Shown here: in pieces, positions 1 through 41,233 of the stretch
Position numbering within the stretch: the first letter of the stretch is position 1
Layout: each line of letters opens with the position of its first letter
The notes under the pieces: generated by a model
The model's input: the letters and a program-made list of their open reading frames with translations, nothing else
Database searches by the model: none
What the model was told of the DNA's origin: nothing
Source: a virus
Virus record (IMG/VR): IMGVR_UViG_2576861615_000004
Coordinates: 1-41,233 of that record
Reading direction: 5' to 3' (one strand)
DNA: 41,233 nt
Program-made: the position numbers and the translations under genes

Positions 1-2583
<2,583 letters not shown>

Positions 2584-2584
<1 letters not shown>

Positions 2585-2922
2585 TGACCGACACGTTTAT
2601 CTGGTCGCCGACGGTCGAGGGATTCGGCGGCGATACGACGCTGCGTGTGCGAAAAGCCGGCTTCGGCGATGGGTACACGCAGCGCGCGGCCGACGGCCTC
2701 AATAACCGCGTGCCGTCGTACAGCCTTCGATTCGTGGGGAAGGCCGACAAGATCTCGGCAATTCTCGCGTTCCTCGATGCGCACGCCGGCGCGGTGTCGT
2801 TTTTCTGGACGCCGGCGCTTCGGCAGCAGGGGCGATTTGTGTGTGAGAAGTACACCGAGCCGGTGAAGAACGGCAACGTGTACACGATCACGGCGCAGTT
2901 TGAGCAGACGTTTGCACCATAA
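2584..2922 (+). CDS. minor tail protein, lambda gpM-like
   Basis: ATG at 2584 overlaps the tape-measure stop (TGATG). The 112-aa product, MTDTFIWSP...FGDGYTQRAADGLN...FFWTP, is typical of the phage minor tail protein M family. The longer track ORF from 2239 is an out-of-context extension. Confidence 0.85.
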
Positions 2923-2930
2923 GGTAAGAG

Positions 2931-4421
2931 ATGCCACAACTTCAAAAAGCCAACCTGGGCTCGGCGCCAAATGGCGACGGTGGGGACGATCAACGAACGG
3001 CGAACGTACGATATAACGCGAACGTCGATGTGCTCGCTGCCTGCGTCGCGCTCGGCTACTCCATCCTCGGCGATAACACGACGATCGCACCCGATCGGGT
3101 CGGTGTGCGGTTCGGGCTGAACATCGGCGTTCCCGGGAAGAGAATTGTGTTGCCCCTTGCCGGGTCGGTGATGGTCAACGCATGTGTCCATTTCTTCAAC
3201 ATTGGTGTTGGCGTCGACATAGGCTTGCAAGGCAGCGATGATACGCAAATCAAGGCACTTGCTCATGGCGACTGGATCACATACGGATCAGATGGAGTCT
3301 CATACTGGCACGTGGTGGCGCGAGGGAAAATGCTGCCGGACGAGGTAGTGTCGGGCTTTCTGTCCGTGACGCGCGGGTTGAGCGTCGGCGGCGATGTGGC
3401 GATCGGTGGTCGGTTGAGTTCGGTGAACAGCCCCAATCTGTTGCCCAACTCGACCGGTGAACTACGCAACCAATGCTGGAGCGGCACGAATTTCGGTGTC
3501 GTGGCCGGTACGTCTGGGGAAGGAACGGTATTCATCAATTCGGCCGCGATCAATATCGCCGGCTACGCGATGGACTACTCGGACAACATCGCGATCAGCG
3601 CCGGGATGCAGTTGATTCTCTCCGCGGAGATCGCGACGAACGGTTTGAATGCCGGGCAGGTGTATATGAAGGTGGAATCCTTCAATTCGTCCGGCACGCT
3701 ATTGGGGACGTTTTCTACAACTCCAATTTCGACGAAGCGGGATTACACAGTCATGACTGCTTCCGGGAAGACGCCGAACGGGACGACCTATGTGCGTGTA
3801 AGCAGAGTCGCCGATAACGCGCCGAATATCTCGCAATGGGGAGTGGCGTTTCGTCGAATCAAGCTCGAGCGCGGCTCTTCTCCTTCGTTGTACTCGCAAG
3901 AGGCAAGCATCCTTTATCTGCAGGGCGCCCCGGCATTTGACGGCCGTCCGACGTTCGGGGGAAATGTTCCGTGGGACAGCTGGAATCTACCGCGCCCGTT
4001 GCAGCATTCGGATATCGGTGCGATTGCGGCGGCAGGTGGCGAAGAGCGGGATCTGGCGATAAATGACGAAGTCAGGCTCGCGCTGAACTTTACGCCCAAG
4101 GCTAACAGTGTGTTGTCCAATGCGACGCTCACCATCAACGTCGGAAACTCTTCGGCAACTGCAAACGACTTCATTGCATATCTCGACGTGTTCGACGTTG
4201 GGGCGAATGCAGTGGTCGCGCGGGGTAGTTCCAGTGTCGTGAGCGTCCCTAACGGGCAACAGTATGTCGGAGTCAGTTCGGCTACTTCATTGGCATGCGC
4301 AGTTGCATACGGCAGTCTTACTATCGGCAAGCAATACCAAATTCGCCTGCATGTGTGGAAGGTTCAACCGATTGGACCGATCTATCCGCGCAACATGAGC
4401 ATTAACGGCGTGGTGGTGTAA
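2931..4421 (+). CDS. tail fibre-like / receptor-binding-like protein inserted between gpM-like and gpL-like genes
   Basis: The N-terminal motif LGSAPNGDGGDDQRTANVRYNANVDVL resembles the conserved N-terminus of many phage fibre proteins. A central region ends in FRRIKLERGSSPSLYS, a jelly-roll/carbohydrate-binding-like signature common in fibres. GC is visibly lower than in neighbouring genes. An SD-like aaggtaagag precedes the ATG. Confidence 0.6.
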   Translation: MPQLQKANLGSAPNGDGGDDQRTANVRYNANVDVLAACVALGYSILGDNTTIAPDRVGVRFGLNIGVPGKRIVLPLAGSVMVNACVHFFNIGVGVDIGLQGSDDTQIKALAHGDWITYGSDGVSYWHVVARGKMLPDEVVSGFLSVTRGLSVGGDVAIGGRLSSVNSPNLLPNSTGELRNQCWSGTNFGVVAGTSGEGTVFINSAAINIAGYAMDYSDNIAISAGMQLILSAEIATNGLNAGQVYMKVESFNSSGTLLGTFSTTPISTKRDYTVMTASGKTPNGTTYVRVSRVADNAPNISQWGVAFRRIKLERGSSPSLYSQEASILYLQGAPAFDGRPTFGGNVPWDSWNLPRPLQHSDIGAIAAAGGEERDLAINDEVRLALNFTPKANSVLSNATLTINVGNSSATANDFIAYLDVFDVGANAVVARGSSSVVSVPNGQQYVGVSSATSLACAVAYGSLTIGKQYQIRLHVWKVQPIGPIYPRNMSINGVVV

Positions 4422-4425
4422 GCGT

Positions 4426-5109
4426 ATGGCAATCACAGCCGATGTTCAAACTCTCGAGCCCGGCCGTCGCCTTGAGTTTTTCGAGGTCGATTGCACGGAG
4501 ATCGGTGGAGACGCGTTGCGTTTCCACGGGCATCTGCAGTCGACCTCGATCGTGTGGCAGGGGCTGGAATACAAGCCGTGGCCGATTCAGGCGGCCGGCT
4601 TCGAGCGGACGTCGGATGCTCGGCAGCCGGCGCCGACGCTGACGGTTGGCGACATCAACGGCACGATCACCGCGCTGTGCGTTGCGCTCGATGATCTTGT
4701 CGGCGCGAAGGTGTACCGCCGGCGTACGCTGGCGAAATACCTCGACGCGGTCAATTTCCCCGACGGCAACCCGACCGCGGACCCGAATGAGCAATGGCCG
4801 CCTGAGCAGTGGCGAATCGAGCAGAAGAGCGACGAGCAGCCAGGCGTGCAGGTGGAATTCACGCTGTCGTCGCCGCTTGATTTCGGCGGGCAGCGGGTGC
4901 CAGCGCGCCAGATTGTCGGCACGTGCCAGTGGCGCTATCGCGGGCCCGAGTGCGGGTATGTCGGCGTGGTGTACTTCGACAAGTACGACAACCCGGTGAG
5001 CGATCCGGCGCTCGATCGCTGTAGCCAGAAAGTCAGCGGATGCGAATGCCGGTACGGCGTGAACAACCCGCTGCCGTACGGCGGTTTTTTGTGCGACACG
5101 CTCGCCTAG
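4426..5109 (+). CDS. minor tail protein, lambda gpL-like
   Basis: The sequence LEPGRRLEFFEVD...WQG..Y.PWPI plus a C-terminal Cys cluster (CQWRYRGPECGY...C...C.C) is characteristic of the gpL family, which binds an Fe-S cluster. Confidence 0.9.
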   Translation: MAITADVQTLEPGRRLEFFEVDCTEIGGDALRFHGHLQSTSIVWQGLEYKPWPIQAAGFERTSDARQPAPTLTVGDINGTITALCVALDDLVGAKVYRRRTLAKYLDAVNFPDGNPTADPNEQWPPEQWRIEQKSDEQPGVQVEFTLSSPLDFGGQRVPARQIVGTCQWRYRGPECGYVGVVYFDKYDNPVSDPALDRCSQKVSGCECRYGVNNPLPYGGFLCDTLA

Positions 5110-5134
5110 AGCGTCGATCAACCTCTCTTCATGG

Positions 5135-5158
5135 ACCCGCCACTCGGCGGGTTTTTTT
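5135..5158 (+). terminator. intrinsic terminator between gpL-like and gpK-like genes
   Basis: Stem cccgcc/ggcggg with loop actc, followed by 7 T (5152-5158). It lies immediately before the gpK-like ATG at 5159. Confidence 0.7.
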
Positions 5159-5911
5159 ATGGACGAACGAATCAAGCAGGCGATCGCGGAGCACGCGCTC
5201 GCCGAGTATCCGCGCGAGTGCTGCGGGCTGATCGTGGAAACCGCTTCGGGAGATTTGTATGTGCCCGGTCGAAATATCGCTGCGGCGCCGACGGAGCGAT
5301 TCGGGCTGGCGGCCGAGGATTACGCGGATGCGGAGGACATGGGCGAAATCCTTGCGATGGTGCATTCGCATCCGAACGGGACGGCGCAGCCGAGCATGGG
5401 TGATCGCGCGATGTGCGAGCGCGCCGGCATCCCGCTGTGGGTCATTGTCTCGCTGGGCGTCCAGGCCGACGGATCGATCGGCGTCGACAACTGGTGCGAG
5501 TTCGGGCCGAGCGGCTACGTCGCGCCGCTTTACGGTCGGGAATACGTGCACGGCGTGCTCGACTGCTACGCGCTGGTGCGTGATTGGTATCTCGCCGAAC
5601 GCGGGATCGCGCTGCCGGATTTCGAGCGCAAGGACGGGTGGTGGGCTGACGGGTATTCGAACCTGTATATCGCGAACTACCAGGACGCGGGCTTTCTCGA
5701 CATGGGGCGTGATGCGCAGCTCGAGCCGGGCGACGTGCTGCTGATGCAGGTCCGCAGCAAAAACGGCGTTCCGAATCATTCGGGCGTGTACCTCGGTGAT
5801 GGCATGTTCGCGCATCACATGTACGGACGACTGTCGTGTCGCGCGGTATGGGGCTCGATGTGGCGCGACTGCTGCACGACCGTACTGCGTCATGTCGGAG
5901 GCGCGAAGTGA
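5159..5911 (+). CDS. tail assembly protein, lambda gpK-like (JAB/MPN + NlpC/P60 domains)
   Basis: JAMM motif HSHPNGTAQPSMGD (HxHx7SxxD), followed by an NlpC/P60-like region (DCYALVRDWY ... H). The position after gpL fits. Confidence 0.9.
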   Translation: MDERIKQAIAEHALAEYPRECCGLIVETASGDLYVPGRNIAAAPTERFGLAAEDYADAEDMGEILAMVHSHPNGTAQPSMGDRAMCERAGIPLWVIVSLGVQADGSIGVDNWCEFGPSGYVAPLYGREYVHGVLDCYALVRDWYLAERGIALPDFERKDGWWADGYSNLYIANYQDAGFLDMGRDAQLEPGDVLLMQVRSKNGVPNHSGVYLGDGMFAHHMYGRLSCRAVWGSMWRDCCTTVLRHVGGAK

Positions 5912-6471
5912 CGGAGACGCTACGGGAGGTGAGGCTTTACGGGATCGCCGGCGCGCGGTTCGGTCGGGTTCATCGGCTGGCCGTCTCGTCGACCGCGGAG
6001 GCGGTGCGCGCGCTGTCAGTGCTGATTCCCGGCTTTCGGCAGTTTCTGCTCGACGCGCGCGACAACGGGCTGACGTTCGCCGTGTTCAACGGGCGCCGGA
6101 ACCTGACGGAAGACGATCTCGGCGCGCCGGTCGGCGGCGACGCGATCCGAATCGCGCCGGTGATCATCGGCAGCAAGAGCGGCGGTCTGTTCCAGACGAT
6201 TCTCGGCGCGGCGCTGGCCGTGGCCGGCTTCGTGTTCAGTCAGCCGACGCTGATCGGACTGGGCGTGTCGATGGCGCTCGGCGGCATCACGCAGATGCTG
6301 AGCCCGCAGCAGGCCGGGCTGGCCGGCGCGGCCGACAACGGCACCTCGTACTACTTCAACGGAGCGGTGAATAGCGCCGCGCAGGGCGAGCCGGTGCCAC
6401 TCGTGTACGGCGAGATGGTTGTCGGGTCGAAGGTCGTCAGCTCGGGCATCTACACGGAGGATCAGGTGTGA
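5908..6471 (+). CDS. tail assembly protein, lambda gpI-like
   Basis: GTG at 5908 overlaps the gpK-like stop (GTGA). The product VTETLREVRLYG... has a hydrophobic Gly/Ala-rich middle and ends VVGSKVVSSGIYTED, as in the gpI family. The track start at 5836 lies inside gpK. Confidence 0.85.
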   Translation: MTETLREVRLYGIAGARFGRVHRLAVSSTAEAVRALSVLIPGFRQFLLDARDNGLTFAVFNGRRNLTEDDLGAPVGGDAIRIAPVIIGSKSGGLFQTILGAALAVAGFVFSQPTLIGLGVSMALGGITQMLSPQQAGLAGAADNGTSYYFNGAVNSAAQGEPVPLVYGEMVVGSKVVSSGIYTEDQV

Positions 6472-9400
6472 AAAAGATCTACGCGGAATCCGGGCCGAAG
6501 CGGATCAGCGGGGCGAAGGGCGGTGGCGGTGGAAGTAGTGGCGGAGAATCGCCGGACAACTTGCATTCCATCGCGCGCGCGAAGGTGCTCGACGTCATTT
6601 CTGAGGGGCCGATCGTCGGCCTGGTGAAGGGCATGCAATCGGTTTTTCTTGATGGCACGCCCATCCAGAATTCCGACGGCTCGGTCAACTTCCAGAATTA
6701 CGGCGTCGACGTTCGCACGGGAACGCTCGATCAGGAATTCATTCCGGGCTTTCCGGCGGTCGAGCGCGAATCGGCCGTGGGTGTGCCGCTGACGTCCGAT
6801 GCGCCTTGGGTGCGTCAGGTGCAAAACACGCAGCTGACGGCGGTTCGCATTCGGTTCGGCGTGCCGGCGCTGCAGAAGAGCGATCCGGCGACCGGCGTGT
6901 TCGGCTATCGCGTCGAATATGCGATCGATCTGTCGGTCGACGGAGGCTCGTACGCACAGGTGCTGTCGTCGGCATTCGATGGCAAAACGACGTCGCTTTA
7001 CGAGCGCTCGCACCGGATCGAGTTGCCGCGCGCCACTACCGGCTGGTTGGTACGCGTCCGGCGCATCACGCCGAATGCGCACAGCTCGCTGATCGCTGAC
7101 ACGGTCAATATCGAAGCGATTACGGAGGTGATCGACCGCAAGCTTCGATACCCGCTGACGGCGCTCGTTGGCATGACATTCGATGCCCGGTCGTTCTCGC
7201 AGGTGCCGGTGCGTTCGTACGGCGTGCGCGGCTTGATTATCCGTGTGCCGTCGAACTATGACGCGGAGACGCGGACGTATTCGGGTGCATGGGATGGCAC
7301 GTTCAAGCCGTCGTGGACAAACAATCCGGCGTGGATTTTCTACGACGTCCTGTTGCAGACGCGATATGGCACTGGGCGCTATGTCGACGCGTCGATGGTA
7401 GACAAGTGGACGCTGTACGAAATCGCGCGATATTGCGACGTGATGGTTTCGGACGGCCGCGGCGGCGTTGAACCTCGTTTTACGTGCAACTGCGTGATCC
7501 AGTCTGATGCCGACGCTTTCAAGGTATTGCAGGATCTGGCGAGCGTGTTTCGCGGGATCGCGTACTGGGGTCCGGGAGCGGTGGTCGCGTCTGCGGACAT
7601 GCCGTCCGATCCCGTCTACGTCTACACCGCGGCGAACGTGATTGACGGGGCGTTCCGGTACGTCGGGAGCGAGCGCAAGACGCGATACACCGTCGCGCTT
7701 GTGAGCTACAACGATCCGTCGAACCAGTACAAACAGGCAGTCGAGTATGTGCCGGACGACGACGGCATCGCGCGTTATGGCGTCATCAAGACGCAGGTAA
7801 CGGCGTTCGGTTGCACGTCGCAGGCGCAGGCGCACCGGCTCGGGCGATGGCTTCTCCTGACGTCGCGCTACGAGTCGGGCACGGTGTCGTTCAAGGTCGG
7901 GATGGATGGCGTGCTGGTCGGCCCCGGGCAGGTGATCGCGATCGCCGATCCGCGAAAGGCTGGTCGTCGCATCGGCGGGCGCATCCGCGCGGTGGCCGGT
8001 AACGTCGTCACGCTCGACAAGGCGCCGACCGTGGCGCCCGGCGACCGCTTCACGGCGATTCTGCCGTCGGGCGTTGCGCAGTACCGTGCGGTGAAGTCCG
8101 TCGATGGCGACGTGCTGACGCTGGCTGATCGCTTCGATGCGGACCCGGTGTCCGGCGCGGTGTGGATGCTGGAGAACGCGGAGGTCGCGGCGCAGCTTTA
8201 TCGCGTCGTGAGCGTTCAGGAAGGCGACGACGATGGCCTGCTCGAGTACACGATCACGGCCACGATGCACGAGCCCGGGAAATACGCGGCGATCGACGAC
8301 GGCGCACAGATTCAGCAGCGGCCGGTGACGGTCGTGCCGCCATCGGTACAGGCGCCGCCGACCAATGTGCGCGTGACGTCGTACTCGGCCGTCGATCAGG
8401 GCATTTCCAAAACGACGATGGTGATCGCCTGGGACGCTGCGGATAACTCGGTGACGTACCTGCCGGAATGGCGGAAGGACAACGGCGAGTGGGTGAGTGT
8501 GCCGCGCACGGGCGGCCTGCAGGTCGAGGTGCCGGGGATTTATCAGGGGCGCTACGTTGCGCGCGTGCGCGCTCAGAACGTGATGGGCGTTACGTCGCTG
8601 CCGGCGATCAGCGCGGAAACGCAGCTGAAGGGTAAAACGACACCGCCGCCGGCCGTTGCATCGCTCAAGGCCGCCGGCATCGTGTTCGGGATCAATCTCG
8701 ATTGGGCGTTCCCGGGCGACGGTACGGCGGGCGATACGCAGCGCACCGAGCTCTGGTACAGCCGCACGCCGAGCCGCGACGACGCAATCAAACTGTCGGA
8801 CTACGCGTATCCGCAGGCGTCGACGTCGCTGCAGGGGCTCGCCGTCGGCCAGGTGTTTTATTTCTGGGCCCGGCTCGTCGATACGTCTGGAAACGTCGGG
8901 CCGTGGTATCCGGCATCCGGGCCGGGCGTGCAGGGACAGCCGACGACCGACGAAGGGGAATACGAGAAGTATTTCGCGGGGCGAATTTCGCACTCGGCGC
9001 TTGGCGAGGATCTGCGCAAGCCGATCGACGCGATTCCCGGCATTCAACAAGGCGTCGCGGATAACGCGAGCGCAATCGAAAAGGAGATACGCGACCGCGC
9101 GGACGCGATCGCGAAAGAGGCTCGGGATCGGGCGGACGCTGTGGCCGAAGAGGCGCGGCAGCGTGGCGCCGCGGTCACCGCCGAGCAGCAGGCTCGGCAG
9201 ACGGCCGACACCTCGCTCGGGCAGCGCATCGATACCGTGACGGCCAGCGTCGGCGACGCGGCGGCGGCCATCAAGCAAGAGGCGACCGCGCGCGCCGATG
9301 CCGACGGCGCGCTGTCGACGCGGATCGATACCGTCGTCAGCAAGGCGAACGACAACGCGGCGGCCATCTCGTCGGAGGTGACAGCGCGGACCACTGCGGA

Positions 9401-10370
9401 CACGGCGCTCGGAAAACGCGTCGACGCCGTAACGGCCGACGTCGGCGCAAACAAGGCGGCGATTACGGCCGAGCAAAAGGCGCGCGCCGACGGCGACGGT
9501 GCGCTGTCGAGTCGGATCGATACGGTATCGGCATCGGCCGGCGCTAACGCGGCGGCGATTGCAGCAGAGCAGAAGGCGCGTGCCGATGCGGATGGCGTGC
9601 TGGCGACGCAGATCAGCAAGGTGTCGGCGCAAATCAATGTACCGATGGCGGGCGACAGTGGACGCGCGGCGGGATCGACGCAGGTTAAGGCGGGCGTCTA
9701 TTCGGAGCAGTCCGCGCGTGCCGAAGCCGACATGGCGATCGCGCAGCGTATCGAAGCTGTTACCGCGCAGATGACTTCCGGGCAGGCGTCTCTATCAGCC
9801 GGGATTCAGGCGGAGTCGCAGGCGCGAGTGGATGCCGACAGTGCGCAGGCCGAGCAGATTACGACCGTGCGCGCGCAGGCAAACGCGAACGCTGCCGCGG
9901 TGCAGACGGTGGCGCAGTCGTACGCGGACCTGAACGGGCGTGTATCGGCGTCGTACCAGATCAAGACGCAGATCACGTCGGACGGTCGCACGTATATCGC
10001 CGGCATCGGCGTCGGCATCAACAACGACAGCGGCATTGTCGAGTCGCAGGTGTTGGTATCGGCGCAACGCTTCGCGGTGGTCGACCCAAACAACGGCGGC
10101 GCTTCGATCGTGCCGTTCGTGGTGCAGGGCGGGCAGGTGTTTCTTCGTCAGGCGCTCATCGGTTCGGGCTGGATCACGAACGCAATGATCGGCAGCTATA
10201 TCCAGTCCGACAACTACATTGCGGGTCGGCAGGGGTGGCGGCTCGACAAGATCGGTTGGTTCGAAATCAACGCTTCTGATGGCAGCGGAAATCGATTGGT
10301 GCTTGACGGGAGCAGTGTGCGTGTCTACGACGGCAACGGCGTGCTTCGCGTGCGCATGGGGATGTGGTGA
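6468..10370 (+). CDS. host specificity / central tail fibre protein, lambda gpJ-like (1300 aa)
   Basis: The GTG start overlaps the gpI stop. The N-terminal two-thirds are collinear with the gpJ family (NPAWIFYDVL, FTCN, fibronectin-III-like region). The C-terminal third is an Ala-rich coiled-coil repeat region plus a distal domain. Confidence 0.95.
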   Translation: MKKIYAESGPKRISGAKGGGGGSSGGESPDNLHSIARAKVLDVISEGPIVGLVKGMQSVFLDGTPIQNSDGSVNFQNYGVDVRTGTLDQEFIPGFPAVERESAVGVPLTSDAPWVRQVQNTQLTAVRIRFGVPALQKSDPATGVFGYRVEYAIDLSVDGGSYAQVLSSAFDGKTTSLYERSHRIELPRATTGWLVRVRRITPNAHSSLIADTVNIEAITEVIDRKLRYPLTALVGMTFDARSFSQVPVRSYGVRGLIIRVPSNYDAETRTYSGAWDGTFKPSWTNNPAWIFYDVLLQTRYGTGRYVDASMVDKWTLYEIARYCDVMVSDGRGGVEPRFTCNCVIQSDADAFKVLQDLASVFRGIAYWGPGAVVASADMPSDPVYVYTAANVIDGAFRYVGSERKTRYTVALVSYNDPSNQYKQAVEYVPDDDGIARYGVIKTQVTAFGCTSQAQAHRLGRWLLLTSRYESGTVSFKVGMDGVLVGPGQVIAIADPRKAGRRIGGRIRAVAGNVVTLDKAPTVAPGDRFTAILPSGVAQYRAVKSVDGDVLTLADRFDADPVSGAVWMLENAEVAAQLYRVVSVQEGDDDGLLEYTITATMHEPGKYAAIDDGAQIQQRPVTVVPPSVQAPPTNVRVTSYSAVDQGISKTTMVIAWDAADNSVTYLPEWRKDNGEWVSVPRTGGLQVEVPGIYQGRYVARVRAQNVMGVTSLPAISAETQLKGKTTPPPAVASLKAAGIVFGINLDWAFPGDGTAGDTQRTELWYSRTPSRDDAIKLSDYAYPQASTSLQGLAVGQVFYFWARLVDTSGNVGPWYPASGPGVQGQPTTDEGEYEKYFAGRISHSALGEDLRKPIDAIPGIQQGVADNASAIEKEIRDRADAIAKEARDRADAVAEEARQRGAAVTAEQQARQTADTSLGQRIDTVTASVGDAAAAIKQEATARADADGALSTRIDTVVSKANDNAAAISSEVTARTTADTALGKRVDAVTADVGANKAAITAEQKARADGDGALSSRIDTVSASAGANAAAIAAEQKARADADGVLATQISKVSAQINVPMAGDSGRAAGSTQVKAGVYSEQSARAEADMAIAQRIEAVTAQMTSGQASLSAGIQAESQARVDADSAQAEQITTVRAQANANAAAVQTVAQSYADLNGRVSASYQIKTQITSDGRTYIAGIGVGINNDSGIVESQVLVSAQRFAVVDPNNGGASIVPFVVQGGQVFLRQALIGSGWITNAMIGSYIQSDNYIAGRQGWRLDKIGWFEINASDGSGNRLVLDGSSVRVYDGNGVLRVRMGMW
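9225..9608 (+). repeat. four in-frame tandem 96-bp (32-aa) repeats within the gpJ-like gene
   Basis: Repeat units start at 9225, 9321, 9417 and 9513, each encoding R(I/V)D(T/A)V...N.AAI..E..AR..AD.AL. Degenerate copies flank the array on both sides, roughly 9050-9900. Confidence 0.85.
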
Positions 10371-10678
10371 TGACGACGGGGCTTCAGATTTTCGACGGCG
10401 CCGGTCGCATCATTCTCGATGCACGGTCGCGTGCAGGGCGAGTCGTCGGTATCGCGTGGACTGGTGGAGGGGATGGAGGCGTTGCGGCGGACATGTCCGG
10501 CGGAGAGCCATTTTGGTCGTTCATGCCCGCACGCATTTTTTATCGCGTATCAGGCGCCGAGCCATCTCCGATTATTTCGATCGACCGGAACGGCGTCAGC
10601 TGGCGGTACAGCGGCAATACGAGTGGATCCAACGCGTACACGCAGGTTCCCGGCTGGATAGTTTACGGAGTGTATTAA
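10370..10678 (+). CDS. hypothetical post-J protein with GLQIFDGAGRIILD N-terminal motif
   Basis: ATG at 10370 overlaps the gpJ stop (TGATG); a GTG at 10364 is an alternative start. The stop overlaps the next ATG (TAATG). The N-terminal motif is shared with the next ORF. Confidence 0.7.
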   Translation: MTTGLQIFDGAGRIILDARSRAGRVVGIAWTGGGDGGVAADMSGGEPFWSFMPARIFYRVSGAEPSPIISIDRNGVSWRYSGNTSGSNAYTQVPGWIVYGVY

Positions 10679-11394
10679 TGCCGGCAGGATTTCAGGCGTT
10701 TACTGATACGGGCGTGTATCAAATCGATGGATTGACGCCGAATTACCAAATGGTCCAGGCGATGTCGGCGCAGTCAGTGGATACATCGCTGCGCCTCGCG
10801 GTCAACGATGCGAACAAGCCTTTCAGCGTCACTCTACCCAGCGTCGCGTTTACGTTCAACGCAACGGCGGGGCCTATGTATGGGGTCTATGCGTCGGATG
10901 GGGTTGGAATCACCATTTGGAGCACGGATGTCGACGGCACTACCTACACGCTGAGATTTGTTACGGAGCGGCCCTGCAGTGTCTATTTTTTTCAGTTCGA
11001 TCAGGTGCCGCTGGTGTCCGGAAATTTCGGGCTTCAGGTGTTCAACGGGCAAGGGCGCCTCATTGCTGACTCGTCCAGACCGTTTCTGCGCGTGCTTGAC
11101 GTTATCTACAACGAATATGTGCCTGGCGTTGGGTGGATGGTAGAGGGTGCGCCGAGCCCGCAGTGGGACTCCCGAGCATACGGTGTCCCAATCATCGTCT
11201 CGGGAATTTACCCGGTTCGTCACGCGTGGAGCTATGACCCTGCGGGCGTCGAATTGAGTTCGATTCGCGTGAACGGGAACAGTGTTTCGTGGGGCACAAC
11301 AATGTACGGAGGTGGCCGAAAGCCAAACTTGGCAGGATTTCGAGAACAATGGCATTCGCGCTTCATGGTGCTGGATGCGACAGGGATTGTGTGA
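10678..11394 (+). CDS. hypothetical post-J protein (238 aa), paralogous motif carrier
   Basis: Starts MPAGFQAFTDTGVYQIDG and contains an internal GLQVFNGQGRLIAD (nt 11029-11070). GC is lower than the tail genes. A strong terminator follows. The track ORF from 10219 is an upstream extension overlapping gpJ. Confidence 0.75.
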   Translation: MPAGFQAFTDTGVYQIDGLTPNYQMVQAMSAQSVDTSLRLAVNDANKPFSVTLPSVAFTFNATAGPMYGVYASDGVGITIWSTDVDGTTYTLRFVTERPCSVYFFQFDQVPLVSGNFGLQVFNGQGRLIADSSRPFLRVLDVIYNEYVPGVGWMVEGAPSPQWDSRAYGVPIIVSGIYPVRHAWSYDPAGVELSSIRVNGNSVSWGTTMYGGGRKPNLAGFREQWHSRFMVLDATGIV

Positions 11395-11396
11395 TG

Positions 11397-11424
11397 GGCC
11401 GCCGACTTGGCGGCCTTTCTTTTT
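11397..11424 (+). terminator. intrinsic terminator ending the tail gene block
   Basis: Stem ggccgcc/ggcggcc with loop gactt, followed by tttcttttt. Confidence 0.85.
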
Positions 11425-11449
11425 ACGGGGCTGGAAACGGGGAGCGGTA

Positions 11450-11734
11450 ATGCAAGAGCACGAAAAGACGATTCTGGAGTTGATCCTCATGGGCGGACTG
11501 ATTGGCATTGCGAAAGTGTTGGTGGGTAGCGAGCAGCTCACGTTCCGGCTTGTGGCCGGGCGTGCGGTACTCGGTTCGGCGACGTCGATGGTTGCGGGGC
11601 TGGCGCTGCTGCAGATCCCGGATCTGCCGCCGATCGCATTGCTCGGCCTCGGCAGTGCGCTCGGCATCGTCGGGTCGCAGTACCTCGAAGTGCTGCTGCG
11701 CCGGAACGCAAAACGAATGTTTGGGGGAAAGTGA
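11450..11734 (+). CDS. holin (three predicted TM segments, basic C-terminus)
   Basis: The 94-aa product, MQEHEKTILELILMGGLIGIAKVLVG...LLRRNAKRMFGGK, has three hydrophobic stretches. It lies directly upstream of the endolysin with a GTGA overlap. Confidence 0.75.
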   Translation: MQEHEKTILELILMGGLIGIAKVLVGSEQLTFRLVAGRAVLGSATSMVAGLALLQIPDLPPIALLGLGSALGIVGSQYLEVLLRRNAKRMFGGK

Positions 11735-12186
11735 ATATGACGAATCTGACGGCACATTTCACGCTCGAGGAATTGACCGCGAGCGACACGGCGCGCCGGC
11801 GCGGCATCGATAACACGCCGTCGGCCGCCGTTACGGCGAACCTGCGTAGGACGGCGGAAGCGCTTGAACGCGTGCGCGACGTGCTCGGCGCGCGGCCCGT
11901 GATCATCACCTCGGGCTATCGAGCAGCTGCGCTCAATCGCGCGGTTGGCGGCGTTCCGACCAGCGCGCATCTGTCGGGCCTGGCCGCCGATTTCGTCTGT
12001 CCGAAATTCGGCGCGCCGCTCGACATCTGCCGGGCGATCAGCGCGTCGCAGATCGAATTCGACCAGCTGATTCAGGAGGGCACGTGGGTTCACATCGGCC
12101 TCGCGCCGATCGGGACGAAGCCGCGGCGACAGGTGCTGACGGCATCGTTCGGCGCGACGAACACGACGTACTCGGAGGGGCTATGA
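11731..12186 (+). CDS. endolysin, peptidase M15 (VanY / L-alanyl-D-glutamate peptidase-like)
   Basis: FTLEELT...SGYR...SAH..GLAADF...WVH gives the zinc-ligand H/D/H pattern of M15 peptidases. The gene lies between the holin and Rz. ATG at 11737 is an alternative start. Confidence 0.85.
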   Translation: MNMTNLTAHFTLEELTASDTARRRGIDNTPSAAVTANLRRTAEALERVRDVLGARPVIITSGYRAAALNRAVGGVPTSAHLSGLAADFVCPKFGAPLDICRAISASQIEFDQLIQEGTWVHIGLAPIGTKPRRQVLTASFGATNTTYSEGL

Positions 12187-12665
12187 CCTGGATCGATCCG
12201 CGGCTTTGGCTCGCAATCGTCGCGGCCGTGGTCATCGGTTCCGCGGCTGGATATTTCAAGGGTCATCGCGACGCCGACCAGTCTCACACGGTGGAAACAC
12301 AGGCGCAGCGGATTCGCGAGCTCGTCGGCGAGCGCGACGAAAGCGACCGTATCGCGCGTCAACAACAGGGGAATGCTGAAAATGCTGCGAAACAACGTGA
12401 ACAGGCTCGCGCTGCTGCTGACGCTGCCGATGCTGCTGCTAACAGCCTGCGCAAGCAGGTCGCCGAGCTTGTCGCCCGCGCGCGCGATCCCGCCGCTCCG
12501 GCCGGAGGCGCGGCAACCGGCGGCACCCTCGATCTGCTTGCCGACCTGTTCGGCCGGACTGACGAGGCTGCGGGAGAGTTCGCGCGAATCGCTGACGAAC
12601 GGGGCATTGCCGGCCGGCAATGCGAAAGAGACTACGACGCGCTGACGGGCGCCGCGCCGCGATAG
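12183..12665 (+). CDS. Rz: i-spanin (Rz-like)
   Basis: ATG overlaps the endolysin stop (ATGA). The product has an N-terminal TM segment (LWLAIVAAVVIGSAAGYF) followed by a charged coiled-coil periplasmic domain. It contains an embedded +1-frame lipoprotein ORF. Confidence 0.85.
   Translation: MTWIDPRLWLAIVAAVVIGSAAGYFKGHRDADQSHTVETQAQRIRELVGERDESDRIARQQQGNAENAAKQREQARAAADAADAAANSLRKQVAELVARARDPAAPAGGAATGGTLDLLADLFGRTDEAAGEFARIADERGIAGRQCERDYDALTGAAPR
12373..12645 (+). CDS. Rz1: o-spanin (Rz1-like lipoprotein) embedded in the Rz frame
   Basis: Signal peptide plus lipobox LLLTAC, then a Pro-rich mature part. The ORF lies wholly inside the Rz-like gene in another frame, which is the classic embedded spanin architecture. 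Confidence 0.8.
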   Translation: MLKMLRNNVNRLALLLTLPMLLLTACASRSPSLSPARAIPPLRPEARQPAAPSICLPTCSAGLTRLRESSRESLTNGALPAGNAKETTTR

Positions 12666-12670
12666 AAGCA

Positions 12671-12703
12671 CCGTGGCCCGCGCTTGCCACGGGCTTTCTA
12701 TTT
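12671..12703 (+). terminator. intrinsic terminator after the lysis cassette
   Basis: Stem ccgtggc/gccacgg, followed by gctttctattt. Confidence 0.7.
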
Positions 12704-12772
12704 CCCGAATTCGTAATCGATATGTAAAATCGACGATCCGGGGATATAACAACTTCCGACCTGAGAACCACA

Positions 12773-13669
12773 ATGAAAAAAACTTTGATTTCTGCTGTGT
12801 TGGCGGGGCTTGCGCTGTCCGCGTGCGGTGGCGGCGACGACTCGTCGACGCCGGCCGCGACTGGTCCGGCAATCCGCCTTGCGTATTCCGGGGCACCGCT
12901 GGTGTCGACGCAGCGGGCGCGCGCAATGGCTGCTGCGGCGGACGTGGCGAGTGCGGCATCCGCGCCTGATGCTTCTGCCGGCGATGTGGAGCCGACGATC
13001 ACTGCGCTGCAGAACGCGTTCAAGGCGAGGGGCGCCGACATCGCGGTCTATCCTGGTGTCGTCAACGGCTCGAAGCTGCACGACATCGTCATGAGCGAAA
13101 ACGGTGGTGTCGGGCCGACTGACGCCGAGATTGCGAATTCGAAAACCAACATCAGCGAGTGGGCGCTGGTGTACTTCGAGCTCGACGATATGTCCGGATA
13201 CATCGATTCGGCACAGCGGCGCGCCGAAGTTACCCAGTTCAAGCGTGACCTGCAGGTGTACGGTGCGCGCGAATATCTCAAGGGGCGAGTCATTTTTGCG
13301 GCTCGGCCGATCGTGTCGTGTGCGGGGCCGAAGGAGGTTCGAACCGTCAACGGCGACGGGATGGTCGTGGTGGACACGTATAAGCCGACGTCGCAGGTAC
13401 TGTACGAGGTAATCGAGGGTGCCAGCAACGAGGGGTTGGTGTCGCCGATCGGTGGAATTTACAGGCCCGACGTTTCCCATATGGGCGCCGACTGCAGCAC
13501 GCCAGATCAGACGGTGCGAGATGCGCACCTCGCCAGCATTGCCGATCCGCTGGTCGATCGATACAAGGTCGCGCTCGACACGATCAATAAGTGCAAATAC
13601 AACCCGTCGGCCATTCCGGAAGCTGACCGGTCGGCACAGTGCTGGGGCATCGAGCCGGTGAATAAGTAA
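12773..13669 (+). CDS. secreted lipoprotein of unknown function (moron candidate)
   Basis: MKKTLISAVLAGLALSAC is a signal peptide with lipobox LSAC, followed by GGGDD. The 298-aa ORF sits after the late terminator and before attP. I recognised no family. Confidence 0.8.
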   Translation: MKKTLISAVLAGLALSACGGGDDSSTPAATGPAIRLAYSGAPLVSTQRARAMAAAADVASAASAPDASAGDVEPTITALQNAFKARGADIAVYPGVVNGSKLHDIVMSENGGVGPTDAEIANSKTNISEWALVYFELDDMSGYIDSAQRRAEVTQFKRDLQVYGAREYLKGRVIFAARPIVSCAGPKEVRTVNGDGMVVVDTYKPTSQVLYEVIEGASNEGLVSPIGGIYRPDVSHMGADCSTPDQTVRDAHLASIADPLVDRYKVALDTINKCKYNPSAIPEADRSAQCWGIEPVNK

Positions 13670-13875
13670 CGTCGCGCGGGGAGATCCATGTCACCGATGA
13701 AGTTGGGTCGTCCTGCCTCGATTGAATTCAAACGAAGGGCGTAGAGCCCGCGCCATTGGCAGGCTAGTCGAAAGAATAGGCGGCGTGCGGTTCGTTTCCG
13801 TTTTAACCCTCCGATGATAAAGTGCGTTGTCTACGCGGCCGTCGTGGACCCTAAAATGGCACTGAGAGGAATAAG

Positions 13876-14373
13876 ATGGCGAACGAAAACAAGCGCCTGA
13901 GCGAGGCCGGCTGGGCCGCGCTGCGCCAGCGCGAGCAGGCAGTCATGCACTACTACAACGACCAGGCGAACAACTGCACCTTCGGCGTGGGCACCCTCGC
14001 GCATACCGGCGCGTGCACGCCCGAAGAACTGCGCCGCCCGGTGACGCCGGCGCAGGTCAACGCGCAGCTCGCAGCGCGCGTGAGTACCGCGGAGGCCCAA
14101 GTCCGTCGGAACGTCACACAGCGCGAACTCACGCAGGCGCAATTCGATGAATTGGTCAGCTACACGTACAACGCCGGCAATACGGGTGCGCTGTCCGCGC
14201 TGCATTCCGCAAACCAGAACAACGACGCCGGTGTCGTATCGCACATGAATCAGCGCGTCTACATCCATCCACGCGACGCTCAAGGACGACGTCTTGCTCC
14301 GGTGCGTTCGAACGGCCTCGTCAACCGGCGCCGCCTAGAAGCCGCCCCGTTTCAGCCCCAGAGGACGCGATGA
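13876..14373 (+). CDS. GH24 (T4/lambda-type) lysozyme-like muramidase without signal or SAR/TM segment
   Basis: E20-x8-D29-x5-T35 matches the catalytic spacing of GH24 lysozymes (REQAVMHYYNDQANNCTFGVG). It also has LTQAQFDELVSYTYNAGNTGA and RRRLE blocks. The N-terminus (MANENKRLSEAGW) is hydrophilic. An SD-like gagagga lies upstream. Confidence 0.75.
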   Translation: MANENKRLSEAGWAALRQREQAVMHYYNDQANNCTFGVGTLAHTGACTPEELRRPVTPAQVNAQLAARVSTAEAQVRRNVTQRELTQAQFDELVSYTYNAGNTGALSALHSANQNNDAGVVSHMNQRVYIHPRDAQGRRLAPVRSNGLVNRRRLEAAPFQPQRTR

Positions 14374-14795
14374 AGAAGCACCTCCTCTGGATGCTCCTGG
14401 TGGTATCGGGAGCTGCGGTTGCAGATCAGAGCCCCGCCGACGAGATTTCGGCGCGCAGCGGGCTGCCGGCCAGCGAGGTCACGGCGCTACTCAACAACTG
14501 TGACGGAAGCCAGACCAGCATGAATTTCTGCGCTTGGCGCGATCAGATCGTCGCCGAGCGCGAGCTGCAGCAGGTGGTTGATAAGCAGGTCGCCGAGCAT
14601 CCGGACCGCAAGATCGGCCTTGAGGCGAAGGTGGCGAAGTGGAAGAAGGCGCGCGACACGTCCTGCGAGAAGTCGGCCCGGAAGGAGTGGGGCGACGGCT
14701 CAATGCGGCCAGCTGCGCAGGCGATTTGTGCGACGGCGGCGACGAAGCGGATGACGAAGCGGTTGTCAGTGCGTGTGACAGGCAAGCCGTCCTGA
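14370..14795 (+). CDS. secreted DUF1311 / LprI-like (lysozyme-inhibitor family) protein
   Basis: ATG overlaps the muramidase stop (ATGA). The signal peptide is MKKHLLWMLLVVSGAAVA|D. A four-Cys pattern (NNCDGSQTSMNFC ... KWKKARDTSC ... AQAIC..AATKRMTKRL) matches the DUF1311 architecture. Confidence 0.7.
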   Translation: MKKHLLWMLLVVSGAAVADQSPADEISARSGLPASEVTALLNNCDGSQTSMNFCAWRDQIVAERELQQVVDKQVAEHPDRKIGLEAKVAKWKKARDTSCEKSARKEWGDGSMRPAAQAICATAATKRMTKRLSVRVTGKPS

Positions 14796-14817
14796 TCCGA
14801 TCGGACCGGTAAGGCAA

Positions 14818-14847
14818 GAAAGCCCGCTTAGTGCGGGCTTTCTATTT
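14818..14847 (+). terminator. intrinsic terminator after the moron block
   Basis: Stem gaaagcccgc/gcgggctttc with loop ttagt, followed by tattt. It shares the 13-mer gggctttctattt with the terminator at 12671-12703. Confidence 0.8.
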
Positions 14848-15156
14848 GGCGCCGCGGTTGGTGCGATATCGGTTCGATGGCGTTACGCCAAACTCGCCGA
14901 TGAGGCGTGTCGTATAAGGCTGGAATCCGCTGCGCCCAAACTGTGCCCACGGCACAAATCGACGTCCGGCAAACCCTCTAAAAACCCACAAAACCTAAAT
15001 AGCCTACGTTGTGACCGGCGCGAGACTATTGGTTAAAAATCAATTGGTTATCACTTTCTGGCCCTGATCGATCGTCATCGACATGTATCAGATAGCCCGA
15101 GACAGATTGTGATGCTCAAAACGATGAAGCCTTGCTAGTCATGGCGTTGCGGCCGA
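14848..15156. other. candidate attP region
   Basis: A non-coding, locally AT-richer stretch directly downstream of the int 3' end. The direct repeat attggtta occurs at 15028-15035 and 15043-15050 and may be an arm-type site. The core cannot be defined without a host attB. Confidence 0.5.
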
Positions 15157-16206
15157 TCAAGACGCTTGGCGATCAAGCGAGGCATGGAAATCGGTCACAC
15201 CTTGGGACCAAACTGTGACCGATTCGGCATGTTGTGCCAGATGGTCTGGCGCAAGGTGCGCATACCGGAGAACCATGTCGTAACTCGACCATCCGCCCAG
15301 CTCCTTCAACCGCTCCAGCGGCGTGCCGTTTTGGACGTGCCAGCTCGCCCAGGTGTGGCGAACATCGTGGAATCGGAAGTTCTCGATGTTCGCCCTCGCA
15401 CATGCGGAGAGCCACTGCTCACGGTCCCACGACGTGATTCGCTTGCCGTTGCGGACAAATACGAACCGCTGATGCTTTCCAAGCTGCCGGCGGATCAAAT
15501 CTATCGCTTCACTGTTCAGCGGAACGCCGATCGGCTTGCCCGCTTTCGCCTGGTCTGGATGGATCCATGCGCGACGAGCTACCAAATCGATCTGCGACCA
15601 TTCAAGCCCCAAGATGTTTGCTTGCCTCAGGCCAGTCGCAAAGCCGAAGGCGGCAATATCCCGCATCCAGTCGCGATTGATCGAGCGCAGTAGCCGCTGC
15701 GCTTCCTCCTTCGTGATCCAGCGAATCCGCTTATTGGACTCCTTGATACATTTCAGGATCGGGGCCCGATCGATCCATTCCCACCTTACTGCTGCGTTCA
15801 GCATCCCGCGGATGGTTGCAAGATACCGATTTCGCGTCGCGACAGATGCCGGCTTGTCGTGCTTCCACCGGCCGCACATTTCCGGAAGAGCGCCCATGAT
15901 TTCGGCCGAGGTCAGAGTGTCGATCTGCCTCCCCTGAAAATAGGCGCCGAAGTGTCGTAGGTGGCCCACAAAGTTGATGTAATTCCGTTTGTGGACCTGC
16001 TCTTTGAGGTATCTCACGACGGCTTGTTCGTAGACGTAGCGGCTCCGCTCCCCGAGCTTGTGCACCCGCCACATTTCCGATCTCACCTTGTCGCGATACT
16101 CCTCAGCTTCCTTCCGGTCGGAAGTCCCACAAGAGCGGCGTATTCTTTCACCGCTTGGCGTGCGGAGATCGAGGTAATAGACGCCGCCGCGCTTTCGGAT
16201 GGACAT
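15157..16206 (-). CDS. int: tyrosine recombinase / phage integrase
   Basis: The N-terminus MSIRKRGGVYYLDLRTPSGERIRRS is an arm-binding-type sequence. The C-terminal catalytic region carries HDVRHTWASWHV ... LGGWSSYDMVLRYAHL (R..H..R..Y pattern). Confidence 0.95.
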   Translation of the reverse strand: MSIRKRGGVYYLDLRTPSGERIRRSCGTSDRKEAEEYRDKVRSEMWRVHKLGERSRYVYEQAVVRYLKEQVHKRNYINFVGHLRHFGAYFQGRQIDTLTSAEIMGALPEMCGRWKHDKPASVATRNRYLATIRGMLNAAVRWEWIDRAPILKCIKESNKRIRWITKEEAQRLLRSINRDWMRDIAAFGFATGLRQANILGLEWSQIDLVARRAWIHPDQAKAGKPIGVPLNSEAIDLIRRQLGKHQRFVFVRNGKRITSWDREQWLSACARANIENFRFHDVRHTWASWHVQNGTPLERLKELGGWSSYDMVLRYAHLAPDHLAQHAESVTVWSQGVTDFHASLDRQAS

Positions 16207-16403
16207 TGCTGATTCTCCTTTCCTTCCGTCCGCGCCGGTCGATCGGCATTGTAACCGGACGATTTCGATTTCAGTATTTCGGGCCAGATTCGCCAGACGC
16301 CGCCGATTTTGAAAAATCCCAGAGCTTTCCGGTTGGCGTAGATCGTCGAGTAAGAGACCGCGAGCAGCTCGGCGGCCTCTTTGAGGGTTAGTGCGCGTTC
16401 CAT
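16083..16403 (-). CDS. xis: excisionase-like HTH protein
   Basis: MERALTLKEAAELLAVSYSTIYANRK...GGVWRIWPE is an excisionase/AlpA-type winged HTH. An SD gaggga lies upstream of the ATG at 16403. The frame stays open for 124 nt into int. Upstream alternative starts exist at 16475 and 16541. Confidence 0.65.
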   Translation of the reverse strand: MERALTLKEAAELLAVSYSTIYANRKALGFFKIGGVWRIWPEILKSKSSGYNADRPARTEGKENQQCPSESAAASITSISARQAVKEYAALVGLPTGRKLRSIATR

Positions 16404-16515
16404 GTTTTCCCTCACAGCGTCACCTCGGCCGGTGCGATAAGAGTCTTGGCGACCCATTGGCGCATGCGCGTCCATTGCTCTTCGGGTAACAGCTGCTGCA
16501 GTTCGCTCATGTCCA

Positions 16516-18462
16516 TTATTGGTGTTCTCCTGCGCGGTCAAGCCGTTCGATCGCGGCTTGGATCAGCGCGCCCGCCTTCACGAGATTTCGACGATGCGTC
16601 GTCGGCTTCCACCAATCGGCGGCCCACGGCCATGCAGGCGGCGGATCGCCGGCAGGATACGCGAGCGTGTGCATCGCGTAGCAGCCTGCGGCGCAGGACA
16701 ATTCGTGATCGCGGTATTGGTCGTCATGTGCAGGCGTCCAGCCTTCCTGCTCGACCTGCCGGCGGCGTTCGGCGAGCACGTCGCGCGCCGCGTTCGTCAC
16801 CTCGGCGCGCGGTTCCGGCCGTTGGTTCGCCAGCTCTCGGAGAACCCTGTAAGCTTTCTTGACGCGGGGATCGGGTGAAAGGCCGATCAAGTCAAGCGCG
16901 GTTCCAATCGCCGCACGGTGCTCGACCGTCAACGCGTGGCGATCGTCTGCCTGTGCGGCGTTTTCGATCACCTCCAGCGCTTCTTCCCACGGGCAGTTCG
17001 CATTCGAATGCTCGCCGATGTCCGCACCGAAATGCTTGGCAACGGCTGCGGCCAGCTTGTCGGCCGTTTCGTGGTATTCGTCGCGCTCGCGCAGCGCTTG
17101 GTCCCACAGTTCGTCATCGGTCGGGCGAGCGTCTGCCTGCGCGGGCTGCGGGGCGGCGTAGAGCGGCACGATCTTGCCATCACCATGGGCATCAGACAGC
17201 CGCTGCGCAGCGCCCTTGTCGCGCACGATCGGAGCAAAGTCATTGCTGGCCGAGCACACATATGCCACCGCTTCCGCCGCCATAGCAGGCGAGCCGATGT
17301 ACGGCGATTTCGTGTCGAGTGCTTCGAGCAGTGCCTCGGTACGGTTCGTTGCCTCCTGCCAATACCACGATGCCGCCATCCCTTCGCCGGCGCTGTAATC
17401 CTCCAGCGCGGACTTGATCGCACCGCGCGCGAAGCTGAATAGATCGCGGCGGTCGAGCGTCACGTCGTTCGCCCCTTCCGCCCCCGTCTCGTTGGCAGGT
17501 GCGGCACGGGCGAACACCGGCACGCCAGTTTCGTCACACCTCGGCGACACGATCGCGCCGTTGCCTTCCGCCAGTTCCTTCAAATCGTCCGCACGGATAT
17601 AGCCGATGGGGGTAGCCGCTCGCTCGTCCGCCGGCACGCGCTCCGCCTCGGCCGGGATGGCAGTCGATCCGTCGACAAAGATCGCGCCTTCCTCGGGGTA
17701 CTCGGTGACCCAGCAGTACATGCCGTTGCCGGCGTGCCCTTCGCCGCGCTGGAACGTGAGTTCGCCTTCAAGCTGGTCGCGATCGCGATCCGGCGCAATG
17801 AAGTCGAGTGCTTCGATCAGCTGCGCACCGGTCAGGGTGAGCGAGTGGCCGCTGAAGTTGATCAGTTGCTCGCTCGGGTCGATTGCGCGCTCGGTAGGGG
17901 CTACTTCTTGCTGACCGTTTGTCACAATGGGTTCGAGCTGCGCGGAAGTTGCGGCGCTCCACTTTGGGAGTTCCTGCCAGCCGAGTACCTCGTCATCCGG
18001 GCCCAGAGTCGGCGTGAACAAGGTATTGAATTCCCCACTTGGGTCTTCGCCGATGTCGTACCAGCCGTCGGCGATGAATTCTTTGCCGTCTTGGTCGTGC
18101 AGGTCGTCGGCGTAGTTGTTCGCGTGGCTGGCGGCGAACACGAATACACGACGATCGTCATGTGCACGGCGAACTGCCACGATGTATTCGCGGTGTTCGC
18201 CATCCTTGGTCGGCGGGGTTCCAGTTTTCCAATGTGCACGAGCGTCGACCGTCGCAGTTTCGTGCTGCTCGACAGGGTATCCGCTGAATGCGTGCGCGAT
18301 GAACTCGGTCAGGATGAAACGATCATTGGCGTTCGGTTCGCGCGAATCGTTGTTATCGCCGACGATTTCGAACGTCTCGATTGCTGCGAGCGCAGCTTGC
18401 GCAGTGATGGGCGCAGGTTGTTCGGATGCGGACAAACTGGAATCTTGTGGTTGCGTAGTCAT
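16516..18462 (-). CDS. large acidic early protein (648 aa), mosaic, unknown function
   Basis: ATG at 18462 has a GGAG SD. The N-terminal part (AHWKTGTPP...VLGWQELPKW) resembles small W/PP-motif domains seen in lambdoid Ea22-region proteins. The C-terminal block (EGWTPAHDDQY...WPWAADWWKP...LVKAGALIQAAIERLDR) looks like a conserved phage module I cannot name with certainty. Confidence 0.8.
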   Translation of the reverse strand: MTTQPQDSSLSASEQPAPITAQAALAAIETFEIVGDNNDSREPNANDRFILTEFIAHAFSGYPVEQHETATVDARAHWKTGTPPTKDGEHREYIVAVRRAHDDRRVFVFAASHANNYADDLHDQDGKEFIADGWYDIGEDPSGEFNTLFTPTLGPDDEVLGWQELPKWSAATSAQLEPIVTNGQQEVAPTERAIDPSEQLINFSGHSLTLTGAQLIEALDFIAPDRDRDQLEGELTFQRGEGHAGNGMYCWVTEYPEEGAIFVDGSTAIPAEAERVPADERAATPIGYIRADDLKELAEGNGAIVSPRCDETGVPVFARAAPANETGAEGANDVTLDRRDLFSFARGAIKSALEDYSAGEGMAASWYWQEATNRTEALLEALDTKSPYIGSPAMAAEAVAYVCSASNDFAPIVRDKGAAQRLSDAHGDGKIVPLYAAPQPAQADARPTDDELWDQALRERDEYHETADKLAAAVAKHFGADIGEHSNANCPWEEALEVIENAAQADDRHALTVEHRAAIGTALDLIGLSPDPRVKKAYRVLRELANQRPEPRAEVTNAARDVLAERRRQVEQEGWTPAHDDQYRDHELSCAAGCYAMHTLAYPAGDPPPAWPWAADWWKPTTHRRNLVKAGALIQAAIERLDRAGEHQ

Positions 18463-18529
18463 AAAATCTCCAATGCTCAGTGCGGACGGCAGGCCGACGT
18501 GGTTGCTCCGCGGTATCCTTTTCGGCAGC

Positions 18530-18970
18530 CTAGAACGGCAGGTCCGGGTCATCGGTGGGTGGTACGGATACGGCGCGGCCCGGCTGTAGCCTCCGGCTGG
18601 CGCGCACGCGTATCCGAATCATGTCCTTGCCGGTCATGTCGCAGACGTCTAGAAGTTCGCGGAAGGCTTTATATCTGGCCTTGCTGCGCGTGCTGGCGGT
18701 CACCGTGAACCACGCTTCGTATTCGAACTCGTCGCGCCACGGGGCGAGGCAGCGCCACTCGCGCAACACTGGCGTGTCCACGATTTCCCCGTACTCGACC
18801 TGGTCAGTCGGGTGATAGAGGCGCTCCTCCTCGGACTTGTCTCCGTCGATAACGACGCAGAGATAGTGGCCGTCGGCATTCACGATCACGCCGCGTTCGC
18901 CGTAGCATTTCACCTGACGGCCGCGCTCGGCCGGCACGCCGTAGTGTTTGCGGATGTATTCGAAGCTCAC
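18530..18970 (-). CDS. hypothetical protein (146 aa), translationally coupled to the ThiF-like gene
   Basis: GTG at 18970 overlaps the ThiF-like stop (GTGA). The track ORF from 19075 is an extension overlapping ThiF. Confidence 0.65.
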   Translation of the reverse strand: MSFEYIRKHYGVPAERGRQVKCYGERGVIVNADGHYLCVVIDGDKSEEERLYHPTDQVEYGEIVDTPVLREWRCLAPWRDEFEYEAWFTVTASTRSKARYKAFRELLDVCDMTGKDMIRIRVRASRRLQPGRAVSVPPTDDPDLPF

Positions 18971-19728
18971 TGGTGGTTCTCCGTGCTCCGGACAGGCAGT
19001 GGCCGCACGTGGCCTGTCTTCAAGTTGACGAAGGCACCGCACCACGTCAGGCGCGCATGCCGGAAGAATTCCCACAGGATCGCGAGCCCCTGCGTGACGA
19101 CGGCCTGGTTGATGAACAATTCTTGCCGCTCGAGCGCCTCGGCGAGGCTGCAGCTTGGCGTGTCGTCCTCGGGAATCGACGTGTCGATCAGTTCGGGCAG
19201 TACGCTATACGGCCAGGGCAGCGGGGTGCTATCTGCGGTCGCCGTGTTTCCGGGCGCGTCGTGCGCCGCGCCGAAGATTACCTGGCCGTCGCTCGCGCGA
19301 TTTCCGAGATCCATCACATAGCTGCCCGCCTTATTCAATGCCGGCGCCAATTTCGCGCGAGCGGCCGCGCTGTCGACGCACATGACAACGAGGTCCGGCG
19401 CGCCGCGGATGATCGCGTCGGCGCCGGCATGCACCGGTCGACCGCACCAGTCGAGCCCGAAAAATGCGTTCAGGCGATGCACGAGCACGACGCTCTTTCG
19501 CTGCCCCACATCGGCCGGACTGAACATCTGCCTGCCGACGTTCGCGGCGCTCACGGTGTCGGCGTCGAACGTGGTAACGTGCAGGCCCGGGTGGCCGAGC
19601 TCGACGAGCGCGTGATTGAGGCGAGCCAGCCCTGTCAACATTTGCGACCCCGTGCCGCCGCAACCGATCAGTGCGACCGTCACTCGTTCATCGCTGAGAA
19701 AGCGGGCCGGCGTCGTGTGATGGGTCAT
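18967..19728 (-). CDS. ThiF/MoeB/E1-like adenylyltransferase (PRTRC-type ThiF family)
   Basis: Rossmann motif VALIGCGGTGSQ (GxGxxG, nt 19648-19665), DxD..SAANVGRQ, and VVMCVDSAAAR. The ATG at 19728 overlaps the upstream stop (ATGA). Confidence 0.85.
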   Translation of the reverse strand: MTHHTTPARFLSDERVTVALIGCGGTGSQMLTGLARLNHALVELGHPGLHVTTFDADTVSAANVGRQMFSPADVGQRKSVVLVHRLNAFFGLDWCGRPVHAGADAIIRGAPDLVVMCVDSAAARAKLAPALNKAGSYVMDLGNRASDGQVIFGAAHDAPGNTATADSTPLPWPYSVLPELIDTSIPEDDTPSCSLAEALERQELFINQAVVTQGLAILWEFFRHARLTWCGAFVNLKTGHVRPLPVRSTENHQ

Positions 19729-20105
19729 ACCGTCCTCCACCAAGGCGCACCGACGTCGCGCCCGATCAGCGCGGCGCATTCGGTGATCGCGCGGCGCGTC
19801 GCGCGCTCGCGCTCCGCCTGCTGCGCGCAGACGTCATGCTGCGCATCGATGTCGTCGTGCGTGAAGTGGCGGAACGCGCCCGCGCCGGCATGCGCGGTCA
19901 CGTAATCAGCGAAGTGCGTCACGTCGATTCGGGCCGCGCTCGACAACTCGAATGCGTCGGCGCGCGAGCCAATCGAATCGAACGCGCGCCAGTCGGCGGC
20001 TGCATGCGGTCGGACGTGGATTGCGGTGCAATCGCGGACCGTGTGACGCTTCGCTTCCCATCCCGCGGCCCGTGCCGCGAGTTCGAGCATGTCGAGTTGG
20101 TTCAC
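19725..20105 (-). CDS. hypothetical protein (LELAARAAGWE N-terminus; resembles small phage NinX/DUF2591-like proteins)
   Basis: GTG at 20105 overlaps the JAB gene stop (GTGA), and its own stop overlaps the ThiF ATG. The family assignment is a weak recollection only. Confidence 0.6.
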   Translation of the reverse strand: MNQLDMLELAARAAGWEAKRHTVRDCTAIHVRPHAAADWRAFDSIGSRADAFELSSAARIDVTHFADYVTAHAGAGAFRHFTHDDIDAQHDVCAQQAERERATRRAITECAALIGRDVGAPWWRTV

Positions 20106-20905
20106 GCGGCTTTCTCCGTCGACGGGAAAAACGCCTGTACCGGCACACGGAGCGTGATCATTTTGCCGAGCGCGCACAGGCGGAAAGCAACGCTCGGATT
20201 GGCCGTGCCAACGCCGCCGATCACGCCGGCGATCTTCACTTCGCCCGCGTCGTCGGCGTCGTCGGTGGCGCTGAAGAATGCCGGGTTGACGCCGTGGCTG
20301 TGCAGATCGATTGCGAGGCTCTCGTCGTCGGCGAGGAGCGGGCGATTAATGGTTATTGCGGTCGGCGTGGAGTTGGTCACTTCGACTTCGCGGTACACCA
20401 GTTCCTTGTTCGTCTCGTTCCAGACGATCCATGCGGCATGCTCGTTCGGCGCGGCGTTGGCCGCGTCGGTTGCGAACCGGCGGAGGTGCGGCTCGGCGGC
20501 GCTGATGCGTCCGAATGCGAATTCGATTTTCGCGTCGATCGAGCCGTACGGCGGACGCGGGCAAGCGCCTTCGATCGGGGCGATCGGCTGAATCAGGTGC
20601 AGCCACGGGCGGCGGATCTCGACGAACAGACCTTCGGCCGCGAGCAGGAATCGGTGACCGACGTCGAGCAGCGGCGAAAATTCGGCGTGGCGCGGCACGG
20701 TGGCGACCGGGGCGCTGTCGAACAGCGCTTCGTCCAGGCCGATGTTTGCGTCGCTGCTGGCGGCTGCGATCGGGCGCGACCGGCCGGCTTGCACCTCGGC
20801 CGCGACCCCTTCGCTGAAAATCTTGAGTGCATCGCCGAGAGAGCGCAGCGTGTCGGTCGTCGCTGCTTCGAACGTTGCTTTGATTTCTTCAATTTTGGTG
20901 GACAT
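20102..20905 (-). CDS. JAB/MPN (JAMM) metallopeptidase, PRTRC protein A-like
   Basis: HSHGVNPAFFSATD is an exact HxHx7SxxD JAMM motif (nt 20261-20302), with an upstream Glu (NEHAAW). A GGAG SD precedes the start. Confidence 0.85.
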   Translation of the reverse strand: MSTKIEEIKATFEAATTDTLRSLGDALKIFSEGVAAEVQAGRSRPIAAASSDANIGLDEALFDSAPVATVPRHAEFSPLLDVGHRFLLAAEGLFVEIRRPWLHLIQPIAPIEGACPRPPYGSIDAKIEFAFGRISAAEPHLRRFATDAANAAPNEHAAWIVWNETNKELVYREVEVTNSTPTAITINRPLLADDESLAIDLHSHGVNPAFFSATDDADDAGEVKIAGVIGGVGTANPSVAFRLCALGKMITLRVPVQAFFPSTEKAA

Positions 20906-20909
20906 GTGG

Positions 20910-21620
20910 TTAGCTCCGTTGCGTGAGGCGTTGAATTGCGGATTCGACGGTCAGGTCGACCGCGACCAGTCTTTCGGTGGGAAATTCGGCGCCGTCGAGC
21001 AGCTGGCGCCAGAGCGTGGAAATGCTGCCGCCCTGAATCAGTTTTGGGGCATTCGGGTGTGTGAAGCGGCTGCGAAAGAATTCCTCTTCGTAGCGCTCGA
21101 CGTCGGCCGCGTTCGGCTGCTTCGCGATTTCGACATTGCCGGTGCACACGGAACCGGTGGAATAGACGTTGTAGTACGGCGCCTGAAACAGGGCGGTCCC
21201 GCGTTGCGGCCGCGCATTCTCGGCAAGCGCGAACACGTGTCGGCGGTCCCCTTGGGCGATGAACAGCAATGCAGGTTGGTGCGCCGGGCCCGCGCGCGTG
21301 CCGAGCGGTTTGTCGGAGTTGAACCAGACGTGCCGCACGCATGCCGGCATCCACCACGCGACAACGCCGGAGCCAGCAAAGATCACGCGTTCGTGCACGT
21401 AGCCGTGTTGACCAGCGTGTTTCGCTGCTGCGGCAGTGAACGCCGCGAGTTGTCGCTCGGTTACGGGTTCACCTGCAAGCAATGTCGGCATGCCGTCGAC
21501 AACACGCGCTGCATGGCGCGTTACGTATACGCGCGTGCCGGTGCTGTTCCGATACAGCAGCAGGGCGGAATCGAGTTCGAGGTGCGATTCAGTATCGCAA
21601 TAGATATCGACGTCTTTCAT
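20910..21620 (-). CDS. prokaryotic E2-like protein, PRTRC protein B-like
   Basis: The 236-aa product has a conserved-looking YYNVYSTGSVCTGN, with candidate catalytic Cys159 at nt 21144-21146. Its position between the F-like and JAB genes matches PRTRC cassettes. The ATG overlaps the upstream stop (ATGA). Confidence 0.7.
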   Translation of the reverse strand: MKDVDIYCDTESHLELDSALLLYRNSTGTRVYVTRHAARVVDGMPTLLAGEPVTERQLAAFTAAAAKHAGQHGYVHERVIFAGSGVVAWWMPACVRHVWFNSDKPLGTRAGPAHQPALLFIAQGDRRHVFALAENARPQRGTALFQAPYYNVYSTGSVCTGNVEIAKQPNAADVERYEEEFFRSRFTHPNAPKLIQGGSISTLWRQLLDGAEFPTERLVAVDLTVESAIQRLTQRS

Positions 21621-22696
21621 GCATGCACCTGTATGCGTTGGGGCTCGGCCGGGCTGTCCGGCGACCGGAGCGCGATCACGTCCAGCAGGTGTTCGACTGC
21701 TAGGGCGAGTCGCGAGGTATTGCGCATCCGCGCGAACCAGTTGCCGACCGCTTTACCCGCGAGTGACAGGCTGACCGCGCACGCGGCCTCCAGCGCATCG
21801 CCTTGCATTTCGTGCTCGAGAAAGTCATCGATCACGCGGCCGGTTCCGTCGCCGTGGTCCCACAACAGGAACAGGGAAAAATCGATGCCCGGCCCGGCGT
21901 TCGAATCGAAGTGGTCGACGCGCGCAAATGGGCCGCCGTGCGCGATTACGCTGTAGATTTCGTCGCACGCGCTGACGGCAAGCGCCGCGATTTCGTCTTG
22001 TTCTGCTGCACGGTGTACGTCGAACGTATTCAACACCTGCTGCGGATTGACGAGCCAGTCTGGCGCGTCGCGAAAGAATTCCGTGCGACGGGGGATCGAA
22101 CACGCCTCGAAAAATTCCTCAGGAGTTGCCTCGTCGACGTCGTCGTAGTGCATGCGCAGCTCGGGTAGCGCCTCGATCTCGTTTGCATGCCCTTGCCAAT
22201 ACATGTAGCCGGCAATCGAGATCGTCTCGCTCGGCGTCAGCACGGACGGCAGGTAGTGCGCGCATGCTTCGTAAAGCACAGCGAGAACGGTCTGGCCGAG
22301 TCCGGGCATCACGCTTTCAAGGTGCGAAATGCTGCCGCGCAGGAATCGCGCTGGCGCGGTTCCTGCGCCTCCGTCGCTATGAATCGACACCCACACGCTG
22401 TTGTCGTCGCCGGTGCGGTAGTACGACGGGCCGCAAGAATCAGAGCTCAGGCGCAAGCTCCATTCGAAAATGGAGTGCGCGTCCGTGAGTTCTTGCCACG
22501 TGCGCGTCAGCGCGATCCGAGCTAGCTCGCGCTCGTTGCGGTGATCGTCAGCGAGTTGCGCATCTTCGATCGTCAGCATGTTTCCGCGCATCAGCGCGAG
22601 CGCAAGATTGTGCGAAAACTGGCCGCTATCACCGACGACGTACCGCGCTGGTACTTCGCCGACAATTCGCGGCAGGGTAAGAGCAGTCGATGTCAT
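21617..22696 (-). CDS. PRTRC protein F-like (359 aa, unknown biochemical function)
   Basis: Size and position between the Ubl and E2-like genes match PRTRC order. The ORF is coupled at both ends (ATGA overlaps). The assignment is by context and recollection only. Confidence 0.6.
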   Translation of the reverse strand: MTSTALTLPRIVGEVPARYVVGDSGQFSHNLALALMRGNMLTIEDAQLADDHRNERELARIALTRTWQELTDAHSIFEWSLRLSSDSCGPSYYRTGDDNSVWVSIHSDGGAGTAPARFLRGSISHLESVMPGLGQTVLAVLYEACAHYLPSVLTPSETISIAGYMYWQGHANEIEALPELRMHYDDVDEATPEEFFEACSIPRRTEFFRDAPDWLVNPQQVLNTFDVHRAAEQDEIAALAVSACDEIYSVIAHGGPFARVDHFDSNAGPGIDFSLFLLWDHGDGTGRVIDDFLEHEMQGDALEAACAVSLSLAGKAVGNWFARMRNTSRLALAVEHLLDVIALRSPDSPAEPQRIQVHA

Positions 22697-22878
22697 GGCA
22701 ATACCGGCATGTCGGCCGACGGGAGACGTAAGCGTGGCGACGAGCTATTGCAGCCAGCAGCAACGCGCGAAATGTGCACTGCGAGCGGGCTGTTGACGTG
22801 CTTCTTCGGTGCCGCCGCCGCTCGGCTATCGCTGAACGTGTTTTCGCGCAGGTGCTTTCGAAGTTCGCGGAGCGTCAT
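22693..22878 (-). CDS. small coupled ORF (61 aa) between the Ubl and F-like genes
   Basis: Its ATG overlaps the Ubl gene stop, and its stop overlaps the F-like ATG (ATGA at both ends). No family recognised. Confidence 0.5.
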   Translation of the reverse strand: MTLRELRKHLRENTFSDSRAAAAPKKHVNSPLAVHISRVAAGCNSSSPRLRLPSADMPVLP

Positions 22879-23357
22879 TTCGATTGCGGGCAGTAGCGCG
22901 CATGCAGCGCATTGATGAACGCGACTTCTTCGTCAAGCAGCGGGCACACGTGCGCACTGCTGAACCGGTCGAGTTCGGCGAGATACGCGCGGACGGGGTG
23001 CGGAACGATGCAGTCGACAGCGCGTATCTGGTCGAGCTTCCGGCGTGCGTCGTCGGAGTCAACCGGGTTCGCGATCGCGATACCCGCAACGTAGGTTCGT
23101 CCGTCGGCACTGGTGGACAGTTTGACCGTGTAGCTGCTGAGCGGCAGCGCGTAATTTCCTTTCGTGCCGACAGCGCGCCGGAACGTGTAGACGTTGCGGT
23201 TGCCTTTGATGACCGGTCCCTCAATTTCCGCGTTCGTGAGCTCCGGATAGGTCTGCGAATAGAAGTCGCGGATCTGCTGGAGCGTGAACGTCGGTGCAGG
23301 GTCGGCGAGCTTCGCGCCGTTGTACGAGAATTCGCGAGCGAGCGTTTCGATTTCCAT
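22875..23357 (-). CDS. ubiquitin-like beta-grasp protein (PRTRC protein C-like) fused to a 93-aa C-terminal extension
   Basis: The first 67 aa, MEIETLAREFSYNGAKLADPAPTFTLQQIRDFYSQTYPELTNAEIEGPVIKGNRNVYTFRRAVGTKG, match the short PRTRC-C type Ubl, which normally ends near ...GTKG. Here the frame continues for 93 more aa with Cys/His residues. A GGAGG SD precedes the start. Confidence 0.75.
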   Translation of the reverse strand: MEIETLAREFSYNGAKLADPAPTFTLQQIRDFYSQTYPELTNAEIEGPVIKGNRNVYTFRRAVGTKGNYALPLSSYTVKLSTSADGRTYVAGIAIANPVDSDDARRKLDQIRAVDCIVPHPVRAYLAELDRFSSAHVCPLLDEEVAFINALHARYCPQSK

Positions 23358-23371
23358 GTCGTTGCCTCCAA

Positions 23372-23920
23372 TCAGTACAGGTCGACGCCCGCGTCGGTCG
23401 ATTGCGGTTGCGCCGCGCTTGCAGGTTCGGCGGGCGCCGGCGTATCTGCGGCCGGCGTCTCGCCGCCGTCGCTCGGTTGGCCGGCATCGTCGATGCGCAT
23501 CTGGCGCGGGTCGGTCGCGCCGGCGTTTGCGCCGTCAGTCGAGGGCGGGTTGTTGGCGTCGTCGGCCTTCGCGGCCTTCGGTGGCCGGCCGCGACCGCGC
23601 TTCCCGGGTGTGCCGGCGGCGTCACTAGCGTTCGGCGCCGGAAGCGCGGGCGCCGCGTCGGGTTTGTTCGCGGCGGCGCACGCGCGCGCCTGGTCGAGCA
23701 GCGACAGTGCGCCGGGTTCGTACGCCTCGACCGCTGCTGCGAATTCGGCGTCGAGTTCTTGGGGTGTCGCTACCAGCGACAACGGCCAGAGTTCTTTCTT
23801 GCCTTTCGCGTTCGGCAGGGGTGTGACGTTGACGCGCAGGTTTTCGTCGCCTTCGGCCGTGATCAGGATGTTGATGCTCGTGGTGCGCGCGAGCTCGTGC
23901 AGTGACGTGAACAGGGACAT
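23372..23920 (-). CDS. PRTRC protein E-like (N-terminal conserved domain, AT-hook, acidic/Pro-Ala tail)
   Basis: MSLFTSLHELARTTSINILITAEGDENLRVNVTPLP...LVATPQELDAEF resembles PRTRC-E. An AT-hook (KRGRGRPPK) and a low-complexity C-terminus follow. Confidence 0.65.
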   Translation of the reverse strand: MSLFTSLHELARTTSINILITAEGDENLRVNVTPLPNAKGKKELWPLSLVATPQELDAEFAAAVEAYEPGALSLLDQARACAAANKPDAAPALPAPNASDAAGTPGKRGRGRPPKAAKADDANNPPSTDGANAGATDPRQMRIDDAGQPSDGGETPAADTPAPAEPASAAQPQSTDAGVDLY

Positions 23921-23941
23921 GCGATTACCTCTCAGGTGAAG

Positions 23942-24232
23942 TCAGGCCGCGAGGCCGTCGTAATTGCGATCGGCGAAATCGTTATCGCCGGGATAGCGGT
24001 TCGAGCCGTCGGCTCGATGCCAGCAAAATAGGGAGCCGCGCCGGTGCGGGAACCAGTAACCGGCGCAGTCGCAACGCATGCGCGTCGTGTTGCGGCGGTT
24101 CATCCAGTTGTCGACGCGATATTTCCGGCGGTTGCACGTGCGGCACGCCGGTAGGCGCGTGTAGCGATCGGGATGGCGCCGCAGGCATCGGCGCGCGTCG
24201 CAGTGCGTGCAGCGGACGTGGCAACGCGGCAT
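23942..24232 (-). CDS. Cys/His-rich zinc-finger-like small protein (96 aa)
   Basis: Multiple CxxC pairs (CHVRCTHCDARRC, CRTC, CDCAGYWFPHRRGSLFC). It sits in the operon directly upstream of the Ubl cassette. Confidence 0.7.
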   Translation of the reverse strand: MPRCHVRCTHCDARRCLRRHPDRYTRLPACRTCNRRKYRVDNWMNRRNTTRMRCDCAGYWFPHRRGSLFCWHRADGSNRYPGDNDFADRNYDGLAA

Positions 24233-24235
24233 CGA

Positions 24236-24442
24236 TCAGTCCTCCGCGTCGCCGGCCTGCAGCCGTTTTACGTCCACGCGTGCAGCAGCGCGGCGTCGTT
24301 CGCGCGTTTCTCGCGCACGCGCTGACGATTCGAGTGCGTCCCGCACGCTGGCGCGCTGGATTGCGGTGTCGAAATCGCCGGTCATGTGCAGCAGTTGCCA
24401 CTCGACGCGCAGCAGATGGGTTGGCAGGTGATCTTTCTGCAT
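24236..24442 (-). CDS. hypothetical protein (68 aa)
   Basis: A tightly spaced member of the early-left operon with a basic C-terminal half. Confidence 0.55.
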   Translation of the reverse strand: MQKDHLPTHLLRVEWQLLHMTGDFDTAIQRASVRDALESSARARETRERRRAAARVDVKRLQAGDAED

Positions 24443-24449
24443 GGCCGGC

Positions 24450-24575
24450 TCACGCGCTGTAGGTGCTTTCGCTCGACGCGGCCGGCGCTTCGTCGCTGTA
24501 CGTCCATGCGACGCAACCGATGCCGACCGCGAGCCAGAGCAGCACGATTTTCCAGAGGGGCATGGGCTTGTTCAT
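24450..24575 (-). CDS. 41-aa single-TM micro-protein
   Basis: Read from the reverse strand: MNKPMPLWKIVLLWLAVGIGCVAWTYSDEAPAASSESTYSA. The ATG overlaps the upstream stop (ATGA). It is too short to appear in the ORF track. Confidence 0.5.
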   Translation of the reverse strand: MNKPMPLWKIVLLWLAVGIGCVAWTYSDEAPAASSESTYSA

Positions 24576-24814
24576 GCGCCCTCCGCCGGGTACAGGTGCT
24601 CCATGCCGGCGCCGGCAGCGAAAGCCTTGGCGAGTGCAAGATAGCCGTGTGACTCGAGTGCGCCGCAGAGGCTCGCGACGAAAGCGCGCGGCCGCGGTCG
24701 GTCGTCGCGCCTGCAGTGATTTTCAGCGGATTCGGCCGCTCGATTGATGCAGCCGAGCAGCATCGTTTCGAGCTGGCGTGCAGAACGGGGCGTGTTGTCC
24801 ATCACGCGCCTCAA
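24572..24814 (-). CDS. hypothetical protein (80 aa)
   Basis: The ATG at 24814 overlaps the upstream micro-ORF stop (ATGA), and its own stop overlaps the next ATG. Confidence 0.6.
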   Translation of the reverse strand: MRRVMDNTPRSARQLETMLLGCINRAAESAENHCRRDDRPRPRAFVASLCGALESHGYLALAKAFAAGAGMEHLYPAEGA

Positions 24815-24939
24815 ATGTCGAATGCCGGGGCGATCGCGCTGGCGATCAGGTAGAGCGCGAACAGGGCGACGAGCGGATGCCAGTCGCGACGTTCCGCCGC
24901 GCGCGCTGCGCGGGACCAGTGTTTGTTCAGGGTGTGCAT
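24811..24939 (-). CDS. 42-aa single-TM micro-protein, first gene of the early-left operon
   Basis: Read from the reverse strand: MHTLNKHWSRAARAAERRDWHPLVALFALYLIASAIAPAFDI. A GGGAGG SD lies upstream. It is too short to appear in the ORF track. Confidence 0.5.
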   Translation of the reverse strand: MHTLNKHWSRAARAAERRDWHPLVALFALYLIASAIAPAFDI

Positions 24940-24987
24940 TGAATTCGCCTCCCGTGGCGTAGGACGCCGACTAAGTGAGGCGGATGG

Positions 24988-25025
24988 TAGCGTAACGCGA
25001 ACGACACAGCAATAGCGAAACGCGA
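24988..25025. promoter_or_regulatory. operator pair at the early-left promoter region (OL-like)
   Basis: The 13-bp near-palindromes tagcgtaacgcga (24988-25000) and tagcgaaacgcga (25013-25025) lie 25 bp apart start to start. They have the same consensus and spacing as the pair between cI and cro. Confidence 0.65.
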
Positions 25026-25094
25026 ACTCTTTTAATTCCTACGCGAACGATTTCTGTAGGATAGAAGTAAGGTGCAATTTTTTAAGAAGCCTGA

Positions 25095-25114
25095 TACTGT
25101 ACGGATATACAGTA
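25095..25114. promoter_or_regulatory. LexA (SOS) box
   Basis: tactgtacggatatacagta matches TACTGT-N8-ACAGTA (CTGT-N8-ACAG core). It overlaps a possible TTAAGA-N18-TATACA promoter and lies 34 nt upstream of the ATG at 25148. Confidence 0.75.
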
Positions 25115-25147
25115 TTCTGGCTGTTCTGTTTAGTGCGCGTGGGGAAA

Positions 25148-25393
25148 ATGAAAAGAGCAATTCAGCGCGAAGTGGCGATTTCGGTGAGGGCCGACGAGCC
25201 AGCGGAAGCCGCGCCGAGGCTGGCGTTGGCGAGTGTGGCGGGGAGGTTTCGCCGGGATCGGGTGTCGACCCTGACGATTACTGTGGGGATGGATGGCGCG
25301 ATCAGTCACCGTGCGCGTGTGCTGCCGGAGCACCGGCAGGAGATCGCTGATTGGTTGATAGCGTTAGCGTGCCGGATAGGCGCGCCGGATTAG
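25148..25393 (+). CDS. small LexA-controlled protein, candidate antirepressor (Tum-like role)
   Basis: The 81-aa ORF has high third-position GC. A GGGGA SD lies 5 nt upstream, and the SOS box sits in its promoter region. It converges on cI with a 4-nt overlap. The function is inferred from context only. Confidence 0.55.
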   Translation: MKRAIQREVAISVRADEPAEAAPRLALASVAGRFRRDRVSTLTITVGMDGAISHRARVLPEHRQEIADWLIALACRIGAPD

Positions 25394-25794
25394 CTTGCTT
25401 TGCGGGTGCGCGAGGAGACGCCAGCCTTTCCCGGCGTGTCACCTTCTTCAACAAATGGCGTTGAGTGGCGGGCGGCCGTGCTCTGGACGAGCAGGCCATT
25501 GACGAAGCCAATCACCTGGGCGCGCTGCATGTCGGAAAGTCGGCTCCAGCCAGCAATGATCTCCGGATCGTTGTCGAGCCAGCCGATTTCCTTTCCGGTC
25601 TTTTCCTCGATGTGGCGGGCAATGTCGTCCGATATCCCGCGAGGCTTTCCAGTGCGCGAGTCTTTCGACGCATTGACCCACTGGCGTATCTGAGTGTCCG
25701 TTTTGCCTATCAGTTCTGATAGGCGGCCGACGCTGCCGAGCTCTTCAATTAGGGCGCGAAGTTGTTCCCGCCTGATTTCGTGGCACGTTTTCAT
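25390..25794 (-). CDS. cI: CI-type repressor, HTH only (no S24/LexA-like peptidase domain)
   Basis: The HTH region is GRLSELIGKTDTQIRQWVN...RGISDDIARHIEEKTGKEIGWLD. The gene is divergent from cro across the operator pair. At 134 aa it has no Ala-Gly/Ser-Lys autocleavage module. Confidence 0.7.
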   Translation of the reverse strand: MKTCHEIRREQLRALIEELGSVGRLSELIGKTDTQIRQWVNASKDSRTGKPRGISDDIARHIEEKTGKEIGWLDNDPEIIAGWSRLSDMQRAQVIGFVNGLLVQSTAARHSTPFVEEGDTPGKAGVSSRTRKAS

Positions 25795-25830
25795 TCTCGT
25801 ATTGCATCCGATATTGATGTCGACGGGAAT

Positions 25831-25868
25831 TCGCGAAACGCGATTGACCAGACGGTAGCGTTACGCTA
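25831..25868. promoter_or_regulatory. operator pair between cI and cro (OR-like)
   Basis: The 13-bp palindromes tcgcgaaacgcga (25831-25843) and tagcgttacgcta (25856-25868) lie 25 bp apart start to start. The consensus is T(A/C)GCG-N3-CGC(G/T)A. Confidence 0.7.
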
Positions 25869-25872
25869 TCGT
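25844..25872 (+). promoter_or_regulatory. candidate PR promoter (TTGACC-N17-TATCGT)
   Basis: -35 at 25844-25849 and -10 at 25867-25872, flanked and overlapped by the two operators. The -10 element ends 7 nt before the cro ATG. Confidence 0.45.
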
Positions 25873-25879
25873 TCGCGTC

Positions 25880-26119
25880 ATGGAACTGACTACATACCTC
25901 TCGAGTGCGGACGCGCCGTCCGCCGCCGACTTCGCCCGCCGTCTTGGCACTGCGCCGTCGGTGGTGAGTCAGTGGCGCACCGGTGCGCGACCTGTACCGA
26001 TCAAAAGCTGCGTCGCCATTGAGCGCGTTACTGCAGGCGAGGTAACTCGCCGCGATCTCCGCCCCAACGACTGGCACGACATCTGGCCGGAACTCGCTCG
26101 GCAAAAGGAGACTGCATGA
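25880..26119 (+). CDS. cro: Cro-like HTH regulator
   Basis: FARRLGTAPSVVSQWRTGARPVPIKSCVAIERVTAGEVTRRDLRPNDW is the typical Cro/YdaS-type pattern. The gene is divergent from the repressor. Confidence 0.8.
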   Translation: MELTTYLSSADAPSAADFARRLGTAPSVVSQWRTGARPVPIKSCVAIERVTAGEVTRRDLRPNDWHDIWPELARQKETA

Positions 26120-26424
26120 CGCGTCCCCGCTCACGCTGGCCCCTTCTCCGACGCTTGCTGATCGATCATCGCAGCCCGATTGCGCGACTCGCGTATCGAC
26201 ACAACTTTCGATGGGTCGATTGGCTTCAGGAGGCGTATATGCGTCGACTAATCCGCGCCGGCACCGAACCCGACTTTGTTGTCGGCCCGGATGGGCGCGT
26301 CATTCCCCGTCGTCGATCGGTATCAATCCCGCCTTCTTTGCTTGCTTCTCGAGATCGTCGTAATCGAGCTCCATCGTCCGACGACATTCCGGGCACCAGA
26401 CCGGCGGATCTAAGCGGCCATTGA
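26116..26424 (+). CDS. hypothetical early protein (102 aa)
   Basis: The ATG overlaps the cro stop (ATGA). Third-position GC is moderate for the first ~60 codons and drops in the last ~40 codons, where the ORF overlaps a better-supported minus-strand gene. Confidence 0.45.
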   Translation: MTRPRSRWPLLRRLLIDHRSPIARLAYRHNFRWVDWLQEAYMRRLIRAGTEPDFVVGPDGRVIPRRRSVSIPPSLLASRDRRNRAPSSDDIPGTRPADLSGH

Positions 26425-26500
26425 GCGCGCGCTCAATGGTCTCCTTGCGCACGAACCCGCAGAAATTGCAGCGGAAATCGTAAGGGTGGTTTGTGTCCAT
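26300..26500 (-). CDS. zinc-ribbon micro-protein (66 aa), antisense to the early-right operon
   Basis: MDTNHPYDFRCNFCGF...VWCPECRR carries CxxC-x21-CxxC. A GGAG SD lies 8 nt upstream of the ATG at 26500. Third-position GC is about 72 percent, higher than the overlapping plus frame. Confidence 0.65.
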   Translation of the reverse strand: MDTNHPYDFRCNFCGFVRKETIERALNGRLDPPVWCPECRRTMELDYDDLEKQAKKAGLIPIDDGE

Positions 26501-26589
26501 AAATCCGGCTCCGTTGATCGAGTGAGTGAATGTTATTCGATCCGGAGTTCGGTTAACAGCATGAAAAACGGTGAAATTCAAGGGTAAAA

Positions 26590-27096
26590 ATGGCTCACCA
26601 ATACAGCGATTCCGAATGGACCGACGTGCTTTATAAATCGGTCTCAAAAACCCCGGGGAAGGTTGGAGACGCGGCACGCTATCTGAGCGAGCGCCGCGGG
26701 ATTCACATCACCGGGGAATCATTGCGACTCAAGCTGCGCGAAGTCGAGGGCGCGCGCATCACGGGCGAGATGTTCGAAATGTTGATCGAGTGGATGCAGG
26801 AAAAAAATCAGCCCCATGCGCTCGACGCACTGCACGCACTCAATGCGCGATTCGGCCTAGTCGCCGGCGCGCCGATTCAGCGCGAAAGCAGTTCGGATAT
26901 TTCGGCGCTTGTGTCGGCCGCGTTGGTGGTCAGTACTTACGCCGGTCGGTTTGCCGAGGAGATTCACAAGGCCGTTGAAGACGGCGTGATTAAGCAGTAC
27001 GAAGTGGAGGCCATCGAGCGCGCCGCGCGCGAAAGCCAGCGTCAAATCGAGGTCGCCGTGTGTACTGCACGCGCCTTGGTCGTCAATCCGCGCTAA
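26590..27096 (+). CDS. early regulatory protein candidate (CII-like by size and position)
   Basis: The 168-aa ORF lies between cro and the replication genes. Its size and location resemble coliphage 186 CII-type lysogeny regulators. The functional call is tentative. Confidence 0.55.
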   Translation: MAHQYSDSEWTDVLYKSVSKTPGKVGDAARYLSERRGIHITGESLRLKLREVEGARITGEMFEMLIEWMQEKNQPHALDALHALNARFGLVAGAPIQRESSSDISALVSAALVVSTYAGRFAEEIHKAVEDGVIKQYEVEAIERAARESQRQIEVAVCTARALVVNPR

Positions 27097-27123
27097 CGCG
27101 CTTCCGAAGCTTTTGGGGAAACA

Positions 27124-28491
27124 ATGGGCGCCAGCCATGAGGCTGAGGCGCGCGGGGTAATTGCGTCCGTAGAATCCGAGCAGGCGGTGCTAGGCGCGCT
27201 CATGCTCGACAACGGCGCATACGACCTGATCGCCGCGGAACTGTCCGCAGACGATTTCACGGTCGGCGACCATCGCGCGATCTTCACCGCAATTCAACAT
27301 CTGATCGTCAGCTCGCGCCCGGCTGACGTGCTGACCGTTTTCGAGCAGCTGCGCGCAACGCATGCGAAGGTTTCGGAGCCCCTCCGATACCTCAACGACC
27401 TTGTAAATTCGACGCCGAGCTCGGCCAACCTGAGCCGATACGCGGACATCGTTCGGTCGCGCTCGCAGCTGCGCGGCGCGGTGCGCGCCGCTCGGGCCGT
27501 GATCGATCAATGTCACAACACGAACGGGCGCGAGGCGACCGAGATTATCGATTCGGCGCAGGCGGCTTTTCTGCGGCTTTCCGATCGCGGCCAGCGCGCG
27601 GCGGACAGTTTTCAGCCAATGCAGCCAGCATTGACGCGCGTGGTCGAGCGTATCGACGAGCTGTTCCACCGCGAGGACCGCGGCGGGATTACCGGAACGC
27701 CGACAGGATTTGTCGACTTAGACGGGCGACTCGACGGCATGCACGGCGGTGAGCTGATTATCGTCGGCGGACGGCCGTCGATGGGAAAGACCTCGCTCGC
27801 AATGAATATCGCCGAGCATGTCGCCATCGTATCGAGATTGCCCGTTGGCGTCTTGTCGCTGGAAATGCCGACCGAACAGTTGACCATGCGCATGCTGGCG
27901 TCGACGTCCCGTATCAGCCAAAACAGGCTGCGAACCGGTCGCCTCGAGGATGACGACTGGCCACGCCTGACGCGCGGCGTCGAGCTTATGGCCGACGCGC
28001 CCGTGCATATTCTCGATAGTTCCGCCATCACCCCGTCGAAATTCAAGTCTGAGTTGCGGCGCTTGTATCGCGAATGCGGCAGGCTCGGGCTGATTGTCGT
28101 CGACTACCTGCAGCTGATGTCGGGCGACGGCGGCGGATCGGAAATGCGGGCCACCGAAGTCGCCGAAATATCGCGTGCACTCAAACAAATCGCGAAAGAA
28201 CTCGACGTCCCGATCATTGCGCTGTCGCAGCTCAACCGAGGGCTCGAGAATCGTCCAAACAAGCGGCCCGTCATGTCGGACCTGCGCGAGTCGGGTGCGA
28301 TCGAGCAGGACGCAGACGTGATCCTCTTTATCTACCGCGATGAGGTCTACAACCCCGACAGCGCGGATCGCGGCACGGCCGAAATCATCATTGCGAAGCA
28401 GCGAAATGGGCCGATCGGCACCGTGCGCCTCGCATTCCAGAATGCAACGACTCGGTTCGAGAATTTCGCCGAGCCGACATCAAGTTACTGA
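27124..28491 (+). CDS. dnaB: replicative DNA helicase DnaB
   Basis: The N-terminal domain has SEQAVLGALMLDN. Walker A is GGRPSMGKTS, Walker B is LIVVDYLQLM, and SQLNRGLE..RP..SDLRESGAIEQDAD is also present. Confidence 0.97.
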   Translation: MGASHEAEARGVIASVESEQAVLGALMLDNGAYDLIAAELSADDFTVGDHRAIFTAIQHLIVSSRPADVLTVFEQLRATHAKVSEPLRYLNDLVNSTPSSANLSRYADIVRSRSQLRGAVRAARAVIDQCHNTNGREATEIIDSAQAAFLRLSDRGQRAADSFQPMQPALTRVVERIDELFHREDRGGITGTPTGFVDLDGRLDGMHGGELIIVGGRPSMGKTSLAMNIAEHVAIVSRLPVGVLSLEMPTEQLTMRMLASTSRISQNRLRTGRLEDDDWPRLTRGVELMADAPVHILDSSAITPSKFKSELRRLYRECGRLGLIVVDYLQLMSGDGGGSEMRATEVAEISRALKQIAKELDVPIIALSQLNRGLENRPNKRPVMSDLRESGAIEQDADVILFIYRDEVYNPDSADRGTAEIIIAKQRNGPIGTVRLAFQNATTRFENFAEPTSSY

Positions 28492-28496
28492 CCTGT

Positions 28497-29576
28497 ATGA
28501 AAACCGTTTCTCCTTTTTACTCCTGGCGCCGCGCGATGATGTCCAGCGCGCTGCCGTCGACGACGAAGCTCGTGCTGTTCGTTGTGGCGGAATATTCGAA
28601 CGGGATGGACGGCACCTGCTGGCCGTCACTCGAAACCATTGCGGAGAAAGCCACGCTTTCAATTCGCGCGGTGACGAAGCATCTTGGCATCGCTGCAGAG
28701 TTCGGATGGCTGACTAGTTGGCGTTCGCGCCGGCCGGATCGGAGGTGGGCGCATGCGCACTATCGACTGTCGATTCCGGAGGACGTTGCGCTCCAACAGC
28801 GCGATGCGATCGACCTCGATCTCGCTGCAGCCGATGACGAACTGGCGGTCGGAGGCCCGGAACGTGGTGCCGAGACTGCACAAAAAGTAGGCAAATCGGC
28901 ACCACGTGCCAGTAACTCCGGCGAATCACTGGCACGTGGTGCCAGTAACTCCGCTTCGGCGCCGGAACGTGGTGCCAGTGAAGACGCTCAGAGGCCGGAA
29001 TCCGCCGATCCGGTAGAAAGTTCCTGGCACCACGTTCCAACTAACTACCCAGTAAACAGAAATACGAGTAAACCCTCTCTCTATCAAACCACGGTGGTTA
29101 GCACAGGCAGCGGCGAACAGAGAGAAAAACCCTGTGACGGAGATTTTTCGTTCGCTCGGTGGATGCTCGATAGGCTGCGTGCTGACGATCCCGGGTTTCC
29201 TGCGCCGAATCTCGACGAGTGGGCGGCCGACGTCGCGGCGATGATTCGCGCCGACGGCAGATCGGTCGATGCGATGGCGAGGCTCGCCGGCTATGCGCTG
29301 CGCGACAAGTTTTGGAAGCGGGTCATCACGTCGCCGGCACGCCTGCGAAAGAACTGGGAGGAATTGCGGCGCAGGCGCAACGCGGCGATCGAATCGAAGG
29401 CTGCAGCGTCGGCGCCGGCCGCTGTCGCGAGTCACGCCTCTTCCGGTGCTGGCGATCGTCAGTGCGCGCACGTCGAGGCCGGTTGCCGCTGCGCGAATCC
29501 AGCAACAACTCTCATCGGTGCCGGCTCGTCGCAGCGCGGCTATTGCCGAAAGCACATCGGCCATTACGAGGATTAA
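28497..29576 (+). CDS. replication initiator (lambda O-like role; N-terminal winged-HTH), carries the origin iterons
   Basis: The N-terminus LPSTTKLVLFVVAEYSNGMDGTCWPSLETIAEKATLSIRAVTKHL is typical of HTH replication proteins. The central region encodes the iteron array. The C-terminus has a Cys/His cluster. Confidence 0.8.
   Translation: MKTVSPFYSWRRAMMSSALPSTTKLVLFVVAEYSNGMDGTCWPSLETIAEKATLSIRAVTKHLGIAAEFGWLTSWRSRRPDRRWAHAHYRLSIPEDVALQQRDAIDLDLAAADDELAVGGPERGAETAQKVGKSAPRASNSGESLARGASNSASAPERGASEDAQRPESADPVESSWHHVPTNYPVNRNTSKPSLYQTTVVSTGSGEQREKPCDGDFSFARWMLDRLRADDPGFPAPNLDEWAADVAAMIRADGRSVDAMARLAGYALRDKFWKRVITSPARLRKNWEELRRRRNAAIESKAAASAPAAVASHASSGAGDRQCAHVEAGCRCANPATTLIGAGSSQRGYCRKHIGHYED
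28859..29038. repeat. origin iterons: five copies of GG(A/C)ACGTGGTGCC
   Basis: Copies lie at 28859-28871 (+), 28898-28910 (inverted), 28931-28943 (+), 28964-28976 (+) and 29026-29038 (inverted). The three central copies are spaced 33 bp apart. An AT-richer stretch follows at 29040-29100. Confidence 0.75.
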
Positions 29577-29586
29577 CGGGGGAATC

Positions 29587-29994
29587 ATGACAATCGAAAA
29601 GCGATTGGAGAATTGGGCGCGCGCGCAGCGCAATGGTGCAGGTGGAGACGGCGGACGCGACTCACTTGTCGCGAGTATCTACTTCCCGACGGTGCCGGGC
29701 CGCACGGTTGATGCCACCATCGACCTTGAGGATGCGAGTCGCGTTGAGGCTGCGGTGCGGAAGATCATGTTGCTCGACCGAAAGGTGCTTCAGATGCACT
29801 TCGTATGGAATGCTCCGCCGCCGGTGATCTGTCGGAAATTGGGGTTGAAGGTGCGTCCGACGTCAGTGTTCGATCTGGCGTTGGTGCACGCAAAGCGAGC
29901 CGTTGAAGAAAAGTTGGTCACACCGGCTCCGCGGTACTTGTCGATGCAGTACGTGATCGATCGAATGAAGGGGGGTATTGCGGAAACGAAATAG
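29587..29994 (+). CDS. late-gene antiterminator Q-like protein
   Basis: The 135-aa product is MTIEKRLENWARAQRNG...IDLEDASRVEAAVRKIMLLDRKVLQMHFV. It is the last gene of the early-right operon, directly upstream of a hairpin and terminator region and the late genes. The track ORF from 29269 overlaps the replication gene. Confidence 0.55.
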   Translation: MTIEKRLENWARAQRNGAGGDGGRDSLVASIYFPTVPGRTVDATIDLEDASRVEAAVRKIMLLDRKVLQMHFVWNAPPPVICRKLGLKVRPTSVFDLALVHAKRAVEEKLVTPAPRYLSMQYVIDRMKGGIAETK

Positions 29995-30087
29995 CTGGTC
30001 TAAACTCCGCTCACAATCTGATTCCGGTTCCTACCGAGTGATGCGGCCTTAGCCGGGCTGCATCACGTCCGAAGGGATCAACTCGAA

Positions 30088-30117
30088 GCCCTGAGTGCGA
30101 AAGCCTCGGGGCTTTTT
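30088..30117 (+). terminator. intrinsic terminator downstream of Q (tR'-like)
   Basis: Stem gccctgag/ctcggggc (one G-U pair) with an inner gc-GAAA-gc tetraloop, followed by ttttt. A long hairpin precedes it at 30038-30066 (gtgatgc...gcatcac). Confidence 0.7.
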
Positions 30118-30148
30118 GCATTGGGTTCGCGAAAAGGAGGGGTTTGCT

Positions 30149-30382
30149 GTGCTTCGTGAATTGTTGATCGCACGGAAGTGCGTCATCGATGGCCCCGCCG
30201 CACTGACCATTCGTGAGCGAATCGCGGTGGGTGCCGATCCGTGGATCGATGCGAGTGGCGATGCGGTGCGACGCGCCAGTTGGCGCGTCATCGAACGCGC
30301 GCTACGCGACGATCTGCAAGAGCATTTCGTCGAGCGTATCGATGGTGATCGTGCCATCGTTGACAAGTCGCTCGGTAAGTAG
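30149..30382 (+). CDS. hypothetical protein (77 aa)
   Basis: A GTG start has a strong SD (AAGGAGG) 8 nt upstream. Its 3' end overlaps a convergent minus-strand ORF by 81 nt. Confidence 0.5.
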   Translation: MLRELLIARKCVIDGPAALTIRERIAVGADPWIDASGDAVRRASWRVIERALRDDLQEHFVERIDGDRAIVDKSLGK

Positions 30383-30532
30383 TGCTACAAGCTTTGCGGT
30401 ACGTGCTTGGATCGGATCGATCGACCCTTGCTTTCCCCGTTGGCTGTCGGTCAGTGTGTAAAACACGCGTCGCGATGTTTCGATGCCGTCTTCCTTGTAT
30501 GTCCTGTCGCGCAGCAGCTCGTCTTTTGTCAC
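30302..30532 (-). CDS. hypothetical protein (76 aa), convergent with 30149..30382
   Basis: GTG at 30532 is preceded by a GGAGA SD. The product is VTKDELLRDRTYKEDGIETSRRVFYTLTDSQRGKQG.... The longer track ORF from 30709 overlaps the HNH gene. Confidence 0.45.
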   Translation of the reverse strand: MTKDELLRDRTYKEDGIETSRRVFYTLTDSQRGKQGSIDPIQARTAKLVALLTERLVNDGTITIDTLDEMLLQIVA

Positions 30533-30577
30533 GTCGGTCTCCGTGGTGTGAGTCGATGAATAACCGGAAATCGTACC

Positions 30578-31012
30578 ATGCCAAAGAAAGCGCCAACGCC
30601 GTGCAGGCATCGCGGCTGCGGTCGACTCGTCGACTCGCCGGGATTCTGCGAAGAACACAAGGCGGATGCAGTAGGTTGGAGGCCGGATCGCGAACGGCGC
30701 AATCGCCATGCGCGCGGCTTCGGTTTGAACTGGGAGCGCACGCGCGCCGAGATCATGAAGCGCGACAAAGGCTTGTGCCAGTCGTGCTTACGTGCCGGCC
30801 GCGTCGTGCTCGCGACGTCGGTCGACCACATCGTCAACCGCGCCGAAGGGGGCGGCGACGATCACTCGAATCTCGAAGCGCTGTGCGATCCATGCCATAA
30901 GGCGAAGACGGCGAAGGAAGCCGCCCGCGCTCGAGCGCGTCGACGGCGCGCGGGCCGGAGGGCGCCCGGGGTCGACGGGGCCCTCGACTGCTGGCCGACG
31001 CCCGGGGGGTAG
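30578..31012 (+). CDS. HNH endonuclease (packaging-associated)
   Basis: The Cys-rich N-terminus is CRHRGCGRLV..GFC. The HNH core is CQSC...DHIVNRAEGGGDDHSNLEALCDPCH. Its position directly upstream of terS is as in HK97-like cos phages. Confidence 0.9.
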   Translation: MPKKAPTPCRHRGCGRLVDSPGFCEEHKADAVGWRPDRERRNRHARGFGLNWERTRAEIMKRDKGLCQSCLRAGRVVLATSVDHIVNRAEGGGDDHSNLEALCDPCHKAKTAKEAARARARRRRAGRRAPGVDGALDCWPTPGG

Positions 31013-31117
31013 GGGGTTCAATCTCTGCCGCCTCTCTGCGCTCGACCGCACGTTCAGCTTCGATTTTATGGCGACCATTTTTCAGAGAGGGGGGGGGTTA
31101 AGACCTTCGCCTTGTAG

Positions 31118-31160
31118 AGCCGATGAAACAAGCCGATCCGGCTTTTTCGTCGGCTTTTTC
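31118..31160 (+). terminator. nested hairpin with T-tracts upstream of terS (terminator-like; inside the candidate cos region)
   Basis: The outer stem agccga/tcggct encloses the inner stem aagccg/cggctt, and each is followed by a T run. A run of 9 G lies at 31089-31097. Confidence 0.45.
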
Positions 31161-31174
31161 TTTGGGAGGGCTCT

Positions 31175-31678
31175 ATGGCCTCGTATGACGACGAAAACGA
31201 CGCGTCGAACGCGCCGGCCACGTCGGACCCTGTCGCGTCGGTTGGAAAGCAAATCCAGTCGCCGAAGCCGCCGCCCGGTGTGCACTTCGACTCTCAGCAC
31301 CGCAAGGTTTGGGACTACCTGTGCGCGGCGCTGCGGGATGAGGGCGTGCCGCATCGTACAGCGGGCGTCGCGCTCGCGATCGTCTGTACTGACTTCGTGC
31401 GCTGGGTGAAAACCGAGGTGCAACTGCGCGACTACGAGCGCATCAACAACGGGTCGTTCATGACGACGACGCCGAACGGTCACTCGCAGCCGCACCAGCT
31501 TTACTACGCGGCCAAGGCGTTGAAAGAGGGGTTGCTCAAGTGTCTGCCGGAAGCATGTTTGACGCTGCCGTCGATGCTGATCGCGAAATCGAAGATGCAG
31601 GACGAGAATCCGCAGGACGATTTGTTCGATCAACTGACGGGACACGCACAGTCCCATCCGAGCGCCTTGCACGTCTGA
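31175..31678 (+). CDS. terS: terminase small subunit (P27/HK97-type)
   Basis: A GGGAGGG SD precedes the start. The 167-aa product contains HFDSQHRKVWDYLCAAL...PNGHSQPHQLYY...LLKCLPE, typical of the P27-family small terminase. It lies directly before terL. Confidence 0.8.
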   Translation: MASYDDENDASNAPATSDPVASVGKQIQSPKPPPGVHFDSQHRKVWDYLCAALRDEGVPHRTAGVALAIVCTDFVRWVKTEVQLRDYERINNGSFMTTTPNGHSQPHQLYYAAKALKEGLLKCLPEACLTLPSMLIAKSKMQDENPQDDLFDQLTGHAQSHPSALHV

Positions 31679-33375
31679 CGCCGGCCGAGCCGCAGCGGTG
31701 GGACATCGATTACGGCCTCCCGGTGTTGCGCGGTGAAATTGTTGTCGGCGAGTTCGTCTTTCTCGCGGTGCTGCGGCATTACGAGGATCTGGTCGACGGG
31801 CCGGCGCGCGGGCTGGTGTTCAGTCCCGCCCACGCCTGGCACTGCATCAACTACATCGAGTCGACGTTCTTTCACATCAAGGGCGCGCTCGCCGGCCAGT
31901 GCTTGACGCTCGATCCGTGGCAGTTGTTCTTCACGGCGGTGCTGATCGGCTGGCGCCGGGCGGGTTCCGGCCTGCGCCGGTTCCGTGTCGGCTACGAGGA
32001 AGTCGCCCGGAAAAACGGCAAGTCGACGTGGAAAGCCGGCCTGGCCGATTACCTGTTTCTGATGGACAGGGAGATCGGCCCGGAGGTGTACACCATCGCG
32101 ACGACGCGCGAGCAGGCAATGAGCGTGTTCAAGCCGGCGCTCGACAACTACAAGCGTCGGCACCGGCGATCGAAGAAATTCGCGAAGGTCGTGCGGATCT
32201 ACGACGGCGCGAACCAGGAGCGCATCGCGGTCGGCAGCGGCGTGTTCAAGCCGCTGCCTGCAAACGCCGAATCGCTCGACGGTCTGAACCCGTCGGTTTG
32301 CGTCGTCGACGAGCTGCACGCGCATCCGACGCGTGAGGTGTGGGACGTGATGGAGTCAGCGTTCGGCGCACGGCTTCAACCGCTGCTGATCGCGATCACG
32401 ACGGCCGGCTACATTCTCGACGGTATCTGTACCGAGATCCGCGGCTATCTCGTCGCGATCCTCCGCGGACAGAAAACGGACGACGCGTTTTTCGGCTTCA
32501 TTTTCACGCTGGACGTAGGCGACGATCCGTTCGATCCGAAGGTGTGGATCAAGTCGAATCCGAGCCTCGGCAGCGCGAAGACCCGCGATTACATGGTCGC
32601 GCAGTCGACGAAGGCGCGGGAATTGCCGAGCGCGAAGGCAAATTTTCTGACGAAAGACTTGAACGTGTGGGTCAGTTCGGCTCTCACCTGGTTCGACGTC
32701 AACGTGTGGGATGAGGGCGGAGAAGAATTCGATCCGCGCCAGCTGCGCGGCCGGCGTTGCTTCGCGAGCCTTGACCTTGCCAGCACGACCGATATCACGG
32801 CGCTCGTACTCGTATTTCCGCCGATGGACGACGATGACGAGTGGTTCGTCATCGCTCATTGCTTCGTGCCGCGCGCCAAGGTCGACGGACAGTCACGCAG
32901 CGACATGGCGCCCTATGCGAAATGGGAGCGCGAGGGGTGGCTGACCGTTACGGAGGGTGACGTGCTCGACTTCAACGTCGTGCGCGAGGCGGTGATCGAG
33001 GCGCGCGACACGTACGAGCTGGTTGAGTGCGGCTTCGACGTGTGGAACGCAACGCACCTTGCCAACGAGCTGATCGAGGAAGACGTGCCGATGGTGCAGG
33101 TGCCGCAGAGCGTCGCCGGCCTGTCGCCGGGTGCGAAATTGCTCGAGCGGCTTGTGTACGGCAAGAAATGGCGGCACGGCGGCAATCCAGTGTACCGATG
33201 GTGCGCACAAAACGTTGCCCTCTACATCGACGGTAACGAAAACATTAAGCCGGACAAGAAGCGATCCAGCGGTCGTATCGATCCGATCGTCGCGACCTGC
33301 GGTGCGCTCAGTCGCGCGCTGTTGCATGAATCGCCGAACGATCCGTACGCGGAGCGCGGTCTCAGGAGTCTGTAA
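31540..33375 (+). CDS. terL: terminase large subunit (HK97/Terminase_1 type); start uncertain
   Basis: Contains VARKNGKSTW (Walker A-like), VVDELHAH, and a C-terminal nuclease region. The only ATG/GTG starts (31540, 31555) lie 124-139 nt inside terS, where this frame has low third-position GC. The coding signal begins near 31675, a CTG within a CTGA overlap. Confidence 0.9.
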   Translation: MSAGSMFDAAVDADREIEDAGRESAGRFVRSTDGTRTVPSERLARLTPAEPQRWDIDYGLPVLRGEIVVGEFVFLAVLRHYEDLVDGPARGLVFSPAHAWHCINYIESTFFHIKGALAGQCLTLDPWQLFFTAVLIGWRRAGSGLRRFRVGYEEVARKNGKSTWKAGLADYLFLMDREIGPEVYTIATTREQAMSVFKPALDNYKRRHRRSKKFAKVVRIYDGANQERIAVGSGVFKPLPANAESLDGLNPSVCVVDELHAHPTREVWDVMESAFGARLQPLLIAITTAGYILDGICTEIRGYLVAILRGQKTDDAFFGFIFTLDVGDDPFDPKVWIKSNPSLGSAKTRDYMVAQSTKARELPSAKANFLTKDLNVWVSSALTWFDVNVWDEGGEEFDPRQLRGRRCFASLDLASTTDITALVLVFPPMDDDDEWFVIAHCFVPRAKVDGQSRSDMAPYAKWEREGWLTVTEGDVLDFNVVREAVIEARDTYELVECGFDVWNATHLANELIEEDVPMVQVPQSVAGLSPGAKLLERLVYGKKWRHGGNPVYRWCAQNVALYIDGNENIKPDKKRSSGRIDPIVATCGALSRALLHESPNDPYAERGLRSL

Positions 33376-33668
33376 TGCGTGAAATTTTCATCCGTATCCG
33401 GCGCGCGCTGGAGGCTTTGTCGCGCCCGCGTCCGCCGTTACGCATCGTGCAACGTCAGCCCGTTGGGGACGACGGCGCACTGCAGCTGGAAGACGGCGAC
33501 ATTGTTGTTGTTCGTTGCAGTGCGGAGCCGTCGAACGAGTTGCGCGCCATCCTCGAGCGGCAATTTGCGGCGGCGTTTCCACGTGATGTTCGTGTGGTCG
33601 TGCTTGGGCCGGGCATTGATTTCGATGTGTTGACGTCCGAGGCCGTCGTAGCGCGCGAGGTGGCGTGA
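33375..33668 (+). CDS. hypothetical protein (97 aa) between terL and portal
   Basis: The ATG overlaps the terL stop (TAATG), and its stop overlaps the portal start. Confidence 0.65.
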   Translation: MREIFIRIRRALEALSRPRPPLRIVQRQPVGDDGALQLEDGDIVVVRCSAEPSNELRAILERQFAAAFPRDVRVVVLGPGIDFDVLTSEAVVAREVA

Positions 33669-34873
33669 TGGGATTTCTCGCAAAAAGCGCGAATCCTTCG
33701 ATCGTCGATTCGCCGCAGGCGCTGGCCGACATGCTTGGGCTGTCGTACGAATCGGTCACGGGCGTGAACGTTTCGCCTGAAACGGCCATGCGCTTCACCA
33801 CGGTGTTTTCGTGCGTGCGCGTGATCGCCGAATCGATCGGCCTGATGCCGGTGACGCTCAAGCGGCGTGTCGGTGACACCCGAATCGACGTTCCGAACCA
33901 TCCGCTCGACCGAATTCTGCGCGTCGCGCCTAACGATTTCATGACGGCGGCCGAGTGGCACGAGCTGCTCGGCATGTCGCTCGCACAGCACGGCAACTTC
34001 TACGCCTGGAAAAACATCGTGCGCGGCGAGCTGCGTGAGCTGCTGCCGCTGCGGGCCGGCTGCGTCGTGCCGAAGCTCGACGGCAACTGGAACGTCACCT
34101 ATCAGGTGACGTTTCCGAATGGCACGACGCGCACGCTGCCCGCTTCGGACGTTCTGCACATCCGGCTCTTCTCGCGTGACGGTTTGGTCGGCCTCAATCC
34201 GATCCAGCAAAACCGGGATGCGATCGGGCTGGGTATTGCCGCCGAGCGGCAAGGGTCGCGCTGGTTCAAGCAAGGCACTCGGCTCTCCGGCGTGCTGTCG
34301 ACCGATGGCGCGCTGAAGGATGACGCGTACAAGCGCATCCGCGCTGATTGGGAGCGGACGTATAGCGGTGACGAAAACGCTTGGAAGGTCGCGATCCTCG
34401 AGGCCGGGCTGAAATTTCAGCCGGTGGCGATGAGCGCCGCGGACGTCCAGTGGATCGACGGTCGCAAGATGCAGCGCTCAGAGATCTGCGGGCTCTACCG
34501 CGTGCCGCCGCACAAGATCGGCGACCTGGAGCGGGCGACGTTCACGAATATCGAGCAGCAGAGCCTCGATTTCGTTATCGATTGCATCGTGCCGTACGTC
34601 GTGAAGATCGAACAGCGATACCTCGTGTCGCTGATGAGCCAGAAGGACCAGGCCGACCACTACGCGCGCTTCAACCTGAATGCGTTGCTGCGCGGCGACA
34701 TGCAGACGCGTGCCGTGTTCTACATGCGGCTGCAGCAATGCGGCGCGCTCAGCGCGAACGAGATTCGCGCGCTCGAAGACATGAATCCGCGTGAAGGGGG
34801 CGACGTGTACCTCACGCCCGTAAATATGGCGGTCAACGGCGAGGCCGGAAAGGACAAGGGCAATGCTGGTTAA
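33665..34873 (+). CDS. portal protein, HK97 family
   Basis: Contains FSCVRVIAESIG, GNFYAWK, WFKQG...GVLS and FTNIEQQSLDFV blocks typical of HK97-type portals. Confidence 0.95.
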   Translation: MMGFLAKSANPSIVDSPQALADMLGLSYESVTGVNVSPETAMRFTTVFSCVRVIAESIGLMPVTLKRRVGDTRIDVPNHPLDRILRVAPNDFMTAAEWHELLGMSLAQHGNFYAWKNIVRGELRELLPLRAGCVVPKLDGNWNVTYQVTFPNGTTRTLPASDVLHIRLFSRDGLVGLNPIQQNRDAIGLGIAAERQGSRWFKQGTRLSGVLSTDGALKDDAYKRIRADWERTYSGDENAWKVAILEAGLKFQPVAMSAADVQWIDGRKMQRSEICGLYRVPPHKIGDLERATFTNIEQQSLDFVIDCIVPYVVKIEQRYLVSLMSQKDQADHYARFNLNALLRGDMQTRAVFYMRLQQCGALSANEIRALEDMNPREGGDVYLTPVNMAVNGEAGKDKGNAG

Positions 34874-35534
34874 ACGAATGGACTGCGGCTTTGAAATCAA
34901 GGCCGTGAAGGATACGGGCGAGTTCGAGGGGTACGGCTCGGTGTTCAACGTGATCGACTCGTACGGCGACATCGTGCAGCCGGGCGCATTCACGAAAAGC
35001 CTGTCCGCGTGGGCGGCGAAGGGGCGCATGCCGGCGATGCTCTGGCAGCACCAGGCGTCCGAACCCATCGGCGTGTACACGGCGATGCACGAAGACCAGT
35101 ACGGCCTGTTTGTCGCCGGTCGGCTGCTGGTCGACGACGATCCGCTCGCGAAGCGTGCGCATGCGCACATGAGGGCCGGTTCGATCTCTGGTCTGTCGAT
35201 CGGATACTCGCTGGCGGAAGGCGGTTACACGTACGACAGCGGGAAGGGCGCATTCCTCCTGAGCGAAATCAATCTGTGGGAGGTGTCGCCCGTGACGTTT
35301 CCCGCAAACGACGACGCCCGCGTGCAGACCGTGAAGAGCGCGCTTGCGGCGGGCACGCTTCCCGATGCGCGCACGTTCGAATCGATGCTGCGCGATATGG
35401 GGTTCAGCGAGAAGCAGGCGGGAATCCTGATCTCGAAGGGATACCGGGCGCTCGACGGTCGCGGCGACGTCGATCCGGATGGGCTGGCTGATTTGAAGTC
35501 GGCAATTTTGGCGCGCGGCACGGCGCTCGTTTAA
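34863..35534 (+). CDS. prohead protease, HK97 family (S78)
   Basis: Contains FEGYGSVFNVIDSYGDIVQPGAFTKSL and LWEVSPVTFPAN. It lies between the portal and capsid genes. Confidence 0.93.
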   Translation: MLVKRMDCGFEIKAVKDTGEFEGYGSVFNVIDSYGDIVQPGAFTKSLSAWAAKGRMPAMLWQHQASEPIGVYTAMHEDQYGLFVAGRLLVDDDPLAKRAHAHMRAGSISGLSIGYSLAEGGYTYDSGKGAFLLSEINLWEVSPVTFPANDDARVQTVKSALAAGTLPDARTFESMLRDMGFSEKQAGILISKGYRALDGRGDVDPDGLADLKSAILARGTALV

Positions 35535-35551
35535 TTCACAAGGGGCATTAC

Positions 35552-36763
35552 ATGGAAGCATTGCGTGAAATCAAGGAGCTGGTCCAGCAGCAGGGCCAGG
35601 CGTGGGAAGAGTTCAAGAAGCAGAACGACGCACGCATCGCGGTACTCGAGAAGGGCGGCACGGGCAGCGACTACGACGCGAAGCTCGCGAGCATCAACAC
35701 GGCGCTCGACGAGCTGAAGAGCGCGCTGAAGGACGTCGAGACGAAACGCAATCGTATCGATCTGCCGGGCGTTGGCGGTGAAGACGATCCGGAATACAAA
35801 ACGGCGTTCGTCGGCTTCGTGCGCAAGGGCGCGAACGAACACGAGCTGCGCGAAAAGGCTGTCAACACCGGCAGCGACGCCGACGGTGGGATCGCGGTGC
35901 CGCAGGAAGTCGATCGCAACATCCTGCAACTGCTCGGCCGTGAAACGCCGATGCGCGAAGTCGCGAACGTCATCACCGTCAGCACCGAGGACTACAAGAA
36001 GATCGTGAATCTCGGTGGTACGGGCTCCGGTTGGGTCGGCGAAACGGATCAGCGTCCGGGCACGACGAATTCCAAACTCGCCGCGATCGCGTCGTACTTT
36101 GGCGAGATCTACGCGAACCCGGCATCGACCCAGCGGTCGCTCGACGATCTGTTTTTCGATGTCGAAGCGTGGATCTCGTCCGAAGTCGTGAAGGAATTCA
36201 CCGAGCAGGAAAACGCCGCATTCACCGGCGGCGATGGCGAAAAGAAGCCGAAAGGCTTTCTCGCGTACGACGTCGACAACAAGCGCGACGACAAGCGGGC
36301 GTTCGGCACGCTGCAATTCGTCGGGTCCGGCGCGGCGGCGTCGATCGGGGGCGATGGTCTGCTCGACCTGGTGTACTCGCTGAAACGCGGCTACCGCAAG
36401 AACGCAACGTTCATGCTGAACGGGCTGTCCGTCGCGGCTGTCCGCAAGCTGAAGGACGAGCGGGGCGATTACCTCTGGCAGCCGGGCCTGCAGTCGGGGG
36501 AGCCGGACAAGCTGCTCGGCTATTCGGCCGTCGAGAACGACGACATGCCGGATATCGCGGCCGGCGCGTATCCGATCGCGTTCGGCGACTTCAAGCGCGG
36601 CTATCAGATCGTGGACCGCATCGGCATCCGCGTCCTGCGCGATCCGTACACGAACAAGCCGTACGTGCAGTTTTACACCACGAAGCGCGTCGGTGGCGGT
36701 GTTGTCGACAGCAATGCGCTGAAGTTGCTCAAGGTCGATGCAGCCGCGGCCGGCGGTGCGTAA
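35552..36763 (+). CDS. major capsid protein, HK97 family
   Basis: An N-terminal delta-domain-like coiled coil is followed by GGIAVPQE...TGSGW...FVGSG...YLWQPGLQ...PY. The 403-aa ORF follows the protease. Confidence 0.95.
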   Translation: MEALREIKELVQQQGQAWEEFKKQNDARIAVLEKGGTGSDYDAKLASINTALDELKSALKDVETKRNRIDLPGVGGEDDPEYKTAFVGFVRKGANEHELREKAVNTGSDADGGIAVPQEVDRNILQLLGRETPMREVANVITVSTEDYKKIVNLGGTGSGWVGETDQRPGTTNSKLAAIASYFGEIYANPASTQRSLDDLFFDVEAWISSEVVKEFTEQENAAFTGGDGEKKPKGFLAYDVDNKRDDKRAFGTLQFVGSGAAASIGGDGLLDLVYSLKRGYRKNATFMLNGLSVAAVRKLKDERGDYLWQPGLQSGEPDKLLGYSAVENDDMPDIAAGAYPIAFGDFKRGYQIVDRIGIRVLRDPYTNKPYVQFYTTKRVGGGVVDSNALKLLKVDAAAAGGA

Positions 36764-36778
36764 TTCATCCAGCAGCGC

Positions 36779-36799
36779 GCGGCCGGCGTGTCCGGCCGC
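36779..36799 (+). promoter_or_regulatory. GC hairpin just after the capsid gene (no T-tract)
   Basis: Stem gcggccgg/ccggccgc with loop cgtgt. This could be an RNA stability or attenuation element, not a canonical terminator. Confidence 0.4.
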
Positions 36800-36818
36800 A
36801 TCTACGAGCGAGGGAGGG

Positions 36819-36977
36819 ATGATGCAGAAGCGTGAACTGTTCCGGGCCGCGTACGTACCGGGCCCGCGTGACGCTCGCGGGCGCCTGCCGCGGCCCCGGC
36901 ACGCGCCGAGCGCGGCGCGCCTGGTGCCCGGTGAAAACCGTGTCCCCGAGCGCGCGACGAAGGGGCGCGAATCGTGA
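36819..36977 (+). CDS. small Arg-rich ORF (52 aa)
   Basis: A GAGGGAGGG SD precedes the start. Third-position GC is very high. The stop overlaps the GTG of the next gene (GTGA). Confidence 0.45.
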   Translation: MMQKRELFRAAYVPGPRDARGRLPRPRHAPSAARLVPGENRVPERATKGRES

Positions 36978-37288
36978 TCGATCTGGCGAGGGCGAAGCTT
37001 CAGTGTCGCGTGGACGGTGACGAAGAGGATGCGCTGATAGACGGCTACATCGGCGCAGCGCGGATCGGCGTCGAGAAGTACCTGAAGCGCAAGCTGTACG
37101 ACACGCCGGAAGCGCTCGCCGCGGCCGACGATCCGTCGGGTCTGGTGGTCGACGATGCTCACGAGCACGCGATGCTGTTGCTGATCGGCGAATGGTACGC
37201 GCATCGTGAATCGTCAGGGCCGTCAACTGGCGAGTTGCCGCATGCGGTGACGTGGCTGATTTCGTCCGATCGGTTCTATACGGTGTGA
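36974..37288 (+). CDS. head-tail connector (gp6-like / DNA-packaging QLRG-type)
   Basis: MIDLARAKLQCRVDGDEEDALIDGYIGAARIGVEKYL...LLLIGEWYAHRE is typical of the gp6-like connector family. Confidence 0.8.
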   Translation: MIDLARAKLQCRVDGDEEDALIDGYIGAARIGVEKYLKRKLYDTPEALAAADDPSGLVVDDAHEHAMLLLIGEWYAHRESSGPSTGELPHAVTWLISSDRFYTV

Positions 37289-37291
37289 GCG

Positions 37292-37618
37292 ATGGAAGCG
37301 GGAAAATTTACGGAACGGATCGAGATCGAGCGGCGCACCGGCGCGACCAACGAGAACGACGAACCACTGCCGGATGCCTGGGAGCGTCATGCCCGGGTCT
37401 GGGCTGACGTTCGTTTCGTGAATGGTATCGAGCACGTTGTTTCGGGCGCCGTGCGTAGTGCGGCTGTCGCGAGCTTTCGTATTCGCTTCCGTCGCGACGT
37501 CGACGCCGAGATGCGCGTGCGCTATCTCGGCGCGCTGTACGACATCGTGGCCGCGTTGCCTAACCGCGCGAAGGGCTACATCGATTTGACCGTCAAGAAC
37601 GGGGAGAAATATGTCTAG
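37292..37618 (+). CDS. head closure / head-tail adaptor protein
   Basis: ERIEIERRT...WERHARVWADVRF...FRIRFRRDV...Y.IV is the pattern of the phage head-tail joining family. Confidence 0.8.
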   Translation: MEAGKFTERIEIERRTGATNENDEPLPDAWERHARVWADVRFVNGIEHVVSGAVRSAAVASFRIRFRRDVDAEMRVRYLGALYDIVAALPNRAKGYIDLTVKNGEKYV

Positions 37619-38033
37619 CGTGCAGATTCTGGGGCTGGGCGACCTACGTGCGGATTTCGAGAAGCTTGCGAAAGCACAGTCGACGAAGGCGTTGCGACGC
37701 GCGACGGTGGCCGGCGCGAAGGTGATCCGAGATGAGGCGCGTGCCCGCGCGCCGAAGAAAACCGGAAAGCTGCGGCGAAACATCGTGTCTGCCGCGCTGC
37801 GGCAGAAAGATGCGCCGGGCCTGGCGACAGCCGGTGTACGTGTCCGGACGAAGGGCAAGGGCGACTCGCCCAGCAACGCGTTCTACTGGCGCTTCGTCGA
37901 GCTCGGCACGCAGCATGTACGGGCGCAACCGTTCGTGCGACCGGCGTTCGACGCCGCGATCGGTCAGGCCGAGGGTGCGATTCGCACCGAGATCGCGCGC
38001 GCGATCGACGCAGTGATCGGGGGTGGCCGGTGA
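37611..38033 (+). CDS. HK97 gp10-family tail-component protein
   Basis: Contains PKKTGKLRRNI and FYWRFVELGTQHVRAQPFVRPAFD, which are signature blocks of this family. Confidence 0.85.
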   Translation: MSSVQILGLGDLRADFEKLAKAQSTKALRRATVAGAKVIRDEARARAPKKTGKLRRNIVSAALRQKDAPGLATAGVRVRTKGKGDSPSNAFYWRFVELGTQHVRAQPFVRPAFDAAIGQAEGAIRTEIARAIDAVIGGGR

Positions 38034-38374
38034 GCGCCCTCGTTATCCGCAATGCGATCGGCCCGGTCGGAGCCGCGAAGGGCTACGTCGGCGCCGCTGC
38101 AGCAGCCGCGAAATCGCCGTACTACGTGGTATCGCGCGTGAGCGGCGCCCGCGACATGGCGATTGGCGGTGCGACCGGCGGTAAATCGGGCGTGTTCCAG
38201 GTCGACGTCTACGCCAGTACGTATACGGACGCCGACGCGCTCGCCGACAAGGTGATCGATCGCGCGTACGCGGCCGAGCAGTTTTCCGTCGGCGGGGTGA
38301 GTGACCTGCCTGACGACTATTCGAGCGATTCCGGTGATTTTCGGGTGAGCCTCGAAGTATCCGTTGAATTCTGA
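38030..38374 (+). CDS. tail completion / tail terminator-like protein
   Basis: The GTG start overlaps the upstream stop (GTGA). The 114-aa ORF is the last gene before the major tail protein. The family was assigned by position and size. Confidence 0.65.
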   Translation: MSALVIRNAIGPVGAAKGYVGAAAAAAKSPYYVVSRVSGARDMAIGGATGGKSGVFQVDVYASTYTDADALADKVIDRAYAAEQFSVGGVSDLPDDYSSDSGDFRVSLEVSVEF

Positions 38375-38393
38375 CGGAATCCGCTGTGTGTAC

Positions 38394-38422
38394 GGCCCGC
38401 CTCGAGCGGGCCTTTCTTTTTT
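38394..38422 (+). terminator. intrinsic terminator upstream of the major tail gene
   Basis: Stem ggcccgc/gcgggcc with loop ctcga, followed by tttctttttt. Confidence 0.8.
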
Positions 38423-38433
38423 GTGAGGGGCTT

Positions 38434-38898
38434 ATGGCCGAGAAGAGCAAGCGCATCAAGGCGCAAGGTACGAAGGTCGAGATCTCGAAGACGTCGTCGT
38501 CGAATCTCGACGACGAGGCGCTCGTATTCGTCGATCTCAACACGACGAGCAAGACGATCAACTGGCAAGGCGGGCAATCGTCGGAAATCGACGCGACGAC
38601 GCTCGCCAGCGACGAAAAGGAATCCGAGCTCGGCCTGCCCGATCCTGGCGAATTTTCCGTCGACGGCAACTATTCGTCGGATGACGCCGGCCAGCTGATT
38701 CTCCGCGGCGCGCGCGGCACTGGCGACAAGTACGTGTTCCGCGTCACTTTCCGCGACAAGTCGCAATTCCTGTTCGTCGGCATGGTGCGTCAGTACACCT
38801 GGTCGGCAGGCGTCGACGGCATCGTGACGTCGACCTACAGCGTCCGTGTCAGCGGCTCGCCGAAGGAAGTGCCGCCGCCGGCCGCGCCGGCGGGTTAA
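38434..38898 (+). CDS. major tail protein
   Basis: The ATG at 38434 follows the terminator. The 154-aa product is MAEKSKRIKAQGTKVEI...IDATTLASDEKESELGLPDPGEFSVDGNY. It lies before the G/GT chaperones. Confidence 0.8.
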   Translation: MAEKSKRIKAQGTKVEISKTSSSNLDDEALVFVDLNTTSKTINWQGGQSSEIDATTLASDEKESELGLPDPGEFSVDGNYSSDDAGQLILRGARGTGDKYVFRVTFRDKSQFLFVGMVRQYTWSAGVDGIVTSTYSVRVSGSPKEVPPPAAPAG

Positions 38899-38926
38899 TC
38901 GACCTGAAAAACGTAAGGAAAAAGTG

Positions 38927-39394
38927 ATGACCAAAACTCCGACGGTCGCCGGCGCGCTGCGCGCCGCGATTCTCAACCCGTTGACCGGCTGGCGGCACGA
39001 GTTCGTGCCGATGCCGGAATGGGGCGACGTGACGGTTGCGGTGCGCGAGCCGTTGCTCGCCGACCGCGCATTCTGGCTCGAGCCGCTGCGCCTCTCTGCC
39101 GGCGTCGAGCCGGGCGACGACGAGGCGGTTGCCCGCGAGAAGTATGAGCGTGTCCGACCGGAAGAGCACGTGCTCGCCTCGGCGCGGCTGTTCGTTCGCG
39201 TGCTCTATGTCGAGACGGCGGCAGGCTGGCGTCGCGAATTCGAGGACGCGGACGCGCAGGAGATCGCGTCGGCATTCGGGTCCGCGCACGAACGCATCGT
39301 GAACAAAGCGCTCGAGCTCGGCAACATGAAAGCCGACGCGGAGGACGATGCAAAAAAAGCCTCCGCCGAAACCCCGATCTCCGGCTCGAGCTGA
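38927..39394 (+). CDS. tail assembly chaperone (lambda gpG-like)
   Basis: The ATG at 38927 has an AAGGAA SD. The acidic C-terminus contains the slippery site. It lies directly upstream of the tape measure gene. Confidence 0.8.
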   Translation: MTKTPTVAGALRAAILNPLTGWRHEFVPMPEWGDVTVAVREPLLADRAFWLEPLRLSAGVEPGDDEAVAREKYERVRPEEHVLASARLFVRVLYVETAAGWRREFEDADAQEIASAFGSAHERIVNKALELGNMKADAEDDAKKASAETPISGSS

Positions 39395-39669
39395 CGTTGG
39401 CGCTGCGGCTCGGCAGGACGCTTGCCGAGCTGCGCGCGGAAATGTCGACCGCGGAATTCGCCTTGTGGCAGGCCTTCGATGCCGAGTCGCCGATTGCCGA
39501 TGATCGTTATGACCTTCATGCCGCGATGGTTGCGTCGGCAGTGTTCCAGGCGCAGGGTGCCAAGGTCAAAGTGGCGGACATGATGCCGAACTGGTCGGGT
39601 GAGTCGGCTGAGGTTCACGAGGTCGACGATGATCCTTTCTTCGCAGGCCTAATGAGATTGGTAAAGTAG
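38927..39669 (+). CDS. tail assembly chaperone GT-like fusion (via -1 frameshift at 39352-39358)
   Basis: The T-part (track ORF 39397..39669) lies in the -1 frame relative to G and has no independent ATG or SD. This is the conserved arrangement in long-tailed phages. Confidence 0.7.
39352..39358 (+). promoter_or_regulatory. -1 programmed ribosomal frameshift site A_AAA_AAA
   Basis: The heptamer is in the correct phase (zero-frame codons AAA 39353-55 and AAA 39356-58). The -1 frame is open from here to 39669. Confidence 0.75.
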
Positions 39670-39682
39670 GCGGACAGGAAAT

Positions 39683-41233
39683 ATGGGAACGAGTCTCCGC
39701 GAGCTGATCGTCAGCGTTACCGCGAATACGACCCAGTACGATCGACGCATGCAGCAGCTTGGGTCGACTGCCAGCGGCTATTTCAATGCGGTCAGGGATG
39801 GCGGCCGAGCCGCTGACGCGGCGTTTGCGTCGAACGCGTCGAGCGTGCAGGTGACGGTGCGTGCGATCGAGGCCGCGCGCGGCTCGCTCACGGGGTATGC
39901 GCAGGCCGCTGCCGCAGCGTTCGGCGTGCATCAACTGGTCGAGTATGCCGACGAATGGACGAACCTGAGCAACCGGCTCAAGATCGTCACACGGGACCAG
40001 ATCGATTTCGCTGTCGCGCAGAACGACGTGCTTCGGATCGCGCAGGCGACGCGTCAACCGCTCGACGCGACAGCCGAGCTGTATCAGCGGATCGCGAACA
40101 ACACGTCGCACCTCGGCCTGTCGATTAAACAGGTCGGCCCGCTGGTCGAGACGATCAGCAAGGCGGTGGCGCTCTCGGGTGTGTCCGCCGACACGGCGCG
40201 GCTCGGTATCGTGCAGCTGGGTCAGGCGTTCGCGTCCGGCCAGCTGCGCGGGCAGGATCTGAAGAGTGTACTGGAGGAGCTGCCGGGCGTTGCTGACGCG
40301 ATCGCGCGCGGGATGGGTAAGGGCACGTCAGAGCTGAAGGCACTGGCCGAGGACGGCAAGCTGACCGTCGAGAACCTGATCGACGCGCTGAAAAACGCCG
40401 GATCGAGCACGGACGCGCTGTTCGGTAAGGTCGACATGACCGTCGGGCAGGCGATGACGCGCCTGCAAACGGAAATCATCGCGTACGTCGGGCACGCGAA
40501 CGAGGCGACTGGCGCGAGCGCGAAGCTGGCGCAGAGCGTGGTCTACGTTGCCGATCACCTCGACGAGATTGTCGCGATCAGCGCATCGCTTGCGGCGGGC
40601 CGGCTCGGCGTGTATTTCACGCAGACCACGGTGGCCGTCAGCAAGTCGGCCATCGCGTGGAACGCCGAGCGGCAGGCGCTGCTCGCGAAGGCGCAGGCGG
40701 AGAACGCGGCCGCGCTCGTCACGATTACGAGGGCGCAGAGCGATCGCGACGCGGCGGCGGCTAAGCTGCAGAACGCGCAAGCGGCAGAGGTTGCCGCGGC
40801 GGCGGAGCTGGCCGGCATGCGCGCGATGCGGGAAAGCCTCGCGATGCAGTCGGCGCTGACCGCCGGGTCGATCCAGTACACGCAGGCGAAGCTCGCCGAG
40901 GCGCGGGCGATCGAGGCGAGCGCGGTGGCGCAGGTCGCGACCGCGCGGTCGAATTTGGCGAACAGCCAGGAGATCGGGACGCGGATCGCCGGCACGCCGT
41001 ACGCGGCGATAATCGCGCGCGAGACGGCGGCGGCGCAGGGCGAGCTGGAGCGTGCCGAGGCATCCCTCGCGCTGGCGCAGCAGCGTCGCGTGGCGCTGGA
41101 GGCTGCGGCGGCCAAGGGTACGGTCGACCAGACGCGCTACGCGGCGGCACTGGCCGAAACCGAGAAGGGGCTCGCGGTCGCCGAGCGCGAGGTCGCGGCG
41201 GCGACGCAGGCCCGCGAGCGCGCCGAGCGCGGG
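39683..41233 (+). CDS. tail tape measure protein, N-terminal part (continues at nt 35 after the 34-bp overlap)
   Basis: The ATG at 39683 has an AGGAA SD. It has the N-terminal tape-measure signature LGIVQLGQAFASGQLRGQDLKSVLEELPG. The frame is open to the window end, which falls exactly on a codon boundary. Confidence 0.9.
   Translation, partial: MGTSLRELIVSVTANTTQYDRRMQQLGSTASGYFNAVRDGGRAADAAFASNASSVQVTVRAIEAARGSLTGYAQAAAAAFGVHQLVEYADEWTNLSNRLKIVTRDQIDFAVAQNDVLRIAQATRQPLDATAELYQRIANNTSHLGLSIKQVGPLVETISKAVALSGVSADTARLGIVQLGQAFASGQLRGQDLKSVLEELPGVADAIARGMGKGTSELKALAEDGKLTVENLIDALKNAGSSTDALFGKVDMTVGQAMTRLQTEIIAYVGHANEATGASAKLAQSVVYVADHLDEIVAISASLAAGRLGVYFTQTTVAVSKSAIAWNAERQALLAKAQAENAAALVTITRAQSDRDAAAAKLQNAQAAEVAAAAELAGMRAMRESLAMQSALTAGSIQYTQAKLAEARAIEASAVAQVATARSNLANSQEIGTRIAGTPYAAIIARETAAAQGELERAEASLALAQQRRVALEAAAAKGTVDQTRYAAALAETEKGLAVAEREVAAATQARERAERG
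41200..41233. repeat. terminal overlap copy 2 (identical to 1-34)
   Basis: Same 34-mer as nt 1-34. The reading frame of the ORF starting at 39683 continues into the frame of the 83..2584 ORF, with codons at 35, 38 and so on. Confidence 0.9.

Follow-up and report, generated by a model that had tools for sequence, protein, structure and literature searches.

In Pseudomonas aeruginosa, Tse1-3 and Tsi1-3 associate small single-domain enzymes that act in the periplasm with periplasmic immunity proteins encoded by adjacent genes, away from the T6SS (type VI secretion system) cluster. In Yersinia pestis, the GH24-type bacteriocin pesticin is a T4-lysozyme-like muramidase whose immunity protein, Pim, is a periplasmic protein of roughly 140 amino acids; the uptake of pesticin by FyuA/TonB is served by N-terminal domains for receptor binding and translocation. 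DUF1311 proteins have already been published as immunity factors against cell-wall effectors of type VI systems. DUF1311/LprI immunity of this kind was described for the lysozyme-like effectors of the Pantoea hcp islands (PMC9796082), for SPI-19 of Salmonella Dublin (SED_RS06235/06230; PMC8867033) and for the WHIX effectors (PMC12135965), and in the case of Etse4/Etsi4 from EHEC both the toxicity of the effector in the periplasm and the rescue by its partner were demonstrated (PMC12981562).

In this study, we analysed a 41,233-nucleotide stretch of DNA from a temperate Burkholderia phage (IMG/VR record IMGVR_UViG_2576861615_000004, hereafter the window) in which the gene of a GH24 muramidase is followed by that of a DUF1311/LprI protein (Table 1). 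We propose, with moderate confidence and from the sequence, that the two genes form an antibacterial effector-immunity cassette and are a moron of the phage, the muramidase most likely being Hcp cargo. As in Etse4-Etsi4 and in the S. Dublin, Pantoea and WHIX systems, a small DUF1311 protein that bears a Sec signal comes directly after a cell-wall hydrolase without export signal. However, the effectors of those systems are larger (LysM, transglycosylase or WHIX) and are encoded in or beside T6SS clusters, whereas the present enzyme is a bare GH24 domain of 165 residues and, unlike in Etse4-type systems, the pair is carried by a phage, far from T6SS genes. Tae4-Tai4 of Burkholderia cenocepacia (BCAM1464/1465) likewise combines a single-domain enzyme of less than 20 kDa acting in the periplasm with an adjacent periplasmic immunity protein, and is an orphan located away from the T6SS locus (PMC6612558). 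More generally, it is normal for small cargo effectors to be orphans remote from T6SS loci. Tse1-3 and Tae4 are amidases or GH23-type enzymes, whereas the enzyme of the window is a GH24 muramidase whose secretion is predicted. Our search of the literature found no paper or experiment on the GH24 muramidase/DUF1311 pair family.

Table 1. Position of the features discussed in the text (nucleotides of the window)
Feature	Position	Strand	Basis
Own lysis cassette of the phage	11450..12665	+	Pfam matches
Holin	about 11450-11734	+	Phage_holin_3_2, 1.2e-30
M15 endolysin	11731-12186	+	Peptidase_M15_3, 3.1e-21
Rz	12183-12665	+	DUF2514, 1.1e-21
Rz1, embedded	12373-12645	+	lipobox LLTAC in translation
Terminator-like hairpin after lysis genes	12671-12692		
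Phage lipoprotein, KS9 gp26-like, 298 aa	12773..13669	+	PHROG 8011, 5e-148
Mobile block with the whole cassette (both genes, the region upstream of them and the terminator)	13655..14921	.	B. cepacia match
Candidate promoter element of the extended -10 type, TGATAAAGT	13815..13823	+	conservation
Palindrome CTACG-N7-CGTGG in leader	13831..13847	+	conserved in 7 Burkholderia/Trinickia loci
Shine-Dalgarno GAGAGG, 6 nt before ATG	13864..13869	+	invariant in Burkholderia/Trinickia copies
GH24 muramidase, putative effector, 165 aa	13876..14373	+	Pfam PF00959
DUF1311/LprI periplasmic protein, putative immunity, 141 aa	14370..14795	+	Pfam PF07007
Partner signal peptide, residues 1-18	14370-14423	+	cleavage between AVA and D
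Intrinsic-terminator-like hairpin, then TCTATTT	14815..14850	+	11-bp GC-rich stem
Tyrosine integrase, convergent with cassette	15157..16206	-	Pfam Phage_integrase, 1e-30

An earlier reading of the letters alone (the sequence-only reading) had described the first gene as a GH24 muramidase that keeps the exact E-x8-D-x5-T spacing, and the ORF, its Pfam match and its catalytic residues bear this out. The HMM searches suggested on that occasion place both genes above the cut-off of their families; for the muramidase, the match to PF00959 (Phage_lysozyme) has an E-value of 5.1e-15 and 56.3 bits for a cut-off of 22.3, and the protein also matches the endolysin family PHROG 7 (E 9.7e-22). The catalytic pattern E20-x8-D29-x5-T35 is invariant across 27 homologues with identities down to 57%, and so is a cysteine pair, C34/C47, in the same alignment. 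The AF2 model (pLDDT 94.3) adopts the two-lobe fold of T4-type lysozymes. Foldseek aligns it with the endolysin 7m5i of phage FAHEc1 (probability 1.0, TM 0.68-0.70), as well as with 6et6, 8app and the lysozymes of P22, P1 and T4, all with a probability of 1.0. In alignment, E20, D29 and T35 coincide with the catalytic residues of 7m5i. The protein is thus predicted to be active on peptidoglycan. At 30-33% identity, 7m5i and the Felixounavirus lysins have this fold and the same three catalytic residues; the muramidase of the window differs from such GH24 endolysins in that it lies outside the lysis cassette, carries an invariant cysteine pair that most endolysin-type relatives of our set lack, and is coupled to a secreted partner.

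Positions 5-157 of the profile built from the muramidase alignment correspond to residues 6-151 of 7m5i, a single-domain endolysin of 160 residues. The whole 165-residue protein is therefore catalytic domain, in which a trafficking domain would find no space, and no XVIPCD-type or other secretion domain was detected in it. As had been claimed, the muramidase has no signal peptide, SAR or transmembrane segment, its maximal Kyte-Doolittle hydropathy over 19 residues being 0.39. Where pesticin adds uptake domains to its lysozyme-like part, only the catalytic domain is present here; the bacteriocin-type option of the sequence-only reading fails for this reason, since receptor-binding and translocation domains have no place in the protein. 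Temperate phages are known to carry antibacterial toxin-immunity cargo, as illustrated by the MuF toxins (Jamet et al. 2017) and by the PAAR-TseV cluster of B. gladioli phage AB4 (PMC13366799). Yet these MuF and PAAR toxins have a trafficking domain, whereas the present cassette has none and would rely wholly on the Hcp of the host.

The partner matches PF07007 (LprI/DUF1311) with an E-value of 4.6e-11 and 43.5 bits for a cut-off of 22. The cleavable signal peptide and the four-cysteine DUF1311 architecture noticed at first sight are both confirmed: the signal (MKKH, a hydrophobic stretch, then AVA before the cleaved bond) has no lipobox and is conserved in homologues, and the four cysteines, C44, C54, C99 and C120, are all invariant. 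The AF2 model is all-helical (pLDDT 88.4) and superimposes on the DUF1311 structure 3gi7 (Foldseek probability 1.0, TMt 0.77, rmsd 2.6 over 98 columns), with an E-value of only 0.1; the sequence profile of the partner matches the same structure with an E-value of 0.0048. The next best structural match after 3gi7 is TsiV3, which is statistically weak (TMt 0.69-0.73, E 2.6-3.9). Helical bundles are common folds, a caveat for this comparison. The V. cholerae VgrG3/TsiV3 pair likewise consists of a muramidase and a small helical periplasmic neutraliser, delivered there by the T6SS; it differs in that VgrG3 is fused to a spike and does not have the GH24 fold, and TsiV3 has no detectable sequence similarity to the partner in addition to the weak fold match.

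The sequence-only reading had compared the partner with LprI of M. tuberculosis, a lysozyme inhibitor. Membership of the DUF1311/LprI family holds. The functional side of the comparison does not, however, as inhibition of c-type lysozyme by LprI was attributed to its MliC domain and not to DUF1311, for which there is no evidence of lysozyme inhibition (PMC7933661). Pfam finds no MliC domain in the partner, which consists of DUF1311 only. No homologue of the partner was found among 50,697 phage genomes. From the published immunity proteins of this family and the arrangement of the locus, we infer that the partner would bind and neutralise the muramidase.

The two ORFs overlap by an ATGA at 14370-14373, exactly as first read. 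This coupling is a general feature: in 16/16 loci of the close clade, from Burkholderia, Paraburkholderia, Trinickia, Collimonas, Variovorax, Thiobacillus, Sterolibacteriaceae and Janthinobacterium, a DUF1311 gene lies directly downstream of the muramidase gene, mostly with a 4-nt overlap. The same loci display the layout expected of Hcp cargo, namely an effector without Sec signal next to a gene for a periplasm-targeted immunity protein (16/16). The location of the pair varies, some copies being found in prophages and others in the core chromosome without phage genes nearby; at one syntenic core site of B. thailandensis and B. gladioli, between rph-rdgB-hemN and TonB-like-MFS, it stands alone. 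In Collimonas and B. cepacia, it adjoins TIR-domain genes of defence type. All-against-all clustering of the neighbouring ORFs recovered only housekeeping families as recurrent neighbours (phospholipase C, ABC-F ATPase, acetyl-CoA synthetase, porin, LysR).

In muramidase clades at 36-56% identity, the same overlapping position is occupied by an unrelated signal-peptide protein of 135-160 residues. Taken over all clades, the muramidases would have at least two, apparently unrelated, families of cognate immunity proteins, and perhaps a third. In addition, an intact partner persists beside a decayed muramidase, affected by in-frame internal deletions or a frameshift, in four genomes and one database protein (L020, L025, L033, L041 and P0232). 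Finally, the partner is the faster-diverging protein in every locus, for example with identities of 92% for the enzyme versus 79% for the partner, 66 versus 46% and 65 versus 40%. Coupling, core-chromosome copies, swapping of the partner, decay of the toxin and faster divergence of the partner all speak for the effector-immunity reading originally proposed.

The cassette behaves as a mobile unit. A 1278-bp block is 96% identical to an islet in the chromosome of B. cepacia (L094-L097), flanked by ribA and a truncated integrase on one side and by a TIR gene on the other, which marks the cassette as mobile and as a probable moron. Homology to phage KS9 ends at 13669, and the cassette is missing from both KS9 and PhiBt-E264.1, close relatives of the phage; the preceding lipoprotein gene, by comparison, has homologues of 89% DNA identity in KS9 (gp26) and in PhiBt-E264.1. 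The cassette recurs at the prophage edge in five IMG/VR contigs. Related prophage contigs stop 3-39 nt past the partner gene, which also places the cassette at the edge of the prophage, and attP should lie within about 14922-15156.

Among the features of a moron, the terminator is conserved and presence varies between relatives, and the promoter is represented by a -10-like motif that escapes the scan for consensus sigma-70 promoters, which called nothing upstream of the pair. This candidate element belongs to a stretch of about 70 nt before the ATG that is conserved in Burkholderia and Trinickia, in prophage and chromosomal copies alike, and our promoter proposal is based on conservation only. 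The arms of the leader palindrome covary, as CCGCG/CGCGG in one locus (L014) and partly, as CCGAG/CGCGG, in another (L093); it is a candidate operator or 5′UTR hairpin. Downstream of the pair, the 65-nt region 14796-14860 folds with -30.8 kcal/mol (z -3.3), and two other loci (L003 and L004) have the same hairpin, beyond which similarity stops. Over 13400-15300, Rfam gave chance matches below threshold only, and no PADLOC defence model matched the muramidase, the partner or the neighbouring lipoprotein.

Upstream, the complete lysis cassette with an M15 endolysin that had been announced is indeed present, with holin, M15, Rz and Rz1. The pair had also been placed after the late terminator. A terminator-like hairpin does follow the lysis genes, but the lipoprotein gene lies between it and the pair, and no convincing terminator was found between the lipoprotein gene and the pair. 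As no promoter was called and no upstream terminator is clear, read-through from the late operon into the cassette is possible. Expression of the pair in the lysogen is predicted.

The link to type VI secretion comes from a sister clade of muramidases, in which hcp (PF05638, 6.4e-38) lies directly beside the muramidase gene in eight loci. In two of them, hcp is on the same strand at a distance of 17-32 nt (L039, L042), in one the called hcp ORF overlaps the muramidase ORF (L044) and in the others hcp is divergent (L026, L031, L036-L038). These enzymes, which are 36-47% identical to that of the window and have a different partner family, carry an E-D-C-(T/S)-C signature including the invariant cysteine pair; this pair is mostly missing from the ordinary endolysin-type GH24 proteins of our set, and a few distant homologues outside the clade have it. 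The adjacency of hcp points to delivery of the sister-clade muramidases as type VI Hcp cargo and, by extension, the DUF1311-paired copy is probably fired by the T6SS of the host. The window contains neither hcp, vgrG or PAAR nor another T6SS gene, and the same holds up to 10 kb from each of the 16+ DUF1311-paired loci; in the Pfam search of 57 large neighbouring ORFs, none of the families VgrG, Rhs, ClpV and TssM was recurrent. The connection of the DUF1311-paired loci to the T6SS therefore passes only through homologues at 36-47% identity that have another partner. Together with the published DUF1311 immunity proteins, the sister-clade adjacency supports the cargo reading already put forward from the letters, delivery of this particular copy, and its dependence on T6SS and Hcp, being predicted by analogy.

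We can propose the following role for the cassette. The muramidase would be made in the cytoplasm, where it should be harmless as it has no export signal, and would most likely be loaded as small cargo onto the Hcp of the host. Upon type VI injection into the periplasm of neighbouring bacteria, it would cleave the glycan strands of peptidoglycan, and its cysteine pair may form a C34/C47 disulfide in the target periplasm. The co-translated DUF1311 protein, exported by Sec to the periplasm of the lysogen, would neutralise enzyme arriving from sister cells. The lysogen would in this way acquire a weapon together with the shield that fits it, which could enable it to kill its non-lysogenic kin.

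A toxin-immunity pair could also reach its targets without the T6SS, through prophage-induced or explosive lysis, vesicles or another secretion system. Such a route would suit the lack of any T6SS gene around the DUF1311-paired loci and a carrier phage by which part of the population is lysed, and the TIR-domain neighbours in Collimonas and B. cepacia would suggest a general conflict island. We nevertheless hold it to be unlikely: a free GH24 domain of this size lacks a module for receptor binding or translocation that would take it across an outer membrane, and it has no secretion domain, XVIPCD-type or other; the hcp adjacency in the sister clade offers a specific alternative; and orphan cargo effectors such as Tae4-Tai4 are normal (PMC6612558).

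The conservation of the muramidase, which exceeds that of the partner in intact pairs, and its invariant catalytic residues imply strong selection on the enzyme itself. This weighs against a mainly defensive role, in which the DUF1311 protein would shield the lysogen from muramidases of rivals or of superinfecting phages and the muramidase would be a passenger. Retention of the partner beside deleted or frameshifted muramidases is what a defensive role would predict, and orphan LprI-domain immunity genes do occur in the Pantoea hcp islands (PMC9796082). However, translational coupling links both genes in all 16 loci, and the virion lysozymes of other phages come from diverse families, against which a narrow inhibitor is unlikely to provide general exclusion. 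Superinfection exclusion, as initially envisaged, leaves the conservation and the coupling unexplained, and we give the defensive account a slimmer chance than delivery by another route. A second endolysin that exits through the holin lesion, with an anti-lysin partner delaying or buffering it to time lysis, is very improbable and was rejected on genomic context and distribution, even though the cassette has the same strand as the lysis genes and lies downstream of them with no convincing terminator between, and although no endolysin family is commoner than GH24 and the closest structure is that of an endolysin: holin, M15 endolysin, Rz and Rz1 are already encoded by the phage, KS9 and PhiBt-E264.1 do without the pair, the partner has no homologue in the phage genomes searched, the majority of copies are chromosomal and have no phage lysis genes nearby, and the Hcp linkage of the sister clade has no lysis rationale.

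If the effector-immunity reading is true, the cassette represents, for the Burkholderia cepacia complex, a case of lysogenic conversion that serves warfare between bacteria, and lysogens would be favoured over uninfected kin, which would help the phage to spread. More tentatively, though we take the idea seriously, the phage would hijack the T6SS of its host so that lysogens kill siblings and close relatives that are not lysogenic, the cassette acting as a greenbeard or addiction module that enforces and spreads lysogeny, and the GH24 enzymes with the cysteine pair would form an unrecognised family of endolysin-derived Hcp cargo, possibly activated by disulfide formation in the periplasm of the prey. 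The homologues would also define a widespread, unstudied family of small endolysin-derived muramidases that are probably type VI cargo. Candidates for therapy among temperate Burkholderia phages may carry such competitive-fitness cargo, and automatic annotation will go on mislabelling genes of this kind as phage lysins. A label as GTA endolysin was also considered and rejected, the NCBIfam BgtA score of 42 bits for a cut-off of 315 bits reflecting generic GH24 similarity. The identical muramidase protein occurs on 218 public contigs, where its sole annotation is 'lysozyme'.

The GH24 muramidase of the window and its secreted DUF1311/LprI neighbour are best interpreted as a moron that encodes an antibacterial effector and its immunity protein. 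The enzyme matches the PHROG 7 endolysin profile (9.7e-22), and its AlphaFold model (pLDDT 94.3) matched GH24 endolysins at probability 1.0 in a structure search. Residues E20, D29 and T35, spaced as E-x8-D-x5-T, coincide in alignment with the catalytic positions of endolysin 7m5i, and none of them varies across 27 homologues as distant as 57% identity. Peak hydropathy over 19 residues is 0.39, indicating that the protein has no signal, SAR or transmembrane segment. The partner, whose ATG overlaps the muramidase TGA as ATGA, starts with a conserved Sec-type signal peptide (MKKH, a hydrophobic core and AVA|D, without a lipobox) and has four cysteines, all invariant. Its model is helical (pLDDT 88.4), the nearest solved structure being the DUF1311 protein 3gi7. 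The sequence-only reading, which had described a signal-less muramidase with this catalytic spacing, the ATGA overlap and a four-cysteine DUF1311 protein with a cleavable signal peptide, and had proposed HMM searches for both families, is thus borne out, the Pfam matches included. Its appeal to LprI holds in part: the partner does belong to the DUF1311/LprI family, but the name "lysozyme inhibitor" derives from M. tuberculosis LprI, whose activity is attributed to an MliC domain that is absent here (PMC7933661).

Coordinates of the cassette, its phage neighbours and features of homologous loci (L-numbers)
Feature	Coordinates	Strand	Remarks
GH24 muramidase, 165 aa	13876-14373	+	Pfam Phage_lysozyme, 5.1e-15
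DUF1311/LprI partner, 141 aa	14370-14795	+	Pfam LprI/DUF1311, 4.6e-11
Phage lipoprotein, KS9 gp26-like, 298 aa	12773-13669		PHROG 8011; lipobox LSAC; between lysis genes and cassette
Tyrosine integrase	15157-16206		convergent with cassette
HTH_17 excisionase-like gene	16083-16541	-	beyond integrase
678-aa ORF	16516-18552	-	no Pfam match; beyond integrase
ThiF-family gene	18967-19779	-	beyond integrase
Alternative-partner genes	L037:10540-11028, L042:2463-2939, L021:10501-10977, L019:10489-10917, others		immunity position
Decayed-muramidase loci	L020:4706-5487, L025:3018-3716, L033:10001-10773, L041:123-983		DUF1311 gene downstream intact
Orphan hcp genes beside Cys-pair GH24	L037:9216-9707(-), L039:9463-9963(+), L042:1455-1946(+), L044:65-556(+)		also L026, L031, L036, L038

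Both proteins occur widely in Burkholderiaceae and also outside that family. Among the nearest muramidase relatives, a clade with identities of 56% or more, the DUF1311 gene lies directly 3′ of the muramidase (16/16 loci), and in most of these loci the two genes overlap by 4 nt. B. thailandensis and B. gladioli carry the pair alone, at the same core-genome site and with no phage genes. The same architecture recurs at lower identity (36-56%) in clades from Oxalobacteraceae, Acetobacteraceae, Acidobacteria and Ralstonia, with a downstream gene that encodes an unrelated 135-160-aa signal-peptide protein of no Pfam family. In four genomes the muramidase has decayed, by an in-frame internal deletion in three and a frameshift in the fourth, and one database protein fuses a muramidase stub to an intact partner. 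Moreover, the partner always diverges more than the enzyme. Altogether, coupling, chromosomal copies, partner swapping, toxin decay and relative rates typify a toxin with its cognate immunity protein, and the pair is very probably a toxin-immunity pair of some kind. The alternative partners form one or two unnamed families that share a G-x-W-x-V motif close to the N-terminus of the mature protein. The decayed loci amount to natural knockouts of the toxin and could serve as controls.

The window phage is a KS9/PhiBt-E264.1-like (Stanholtvirus) Burkholderia phage with a complete lysis cassette of its own (holin, M15 endolysin, Rz and embedded Rz1), separate from the muramidase as previously noted. 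The PHROG 8011 lipoprotein is also conserved in KS9, phi1026b and phiE125. Homology to KS9 breaks off exactly at 13669, after which KS9 and PhiBt-E264.1 hold other genes. Among 50,697 phage genomes, tblastn found no match for the partner, and the nearest lysins are at most ~32% identical to the muramidase, which makes the pair accessory cargo rather than phage core. Upstream, Rz and the gp26-like gene are separated by only 107 nt (12666-12772), an interval filled by a Dam methylase gene of ~790 nt in KS9, PhiBt-E264.1 and the L003 prophage; the window phage therefore has no Dam methylase gene there.

How the toxin might be delivered is suggested by its relatives. Besides the pair itself, no gene family recurs around it, and no recurrent VgrG, Rhs, ClpV or TssM family was found among 57 large neighbouring ORFs. 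In the sister clade, eight loci carry hcp (PF05638, 6.4e-38) immediately next to the muramidase, either on the same strand (17-32 nt away in L039 and L042; the called ORFs overlap in L044) or divergently (L026, L031, L036-L038). These islets of orphan hcp, Cys-pair GH24 and secreted partner occur in Oxalobacteraceae and unclassified Pseudomonadota MAGs. In a neighbour-joining tree the hcp-linked, Acetobacteraceae and DUF1311-paired clades cluster together, and E-D-C-(T/S)-C occupies positions 20, 29, 34, 35 and 47 in nearly all their members (L028 excepted). The Cys pair is absent from most ordinary endolysin-like GH24 proteins of the set and present in a small number of remote homologues that fall outside these clades.

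Three weaker observations fit a T6SS picture. In a Gammaproteobacteria MAG, a 3470-aa protein with fn3, SpvB, FG-GAP, TcdB and RHS repeats (L069:59-10471) ends in a GH24 domain, a distant relative that forms the toxic end of a polymorphic toxin. Methylobacter sp. BlB1 (L012:1-4526) groups a GH24 muramidase with an M15_3 peptidase and two Tlde1-domain genes; the place of DUF1311 behind the muramidase is taken by a 92-aa signal-peptide ORF with six Cys (3263-3541), and the cluster resembles an island of effectors aimed at the cell wall. Finally, the second-best, weak fold match of the partner is TsiV3, the immunity protein against a V. cholerae T6SS muramidase. Together with hcp adjacency and the shared Cys signature, they make T6SS delivery as small Hcp cargo the most likely route, which we favour with moderate confidence. 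Since T6SS genes are linked neither to the window copy nor to any DUF1311-paired relative, this route is only inferred for the window copy; the T6SS-cargo type of effector-immunity pair proposed from sequence is otherwise supported by coupling, partner swapping, toxin decay, rates and sister-clade hcp.

In several known systems a periplasmic DUF1311/LprI protein, encoded 3′ of a cell-wall effector, is the proposed T6SS immunity protein: Pantoea hcp islands (PMC9796082), Salmonella Dublin (PMC8867033), WHIX effectors (PMC12135965) and EHEC Etse4/Etsi4, in which periplasmic toxicity was relieved by the partner (PMC12981562). An antibacterial T6SS-1 is active in B. cenocepacia, which also encodes at least one small orphan effector pair (PMC6612558). 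Phage carriage of toxins and T6SS effectors is known as well (PMC13366799). No publication on the present GH24 family turned up in the searchable literature. The pair is of interest for phage-host ecology but brings no new principle.

The pair also constitutes a self-contained mobile unit. A block of 1278 bp (13655-14921) shares 96% identity with a chromosomal islet of B. cepacia, the muramidase protein being 100% identical; in that islet the block is flanked by ribA and a truncated integrase on one side and a cNMP-binding/TIR gene on the other. In Burkholderia and Trinickia, prophage and chromosomal copies share a conserved leader of ~70 nt 5′ of the muramidase ATG. It contains a candidate extended -10-like element (TGATAAAGT), a ribosome-binding site (GAGAGG) and a palindrome (CTACG-N7-CGTGG, 13831-13847) whose arms covary in Trinickia and partly in B. 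gladioli, and which could be an operator or a 5′UTR hairpin. The partner gene is followed by a strong hairpin whose tail is rich in T (surrounding 65-nt region, -30.8 kcal/mol, z -3.3); the hairpin is common to another prophage copy, in which similarity stops just after it. The pair fills the same slot in five IMG/VR prophage contigs, three of which end 3-39 nt past the partner gene, placing the cassette at the prophage edge. TIR-domain genes adjoin the cassette in two unrelated contexts (L094:8748-9656 in B. cepacia; L007:11187-12281 in Collimonas), an arrangement that suggests conflict or defence islets; one of these genes encodes a cNMP-binding and CAP12-PCTIR TIR protein.

Follow-up and report, generated by a model that had tools for sequence, protein, structure and literature searches.

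The 41,233-nt sequence analysed here over its whole length (IMGVR_UViG_2576861615_000004, hereafter the window) raises the question of what a ubiquitin-like conjugation set does in a phage genome. The window was found to be a complete KS9-like temperate siphovirus of Burkholderia; a temperate siphovirus is the type of carrier that a preliminary description had proposed. By its sequence, the set belongs to the PRTRC family of Ubl conjugation cassettes (Iyer et al. 2006, PMC1779556, operon type 6d) and sits in a repressor-controlled early operon, the leftward one, of a lambdoid Burkholderia prophage. We consider it rather likely that this is a phage-adapted version of the family which tags proteins in the way set out under the proposed mechanism below. 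In agreement with the preliminary description, which knew of no established PRTRC function, no published experiment on any PRTRC protein was found in the literature.

Identification of the PRTRC cassette

All six genes scored above the curated cutoffs of the NCBIfam PRTRC models (given below as bits versus cutoff), and plasmids pMOL28 and pQBR55 carry them in the order seen in the window, E-C-F-B-A-ThiF; both results uphold the earlier assignment to the PRTRC type. Searches with the PRTRC, Prok-E2_D, Prok-JAB and ThiF profiles, as proposed in the preliminary description, and with Prok_Ub all returned matches. The cassette genes lie on the minus strand, each where it had been placed previously; neighbouring genes either overlap by 4 nt at start and stop or are at most ~20 nt apart.

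The ThiF-family E1 (253 aa, 18967-19728) matched TIGR03736 (PRTRC_ThiF; 297.6 versus 144.75 bits) and Pfam ThiF (E 1.4e-15). Its invariant residues comprise the nucleotide loop G22-C-G-G-T-G-S28 (codons 19645-19665), R66/Q67, K78, D119 and Cys193 (19150-19152). A thioester is not always used by minimal ThiF/MoeB-type E1s. The E2-like protein B (236 aa, 20910-21620; TIGR03737, 198.2 versus 131.45 bits; Prok-E2_D, E 7e-42) carries the motif YSTGSVC159TGN, with the Cys159 codon at 21144-21146, and His188, and both residues are invariant in 28 loci. The JAMM/JAB metallopeptidase, protein A (267 aa, 20102-20905; TIGR03735, 219.3 versus 101.8 bits; DUF2016 and Prok-JAB), contains H202-S-H204-x7-S212-x2-D215 (codons 20261-20302) and, upstream, Glu155; 27 loci show no variation at E155, H202, H204, S212, D215, R99 or W101. 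Overall, the catalytic residues, E1 Cys193 and Ubl Gly67 did not vary among 26-28 loci from phages and plasmids, which span 27-98% identity. The E1 GxGxxG, E2 YSTGSVCTGN and JAMM HxHx7SxxD motifs noticed earlier, and the AT-hook of protein E, were all present. Judged from its sequence, the tagging set is complete, its active sites are intact, and it is apparently active.

The 126-aa gene between JAB and E1 (19725-20105, minus strand) had been described as an unrelated insertion. The gene is indeed present and belongs to phrog_5086 (E 3.8e-25), a phage family of unknown function, with no PRTRC, Pfam or PADLOC match, but it is not specific to the window: it was inherited in the Burkholderia prophage lineage, being found in all examined Burkholderia prophage copies except two (L001 and L011). 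In a Pandoraea prophage, a different 236-aa gene occupies the JAB-E1 junction.

Position of the cassette in the early operon

A PL-like promoter on the minus strand (24984-25027) consists of a -35 element TTGCTG (25007-25012), a 17-nt spacer and a -10 element TACCAT (24984-24989). Two operator copies (24988-25002 and 25013-25027) overlap it. With a match to only 8 of 12 consensus positions, it escaped the consensus scan; this site probably works as a promoter. The promoter scan did find a PR-like promoter on the plus strand (25833-25872, TTGACC-17-TATCGT), which carries operator copies at 25833-25843 and 25856-25870. It lies between the CI repressor gene (25390-25794, minus strand), the product of which resembles the KS9 gp41 repressor, and the cro gene (25880-26119, plus strand), which matched Pfam YdaS_toxin and P22_Cro. 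The promoter architecture at 24984-25027 mirrors that at 25833-25872, with operator repeats at both, and the repeat family D1/D2 and a 54-nt inverted repeat, I1, also tie the PL-like site to the CI/Cro promoter region. The proposal of CI-operator control is therefore supported, since the operator motif that flanks the promoter-like site of the operon recurs at the CI/Cro promoter.

Upstream of the cassette, and co-oriented with it, are five small, tightly packed early genes of 42, 80, 41, 68 and 96 aa (23942-24939, minus strand), of which the 68-, 41- and 42-aa genes are common to KS9. The Cys-rich 96-aa gene belongs to phrog_17384, which occurs in 67 phage records, mostly without PRTRC, and is therefore not specific to the cassette. 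The remainder of the operon (15157-18962, minus strand), assigned by PHROG and Pfam matches, contains two genes of unknown function, ~144 aa (phrog_16342) and ~650 aa (phrog_6628), followed by the genes for an excisionase-like protein (Pfam HTH_17) and a tyrosine integrase (Pfam Phage_integrase). This downstream order, two phage genes followed by xis and int, is repeated in sister prophages. No promoter-like site was found within the cassette by the consensus scan, and the scanned region was not enriched in terminator-like sites relative to shuffles. It is the operator and promoter architecture that suggests expression of the cassette early in lytic growth; an internal promoter may be active in lysogens.

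Ubl precursor and accessory proteins

The Ubl gene (22875-23357, minus strand) encodes a 160-aa protein C. The TIGR03738 match (106.1 versus 45.95 bits) and the Prok_Ub match (E 4.7e-27) are confined to residues 1-67 (23157-23357), and the AF2 model placed beta-grasp strands and a helix at residues 7-60, with pLDDT below 50 at 67-72; the beta-grasp fold claimed earlier is thereby confirmed by profile and model. The domain ends in RRAVGTKG (Gly67 codon, 23157-23159), and FRRAVGTKG is invariant in 35 homologues, with conservation collapsing immediately past it. Residues 68-160 (22875-23156) form a C-terminal pro-peptide, modelled by AF2 as a linker, a beta-hairpin (76-95) and a three-helix domain (101-155). 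In other prophages, the three-helix domain occurs as free 63-aa proteins and also fused to DUF551. Tail length and sequence vary among phage copies. Phage Ubls continue for 60-130 aa after the glycine motif, whereas plasmid Ubls continue for 0-13 aa, mostly 3 aa; their equivalent motif is AGAKG, and 8 of 118 plasmid Ubls stop at the Gly.

The 61-aa protein s61 (22693-22878, minus strand), translationally coupled to the Ubl gene by ATGA, is conserved in every Burkholderia prophage copy. It is homologous to a peptide fused in-frame right after GTKG in the Ubls of three relatives (L024, P0067 and P0068; HMM E 1e-25 to 1e-28); in the alignment, s61 Met1 falls on the position following Gly67. Gly67 therefore likely marks a cleavage site, and this architecture suggests that the Ubl is made as a precursor cleaved after Gly67. 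A precedent for cleavage of a Ubl precursor is the cutting of a Ubl-GFP fusion by the Bil DUB (10.1101/2023.09.04.556158). Alternatively, the gene fusions could be neutral, with long tails persisting simply because they are removed by the JAB enzyme.

Protein F (359 aa, 21617-22696, minus strand) matched TIGR03742 (PRTRC_F; 117.1 versus 58.4 bits) and Pfam alpha-hel2. It diverges far faster than E1 or JAB (44-98% identity among sister prophages, versus 80-98% for E1), as was remarked for type 6d by Iyer et al. (PMC1779556). It is an alpha/beta protein (AF2 model: pLDDT 74, pTM 0.75), and no relatives were found in the PDB by fold (best E 1.6) or by sequence. As F has no recognisable fold relatives, its candidate role in specificity is a guess. 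Physical linkage alone may account for the co-variation of s61, F and E2. Protein E (182 aa, 23372-23920, minus strand; TIGR03741, 68.1 versus 37.95 bits; PF19556) has a conserved N-terminal domain followed by a disordered tail with the AT-hook K107RGRGRPPK115 (23576-23602).

Proposed mechanism

In the lysogen, CI would repress the operon at OL-type operators, and upon infection or induction transcription from the PL-like promoter would run through the small early genes and the cassette into xis-int. Protein C would be synthesised as the 160-aa precursor, and peptidase A would cut after Gly67 of RRAVGTKG to release a 67-aa Ubl with a C-terminal Gly and a 93-aa tail polypeptide. The ThiF-type E1 would then adenylate Gly67, probably holding the Ubl as a thioester on Cys193, before the Ubl moves to Cys159 of E2 and on to lysines of target proteins. 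The fast-evolving F, perhaps with s61, might choose the targets; the JAB enzyme might also undo conjugation; and the AT-hook of protein E might keep the machinery on DNA, as ParB may do in the plasmid versions. The cassette probably helps a newly arrived or induced mobile element to establish itself, by modifying either host proteins (those of defence or of the nucleoid) or the element's own DNA-bound proteins. It may act in counter-defence or host takeover.

Alternative functions

Prophages frequently carry defence genes, and the cassette might accordingly be a lysogen-expressed defence of Bil type, in which the Ubl tags the central tail fibre of superinfecting phages and blocks assembly. Bil systems, composed of E1, E2, JAB and Ubl, do attach the Ubl to this fibre (10.1101/2023.09.04.556158), and a role in defence or addiction was proposed for these mobile operons by Iyer et al. 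(PMC1779556). Furthermore, the hairpin of the Ubl tail (SSYTVKLSTSADGRTYVAGIAIANPVDS, 23055-23138, minus strand) is similar to a segment (residues 1161-1188) of the central tail fibre J that the phage itself encodes (9948-10031, plus strand). The resemblance is statistically real in this phage (BLASTP E 3e-5; Smith-Waterman score 70, versus 33.4 +/- 4.4 for shuffles, with 0 of 1000 as high), and a profile of 12 hairpin variants matched J alone in the six-frame window (E 1.7e-6). However, because J of the phage itself bears the motif, the phage would target itself, and the hairpin is missing from many sister copies that have the same J. The cassette is also translationally coupled within an operon that starts at the operator-flanked PL-like promoter, and should therefore be off in the lysogen. 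PADLOC models for Bil, CBASS and other systems did not match the cassette beyond marginal generic E1 similarity, so that the cognate relation to Bil suggested in the preliminary description was not borne out. The family is found mainly on conjugative plasmids and ICEs (151 plasmid records, 68 of these typed conjugative). We regard a Bil-type defence as an unlikely explanation.

The hairpin also bears on the possibility that the cassette modifies the phage's own virion or its assembly, for example J, with the Ubl tail as a docking site or decoy, altering host range or shielding J from Bil-like tagging. The hairpin occurs in several variant forms, and Foldseek gave weak local matches to the lambda and A8 gpJ fibre; a Pfam Phage_Tail_Tip match was sub-threshold. 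Collimonas and Burkholderia share a bacterial order, Burkholderiales. The characterised type I Bil system is from Collimonas sp. OK412, and no protein other than the central tail fibre is known as a target of a free-standing bacterial Ubl system (10.1101/2023.09.04.556158). We nevertheless judge virion modification to be quite unlikely: the likeness spans just ~23 residues, with 50% DNA identity and diverged third codon positions; the hairpin is missing from 128-137-aa Ubl forms with the same J and from the Ralstonia, Massilia and Pandoraea copies; the timing of the early operon precedes tail synthesis; and tail fibres are lacking in the plasmid and ICE versions, which excludes virion modification as the core function.

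A module for DNA partition or maintenance, serving segregation or persistence, is implied by the name "ParB/ThiF partitioning cassette", a name and reading used in PMC13366799 and likewise in ICE papers. The plasmid versions (pMOL28 and pQBR55) always begin with a large ParB-family protein, a ParB-like gene occupies the corresponding slot in KS9 and lies directly downstream of ThiF in three sister prophages (L008, L010 and L017), and protein E has its AT-hook. In the window, however, tblastn with two PRTRC ParB proteins as queries found no ParB, and ParA and ParM were likewise absent, as the preliminary description had noted for ParB and an actin-like gene. The phage integrates through its integrase and xis and therefore needs no partition system, and all but one of the six proteins belong to a Ubl pathway, with catalytic sites intact; we know of no segregation role for such components. 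The plasmid form of AB2 was not recovered by its authors (PMC13366799), and partitioning is a very improbable function.

A sulfur-carrier or small-molecule pathway of the ThiS/ThiF or MoaD/MoeB kind, instead of protein conjugation, can be dismissed almost entirely: the E1 is a minimal, ~250-aa adenylating enzyme of ThiF/MoeB type, but its weak matches to ThiF and MoeB models fall far under their cutoffs (e.g. 38 versus 159 bits), the cassette includes a JAMM peptidase and an E2 whose Cys is invariant, and searches of the operon (ORFs, NCBIfam, Pfam and PHROG) found no sulfurtransferase, rhodanese or thiazole/molybdopterin synthase partner.

Comparison with known PRTRC systems

The occurrence of PRTRC within phages was known before: Ralstonia phage Dina has all six genes labelled as such in RefSeq, and the cassette was reported in 2026 in B. 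gladioli phages AB2 and BgVeeders33 (PMC13366799). A survey of phage and prophage databases, suggested in the preliminary description, showed that the arrangement recurs in lambdoid prophages across Burkholderiales, with the cassette between the CI repressor and xis-int also in phage Dina, in Massilia and Pandoraea prophages and in 19 IMG/VR contigs. On plasmids pMOL28 and pQBR55, the neighbours are instead an orphan methylase, an exonuclease, DUF932 and a relaxase. The plasmid/ICE and phage early operon contexts share only expression on arrival in a cell, which supports the establishment role. The AT-hook of protein E is present in the phage copies (the window, BgVeeders33 and Dina) but not in pMOL28 or pQBR55, and the JAB protein of the phage clade has an N-terminal extension of ~55 aa that the pMOL28 copy lacks. 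What is new is thus a distinct phage-type PRTRC variant, without ParB and with an AT-hook in protein E, a JAB N-terminal extension and a putative Ubl precursor.

Identity of the cassette and conservation of its active sites

It is virtually certain that the minus-strand genes at 18967–23920 form a PRTRC cassette, type 6d of the 2006 operon classification. NCBIfam profiles placed six of six genes above their curated cutoffs, and the Pfam matches agreed with these assignments. The genes encode protein E (23372–23920; 68.1 bits against a cutoff of 37.95), protein C, the ubiquitin-like protein or Ubl (22875–23357; 106.1 against 45.95, with Prok_Ub over residues 2–65), protein F (21617–22696; 117.1 against 58.4; Pfam alpha-hel2), protein B, the E2 (20910–21620; 198.2 against 131.45; Pfam Prok-E2_D), protein A, the JAB peptidase (20102–20905; 219.3 against 101.8; Pfam DUF2016 and Prok-JAB), and ThiF, the E1 (18967–19728; TIGR03736, 297.6 against 144.75; Pfam ThiF), which is a single minimal domain. 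The minus-strand open reading frames of the preliminary description were all found at exactly the coordinates it reported, neighbouring genes either overlapping by 4 nt at start and stop or lying no more than about 20 nt apart, and the motifs it had quoted from the E2, JAB and E1 were confirmed. The order E-C-F-B-A-ThiF, which it had recognized as that of PRTRC, is the same on plasmids pMOL28 and pQBR55; in the window it is interrupted by a 61-aa gene (s61; 22693–22878, minus strand) between C and F and by a 126-aa phage gene (19725–20105, minus strand) between JAB and E1.

Residue conservation was assessed in homologous genes from 26–28 phage and plasmid loci, ranging from 27 to 98% identity. 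Invariant residues include Cys159 and His188 of the E2 (28 loci), Glu155, His202, His204, Ser212 and Asp215 of the JAB together with Arg99 and Trp101 of its N-terminal domain (27 loci), and both Gly67 of the Ubl and the Gly-loop, Arg66, Gln67, Lys78, Asp119 and Cys193 of the E1 (26–28 loci). Active-site invariance of this extent is far beyond chance and speaks against the cassette being a decayed relic. PHROGs has no entry for any of the six PRTRC proteins, and PDB sequence searches with the E2, JAB and Ubl returned only noise. Protein F had no sequence match in the PDB either, and its AF2 model (pLDDT 74) had no fold neighbour there (best E 1.6, TM about 0.1).

The carrier phage and its probable early operon

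The last 34 nt of the window (41200–41233) repeat the first 34 nt (1–34) inside the tape-measure gene, which shows that the phage genome is circularly closed and that the window covers it completely, at about 41.2 kb. It is related to Burkholderia phage KS9 (temperate siphovirus, genus Stanholtvirus), sharing about 90% identity with it in the tail and lysis genes and about 88% in the head and replication genes. The region from 13.7 to 24.2 kb is not shared with KS9, which carries a ParB-like gene and AlpA in the slot matching the PRTRC position.

Five small early genes lie upstream of the cassette, and beyond it the leftward operon continues through two genes of uncharacterised phage families in PHROGs (phrog_16342 and phrog_6628) and an HTH_17 excisionase-like gene (Pfam) to a tyrosine integrase (15157–16206, minus strand; Pfam). 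All genes from the first leftward gene through the integrase are co-oriented and packed. The surroundings of the cassette also include a CI-like repressor gene (25390–25794, minus strand), Cro (25880–26119), a CII-like gene and DnaB.

A 15-nt operator motif, TAGCG(T/A)AACGCGAAC, has two copies directly ahead of the first leftward gene (24988–25002 and 25013–25027) and two more, one of them partial, in the CI/Cro intergenic region (25833–25843 and 25856–25870); the left and right operator regions together form a 54-nt imperfect inverted repeat. On the right side, the promoter scan identified TTGACC-17-TATCGT, which is overlapped by the operator motif, and its mirror on the left side is TTGCTG-17-TACCAT (25012–24984, minus strand), after which come a GGGAGG ribosome-binding site and an ATG at 24939. 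The consensus scan found no promoter-like site within the cassette, and the counts from promoter and terminator scans of 14.5–26.5 kb were not above those of shuffled sequences; the PL-like promoter was called from the operator architecture and not from the consensus scan. Operators common to the PL-like and CI/Cro sites, the adjoining CI gene and the terminal xis-int pair, which reproduce the PL / N ... xis-int arrangement of lambda, support the proposal of a CI-operator-bearing leftward early operon. By analogy, the cassette is likely to be repressed in the lysogen and expressed early.

Several other genes near the cassette were noted. A Cys-rich 96-aa early protein (23942–24232, minus strand; phrog_17384) is 81–99% conserved in all Burkholderia PRTRC prophages. 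Its gene was rejected as part of the cassette, since most of the 67 phage records that contain it (Xanthomonas, Ralstonia, Bordetella, Pseudomonas and others) have no PRTRC; some of these phages are not known to be temperate. In the phrog_6628 protein (16516–18552, minus strand; about 650 aa), the C-terminal 100 aa or so form a domain common to many other PHROG families, and a piece of this family was also found in the gene between JAB and ThiF of a Pandoraea prophage. Just before the integrase, and 3' of the regular lysis cassette (M15 peptidase, 11731–12186; DUF2514 spanin-like protein, 12084–12665), a second lysozyme gene (Pfam Phage_lysozyme) is followed by an LprI-like lysozyme-inhibitor gene (13876–14795, plus strand), and this pair looks like a moron pair.

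Distribution and variation of the cassette

Surveys of phage, prophage and plasmid records located the cassette or relatives of its E2 in isolated phages, prophages and plasmids. Among the 50,697 records of INPHARED, E2 relatives were found in three distinct phages only, namely BgVeeders33 (75% protein identity and 80% DNA identity), Ralstonia phage Dina and Ralstonia phage YO105_4. Dina gp02–gp07 are named 'PRTRC system protein ...' in RefSeq (NC_055026) and lie downstream of the repressor, opposite CII. IMG/VR contained 19 further prophage contigs with the cassette. The patterns used for the genome-collection scan were too narrow and returned two loci only, on two Burkholderia chromosomes, which is not a genome-wide frequency. 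Prophages of Massilia and Pandoraea, found from distant long Ubls, showed the same placement, with the repressor, small genes, E, C, in some cases a small ORF, F, B, A, ThiF, xis and int followed by chromosomal genes.

On plasmids, 151 records contained an E2 relative, at 40% identity or less, and 68 of these 151 were typed as conjugative. The canonical plasmid layout is ParB (560–590 aa)-E-C-F-B-A-ThiF. The neighbours of the cassette include an orphan methylase, an exonuclease and DUF932 on pMOL28, and a MobH relaxase on pQBR55. On a plasmid of B. cepacia ATCC 25416 (locus L111, 13977–16164), a type IV secretion gene cluster is immediately followed by PRTRC B, A and ThiF, and the gene table shows no E, C or F; this may reflect an incomplete table or a reduced form of the system.

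The small gene between JAB and E1 had been described as an unusual insertion. It is indeed an unrelated 126-aa gene (phrog_5086), but it is not peculiar to the window, being present in most Burkholderia copies. The junction is empty in two of the homologous loci (L001 and L011), in Dina and in the Massilia prophage, and holds an unrelated 236-aa gene in the Pandoraea prophage, so that the JAB/ThiF junction appears to tolerate passengers. A role for the 126-aa gene as a component of the system is doubtful, given its absence from L001 and L011 and the unrelated gene at the Pandoraea junction; tblastn of the gene against isolated phages found nothing.

The related Burkholderia prophages are mosaic. 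Their E1, JAB and passenger genes have 80–97% identity, whereas discrete allelic classes were seen for s61, F and E2, with identities near 97, 58 or 45% for F (44–98% overall) and near 92 or 59% for the E2. Since the s61, F and E2 genes are adjacent, their co-variation may reflect linkage and not interaction. From these comparisons, protein F is the fast-evolving part of the cassette, as was noted by Iyer et al. (PMC1779556).

The Ubl precursor and its predicted processing site

Two size classes of Ubl were distinguished. The close, phage-type homologues are 88–201 aa long (67 of 67), with 60–130 residues after the conserved glycine (93 aa in the Ubl of the window), whereas the plasmid-type homologues are 64–82 aa long (all of the 120 among those listed) and have 0–13 residues, mostly three, after the equivalent conserved AGAKG, with eight of 118 stopping at the Gly itself. 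In an alignment of 35 long Ubls, FRRAVGTKG is invariant, and conservation collapses directly after it. The AF2 model of the precursor (pLDDT 77.7) contains a beta-grasp fold (7–60), a low-confidence linker (67–72), a beta-hairpin (76–95) and a three-helix domain (101–155), and the pTM of 0.39 suggests that these domains have no fixed relative position. Foldseek searches with the precursor against the PDB and viral models found no significant whole-protein match, only weak matches to beta-grasp folds and gpJ fragments.

What follows the glycine differs among copies. In one homologous locus (L024) and two homologous proteins (P0067 and P0068), the Ubl continues in frame after ...GTKG as LTLRE..., and the whole of this continuation shows homology to the free s61 protein (MTLRE...; HMM E 1e-25 to 1e-28), with s61 Met1 aligning with the first residue past Ubl Gly67. 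The Ubl tails of Ralstonia and Cupriavidus align with s61 more weakly. On these alignments, the s61 gene is best read as a split-off Ubl tail. Prophages without PRTRC also have the three-helix tail domain, either by itself in 63-aa proteins or at the N-terminal end of a DUF551 protein. Its pattern, YLxELDRFxxAHxCPLLDEE..F..ALH.RY, was seen in prophage early regions at two loci (L112, 8001–8192; L114, 8001–8621) and in three proteins (P0091–P0093).

Eukaryotes encode ubiquitin–ribosomal protein fusions, as well as Ubl precursors with short C-terminal tails. As in those systems, the Ubl here is translated ahead of another polypeptide or a short pro-peptide, from which it would presumably be freed by a dedicated peptidase, and the same partner exists in fused and split forms. 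This likeness is an analogy only; the partners in the window are small phage proteins, and their cleavage is only predicted. Two different partners, fused and split, all joined at one residue, are best explained by peptidase cleavage after Gly67, for which the co-encoded JAMM peptidase is the obvious candidate. The deubiquitinase (DUB) of the bacterial anti-phage system Bil cuts a Ubl-GFP fusion (10.1101/2023.09.04.556158).

Proposed pathway and its possible role

In the pathway that we propose, PL would drive early expression of a Ubl conjugation pathway with a processed precursor. The JAB would cut the Ubl precursor after Gly67, the E1 would adenylate the Ubl and then carry it as a thioester on Cys193, and Cys159 of the E2 would hand it to lysines of targets that protein F, with or without s61, is proposed to select. 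The JAB may also be able to undo conjugation, and protein E might tether the system to DNA in place of the plasmid ParB. The cassette probably encodes an enzymatically active conjugation system with JAB processing at Gly67.

The carriers of the cassette, which are conjugative plasmids, ICEs and phage early operons, share arrival or activation in a cell, which makes establishment, host takeover or counter-defence the likeliest role. A role in establishment or counter-defence is put forward here as a tentative reading. The preliminary description had linked counter-defence to a phage-borne cognate of Bil, and this link was not borne out, since the PADLOC models of BilA, BilB and BilC matched none of the Ubl, E2 and JAB, and BilD gave a marginal match (E 0.0014) over 84 residues of the E1. 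PADLOC also led to the rejection of Bil and CBASS membership. A Bil-like defence active in the lysogen is unlikely, as both the missing Bil profile matches and the position of the cassette in the early operon speak against it.

Resemblance of the Ubl tail to the tail fibre

It is improbable that the cassette acts on the phage's own central tail fibre, J. This explanation derives from a hairpin-like segment of about 23–28 residues in the Ubl tail that resembles J, and the plasmid versions of the cassette, which have no tail fibre, argue against it. Residues 74–101 of the precursor (23055–23138, minus strand), SSYTVKLSTSADGRTYVAGIAIANPVDS, align with residues 1161–1188 of J (9948–10031, plus strand), ASYQIKTQITSDGRTYIAGIGVGINNDS, at the start of the Phage_Tail_Tip domain of J, where the conserved J motif is SYQIKTQITSDGRTYIAGIGVG. 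BLASTP found 13 identities in 28 positions (E 3e-5), and the Smith-Waterman score of 70 was reached by none of 1000 shuffles (33.4 +/- 4.4). When a profile of 12 hairpin variants was searched against the six-frame translation of the window, J was the sole match (E 1.7e-6; next best 1.1). Three hairpin variants gave sub-threshold matches to Pfam Phage_Tail_Tip, and Foldseek indicated weak local matches of the precursor to the gpJ fibres of lambda and A8.

In lambda, the counterpart region forms the lower beta-prism of the central fibre and sits directly above the receptor-binding domain (PMC11101478). The resemblance is intriguing because Bil defence attaches its Ubl to the central tail fibre (10.1101/2023.09.04.556158). 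The hairpin is absent in many sister copies with the same J, and no co-variation of the hairpin with the cognate J motif was found, J being nearly invariant and the same in hairpin-less phages. Recent capture of the hairpin from J was rejected, given a DNA identity of 50% and divergence at third codon positions. The resemblance is statistically real in this phage, but the motif is short, and we regard it as a lead and not a finding.

A more novel view, to which we attach little probability, is that the phage runs its own Ubl conjugation in early lytic growth and that the long pro-peptide plays an active part, its hairpin docking the precursor or the released tail on J, so as to pre-empt or reverse tagging of J by host Bil or to decorate its own virion. 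If true, PRTRC would be the first viral counterpart of bacterial Ubl immunity, and a function would be provided for the last '6x' operon family still uncharacterised.

ParB-like genes and partitioning

The preliminary description had reported ParB to be absent, and there is indeed no PRTRC ParB at the head of the cassette. ParB models matched none of the ten proteins scanned across 16.5–24 kb, and tblastn of the window with the PRTRC ParB proteins of pMOL28 and pQBR55 and with the KS9 ParB-like protein found nothing. The model of PRTRC protein D, which we take to be the actin-like component, had no match among the same ten proteins (the cassette and the two genes after it), and protein D was not among the genes listed within 12 kb at the pMOL28 and pQBR55 loci. 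In three sister prophages, a KS9-type ParB-like gene is located immediately 3' of ThiF (L008, 12672–13454; L010, 12668–13459; L017, 12696–13487), in the slot held by the phrog_16342 gene in the window, suggesting that a ParB-like partner is sometimes retained at the cassette end opposite to that in the plasmid layout.

Partitioning is a very unlikely function of the cassette in this phage, which carries no ParB, ParA or ParM with it and has an integrase with which to integrate. Sulfur-carrier chemistry is extremely unlikely, as an E2 and a JAB are present and a sulfur-transfer partner is not.

Prior knowledge and significance

The statement that PRTRC has no experimentally established function agrees with our literature searches on PRTRC and Prok-E2, which found no experimental study. 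Papers of the Corbett and Sorek groups assign functions to 6B (CBASS), 6C/Bil and 6E/Bub and call the other operon families uncharacterised. Biochemical work now exists for four of the E1/E2/JAB families of the 2006 catalogue (6A-MBL, type II CBASS, Bil/6C and Bub/6E), and none for PRTRC (6d) in the literature searched. It is usually mislabelled as a 'partitioning' cassette, and a 2025 preprint reads PRTRC as 'Pilus Retraction/Contraction system' (10.64898/2025.12.11.693706), a mis-annotation that is a sign of how poorly the cassette is understood.

Public records already contain the family, its name and a few phage examples. A 'ThiF-partitioning cassette' of phage AB2 was described in 2026 in a paper on B. 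gladioli prophages, which noted its homology to BgVeeders33 and Dina (PMC13366799). According to that paper, its function is unstudied and, outside NCBI records, there is no earlier report of it in phages. As far as the searched literature shows, three points seem to be new: a phage-type variant that can be defined as a coherent form, the conservation of its place in what appear to be lambdoid early operons across Burkholderiales, and the fusion/fission evidence for a predicted Ubl processing site.

The phage form offers a compact, inducible and tractable setting for study, with one prophage operon and a manipulable host, and so a way into the one bacterial Ubl operon family that is still uncharacterised. 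If host defence or nucleoid proteins are modified on entry, the cassette would represent a new class of counter-defence common to phages, plasmids and ICEs; if it proves to be a defence system, Bil-like immunity would be extended. Either outcome would require the annotation as a partition system to be corrected.

Comparison with known systems

Type II CBASS Cap2/Cap3, 6A-MBL and Bub (6E) are further members of the wider group of bacterial E1/E2/JAB operons and show a weak likeness in the nucleotide-binding region of the E1. They differ in having E1-E2 fusions or other peptidases and other partners (CD-NTase, metallo-beta-lactamase), whereas E1 and E2 are separate genes in the window, and the PADLOC 'E1-E2' matches cover about 70 residues of the nucleotide-binding region. 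In BilABCD (type I of Collimonas; type II, 6C/CEHH), as in the cassette, the E1, E2, JAB deubiquitinase and Ubl are separate proteins. The Bil Ubl carries a C-terminal Gly, and the deubiquitinase is able to cut C-terminal fusions. However, the E1 of Bil is multidomain, the window has proteins E and F in addition, and Bil is carried by the host, while the cassette of the window is carried by a phage and, by analogy, is probably expressed in lytic growth.

Dina (NC_055026) and BgVeeders33 (OK665841) resemble the window in the location of the cassette in an early operon downstream of the repressor, in the long Ubl and in the AT-hook of protein E. In Dina, the Ubl runs straight on into a fused s61-like peptide, and the three-helix tail is missing, as is the inserted gene; BgVeeders33 has neither the inserted gene nor the hairpin. 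Unlike the window, B. gladioli phage AB2 has been reported to carry ParB (PMC13366799).

The plasmid and ICE forms of PRTRC (NCBIfam TIGR03734–03742; pMOL28 of Cupriavidus metallidurans and pQBR55) share with the window the six families, their order, the invariant catalytic residues, a Ubl ending in ...KG followed by a pro-peptide, and a mobile-element carrier. The E2 of the window is 27–34% identical to those of genuine plasmid copies, and the window differs from them in having no PRTRC ParB and a Ubl tail of 93 aa in place of 0–13 aa, in the addition of the 61-aa gene and an unrelated phage gene inside the cassette, and in a location within a phage PL-type operon and not beside transfer genes. 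The protein E copies of pMOL28 and pQBR55 have no AT-hook, which is KRG(R/P)GRPPK in the window, BgVeeders33 and Dina, and the pMOL28 JAB does not have the extra N-terminal segment, about 55 aa, of the JAB in the window.

The description of type 6d lists plasmid and chromosomal bacterial cases, and no phage copies or long Ubl precursors (PMC1779556). Its components are a Ubl, a JAB with an N-terminal alpha+beta domain containing a conserved Arg and Trp, an E1, an E2 in which the classical His upstream is missing and an invariant His follows the Cys, and a helical protein that diverges rapidly (PMC1779556). The long Ubl tail goes beyond this description, which the window otherwise matches feature by feature, with the Cys and His of the E2, a full JAMM motif with DUF2016, a single-domain Ubl and a diverging protein F, the conserved Arg and Trp being R99 and W101 and the post-Cys His being H188.

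What the first reader, a model, noticed from the sequence alone, without database searches (positions are those of the whole stretch)
22875..23357. Ubl is made as a fusion: a 67-aa beta-grasp ending GTKG followed by a 93-aa Cys/His-containing extension
Stand-alone PRTRC-C type Ubls are roughly 65-75 aa and end close to the ...GTKG seen here at residues 64-67 (nt 23157-23168). In this phage the frame continues uninterrupted for 93 more residues: NYALPLSSYTVKLSTS...VDCIVPHPVRAYLAELDRFSSAHVCPLL...HARYCPQSK. One reading is that the adjacent JAB peptidase must process a pro-Ubl to expose Gly67 for adenylation, as with eukaryotic ubiquitin precursors. The other is that the extension is a covalently attached cargo or targeting domain. 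Either would be an unusual variant of the system.
Basis: partly seen in the sequence, partly recalled or inferred. Interest (0 to 1): 0.7.

Follow-up and report, generated by a model that had tools for sequence, protein, structure and literature searches.

The report
Ubiquitin-like precursor with swappable tail
A Burkholderia phage makes its small ubiquitin-like protein with a 93-residue tail that the neighbouring protease most likely clips off, and this arrangement is the rule rather than an oddity in phage-borne versions of this unstudied system.

Summary
ORF 22875-23357 (minus strand, 160 aa) is a PRTRC-C/Prok_Ub beta-grasp (res 1-67, ending GTKG) followed in frame by 93 residues.

It is not an artefact. 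Independent assemblies keep the frame, GC3 is 76-78%, and dN/dS is 0.06 for the Ubl, 0.57 for linker plus hairpin and 0.18 for the helices.

It is not unusual either. Plasmid PRTRC-C proteins are 69-74 aa, but 80% of the 146 nearest cluster representatives carry tails of 11-313 aa. Every phage or prophage relative I examined has one.

The tails are hypervariable and modular. Some are a conserved ~61-aa module that is a separate ORF in this window (22693-22878). Others are PRTRC-F, or the C-terminal domain of the 678-aa neighbour. Poly-Ubl chains also exist.

The residue after the Gly is Ala, Gly or Ser in 80% of tail families and never Pro. AlphaFold gives a floppy linker at G67.

Best reading (0.7): an obligatory pro-Ubl cut after Gly67 by the operon's JAB peptidase, as shown for Bub BubAB. 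This tail is a fast-evolving hairpin resembling the phage's own tail-fibre protein J, plus a three-helix module with no known fold. Its function is unknown. Verdict: a new variant of a known kind.

The parts
23157..23357 (-). Ubl (beta-grasp) domain, residues 1-67, ending RRAVGTKG. G64-G67 lies at 23157-23168.
   Evidence: TIGR03738 residues 3-67 and PF14454 residues 2-65. AlphaFold strands 7-12, 15-17, 44-51, 54-60 and helices 26-34, 38-42, pLDDT 83-86. dN/dS 0.06.
23365..23369 (-). Shine-Dalgarno GGAGG, 7 nt upstream of the ATG.
   Evidence: Read directly from the sequence.
23136..23156 (-). Linker, residues 68-74 (NYALPLS). The inferred scissile bond is G67|N68.
   Evidence: pLDDT is below 50 for residues 63-74. 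Conservation stops at G67. The position after the Gly is Ala/Gly/Ser in 80% of 79 tail families and never Pro.
23055..23138 (-). Beta-hairpin insert, residues 74-101. It is fast-evolving and resembles the first hairpin of the Phage_Tail_Tip domain of the phage's own J protein. It is absent from the 127-137-aa relatives.
   Evidence: BLASTP against window J: 46% identity over 28 aa (relatives up to 67% over 24 aa). A hairpin HMM hits J at E 4.6e-7 in the six-frame window, with the next hit at E about 1. Sub-threshold PF09327 hits fall at profile positions 14-44 in the window protein and in 7 of 10 relatives tested. AlphaFold strands 76-82 and 88-95. dN/dS 0.57.
22878..23054 (-). Three-helix module, residues 102-160, with conserved ...Y-L...A-H-x-C-P-L-L-D-E-E...F..A-L-H-A-R-Y.
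   Evidence: Tail-only AlphaFold model has pLDDT 86-94 over the helices. L126, A135, H136, L140, E144, A150 and L151 are invariant. dN/dS 0.18. Homologous to a second tail family (hhalign probability 93%, E 4e-7). No Foldseek or PDB match.
22693..22878 (-). Small ORF of 61 aa (the 'B module', ending RLRLPSADMPVLP), with ATGA overlaps to the Ubl-tail stop and to the PRTRC-F start. In relatives the same module is fused directly after GTKG.
   Evidence: 36% identity over 61/61 aa to the tail of P0046, E 1e-11. A B-family HMM built without it hits it full length at E 3.4e-7. At least 21 of 22 related viral contigs keep it at 61 aa (60 in one); 19 of those have ATGA overlaps at both ends, one has GTGA at the PRTRC-F junction and in two the ORF starts 4 nt after the Ubl stop; one contig was miscalled by my script. 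It is annotated as a CDS in phage BgVeeders33.
23372..23920 (-). PRTRC system protein E.
   Evidence: TIGR03741, 68 bits.
21617..22696 (-). PRTRC system protein F (alpha-hel2). In P0142 it is fused directly to the Ubl.
   Evidence: TIGR03742, 117 bits. P0142 carries PRTRC_C plus full-length PRTRC_F.
20910..21620 (-). PRTRC-B, E2-like (Prok-E2_D).
   Evidence: TIGR03737, 198 bits; PF14460.
20102..20905 (-). PRTRC-A, DUF2016 plus JAB/JAMM peptidase with motif HSHGVNPAFFSATD (HxHx7Sx2D). This is the inferred processing enzyme.
   Evidence: TIGR03735, 219 bits; PF14464. Motif read from the translation.
18967..19779 (-). PRTRC ThiF-family E1-like adenylyltransferase (GCGGTGS loop).
   Evidence: TIGR03736, 298 bits.
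16528..16830 (-). C-terminal ~100-aa domain of the 678-aa ORF 16516-18552. The same domain forms the Ubl tail in seven other cluster representatives.
   Evidence: tblastn of those tails against the window, E 5e-9 to 6e-20. Domain HMM E 2e-39. Found at the C-terminus of several PHROG families.
9948..10031 (+). Segment of tail-tip protein J (ORF 6468-10370, residues 1161-1188) that the Ubl-tail hairpin resembles. It is the first hairpin after the predicted helical shaft.
   Evidence: Domain order of lambda gpJ taken from PMC11101478.

Best explanation
The ORF encodes an obligatory precursor of the PRTRC ubiquitin-like protein. Residues 1-67 are the beta-grasp Ubl with a flexible RRAVGTKG tail. 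Residues 68-160 are a separate domain made of a linker, a J-like beta-hairpin and a three-helix module.

Inferred steps: the operon's DUF2016-JAB metallopeptidase (PRTRC-A) cuts between Gly67 and Asn68. This frees the Gly67 carboxylate, which the ThiF-type E1 can then adenylate and pass to the E2-like PRTRC-B. The 93-residue tail is released as its own polypeptide in a 1:1 ratio with the Ubl.

Because the Ubl C-terminus is processed anyway, whatever lies downstream of the Gly can be fused in frame without harm. That would explain why, in the phage-borne clade, this position has become a swap site holding many unrelated modules.

Shown here: the anatomy, the family-wide pattern, the modularity and the selection on the tail. 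Inferred only: the cleavage itself, the enzyme that does it, and any role for the released tail.
For: 1. Family and operon. PRTRC_C domain at residues 3-67, with E, F, E2, JAB and E1 neighbours, all above curated cut-offs. The JAMM motif HxHx7Sx2D is intact.

2. Orthologues end at exactly this Gly. Among the 146 nearest cluster representatives, 24 end at the Gly and 5 carry 1-5-aa caps. All eight sampled plasmid genes end at G[AT]KG plus 0, 3 or 5 residues. Even these short caps would need trimming.

3. Poly-Ubl relatives. P0077 has 5 repeats and P0160 has 4, each ending GTKG, with 3-5-aa spacers and a 1-5-aa C-terminal cap.

4. Tails are free-standing proteins elsewhere.
- The 61-aa B module is a separate ORF in this window but is fused right after GTKG in P0046-49, whose Ubl is 93% identical.
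- P0142 is a Ubl fused to full-length PRTRC-F.
- Seven representatives fuse the Ubl to the C-terminal domain of the 678-aa neighbour.

5. Cleavage-site signature. Across 79 unrelated tail families, the first residue after the Gly is Ala, Gly or Ser in 80% (background 25%). Pro occurs 0 times at that position and once at the next. Composition returns to background from the third residue on.

6. Structure. AlphaFold gives two independent units, with pLDDT below 50 at residues 63-74 and pTM 0.36.

7. Mosaic evolution. The Ubl stays 84-100% identical (91% or more in all but two contigs) while tail type and the B/F/E2 allele block assort independently.

8. Precedent. The JAB domain of BubCD cuts the BubAB Ubl-E2 pre-protein immediately after its conserved Gly (PMC11601596). 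JAB processing of Ubls in E1/E2/JAB operons was predicted in 2006 (PMC1779556).
Against: There is no experimental evidence for cleavage in any PRTRC system; the literature I could search calls the cassette unstudied.

This window's own tail family (type A) was never found as a free-standing protein. Its helical module is under purifying selection (dN/dS 0.18). It could therefore act while still attached to the Ubl.

The first residue after the Gly here is Asn, not the commonest Ala, Gly or Ser.

The small-residue rule at that position could reflect a structural cap on the Ubl rather than protease specificity.
Confidence: 0.7

Rival explanations
1. The tail is never removed. The Ubl serves as a non-conjugatable N-terminal adaptor domain, as in eukaryotic Ubl-domain proteins. 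The 93-residue extension is then a covalently attached cargo or targeting domain that works in cis.
For: The helical module is conserved and under purifying selection. No free-standing copy of this tail family was found. The tail folds as an independent domain.
Against: Close relatives with 93%-identical Ubls lack this tail altogether and carry the B module instead. Tail-less and poly-Ubl orthologues exist. The GxKG end is invariant in both tailed and tail-less forms. The position after the Gly shows a small-residue/no-Pro bias. An E1, an E2 and a JAB are all retained, and they have no obvious use if the Gly carboxylate is never exposed.
Confidence: 0.15
2. The tail is a regulatory pro-domain or sensor. 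It keeps the Ubl inert until a signal permits JAB cleavage. The signal could be binding of the J-like hairpin to a trimeric tail-fibre protein, or binding of the conserved AHxCP surface to a partner. Tail hypervariability would then reflect an arms race.
For: There are 79 tail families, 63 of them singletons, among 177 tails. dN/dS is 0.57 in the hairpin against 0.06 in the Ubl. The hairpin reproducibly resembles the first hairpin of the Phage_Tail_Tip domain of protein J. [quoted passage not shown]
Against: The resident J hairpin is nearly constant while the tail hairpin varies, so there is no co-variation. Hairpin-less tails and B-only tails occur in prophages with the same J type. The similarity is short (22-28 aa) and below Pfam's cut-off. 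Nothing tested here bears on gating.
Confidence: 0.12
3. The extension is an artefact: a lost stop codon, a frameshift, or an assembly error joining two genes.
For: None found.
Against: The same 160-aa frame appears in independent ENA, Logan, NCBI and IMG/VR assemblies at 85-96% identity. Length variants differ by whole codons. In-frame GC3 is 76-78%, and the tail is under purifying selection.
Confidence: 0.01

Closest known systems
PRTRC system protein C (TIGR03738 / Pfam PF14454 Prok_Ub) of plasmid and ICE cassettes
   Same: The same Ubl domain, ending GxKG. The same neighbours: E, F, E2-like B, JAB-containing A and the ThiF E1.
   Different: Plasmid forms are 69-74 aa, with a 0-5-residue cap, a 43-325-nt gap before F (91-117 nt in five of the eight) and, in six of the eight, an adjacent ParB-family gene. 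The window protein carries a 93-aa domain after the Gly, followed by an extra 61-aa ORF. No ParB homologue is detected next to the cassette.
Type I Bub BubAB pre-protein (Ubl-E2 fusion cut by the JAB domain of BubCD)
   Same: A bacterial Ubl translated as a fusion, with an operon-encoded JAB/JAMM peptidase. In Bub, cleavage is shown experimentally to occur immediately after the conserved Gly (PMC11601596).
   Different: PADLOC models detect no homology apart from weak E1 similarity. In Bub the partner is always the E2. Here the partner is variable: 79 tail families, including the B module, PRTRC-F and the 678-aa protein's C-terminal domain. Cleavage is untested for PRTRC.
Eukaryotic ubiquitin precursors: polyubiquitin with a C-terminal cap residue, and ubiquitin-ribosomal protein fusions (established knowledge, not tested here)
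   Same: The family contains head-to-tail poly-Ubl chains with short caps (P0077, P0160). It also contains Ubl fusions to proteins that exist on their own elsewhere.
   Different: There is no sequence relationship beyond the beta-grasp fold. The partners are operon components or hypervariable domains, not ribosomal proteins. The processing enzyme would be a dedicated JAB peptidase.
Bil (bacterial ISG15-like) systems
   Same: Separate Ubl, E2, JAB and E1 genes. The JAB is reported to cleave pre-proteins. The reported target is a phage tail protein.
   Different: Architectural diversity in Bil and Bub Ubls is described as N-terminal (extra beta-grasp domains, coiled coils, DUF1508), not C-terminal. 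PRTRC proteins are not hit by the Bil models, apart from a weak BilD match to the E1. This cassette is carried by the phage itself.
Lambda tail-assembly pair gpI (Ubl-like) and gpK (JAB + NlpC/P60)
   Same: A phage-encoded Ubl plus JAB, with JAB-mediated release of the Ubl at its C-terminal Gly predicted (PMC1779556). The window also carries this pair at 5159-6471.
   Different: It is a different family, part of the tail module, with no E1 or E2.

Membership tests
PRTRC system protein C (TIGR03738 / PF14454 Prok_Ub) | Profile match above the curated cut-off | tested here: met
   TIGR03738: 106.1 bits against 45.95, covering profile positions 2-66 of 66. PF14454: 94 bits against 25.
PRTRC system protein C (TIGR03738 / PF14454 Prok_Ub) | Beta-grasp fold with a flexible C-terminal stretch ending in Gly | tested here: met
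   The AlphaFold secondary-structure order is beta-beta-alpha-alpha-beta-beta over residues 7-60 (pLDDT 83-86), followed by RRAVGTKG. G64, K66 and G67 are invariant. Foldseek gave only weak PB1/beta-grasp hits, so fold assignment rests on the profile match and the model.
PRTRC cassette (ParB-Related, ThiF-Related Cassette) | Neighbouring PRTRC-E, F, B (E2), A (JAB) and ThiF genes | tested here: met
   All five exceed NCBIfam cut-offs and lie in the canonical order E-C-F-B-A-ThiF.
PRTRC cassette (ParB-Related, ThiF-Related Cassette) | Adjacent PRTRC ParB-family protein | tested here: not met
   Flanking ORFs 23942-24232, 18530-19075 and 16516-18552 have no ParB hit in Pfam or NCBIfam. The relative L002 has an HTH_ParB gene in that slot, and six of the eight plasmid cassettes have a ParB gene upstream of E. 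This is therefore a ParB-less, phage-type variant.
PRTRC system protein C, canonical stand-alone form | Protein ends at, or within 5 residues of, the GxKG motif | tested here: not met
   93 residues follow G67. The plasmid forms have 0-5.
JAB-processed pre-Ubl (as in Bub BubAB or Bil pre-BilA) | Extra polypeptide after the conserved Gly, plus a JAB/JAMM peptidase with an intact active-site motif in the operon | tested here: met
   (HSHGVNPAFFSATD in PRTRC-A).
JAB-processed pre-Ubl (as in Bub BubAB or Bil pre-BilA) | Demonstrated endoproteolytic cleavage immediately after the Gly | not testable with these tools
   Only indirect support is available: tail-less and poly-Ubl orthologues, the small-residue/no-Pro bias after the Gly, and the disordered linker.
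Bil / Bub / CBASS Cap2 defence systems | Component proteins match the systems' models | tested here: not met
   PADLOC gives no hit for the Ubl, E, F, E2 or JAB proteins. There are only weak E1 hits (E 4e-8 to 6e-3).
   Only H136 (invariant) and C138 (at least 90%) are conserved. C116, H120, H153 and C157 vary.
Phage_Tail_Tip domain (PF09327) of J-type tail-tip proteins | Profile match above the gathering score over the domain | tested here: not met
   Only positions 19-40 of the 139-position profile match, at 18.9 bits against 22. This is a short J-like hairpin, not the whole domain.

The most novel reading that the evidence does not exclude
In phage-borne PRTRC cassettes the position after the Ubl's Gly may be a dedicated diversification site. 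Its hypervariable tails would act as specificity or sensor modules. In this phage, the J-like beta-hairpin would let the pro-Ubl dock onto the trimeric beta-prism of a central tail fibre, either its own or that of a superinfecting relative. That docking would couple JAB processing and Ubl conjugation to tail-tip assembly. The result would be a phage-encoded counterpart of Bil-type tail-protein ubiquitination, used for superinfection exclusion or virion modification. The conserved 61-aa B module would be a seventh core component acting with PRTRC-F and the E2.
Probability: 0.07. Interest if true: 0.85.

Novelty: new variant of a known kind. Interest (0 to 1): 0.5.

Why it matters
The papers that I could search call the PRTRC cassette functionally unstudied. 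It is widespread on conjugative plasmids, integrative elements and, as shown here, a family of Burkholderia and Ralstonia temperate phages.

Recognising that the phage-type Ubl is made as a precursor gives a simple first biochemical handle: a JAB-dependent cleavage assay. It also defines the mature 67-residue Ubl that should be used in E1/E2 assays.

The analysis adds an unannotated conserved 61-aa component to the cassette. It links the 678-aa neighbour to the system by a gene-fusion ('Rosetta stone') argument.

It extends the pre-Ubl principle, shown so far for Bub and reported for Bil, to a third and much more variable family. That family also includes bacterial or phage poly-Ubl chains.

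For genome annotation, the practical point is that 'PRTRC system protein C' entries of 120-380 aa are two-part proteins.

Tried and rejected
- **Fold search.** Foldseek against the PDB found nothing significant for the whole model or the tail-only model (best E 0.3 and 0.9). A UBA-like or other known three-helix fold could therefore not be supported.
- **Sequence search of solved structures.** The family profile and the 678-aa protein gave no hits.
- **Zinc finger.** Rejected on conservation.
- **Free-standing copy of this tail.** The word-indexed search with the tail alone returned only Ubl fusions. A local HMM search of the loci I held found the module only inside Ubl ORFs.
- **Species-level census in genome contigs.** I sampled plasmids instead. 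The 80% figure comes from 50%-identity cluster representatives. Because diverse tails split into more clusters, that figure over-counts tailed forms.
- **Recent transfer from the J gene.** There is no DNA-level similarity.
- **Co-variation of the tail hairpin with the resident J hairpin.** None: J is nearly constant across 14 paired viral contigs plus the window.
- **Membership of known defence systems.** No PADLOC hits.
- **B module in plasmid cassettes.** The C-F gap is 43-117 nt in six of the eight sampled plasmid cassettes, too short for a 60-aa module. The 325-nt gap in the Deinococcus plasmid holds a candidate ORF ending PSDLPLLL, but the B-family HMM did not detect it.
Full report
**Observation**

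The ORF lies on the minus strand. Its ATG is at 23357 and its TGA at 22877-22875, giving 160 aa, with a GGAGG Shine-Dalgarno 7 nt upstream.

NCBIfam TIGR03738 (PRTRC system protein C) covers residues 3-67 at 106 bits against a cut-off of 46. Pfam Prok_Ub covers residues 2-65. No family reaches its cut-off on residues 68-160.

The gene sits in a complete minus-strand cassette. In order it contains PRTRC-E (23372-23920), this gene, a 61-aa ORF (22693-22878), PRTRC-F, the E2-like PRTRC-B, PRTRC-A (DUF2016 plus a JAB with an intact HxHx7Sx2D motif), a 150-aa ORF and the ThiF-type E1.

The window itself is a lambda-like siphovirus or prophage. It carries a tape-measure gene, L, K (JAB + NlpC/P60), I, a 1300-aa J protein and an integrase. 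Its closest relatives are ~40-kb Burkholderia viral contigs and phage BgVeeders33.

**Not an artefact**

- Proteins 85-96% identical from independent assemblies, and six IMG/VR contigs, keep the same 160-aa frame.
- GC3 is 76-78% in frame throughout the ORF.
- dN/dS among the 160-aa forms is 0.06 for the Ubl, 0.57 for linker plus hairpin, and 0.18 for the helical module.

**Where homologues end**

Eight of eight PRTRC-C genes, sampled across the ranking of 103 PLSDB records, are 69-74 aa. They come from Cupriavidus, Burkholderia, Polaromonas, Pseudomonas, Deinococcus and Parabacteroides. All end at G[AT]KG plus nothing, SHA/AHA, or AHAQI/AYAQI.

The premise does not hold for this protein's own clade.

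- All 67 hits in the 5.8-billion-protein search carry extra sequence after RRAVGTKG.
- In the exhaustive search of 1.84 billion cluster representatives with the 67-aa Ubl alone, 1011 proteins score E <= 0.001.
- Of the 146 usable among the best 150, 24 end at the Gly, 5 have 1-5-residue caps, and 117 (80%) have tails of 11-313 aa.
- That percentage over-counts tailed forms, because diverse tails split into more clusters.
- Every phage or prophage context I examined is tailed. These are BgVeeders33, Ralstonia phages Dina and YO105_4, 22 IMG/VR contigs whose Ubl gene is complete, and loci L002, L007 and L008.

So the fusion is real, but it is the norm for phage-type cassettes.

**Anatomy of the tail**

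AlphaFold with a 51-sequence alignment gives a beta-grasp over residues 7-60. pLDDT is below 50 over residues 63-74. A beta-hairpin follows (76-95), then three helices (99-113, 120-135, 142-155). The pTM of 0.36 indicates no fixed packing between the two halves.

The tail-only model is better (pLDDT 79, helices 86-94). It has no significant Foldseek or PDB match.

The helical module is conserved from Burkholderia to Paraburkholderia and Caballeronia. L126, A135, H136, L140, E144, A150 and L151 are invariant, and C138 is at least 90% conserved. It is homologous to a second tail family found in Massilia and others (hhalign probability 93%, E 4e-7). The Cys/His pattern is too poorly conserved for a zinc site.

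The hairpin is an insert present only in the 155-167-aa forms. It evolves fast and resembles residues 1161-1188 of the phage's own J protein.

- SYTVKLSTSADGRTYVAGIAI aligns with SYQIKTQITSDGRTYIAGIGV, at 46% identity over 28 aa. Relatives reach 67% over 24 aa.
- An HMM built from the tail hairpins finds J at E 4.6e-7 in the six-frame window, with the next hit at E about 1.
- Pfam Phage_Tail_Tip gives sub-threshold hits at profile positions 14-44 in the window protein and in 7 of 10 relatives tested.
- By the domain order described for lambda gpJ (helical shaft, then beta-sheet prism, then receptor-binding domain; PMC11101478), this would be the first hairpin of the prism. That placement is inferred.
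- There is no DNA-level similarity, and no co-variation with the resident J, which is nearly constant.

**Tails across the family are modular**

The 177 tails fall into 79 groups by BLAST, 63 of them singletons. Four patterns are informative.

1. *The B module.* About a quarter of the tails are 55-76 aa and end in P[ST]xxx(L/V)P(L/V)LP or PSxAFGLWG. The window's 61-aa ORF 22693-22878 belongs to this family.
   - It is 36% identical over its full length to the tail of P0046 (E 1e-11).
   - A profile built without it hits it at E 3.4e-7.
   - P0046's Ubl is 93% identical to ours. In its prophage the Ubl-B fusion runs straight into PRTRC-F, with no separate small ORF.
   - At least 21 of 22 related viral contigs with type-A tails keep the separate small ORF at 61 aa (60 in one), nearly always with ATGA overlaps; one contig was miscalled by my script.
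   - L007 and BgVeeders33 likewise have a stand-alone B module after a tailed Ubl.
2. *PRTRC-F.* P0142 is a Ubl fused to full-length PRTRC-F.
3. *The 678-aa neighbour.* Seven representatives fuse the Ubl to a ~100-aa domain. The same domain forms the C-terminus of the window's 678-aa ORF 16516-18552. It also appears in neighbouring genes in L002 and BgVeeders33.
4. *Poly-Ubl.* P0077 and P0160 are head-to-tail chains of 5 and 4 repeats, each ending GTKG, with short spacers and a 1-5-residue cap.

**Cleavage-site signature**

I weighted the 79 tail families equally. The residue after the Gly is Ala in 49%, Gly in 16% and Ser in 15%, against 25% expected from tail composition. Pro occurs 0 times at that position and once at the next. 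From the third position on, composition matches background. Conservation of the domain stops exactly at G67.

**Mosaic evolution**

Across 24 related loci, the identities of B, F and E2 co-vary (Spearman 0.79, 0.71 and 0.72). They fall into deeply diverged allele classes: B 36-43%, F 42-46% and E2 57-60% identity to the window for the most diverged class, with intermediate classes as well. The Ubl stays 84-100% identical (91% or more in all but two contigs) and is uncorrelated with B (0.03). Tail type, with or without the hairpin, occurs with either allele class. The tail is therefore an independently assorting module between a very conserved Ubl and a B-F-E2 block.

**Mechanism**

The best-supported reading is an obligatory pro-Ubl. 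PRTRC-A's JAB would cut between G67 and N68, exposing the carboxylate that the E1 needs. The tail would be released.

The direct precedent is Type I Bub. There, the JAB domain of BubCD cuts the BubAB Ubl-E2 pre-protein immediately after the conserved Gly (PMC11601596). JAB processing was predicted for E1/E2/JAB operons in 2006 (PMC1779556).

The cleavage itself, the enzyme responsible and the role of the released tail are inferences. No PRTRC biochemistry exists in the papers I could search.

The non-cleaved cargo reading is not excluded, because this tail family was never seen free-standing. It is disfavoured by the comparative pattern. A gated or sensor role for the tail is possible but untested.

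**Comparison and novelty**

The protein is a member of the PRTRC-C family, in a ParB-less, phage-type cassette. It fails the 'stand-alone 65-75 aa' feature of the canonical form. It works like Bub, Bil or eukaryotic ubiquitin precursors, but it is not a member of those systems (PADLOC).

Published surveys of Bil and Bub Ubl architecture describe N-terminal diversity, not C-terminal tails. I found no description of PRTRC-C tails, of the B module, or of poly-PRTRC-C proteins.

Verdict: a new variant of a known kind, of moderate interest.

Noticed in passing
window 22693-22878 (-): A 61-aa ORF with ATGA overlaps to both neighbours, ending RLRLPSADMPVLP. It is a conserved and so far unnamed PRTRC component. 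In different phages it is either free-standing or fused directly to the Ubl's Gly. Its sequence co-varies with PRTRC-F and the E2, not with the Ubl.
   Followed up: yes
window 23055-23138 (-) versus 9948-10031 (+): The hairpin insert in the Ubl tail resembles the first hairpin of the Phage_Tail_Tip domain of the phage's own J protein (motif DGRTY[IV]AGI). The match is at protein level only, and the tail hairpin does not co-vary with J.
   Followed up: partly
window 16516-18552 (-), especially 16528-16830: A 678-aa ORF (phrog_6628, no Pfam or NCBIfam family). Its C-terminal ~100-aa domain (ER.RQ..EGW...HDD...GEL..AA.CYA...WPW...LVKAGALIAAEIDRL) is the Ubl tail in seven other PRTRC-C representatives. 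It also ends several otherwise unrelated PHROG families. Its function is unknown.
   Followed up: partly
window 5159-6471 (+): The phage carries a second, unrelated Ubl/JAB pair: lambda-type tail-assembly proteins K (Prok-JAB + NlpC/P60) and I (Lambda_tail_I).
   Followed up: no
window 23942-24232 (-): A 96-aa Cys/His-rich ORF (MPRCHVRCTHCDARRC...; phrog_17384) just upstream of PRTRC-E. It is 94% identical in the B. stagnalis prophage L002. It may be a zinc-ribbon protein linked to the cassette.
   Followed up: no
window 19725-20177 (-): An ORF (phrog_5086) wedged between the JAB and ThiF genes and overlapping both. It is conserved as a 126-aa gene in L002 (66% identity). The true start is probably downstream of the listed GTG.
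   Followed up: no
window 16516-19075 (-) versus L002 10117-11797: The slot after ThiF differs between relatives. L002 has an HTH_ParB protein plus small ORFs. The window has a 181-aa ORF (phrog_16342) and the 678-aa ORF, with no ParB homologue detected.
   Followed up: partly
P0077 (locus L006 6001-6876) and P0160: Head-to-tail poly-Ubl proteins of the PRTRC-C family (5 and 4 repeats, each ending GTKG, with short caps). P0077 lies on a 229-kb contig with a ThiF gene about 6 kb downstream.
   Followed up: partly
L118 1704-2029 (Deinococcus gobiensis plasmid P3); L112, L113, L114 and L116 C-F gaps: Unannotated small ORFs lie between PRTRC-C and F on plasmids. One is a ~77-aa candidate ending PLEPSDLPLLL in Deinococcus. 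Another is a ~39-aa ORF (MRKSDLMKALS...) overlapping the Ubl 3' end in the Cupriavidus and Burkholderia plasmids. Neither was detected by the B-family HMM.
   Followed up: partly

Follow-up and report, generated by a model that had tools for sequence, protein, structure and literature searches.

The induction switches that come nearest to the locus described here pair a short repressor with a small protein made under LexA control. The Rep-Ant system of SPC32H, an epsilon15-like Salmonella podovirus, is reportedly due to Kim and Ryu (2013) and Kim et al. (2016), and is represented by structure 5D50 in the PDB. Rep is inactivated by the 86-aa, LexA-controlled protein Ant (PMC9638917, PMC7380047). 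In phi106, one of the "extended arbitrium" phages of Bacillus, a LexA site is followed by a small ORF that overlaps a convergent gene for a short HTH repressor; the encoded peptide, AimX, has itself been shown to inhibit the repressor AimC, and an aimX/aimC antisense effect was judged by the authors to be most likely not consequential (bioRxiv 10.1101/2025.11.23.689978). In coliphage 186 (Tum) and the Gifsy prophages (GfoA, GfhA, GftA), an uncleaved short repressor of about 136 aa is bound by a small antirepressor whose gene is repressed by LexA, and the Gifsy box precedes a dinI-antirepressor operon located 1.3 kb downstream of the replication genes (PMC3121763). The logic of the circuit is thus already known from 186 Tum, Gifsy, SPC32H and phi106 AimX-AimC; here it would be built from a protein family that has no name.

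Organization of the locus

The sequence analysed (the window) is the complete 41,233-bp genome of a temperate, KS9-like Burkholderia phage. A gene for an 81-aa protein on the forward strand (25148..25393, ATG start), a candidate LexA-controlled antirepressor gene, is preceded by a LexA box (25095..25114) and by a Shine-Dalgarno-like GGGGA (25140..25144, forward strand) that lies 3 nt 5' of the ATG and is kept in loci L003, L004 and L006. It converges on the gene for a 134-aa CI-type HTH repressor on the reverse strand (25390..25794), and the two share the tetranucleotide TTAG (25390..25393), which provides the stop codon TAG on the forward strand and TAA on the reverse strand. The initial annotation had described this head-on overlap of 4 nt with the 3' end of cI and the lack of an intervening terminator, and both are as described, no intrinsic terminator being predicted in positions 24700-26200. 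At the gene junction no structured RNA was found, the predicted fold being unremarkable (z = 0.27).

The repressor gene is flanked by putative operators on either side. The OL array (24988..25053) has three copies of TAGCG(T/A)AACGCGAAC / ACGCGAACGAT, in direct and inverted repeat families, and is invariant in four relatives; a repeat search finds its motif again, inverted, at OR (25827..25880), an array of repeats between the repressor gene and cro with a PR candidate, TTGACC-N17-TATCGT. The Cro-like 79-aa HTH protein (25880..26119, forward strand; Pfam YdaS_toxin, 2.7e-13, and P22_Cro, 1.4e-5) is encoded by the first gene of the early-right operon.

The order LexA site, small ORF, overlapping convergent short HTH repressor is that of phi106, and the likeness extends to the divergent Cro-like gene beyond the repressor. 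AimX, however, has 29 residues and is also subject to AimR/AimP signalling, such phages infect Firmicutes, in which the LexA motif is different, and the phage studied here carries no arbitrium module; homology is not expected. With SPC32H the locus shares a repressor that lacks a peptidase S24 domain and has a homologous N-terminal domain, and the SPC32H ant gene is likewise small, with its LexA box 20 nt upstream of the start. In contrast, ant is some 14 kb away from rep, beside the tailspike gene and not tail-to-tail with its target; Rep has 199 residues and a different C-terminal part; the podovirus itself is unlike the present phage; and Ant is not detectably related to the 81-aa protein. 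Closely similar arrangements are those of KS9 (gp40-gp41) and phiE125 (gp51/gp52), which have the same repressor family, a perfect box at an equal distance past the repressor stop and a convergent overlap, but hold an unrelated protein (family B) in place of the 81-aa protein (family A). The gp40 protein and its relatives are annotated as hypothetical proteins in every record seen, and a literature search found no published mention of a LexA box in KS9/phiE125-type phages.

The repressor

The 134-aa protein can be assigned by sequence to the family of KS9 gp41 and phiE125 gp52 (phrog_12107): it matches phrog_12107, annotated "transcriptional repressor", over residues 1-133 (E = 8.9e-54), and is 35% identical to KS9 gp41 and 35-43% identical across the KS9/phiE125 homologues. 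KS9 gp41 is reported to be the repressor that was inactivated by experiment (Lynch 2010, cited in PMC3091744 and PMC13366799). The AF2 model (pLDDT 73) has an HTH domain at about residues 1-76, one C-terminal helix (88-106) and a disordered basic tail, and Pfam yields weak matches of HTH type only. The peptidase S24 domain (PF00717) is absent from the repressor and from anywhere in the genome, bearing out the initial description of a peptidase-less HTH repressor. Ala81-Gly82 was considered as a cleavage site and rejected, as the Pandoraea homologue has Pro-Gly and there is no catalytic domain.

SPC32H Rep is the nearest solved relative of the repressor, and the DNA-binding domains of the two are homologous. 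A profile of the repressor family matches Rep (5d50_A) over residues 1-82 (E = 3e-7), a search with the single sequence reaching an E-value of 0.86 only; in a Foldseek search with the repressor model, the first three ranks are all chains of 5d50, the Rep-Ant complex (best E = 7.6e-4).

The LexA box and its promoter

The box, TACTGTACGGATATACAGTA (25095..25114), lies 33 nt upstream of the ATG of the 81-aa ORF and reads TACTGT-ACGGATAT-ACAGTA; previously called near-perfect, it was found in place and is a perfect palindromic match to CTGT-N8-ACAG; LexA is predicted to occupy it. CTGT-N8-ACAG occurs once in the 41,233-bp genome (28 of 100 shuffled sequences contain at least one copy), and TACTGT-N8-ACAGTA with up to two mismatches has the same box as its single match (19 of 100 shuffles). 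Since the probability of meeting a LexA box by chance in a single window is not negligible, the case rests on comparative data. In four close relatives, and also in KS9, phiE125, BgManors32 and phiBt-TXDOH, the arms of the box are invariant and the N8 spacer and flanks vary. The source record being of the virus only, the host motif was taken from the KS9 host and from Pandoraea capi: lexA has two CTGT-N8-ACAG boxes in each, recA has one in the KS9 host, and none was found near recA in Pandoraea capi.

The initial annotation had the box overlap a plausible promoter, which is the weak point of its account. A generic sigma-70 scan finds no promoter at the box; the best candidate found by hand with a custom scan (25091..25118, forward strand) is cTGAtA-N16-TATTCT, matching 8 of 12 consensus positions, with its -35 hexamer (CTGATA) at 25091-25096 and its -10 hexamer (TATTCT) at 25113-25118, so that the box fills the 16-nt spacer. 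The same geometry recurs in relatives, where -35 hexamers lie at -4 to -11 and -10 hexamers at +13 to +18 from the start of the box (TTGATT-N17-TACAGT in KS9, TTGGCA-N16-TACAGT in phiE125, TTGGCT-N18-TATTAT in L031). By consensus the hexamers of the present candidate are weak, and the exact promoter is put forward tentatively.

The 81-aa protein

The 81-aa ORF is a genuine protein-coding gene under purifying selection, in agreement with its initial prediction as coding: the in-frame pN/pS is 0.19-0.33, against values of 0.95 or more in the other frames, and third-position differences dominate. Homologues are present in Pandoraea and in other Burkholderiales, that of Pandoraea being 46% identical, equal in length and equal in its overlap with the repressor gene. 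The family has the conserved core RFR..VSTL..DG.ISHR..VLPEHR..A.WL..LA.RIG..D and a variable N-terminal third. In a profile search against 1.84 billion representative sequences it has 15 matches with E <= 0.001, of which 11 are small proteins of 80-130 aa. The AF2 model, built from eight sequences, is poor (pLDDT 55.8), with a beta-beta-beta-alpha core and residues 1-36 disordered.

The 81-aa protein has no match in Pfam, PHROG or NCBIfam, and no similarity to any known antirepressor was detected. DinI is a LexA-regulated protein of similar length, and kinship with Tum or DinI was therefore considered and rejected: the ORF and eight homologues give no match to PF06183 at E-values up to 10, nor do six-frame translations of the whole genome, and Foldseek with the 81-aa model, at its pLDDT of 55.8, finds no match at E <= 0.001, to DinI or otherwise. 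The P22-type antirepressor domains ANT (PF03374) and Bro-N (PF02498) do not occur in the genome at E <= 0.1. Homology of family A to SPC32H Ant was likewise discarded (hhalign probability 0.05%, E = 0.84). The initial designation "186 Tum-like" is thus apt for the logic of the circuit, which the locus shares with 186 and Gifsy, but not for homology, there being no sequence relationship to those proteins and no DinI/Tum, ANT or Bro-N match. The location differs too, tum of coliphage 186 being far from cI.

Conservation of the unit in other phages

The comparison covers about 45 loci and the two small-protein families. Among IMG/VR repressors of 128-136 aa, 39 of 41 have a CTGT-N8-ACAG site 275-298 nt past the stop codon, as do all five short relatives without S24 in Burkholderiales genomes. 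In the genome scan, the 11 relatives of 216-260 aa all lack a site in that position, as do the 21 IMG/VR relatives of at least 183 aa, one of which has an incidental site at +644. Peptidase_S24 is present in all eight long relatives tested and, among IMG/VR relatives of at least 183 aa, in most of those tested. On one and the same N-terminal DNA-binding domain, then, the unit of box and small gene and the S24 peptidase are mutually exclusive. This association is specific to a clade, since the box is wholly absent from some relatives of 143-168 aa that likewise lack S24.

Of the slots beside the short IMG/VR repressor genes, 36 hold a member of family B (the KS9 gp40 family, with the motif RC[KR]xGD...DGRW) and three hold a member of family A; no remote homology between the families was detected (hhalign probability 0.08%). 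The gene in the slot overlaps the repressor gene by 33-74 nt in family-B loci, against 4 nt here, and the box stands about 11-94 nt upstream of the start of the small ORF across loci. A LexA box precedes every family-A homologue examined (L012, L031/L032, L034 and, with one mismatch, L033), and the 4-nt overlap with a convergent HTH repressor gene is found in L012, L032, L033 and L034, even where the HTH type differs. Box, small ORF and convergent repressor gene are inherited as a unit in phages whose hosts include Burkholderia and Pandoraea among others. Wherever a member of either family is named in a database, the name is "hypothetical protein", and none of them has a fold or family match.

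Replacement of one payload family by another is also expected of a moron slot, and the cI-PL segment is a classic accessory slot of lambdoid phages.

Proposed function and alternatives

The small gene probably encodes a protein antirepressor that is derepressed when LexA is removed and that would act by binding the repressor (a probability of about two in three). The SOS-antirepressor interpretation of the initial annotation gains support from the purifying selection on the ORF, the inheritance of the locus as a unit, its mutual exclusivity with S24 and the kinship of the repressor with SPC32H Rep; the genome offers no other SOS input, as it lacks a second box and any match to S24, ANT, Bro-N or DinI. 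During lysogeny, OL and OR would be occupied by the 134-aa repressor, and LexA, bound at 25095-25114 in the spacer of the weak promoter, would keep that promoter blocked. Upon DNA damage, RecA-stimulated cleavage of LexA would free the promoter and the 81-aa protein would be made; it may then bind the repressor and prevent its binding to operators or its oligomerization, without proteolysis, whereupon PL and PR would open. The adjacent repressor is the predicted target, judging from the gene linkage and the exclusivity with S24, and the mode of inactivation is likewise conjectural. Given the tail-to-tail overlap without a terminator, the SOS transcript must also enter the repressor gene in antisense orientation; this could contribute a further, lesser degree of control, of the kind that the initial annotation suggested for convergent transcription.

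A different use of the same LexA-controlled position would be as a site for exchangeable cargo, a moron with a function in exclusion, defence, toxicity or modulation of the SOS response, the prophage being induced by another route. Two unrelated protein families in the same slot, with their named members all "hypothetical" and devoid of fold or family matches, are in keeping with such a role, as is the rexAB pair that lambda carries in the equivalent position. Cargo is nevertheless unlikely, because the position of the LexA box stays fixed when the payload is swapped, the slot is filled only beside repressors that lack S24, no family-A gene is seen apart from a convergent repressor gene and the stop-stop overlap is kept even beside a different HTH type, and the genome has no other SOS input. 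The transcript itself might instead be the effector, running head-on into the repressor gene and acting by interference or antisense pairing, with the ORF secondary. The gene overlaps (4 nt here, 33-74 nt with family B), the lack of a terminator between the genes and the convergent geometry kept in every relative all suit this idea, but the purifying selection on the reading frame and the conservation of the protein between genera show that the protein matters; induction would be slow if it depended on halting production of a repressor that is stable; and in phi106 the peptide alone inhibited the repressor, with antisense most likely of no consequence. An RNA effector is accordingly hard to favour and seems improbable.

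More improbable still is direct co-repression of the early-left promoter by LexA, with the small ORF incidental, after the manner of CTXphi, in which LexA co-represses with RstR (PMC3323433). Although the box does lie between two divergent units, the early-left operon and the small ORF, and is some 45 nt from OL3, it tracks the start of the small ORF (about 11-94 nt upstream of it) and not the leftward genes, the first start codon of which is 156 nt away here and about 220 nt away in KS9; it is also upstream of the OL operators, the necessary location of PL, and not over them.

A tentative and more doubtful extension of the antirepressor proposal is that these loci form an "SOS socket", in which a LexA box at a fixed position past a non-cleavable repressor gene serves at least two unrelated families of cognate antirepressor, with induction in two layers and the whole exchanged as an immunity cassette. 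If so, each small protein (family A here, family B in KS9 and phiE125) would be matched to the variant of the repressor next to it; the overlap would make SOS and repressor transcription collide, so that inactivation of existing repressor by protein would be joined by a shut-off of new repressor through convergent transcription; and antirepressor and repressor would move together as one immunity cassette. Immunity and cross-induction groups of Burkholderia prophages might then be set by antirepressor specificity and not by operator specificity alone.

Among temperate siphophages of the Burkholderia cepacia complex and the B. pseudomallei group, those of the KS9 and phiE125 types have been studied most, and KS9 was the first to be engineered for therapy work, by knockout of its repressor. 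No published description was found of how such phages sense DNA damage; the loci compared here, about 45 with two unnamed protein families, offer a testable answer for a whole clade and predict which prophages should cross-induce. They also provide a Gram-negative instance of a design in which a LexA box precedes a small-protein gene that converges on the gene for a short repressor. That design was not proven until 2025, in Bacillus phages, and the new instance supports the view that it is widespread and that unrelated parts have repeatedly been assembled into it. Related phages with this repressor family have been recovered after treatment with mitomycin C (PMC12860723), and release of phage by UV has been reported for B. 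thailandensis (Woods 2002, cited in PMC7266877).

Organization of the immunity region

The 41,233-bp record, the ends of which are direct terminal repeats, represents a complete virus; among named phages it is closest to Burkholderia phage KS9 (88.5% identity across half of the 24000-27200 segment). Its immunity region contains, in order, the early-left operon (minus strand, first start codon at 24939), the operator array OL (24988-25053), a LexA box (25095-25114), a small open reading frame encoding 81 amino acids (25148-25393, plus strand), the repressor gene (25390-25794, minus strand), the operator array OR (25827-25880), and a Cro-like gene (25880-26119) followed by CII-like, DnaB and O-like genes. 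The sole consensus-grade sigma-70 promoter of the region, TTGACC-N17-TATCGT (25844-25872), ends 7 nt before the cro start codon (ATG at 25880), implying a leaderless or near-leaderless cro mRNA.

Full-length similarity (E 8.9e-54) assigns the repressor to phrog_12107 ("transcriptional repressor"), and inactivation of its KS9 homologue, gp41, gave lytic virions, according to the accounts of Lynch et al. (2010) in PMC3091744 and PMC13366799. Its AF2 model (pLDDT 73) consists of a helical HTH domain, a single long helix at residues 88-106 and a basic tail that is disordered. The initial annotation had described this repressor as devoid of an autocleavage domain, which is borne out: no Peptidase_S24 domain (hereafter S24) was found in it or in any frame of the window genome.

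A conserved small gene convergent with the repressor

The small open reading frame, to judge from its substitution pattern and conservation, is a real gene, in line with the good coding statistics noted initially. It starts with ATG, three bases downstream of GGGGA. Its four close homologues all lie in Burkholderia prophages, flanked by the same genes; in pairwise comparisons, differences cluster at third codon positions and pN/pS ranges over 0.19-0.33 in the annotated frame versus at least 0.95 in the other two. A homologue in a Pandoraea capi prophage is 46% identical, likewise 81 amino acids long, and shares both the overlap and the box. A profile of this family (family A) retrieved 15 proteins at E <= 0.001 from 1.84 billion cluster representatives, 11 of them small (80-130 amino acids); they share a core of about 60 residues (RFR..VSTL..DG.ISHR..V.PEHR..A.WL..LA.RIG..D), ahead of which the N-terminus is variable. 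The window's protein matches no Pfam, PHROG or NCBIfam model, and its poor AF2 model (pLDDT 55.8; three strands and a helix, with residues 1-36 disordered) has no significant structural neighbours.

The stop codons of the small gene and the repressor gene overlap by 4 nt (TTAG), a search of 24700-26200 revealed no intrinsic terminator, and the RNA fold at the junction is not unusual; the head-on arrangement proposed initially is thus as described. All family-A homologues whose context was retrieved (the Pandoraea locus L012, L031/L032, L033 and L034) have a LexA box 30-94 nt upstream, with one mismatch in L033, and each gene overlaps the stop of a convergent HTH repressor by exactly 4 nt, beyond which lies a divergent Cro/YdaS-like gene. 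The arrangement is kept even where the repressor has another N-terminal type, a 200-aa HTH_3 protein in L033. Comparison of these loci indicates that LexA box, small gene and repressor are one unit.

The LexA box and its promoter

The predicted LexA box, TACTGTACGGATATACAGTA, is present at 25095-25114 as the genome's single CTGT-N8-ACAG, and remains the sole match when the extended palindrome is sought with up to two mismatches. At least one such site occurred in 19-28 of 100 shuffled 41-kb sequences, so finding one LexA-type site over this length is by itself not improbable and the case rests on conservation: in close relatives the arms of the box are invariant, and the N8 spacer and about 12 nt upstream vary. 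Two CTGT-N8-ACAG boxes precede lexA both in the genome carrying the KS9 prophage and in P. capi, and one precedes recA in the KS9 host; none was found in the vicinity of P. capi recA. By these upstream sequences, the window's box motif is the hosts' own LexA motif. In the 7.8-Mb genome of the Burkholderia strain that carries the KS9 prophage, only 8 sites lie within one mismatch of the 20-mer, the KS9 prophage box among them.

The promoter is the weak point of the case. The plausible promoter reported initially at the box was not found by a generic scan; looser criteria yield CTGATA-N16-TATTCT as the best candidate, its spacer filled by the LexA box. Better hexamers occur with equal box/promoter geometry in relatives: TTGATT-N17-TACAGT in KS9, TTGGCA-N16-TACAGT in phiE125 and TTGGCT-N18-TATTAT in L031.

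Between the third repeat of OL and the LexA box, a 36-bp block (25043-25078, CGCGAACGATTTCTGTAGGATAGAAGTAAGGTGCAA) is nearly invariant in four relatives, with one T/C difference (in L004), and the ~12 nt that follow vary. Within this block may lie the -35/UP part of the promoter for the small gene, or a binding site for another protein. KS9 (NC_013055, 37609-37624, CTGTATAAAAACACAG), phiE125 (NC_003309, 28078-28093) and BgManors32 (NC_070955, 26564-26579) each have another good LexA box elsewhere in the genome; the window phage and PhiBt-E264.1 have the immunity-region box only.

Exchange of the small gene and exclusion of S24

Homologues of the repressor (35-47% identity) occur in KS9, phiE125, phiBt-TXDOH, PhiBt-E264.1 and BgManors32, in all of which a perfect TACTGT-N8-ACAGTA lies about 290 nt beyond the stop of the repressor gene and is followed by a convergent small open reading frame. 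The products of this frame, KS9 gp40 and its relatives (family B, motif RC[KR]xGD...DGRW...TRDWLF; database-named members all "hypothetical protein"), have no detectable kinship with the window's small protein (BLASTP E 1.4; hhalign probability 0.08%). Among IMG/VR repressors of 128-136 amino acids, 39 of 41 have a box 275-298 nt past the stop, with family B in 36 of these slots and family A in 3. Subtypes of family B track those of the repressor: repressors of 128, 130 and 133 amino acids are paired with family-B proteins of about 100, 109 and 95 amino acids, overlapping by 40, 68 and 33 nt, respectively. The slot, on this comparative evidence, is older than its content, and the tying of two unnamed protein families to a LexA box appears to be new.

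In phiE125 (NC_003309), the annotated gp51 CDS (L007 2621-2809, minus strand) runs across the LexA box, and the conserved family-B frame starts past it (109 amino acids if read from TTG, with an ATG just upstream as the alternative start) and overlaps gp52 by 68 nt, which suggests that the slot is misannotated in the database. In a Noviherbaspirillum MAG (L013), the repressor has 115 amino acids and a LexA box (TACTGTGTTTACGTACAGTG on the small-ORF strand) lies 246 nt beyond it, ahead of what may be a third kind of convergent small open reading frame, of about 57 amino acids, unlike families A and B.

The same N-terminal DNA-binding domain is also found fused to a C-terminal Peptidase_S24, in proteins of 216-260 amino acids from Burkholderiales and other Proteobacteria (S24 present in all eight tested). 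A downstream LexA box accompanies five of five S24-less short relatives in Burkholderiales genomes, but none of 11 relatives of 216-260 amino acids in the genome collection, and none of 21 IMG/VR relatives of at least 183 amino acids has one in that position (one poor, distant site was seen). This either/or pattern, the quantification of which on one DNA-binding domain appears to be new, is regarded as the strongest argument that the module would provide the SOS input missing from the repressor itself. This association is specific to the clade: relatives of 143-168 amino acids that lack both S24 and a downstream box exist, as in Pseudomonas F116-like phages, and these phages must sense induction signals another way. 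Such loci include L010 (Pseudomonas phage Atpa001) and, in IMG/VR, L066-L068 and L115-L122.

Relationship to known induction circuits

A profile of the repressor family matched one solved structure, 5d50_A (E 3e-7, N-terminal 82 residues), and the best three Foldseek matches were chains of 5d50, "Rep-Ant complex from Salmonella-temperate phage", whose A-chain sequence is that of the rep gene of SPC32H. The annotated ant of SPC32H encodes 86 amino acids, with CACTGTATAAACATACAGTA 20 nt upstream of its start, and its product breaks the Rep tetramer (PMC9638917); Ant and the window's small protein are unrelated in sequence, and ant lies about 14 kb from rep, whereas the window's small gene overlaps its repressor gene. 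The proposed circuit of the window has the logic of 186 Tum, GfoA/GfhA/GftA of the Gifsy prophages (PMC3121763), SPC32H Ant and phi106 AimX, and to that extent the initial description of a LexA-controlled, 186 Tum-like antirepressor is apt; the small protein falls outside the Tum/DinI and SPC32H Ant families, so "Tum-like" describes function only. The layout itself is already known, having been proven in phi106. Also apparently new is a candidate SOS input for the KS9/phiE125 phage group, of which a literature search found no mention.

Proposed mechanism and alternatives

The switch most likely works as follows: LexA would keep a weak promoter shut; DNA damage would remove it, allowing the 81-aa protein to accumulate and to inactivate the repressor, presumably by binding, whereupon PL and PR (the early-left and early-right promoters) would fire. 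The conserved C-terminal two-thirds of the small protein is likely the interaction module, and its variable N-terminal part may serve as a linker or confer specificity. With no terminator between the two genes, SOS-induced transcription necessarily continues antisense into the repressor gene, and may reduce repressor resynthesis; this effect is ranked secondary to that of the protein. The small frame is under purifying selection, and in phi106, whose genes are laid out in the same way, the peptide sufficed to inhibit the repressor and the authors judged the antisense interaction most likely not consequential (bioRxiv 10.1101/2025.11.23.689978). The window genome contains neither an ANT, Bro-N or DinI domain nor a further LexA box. 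Mitomycin C treatment yielded B. thailandensis phages with this repressor family, with no uninduced control reported (PMC12860723), so their recovery is weak support; UV is reported to release phage from B. thailandensis (Woods et al. 2002, as cited in PMC7266877).

It is unlikely, though the foremost of the alternatives, that the small gene is accessory cargo, induced by SOS and occupying a moron slot: the swapping of payloads and the lack of a functional signature in the small protein would suit such a gene, but the fixed position of the box, the exclusivity with S24 and the obligatory repressor neighbour argue against it. Somewhat less probable is a mechanism acting through RNA only. Least plausible is that LexA acts as a CTXphi-like co-repressor of PL, since the position of the box follows the start of the small open reading frame and not PL or the operators.

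The repressors beside family-A genes end in R-K-A-S (the window, Pandoraea and the otherwise unrelated HTH_3 protein of L033) or in similar basic tails, and the DNA junction GAY-TAG-CTnGCyTTrCG is conserved at family-A loci (25390-25410 in the window; also L012, L033, L032 and L034); this conserved junction and repressor C-terminus may mark a recombination joint or serve as a degron or contact site.
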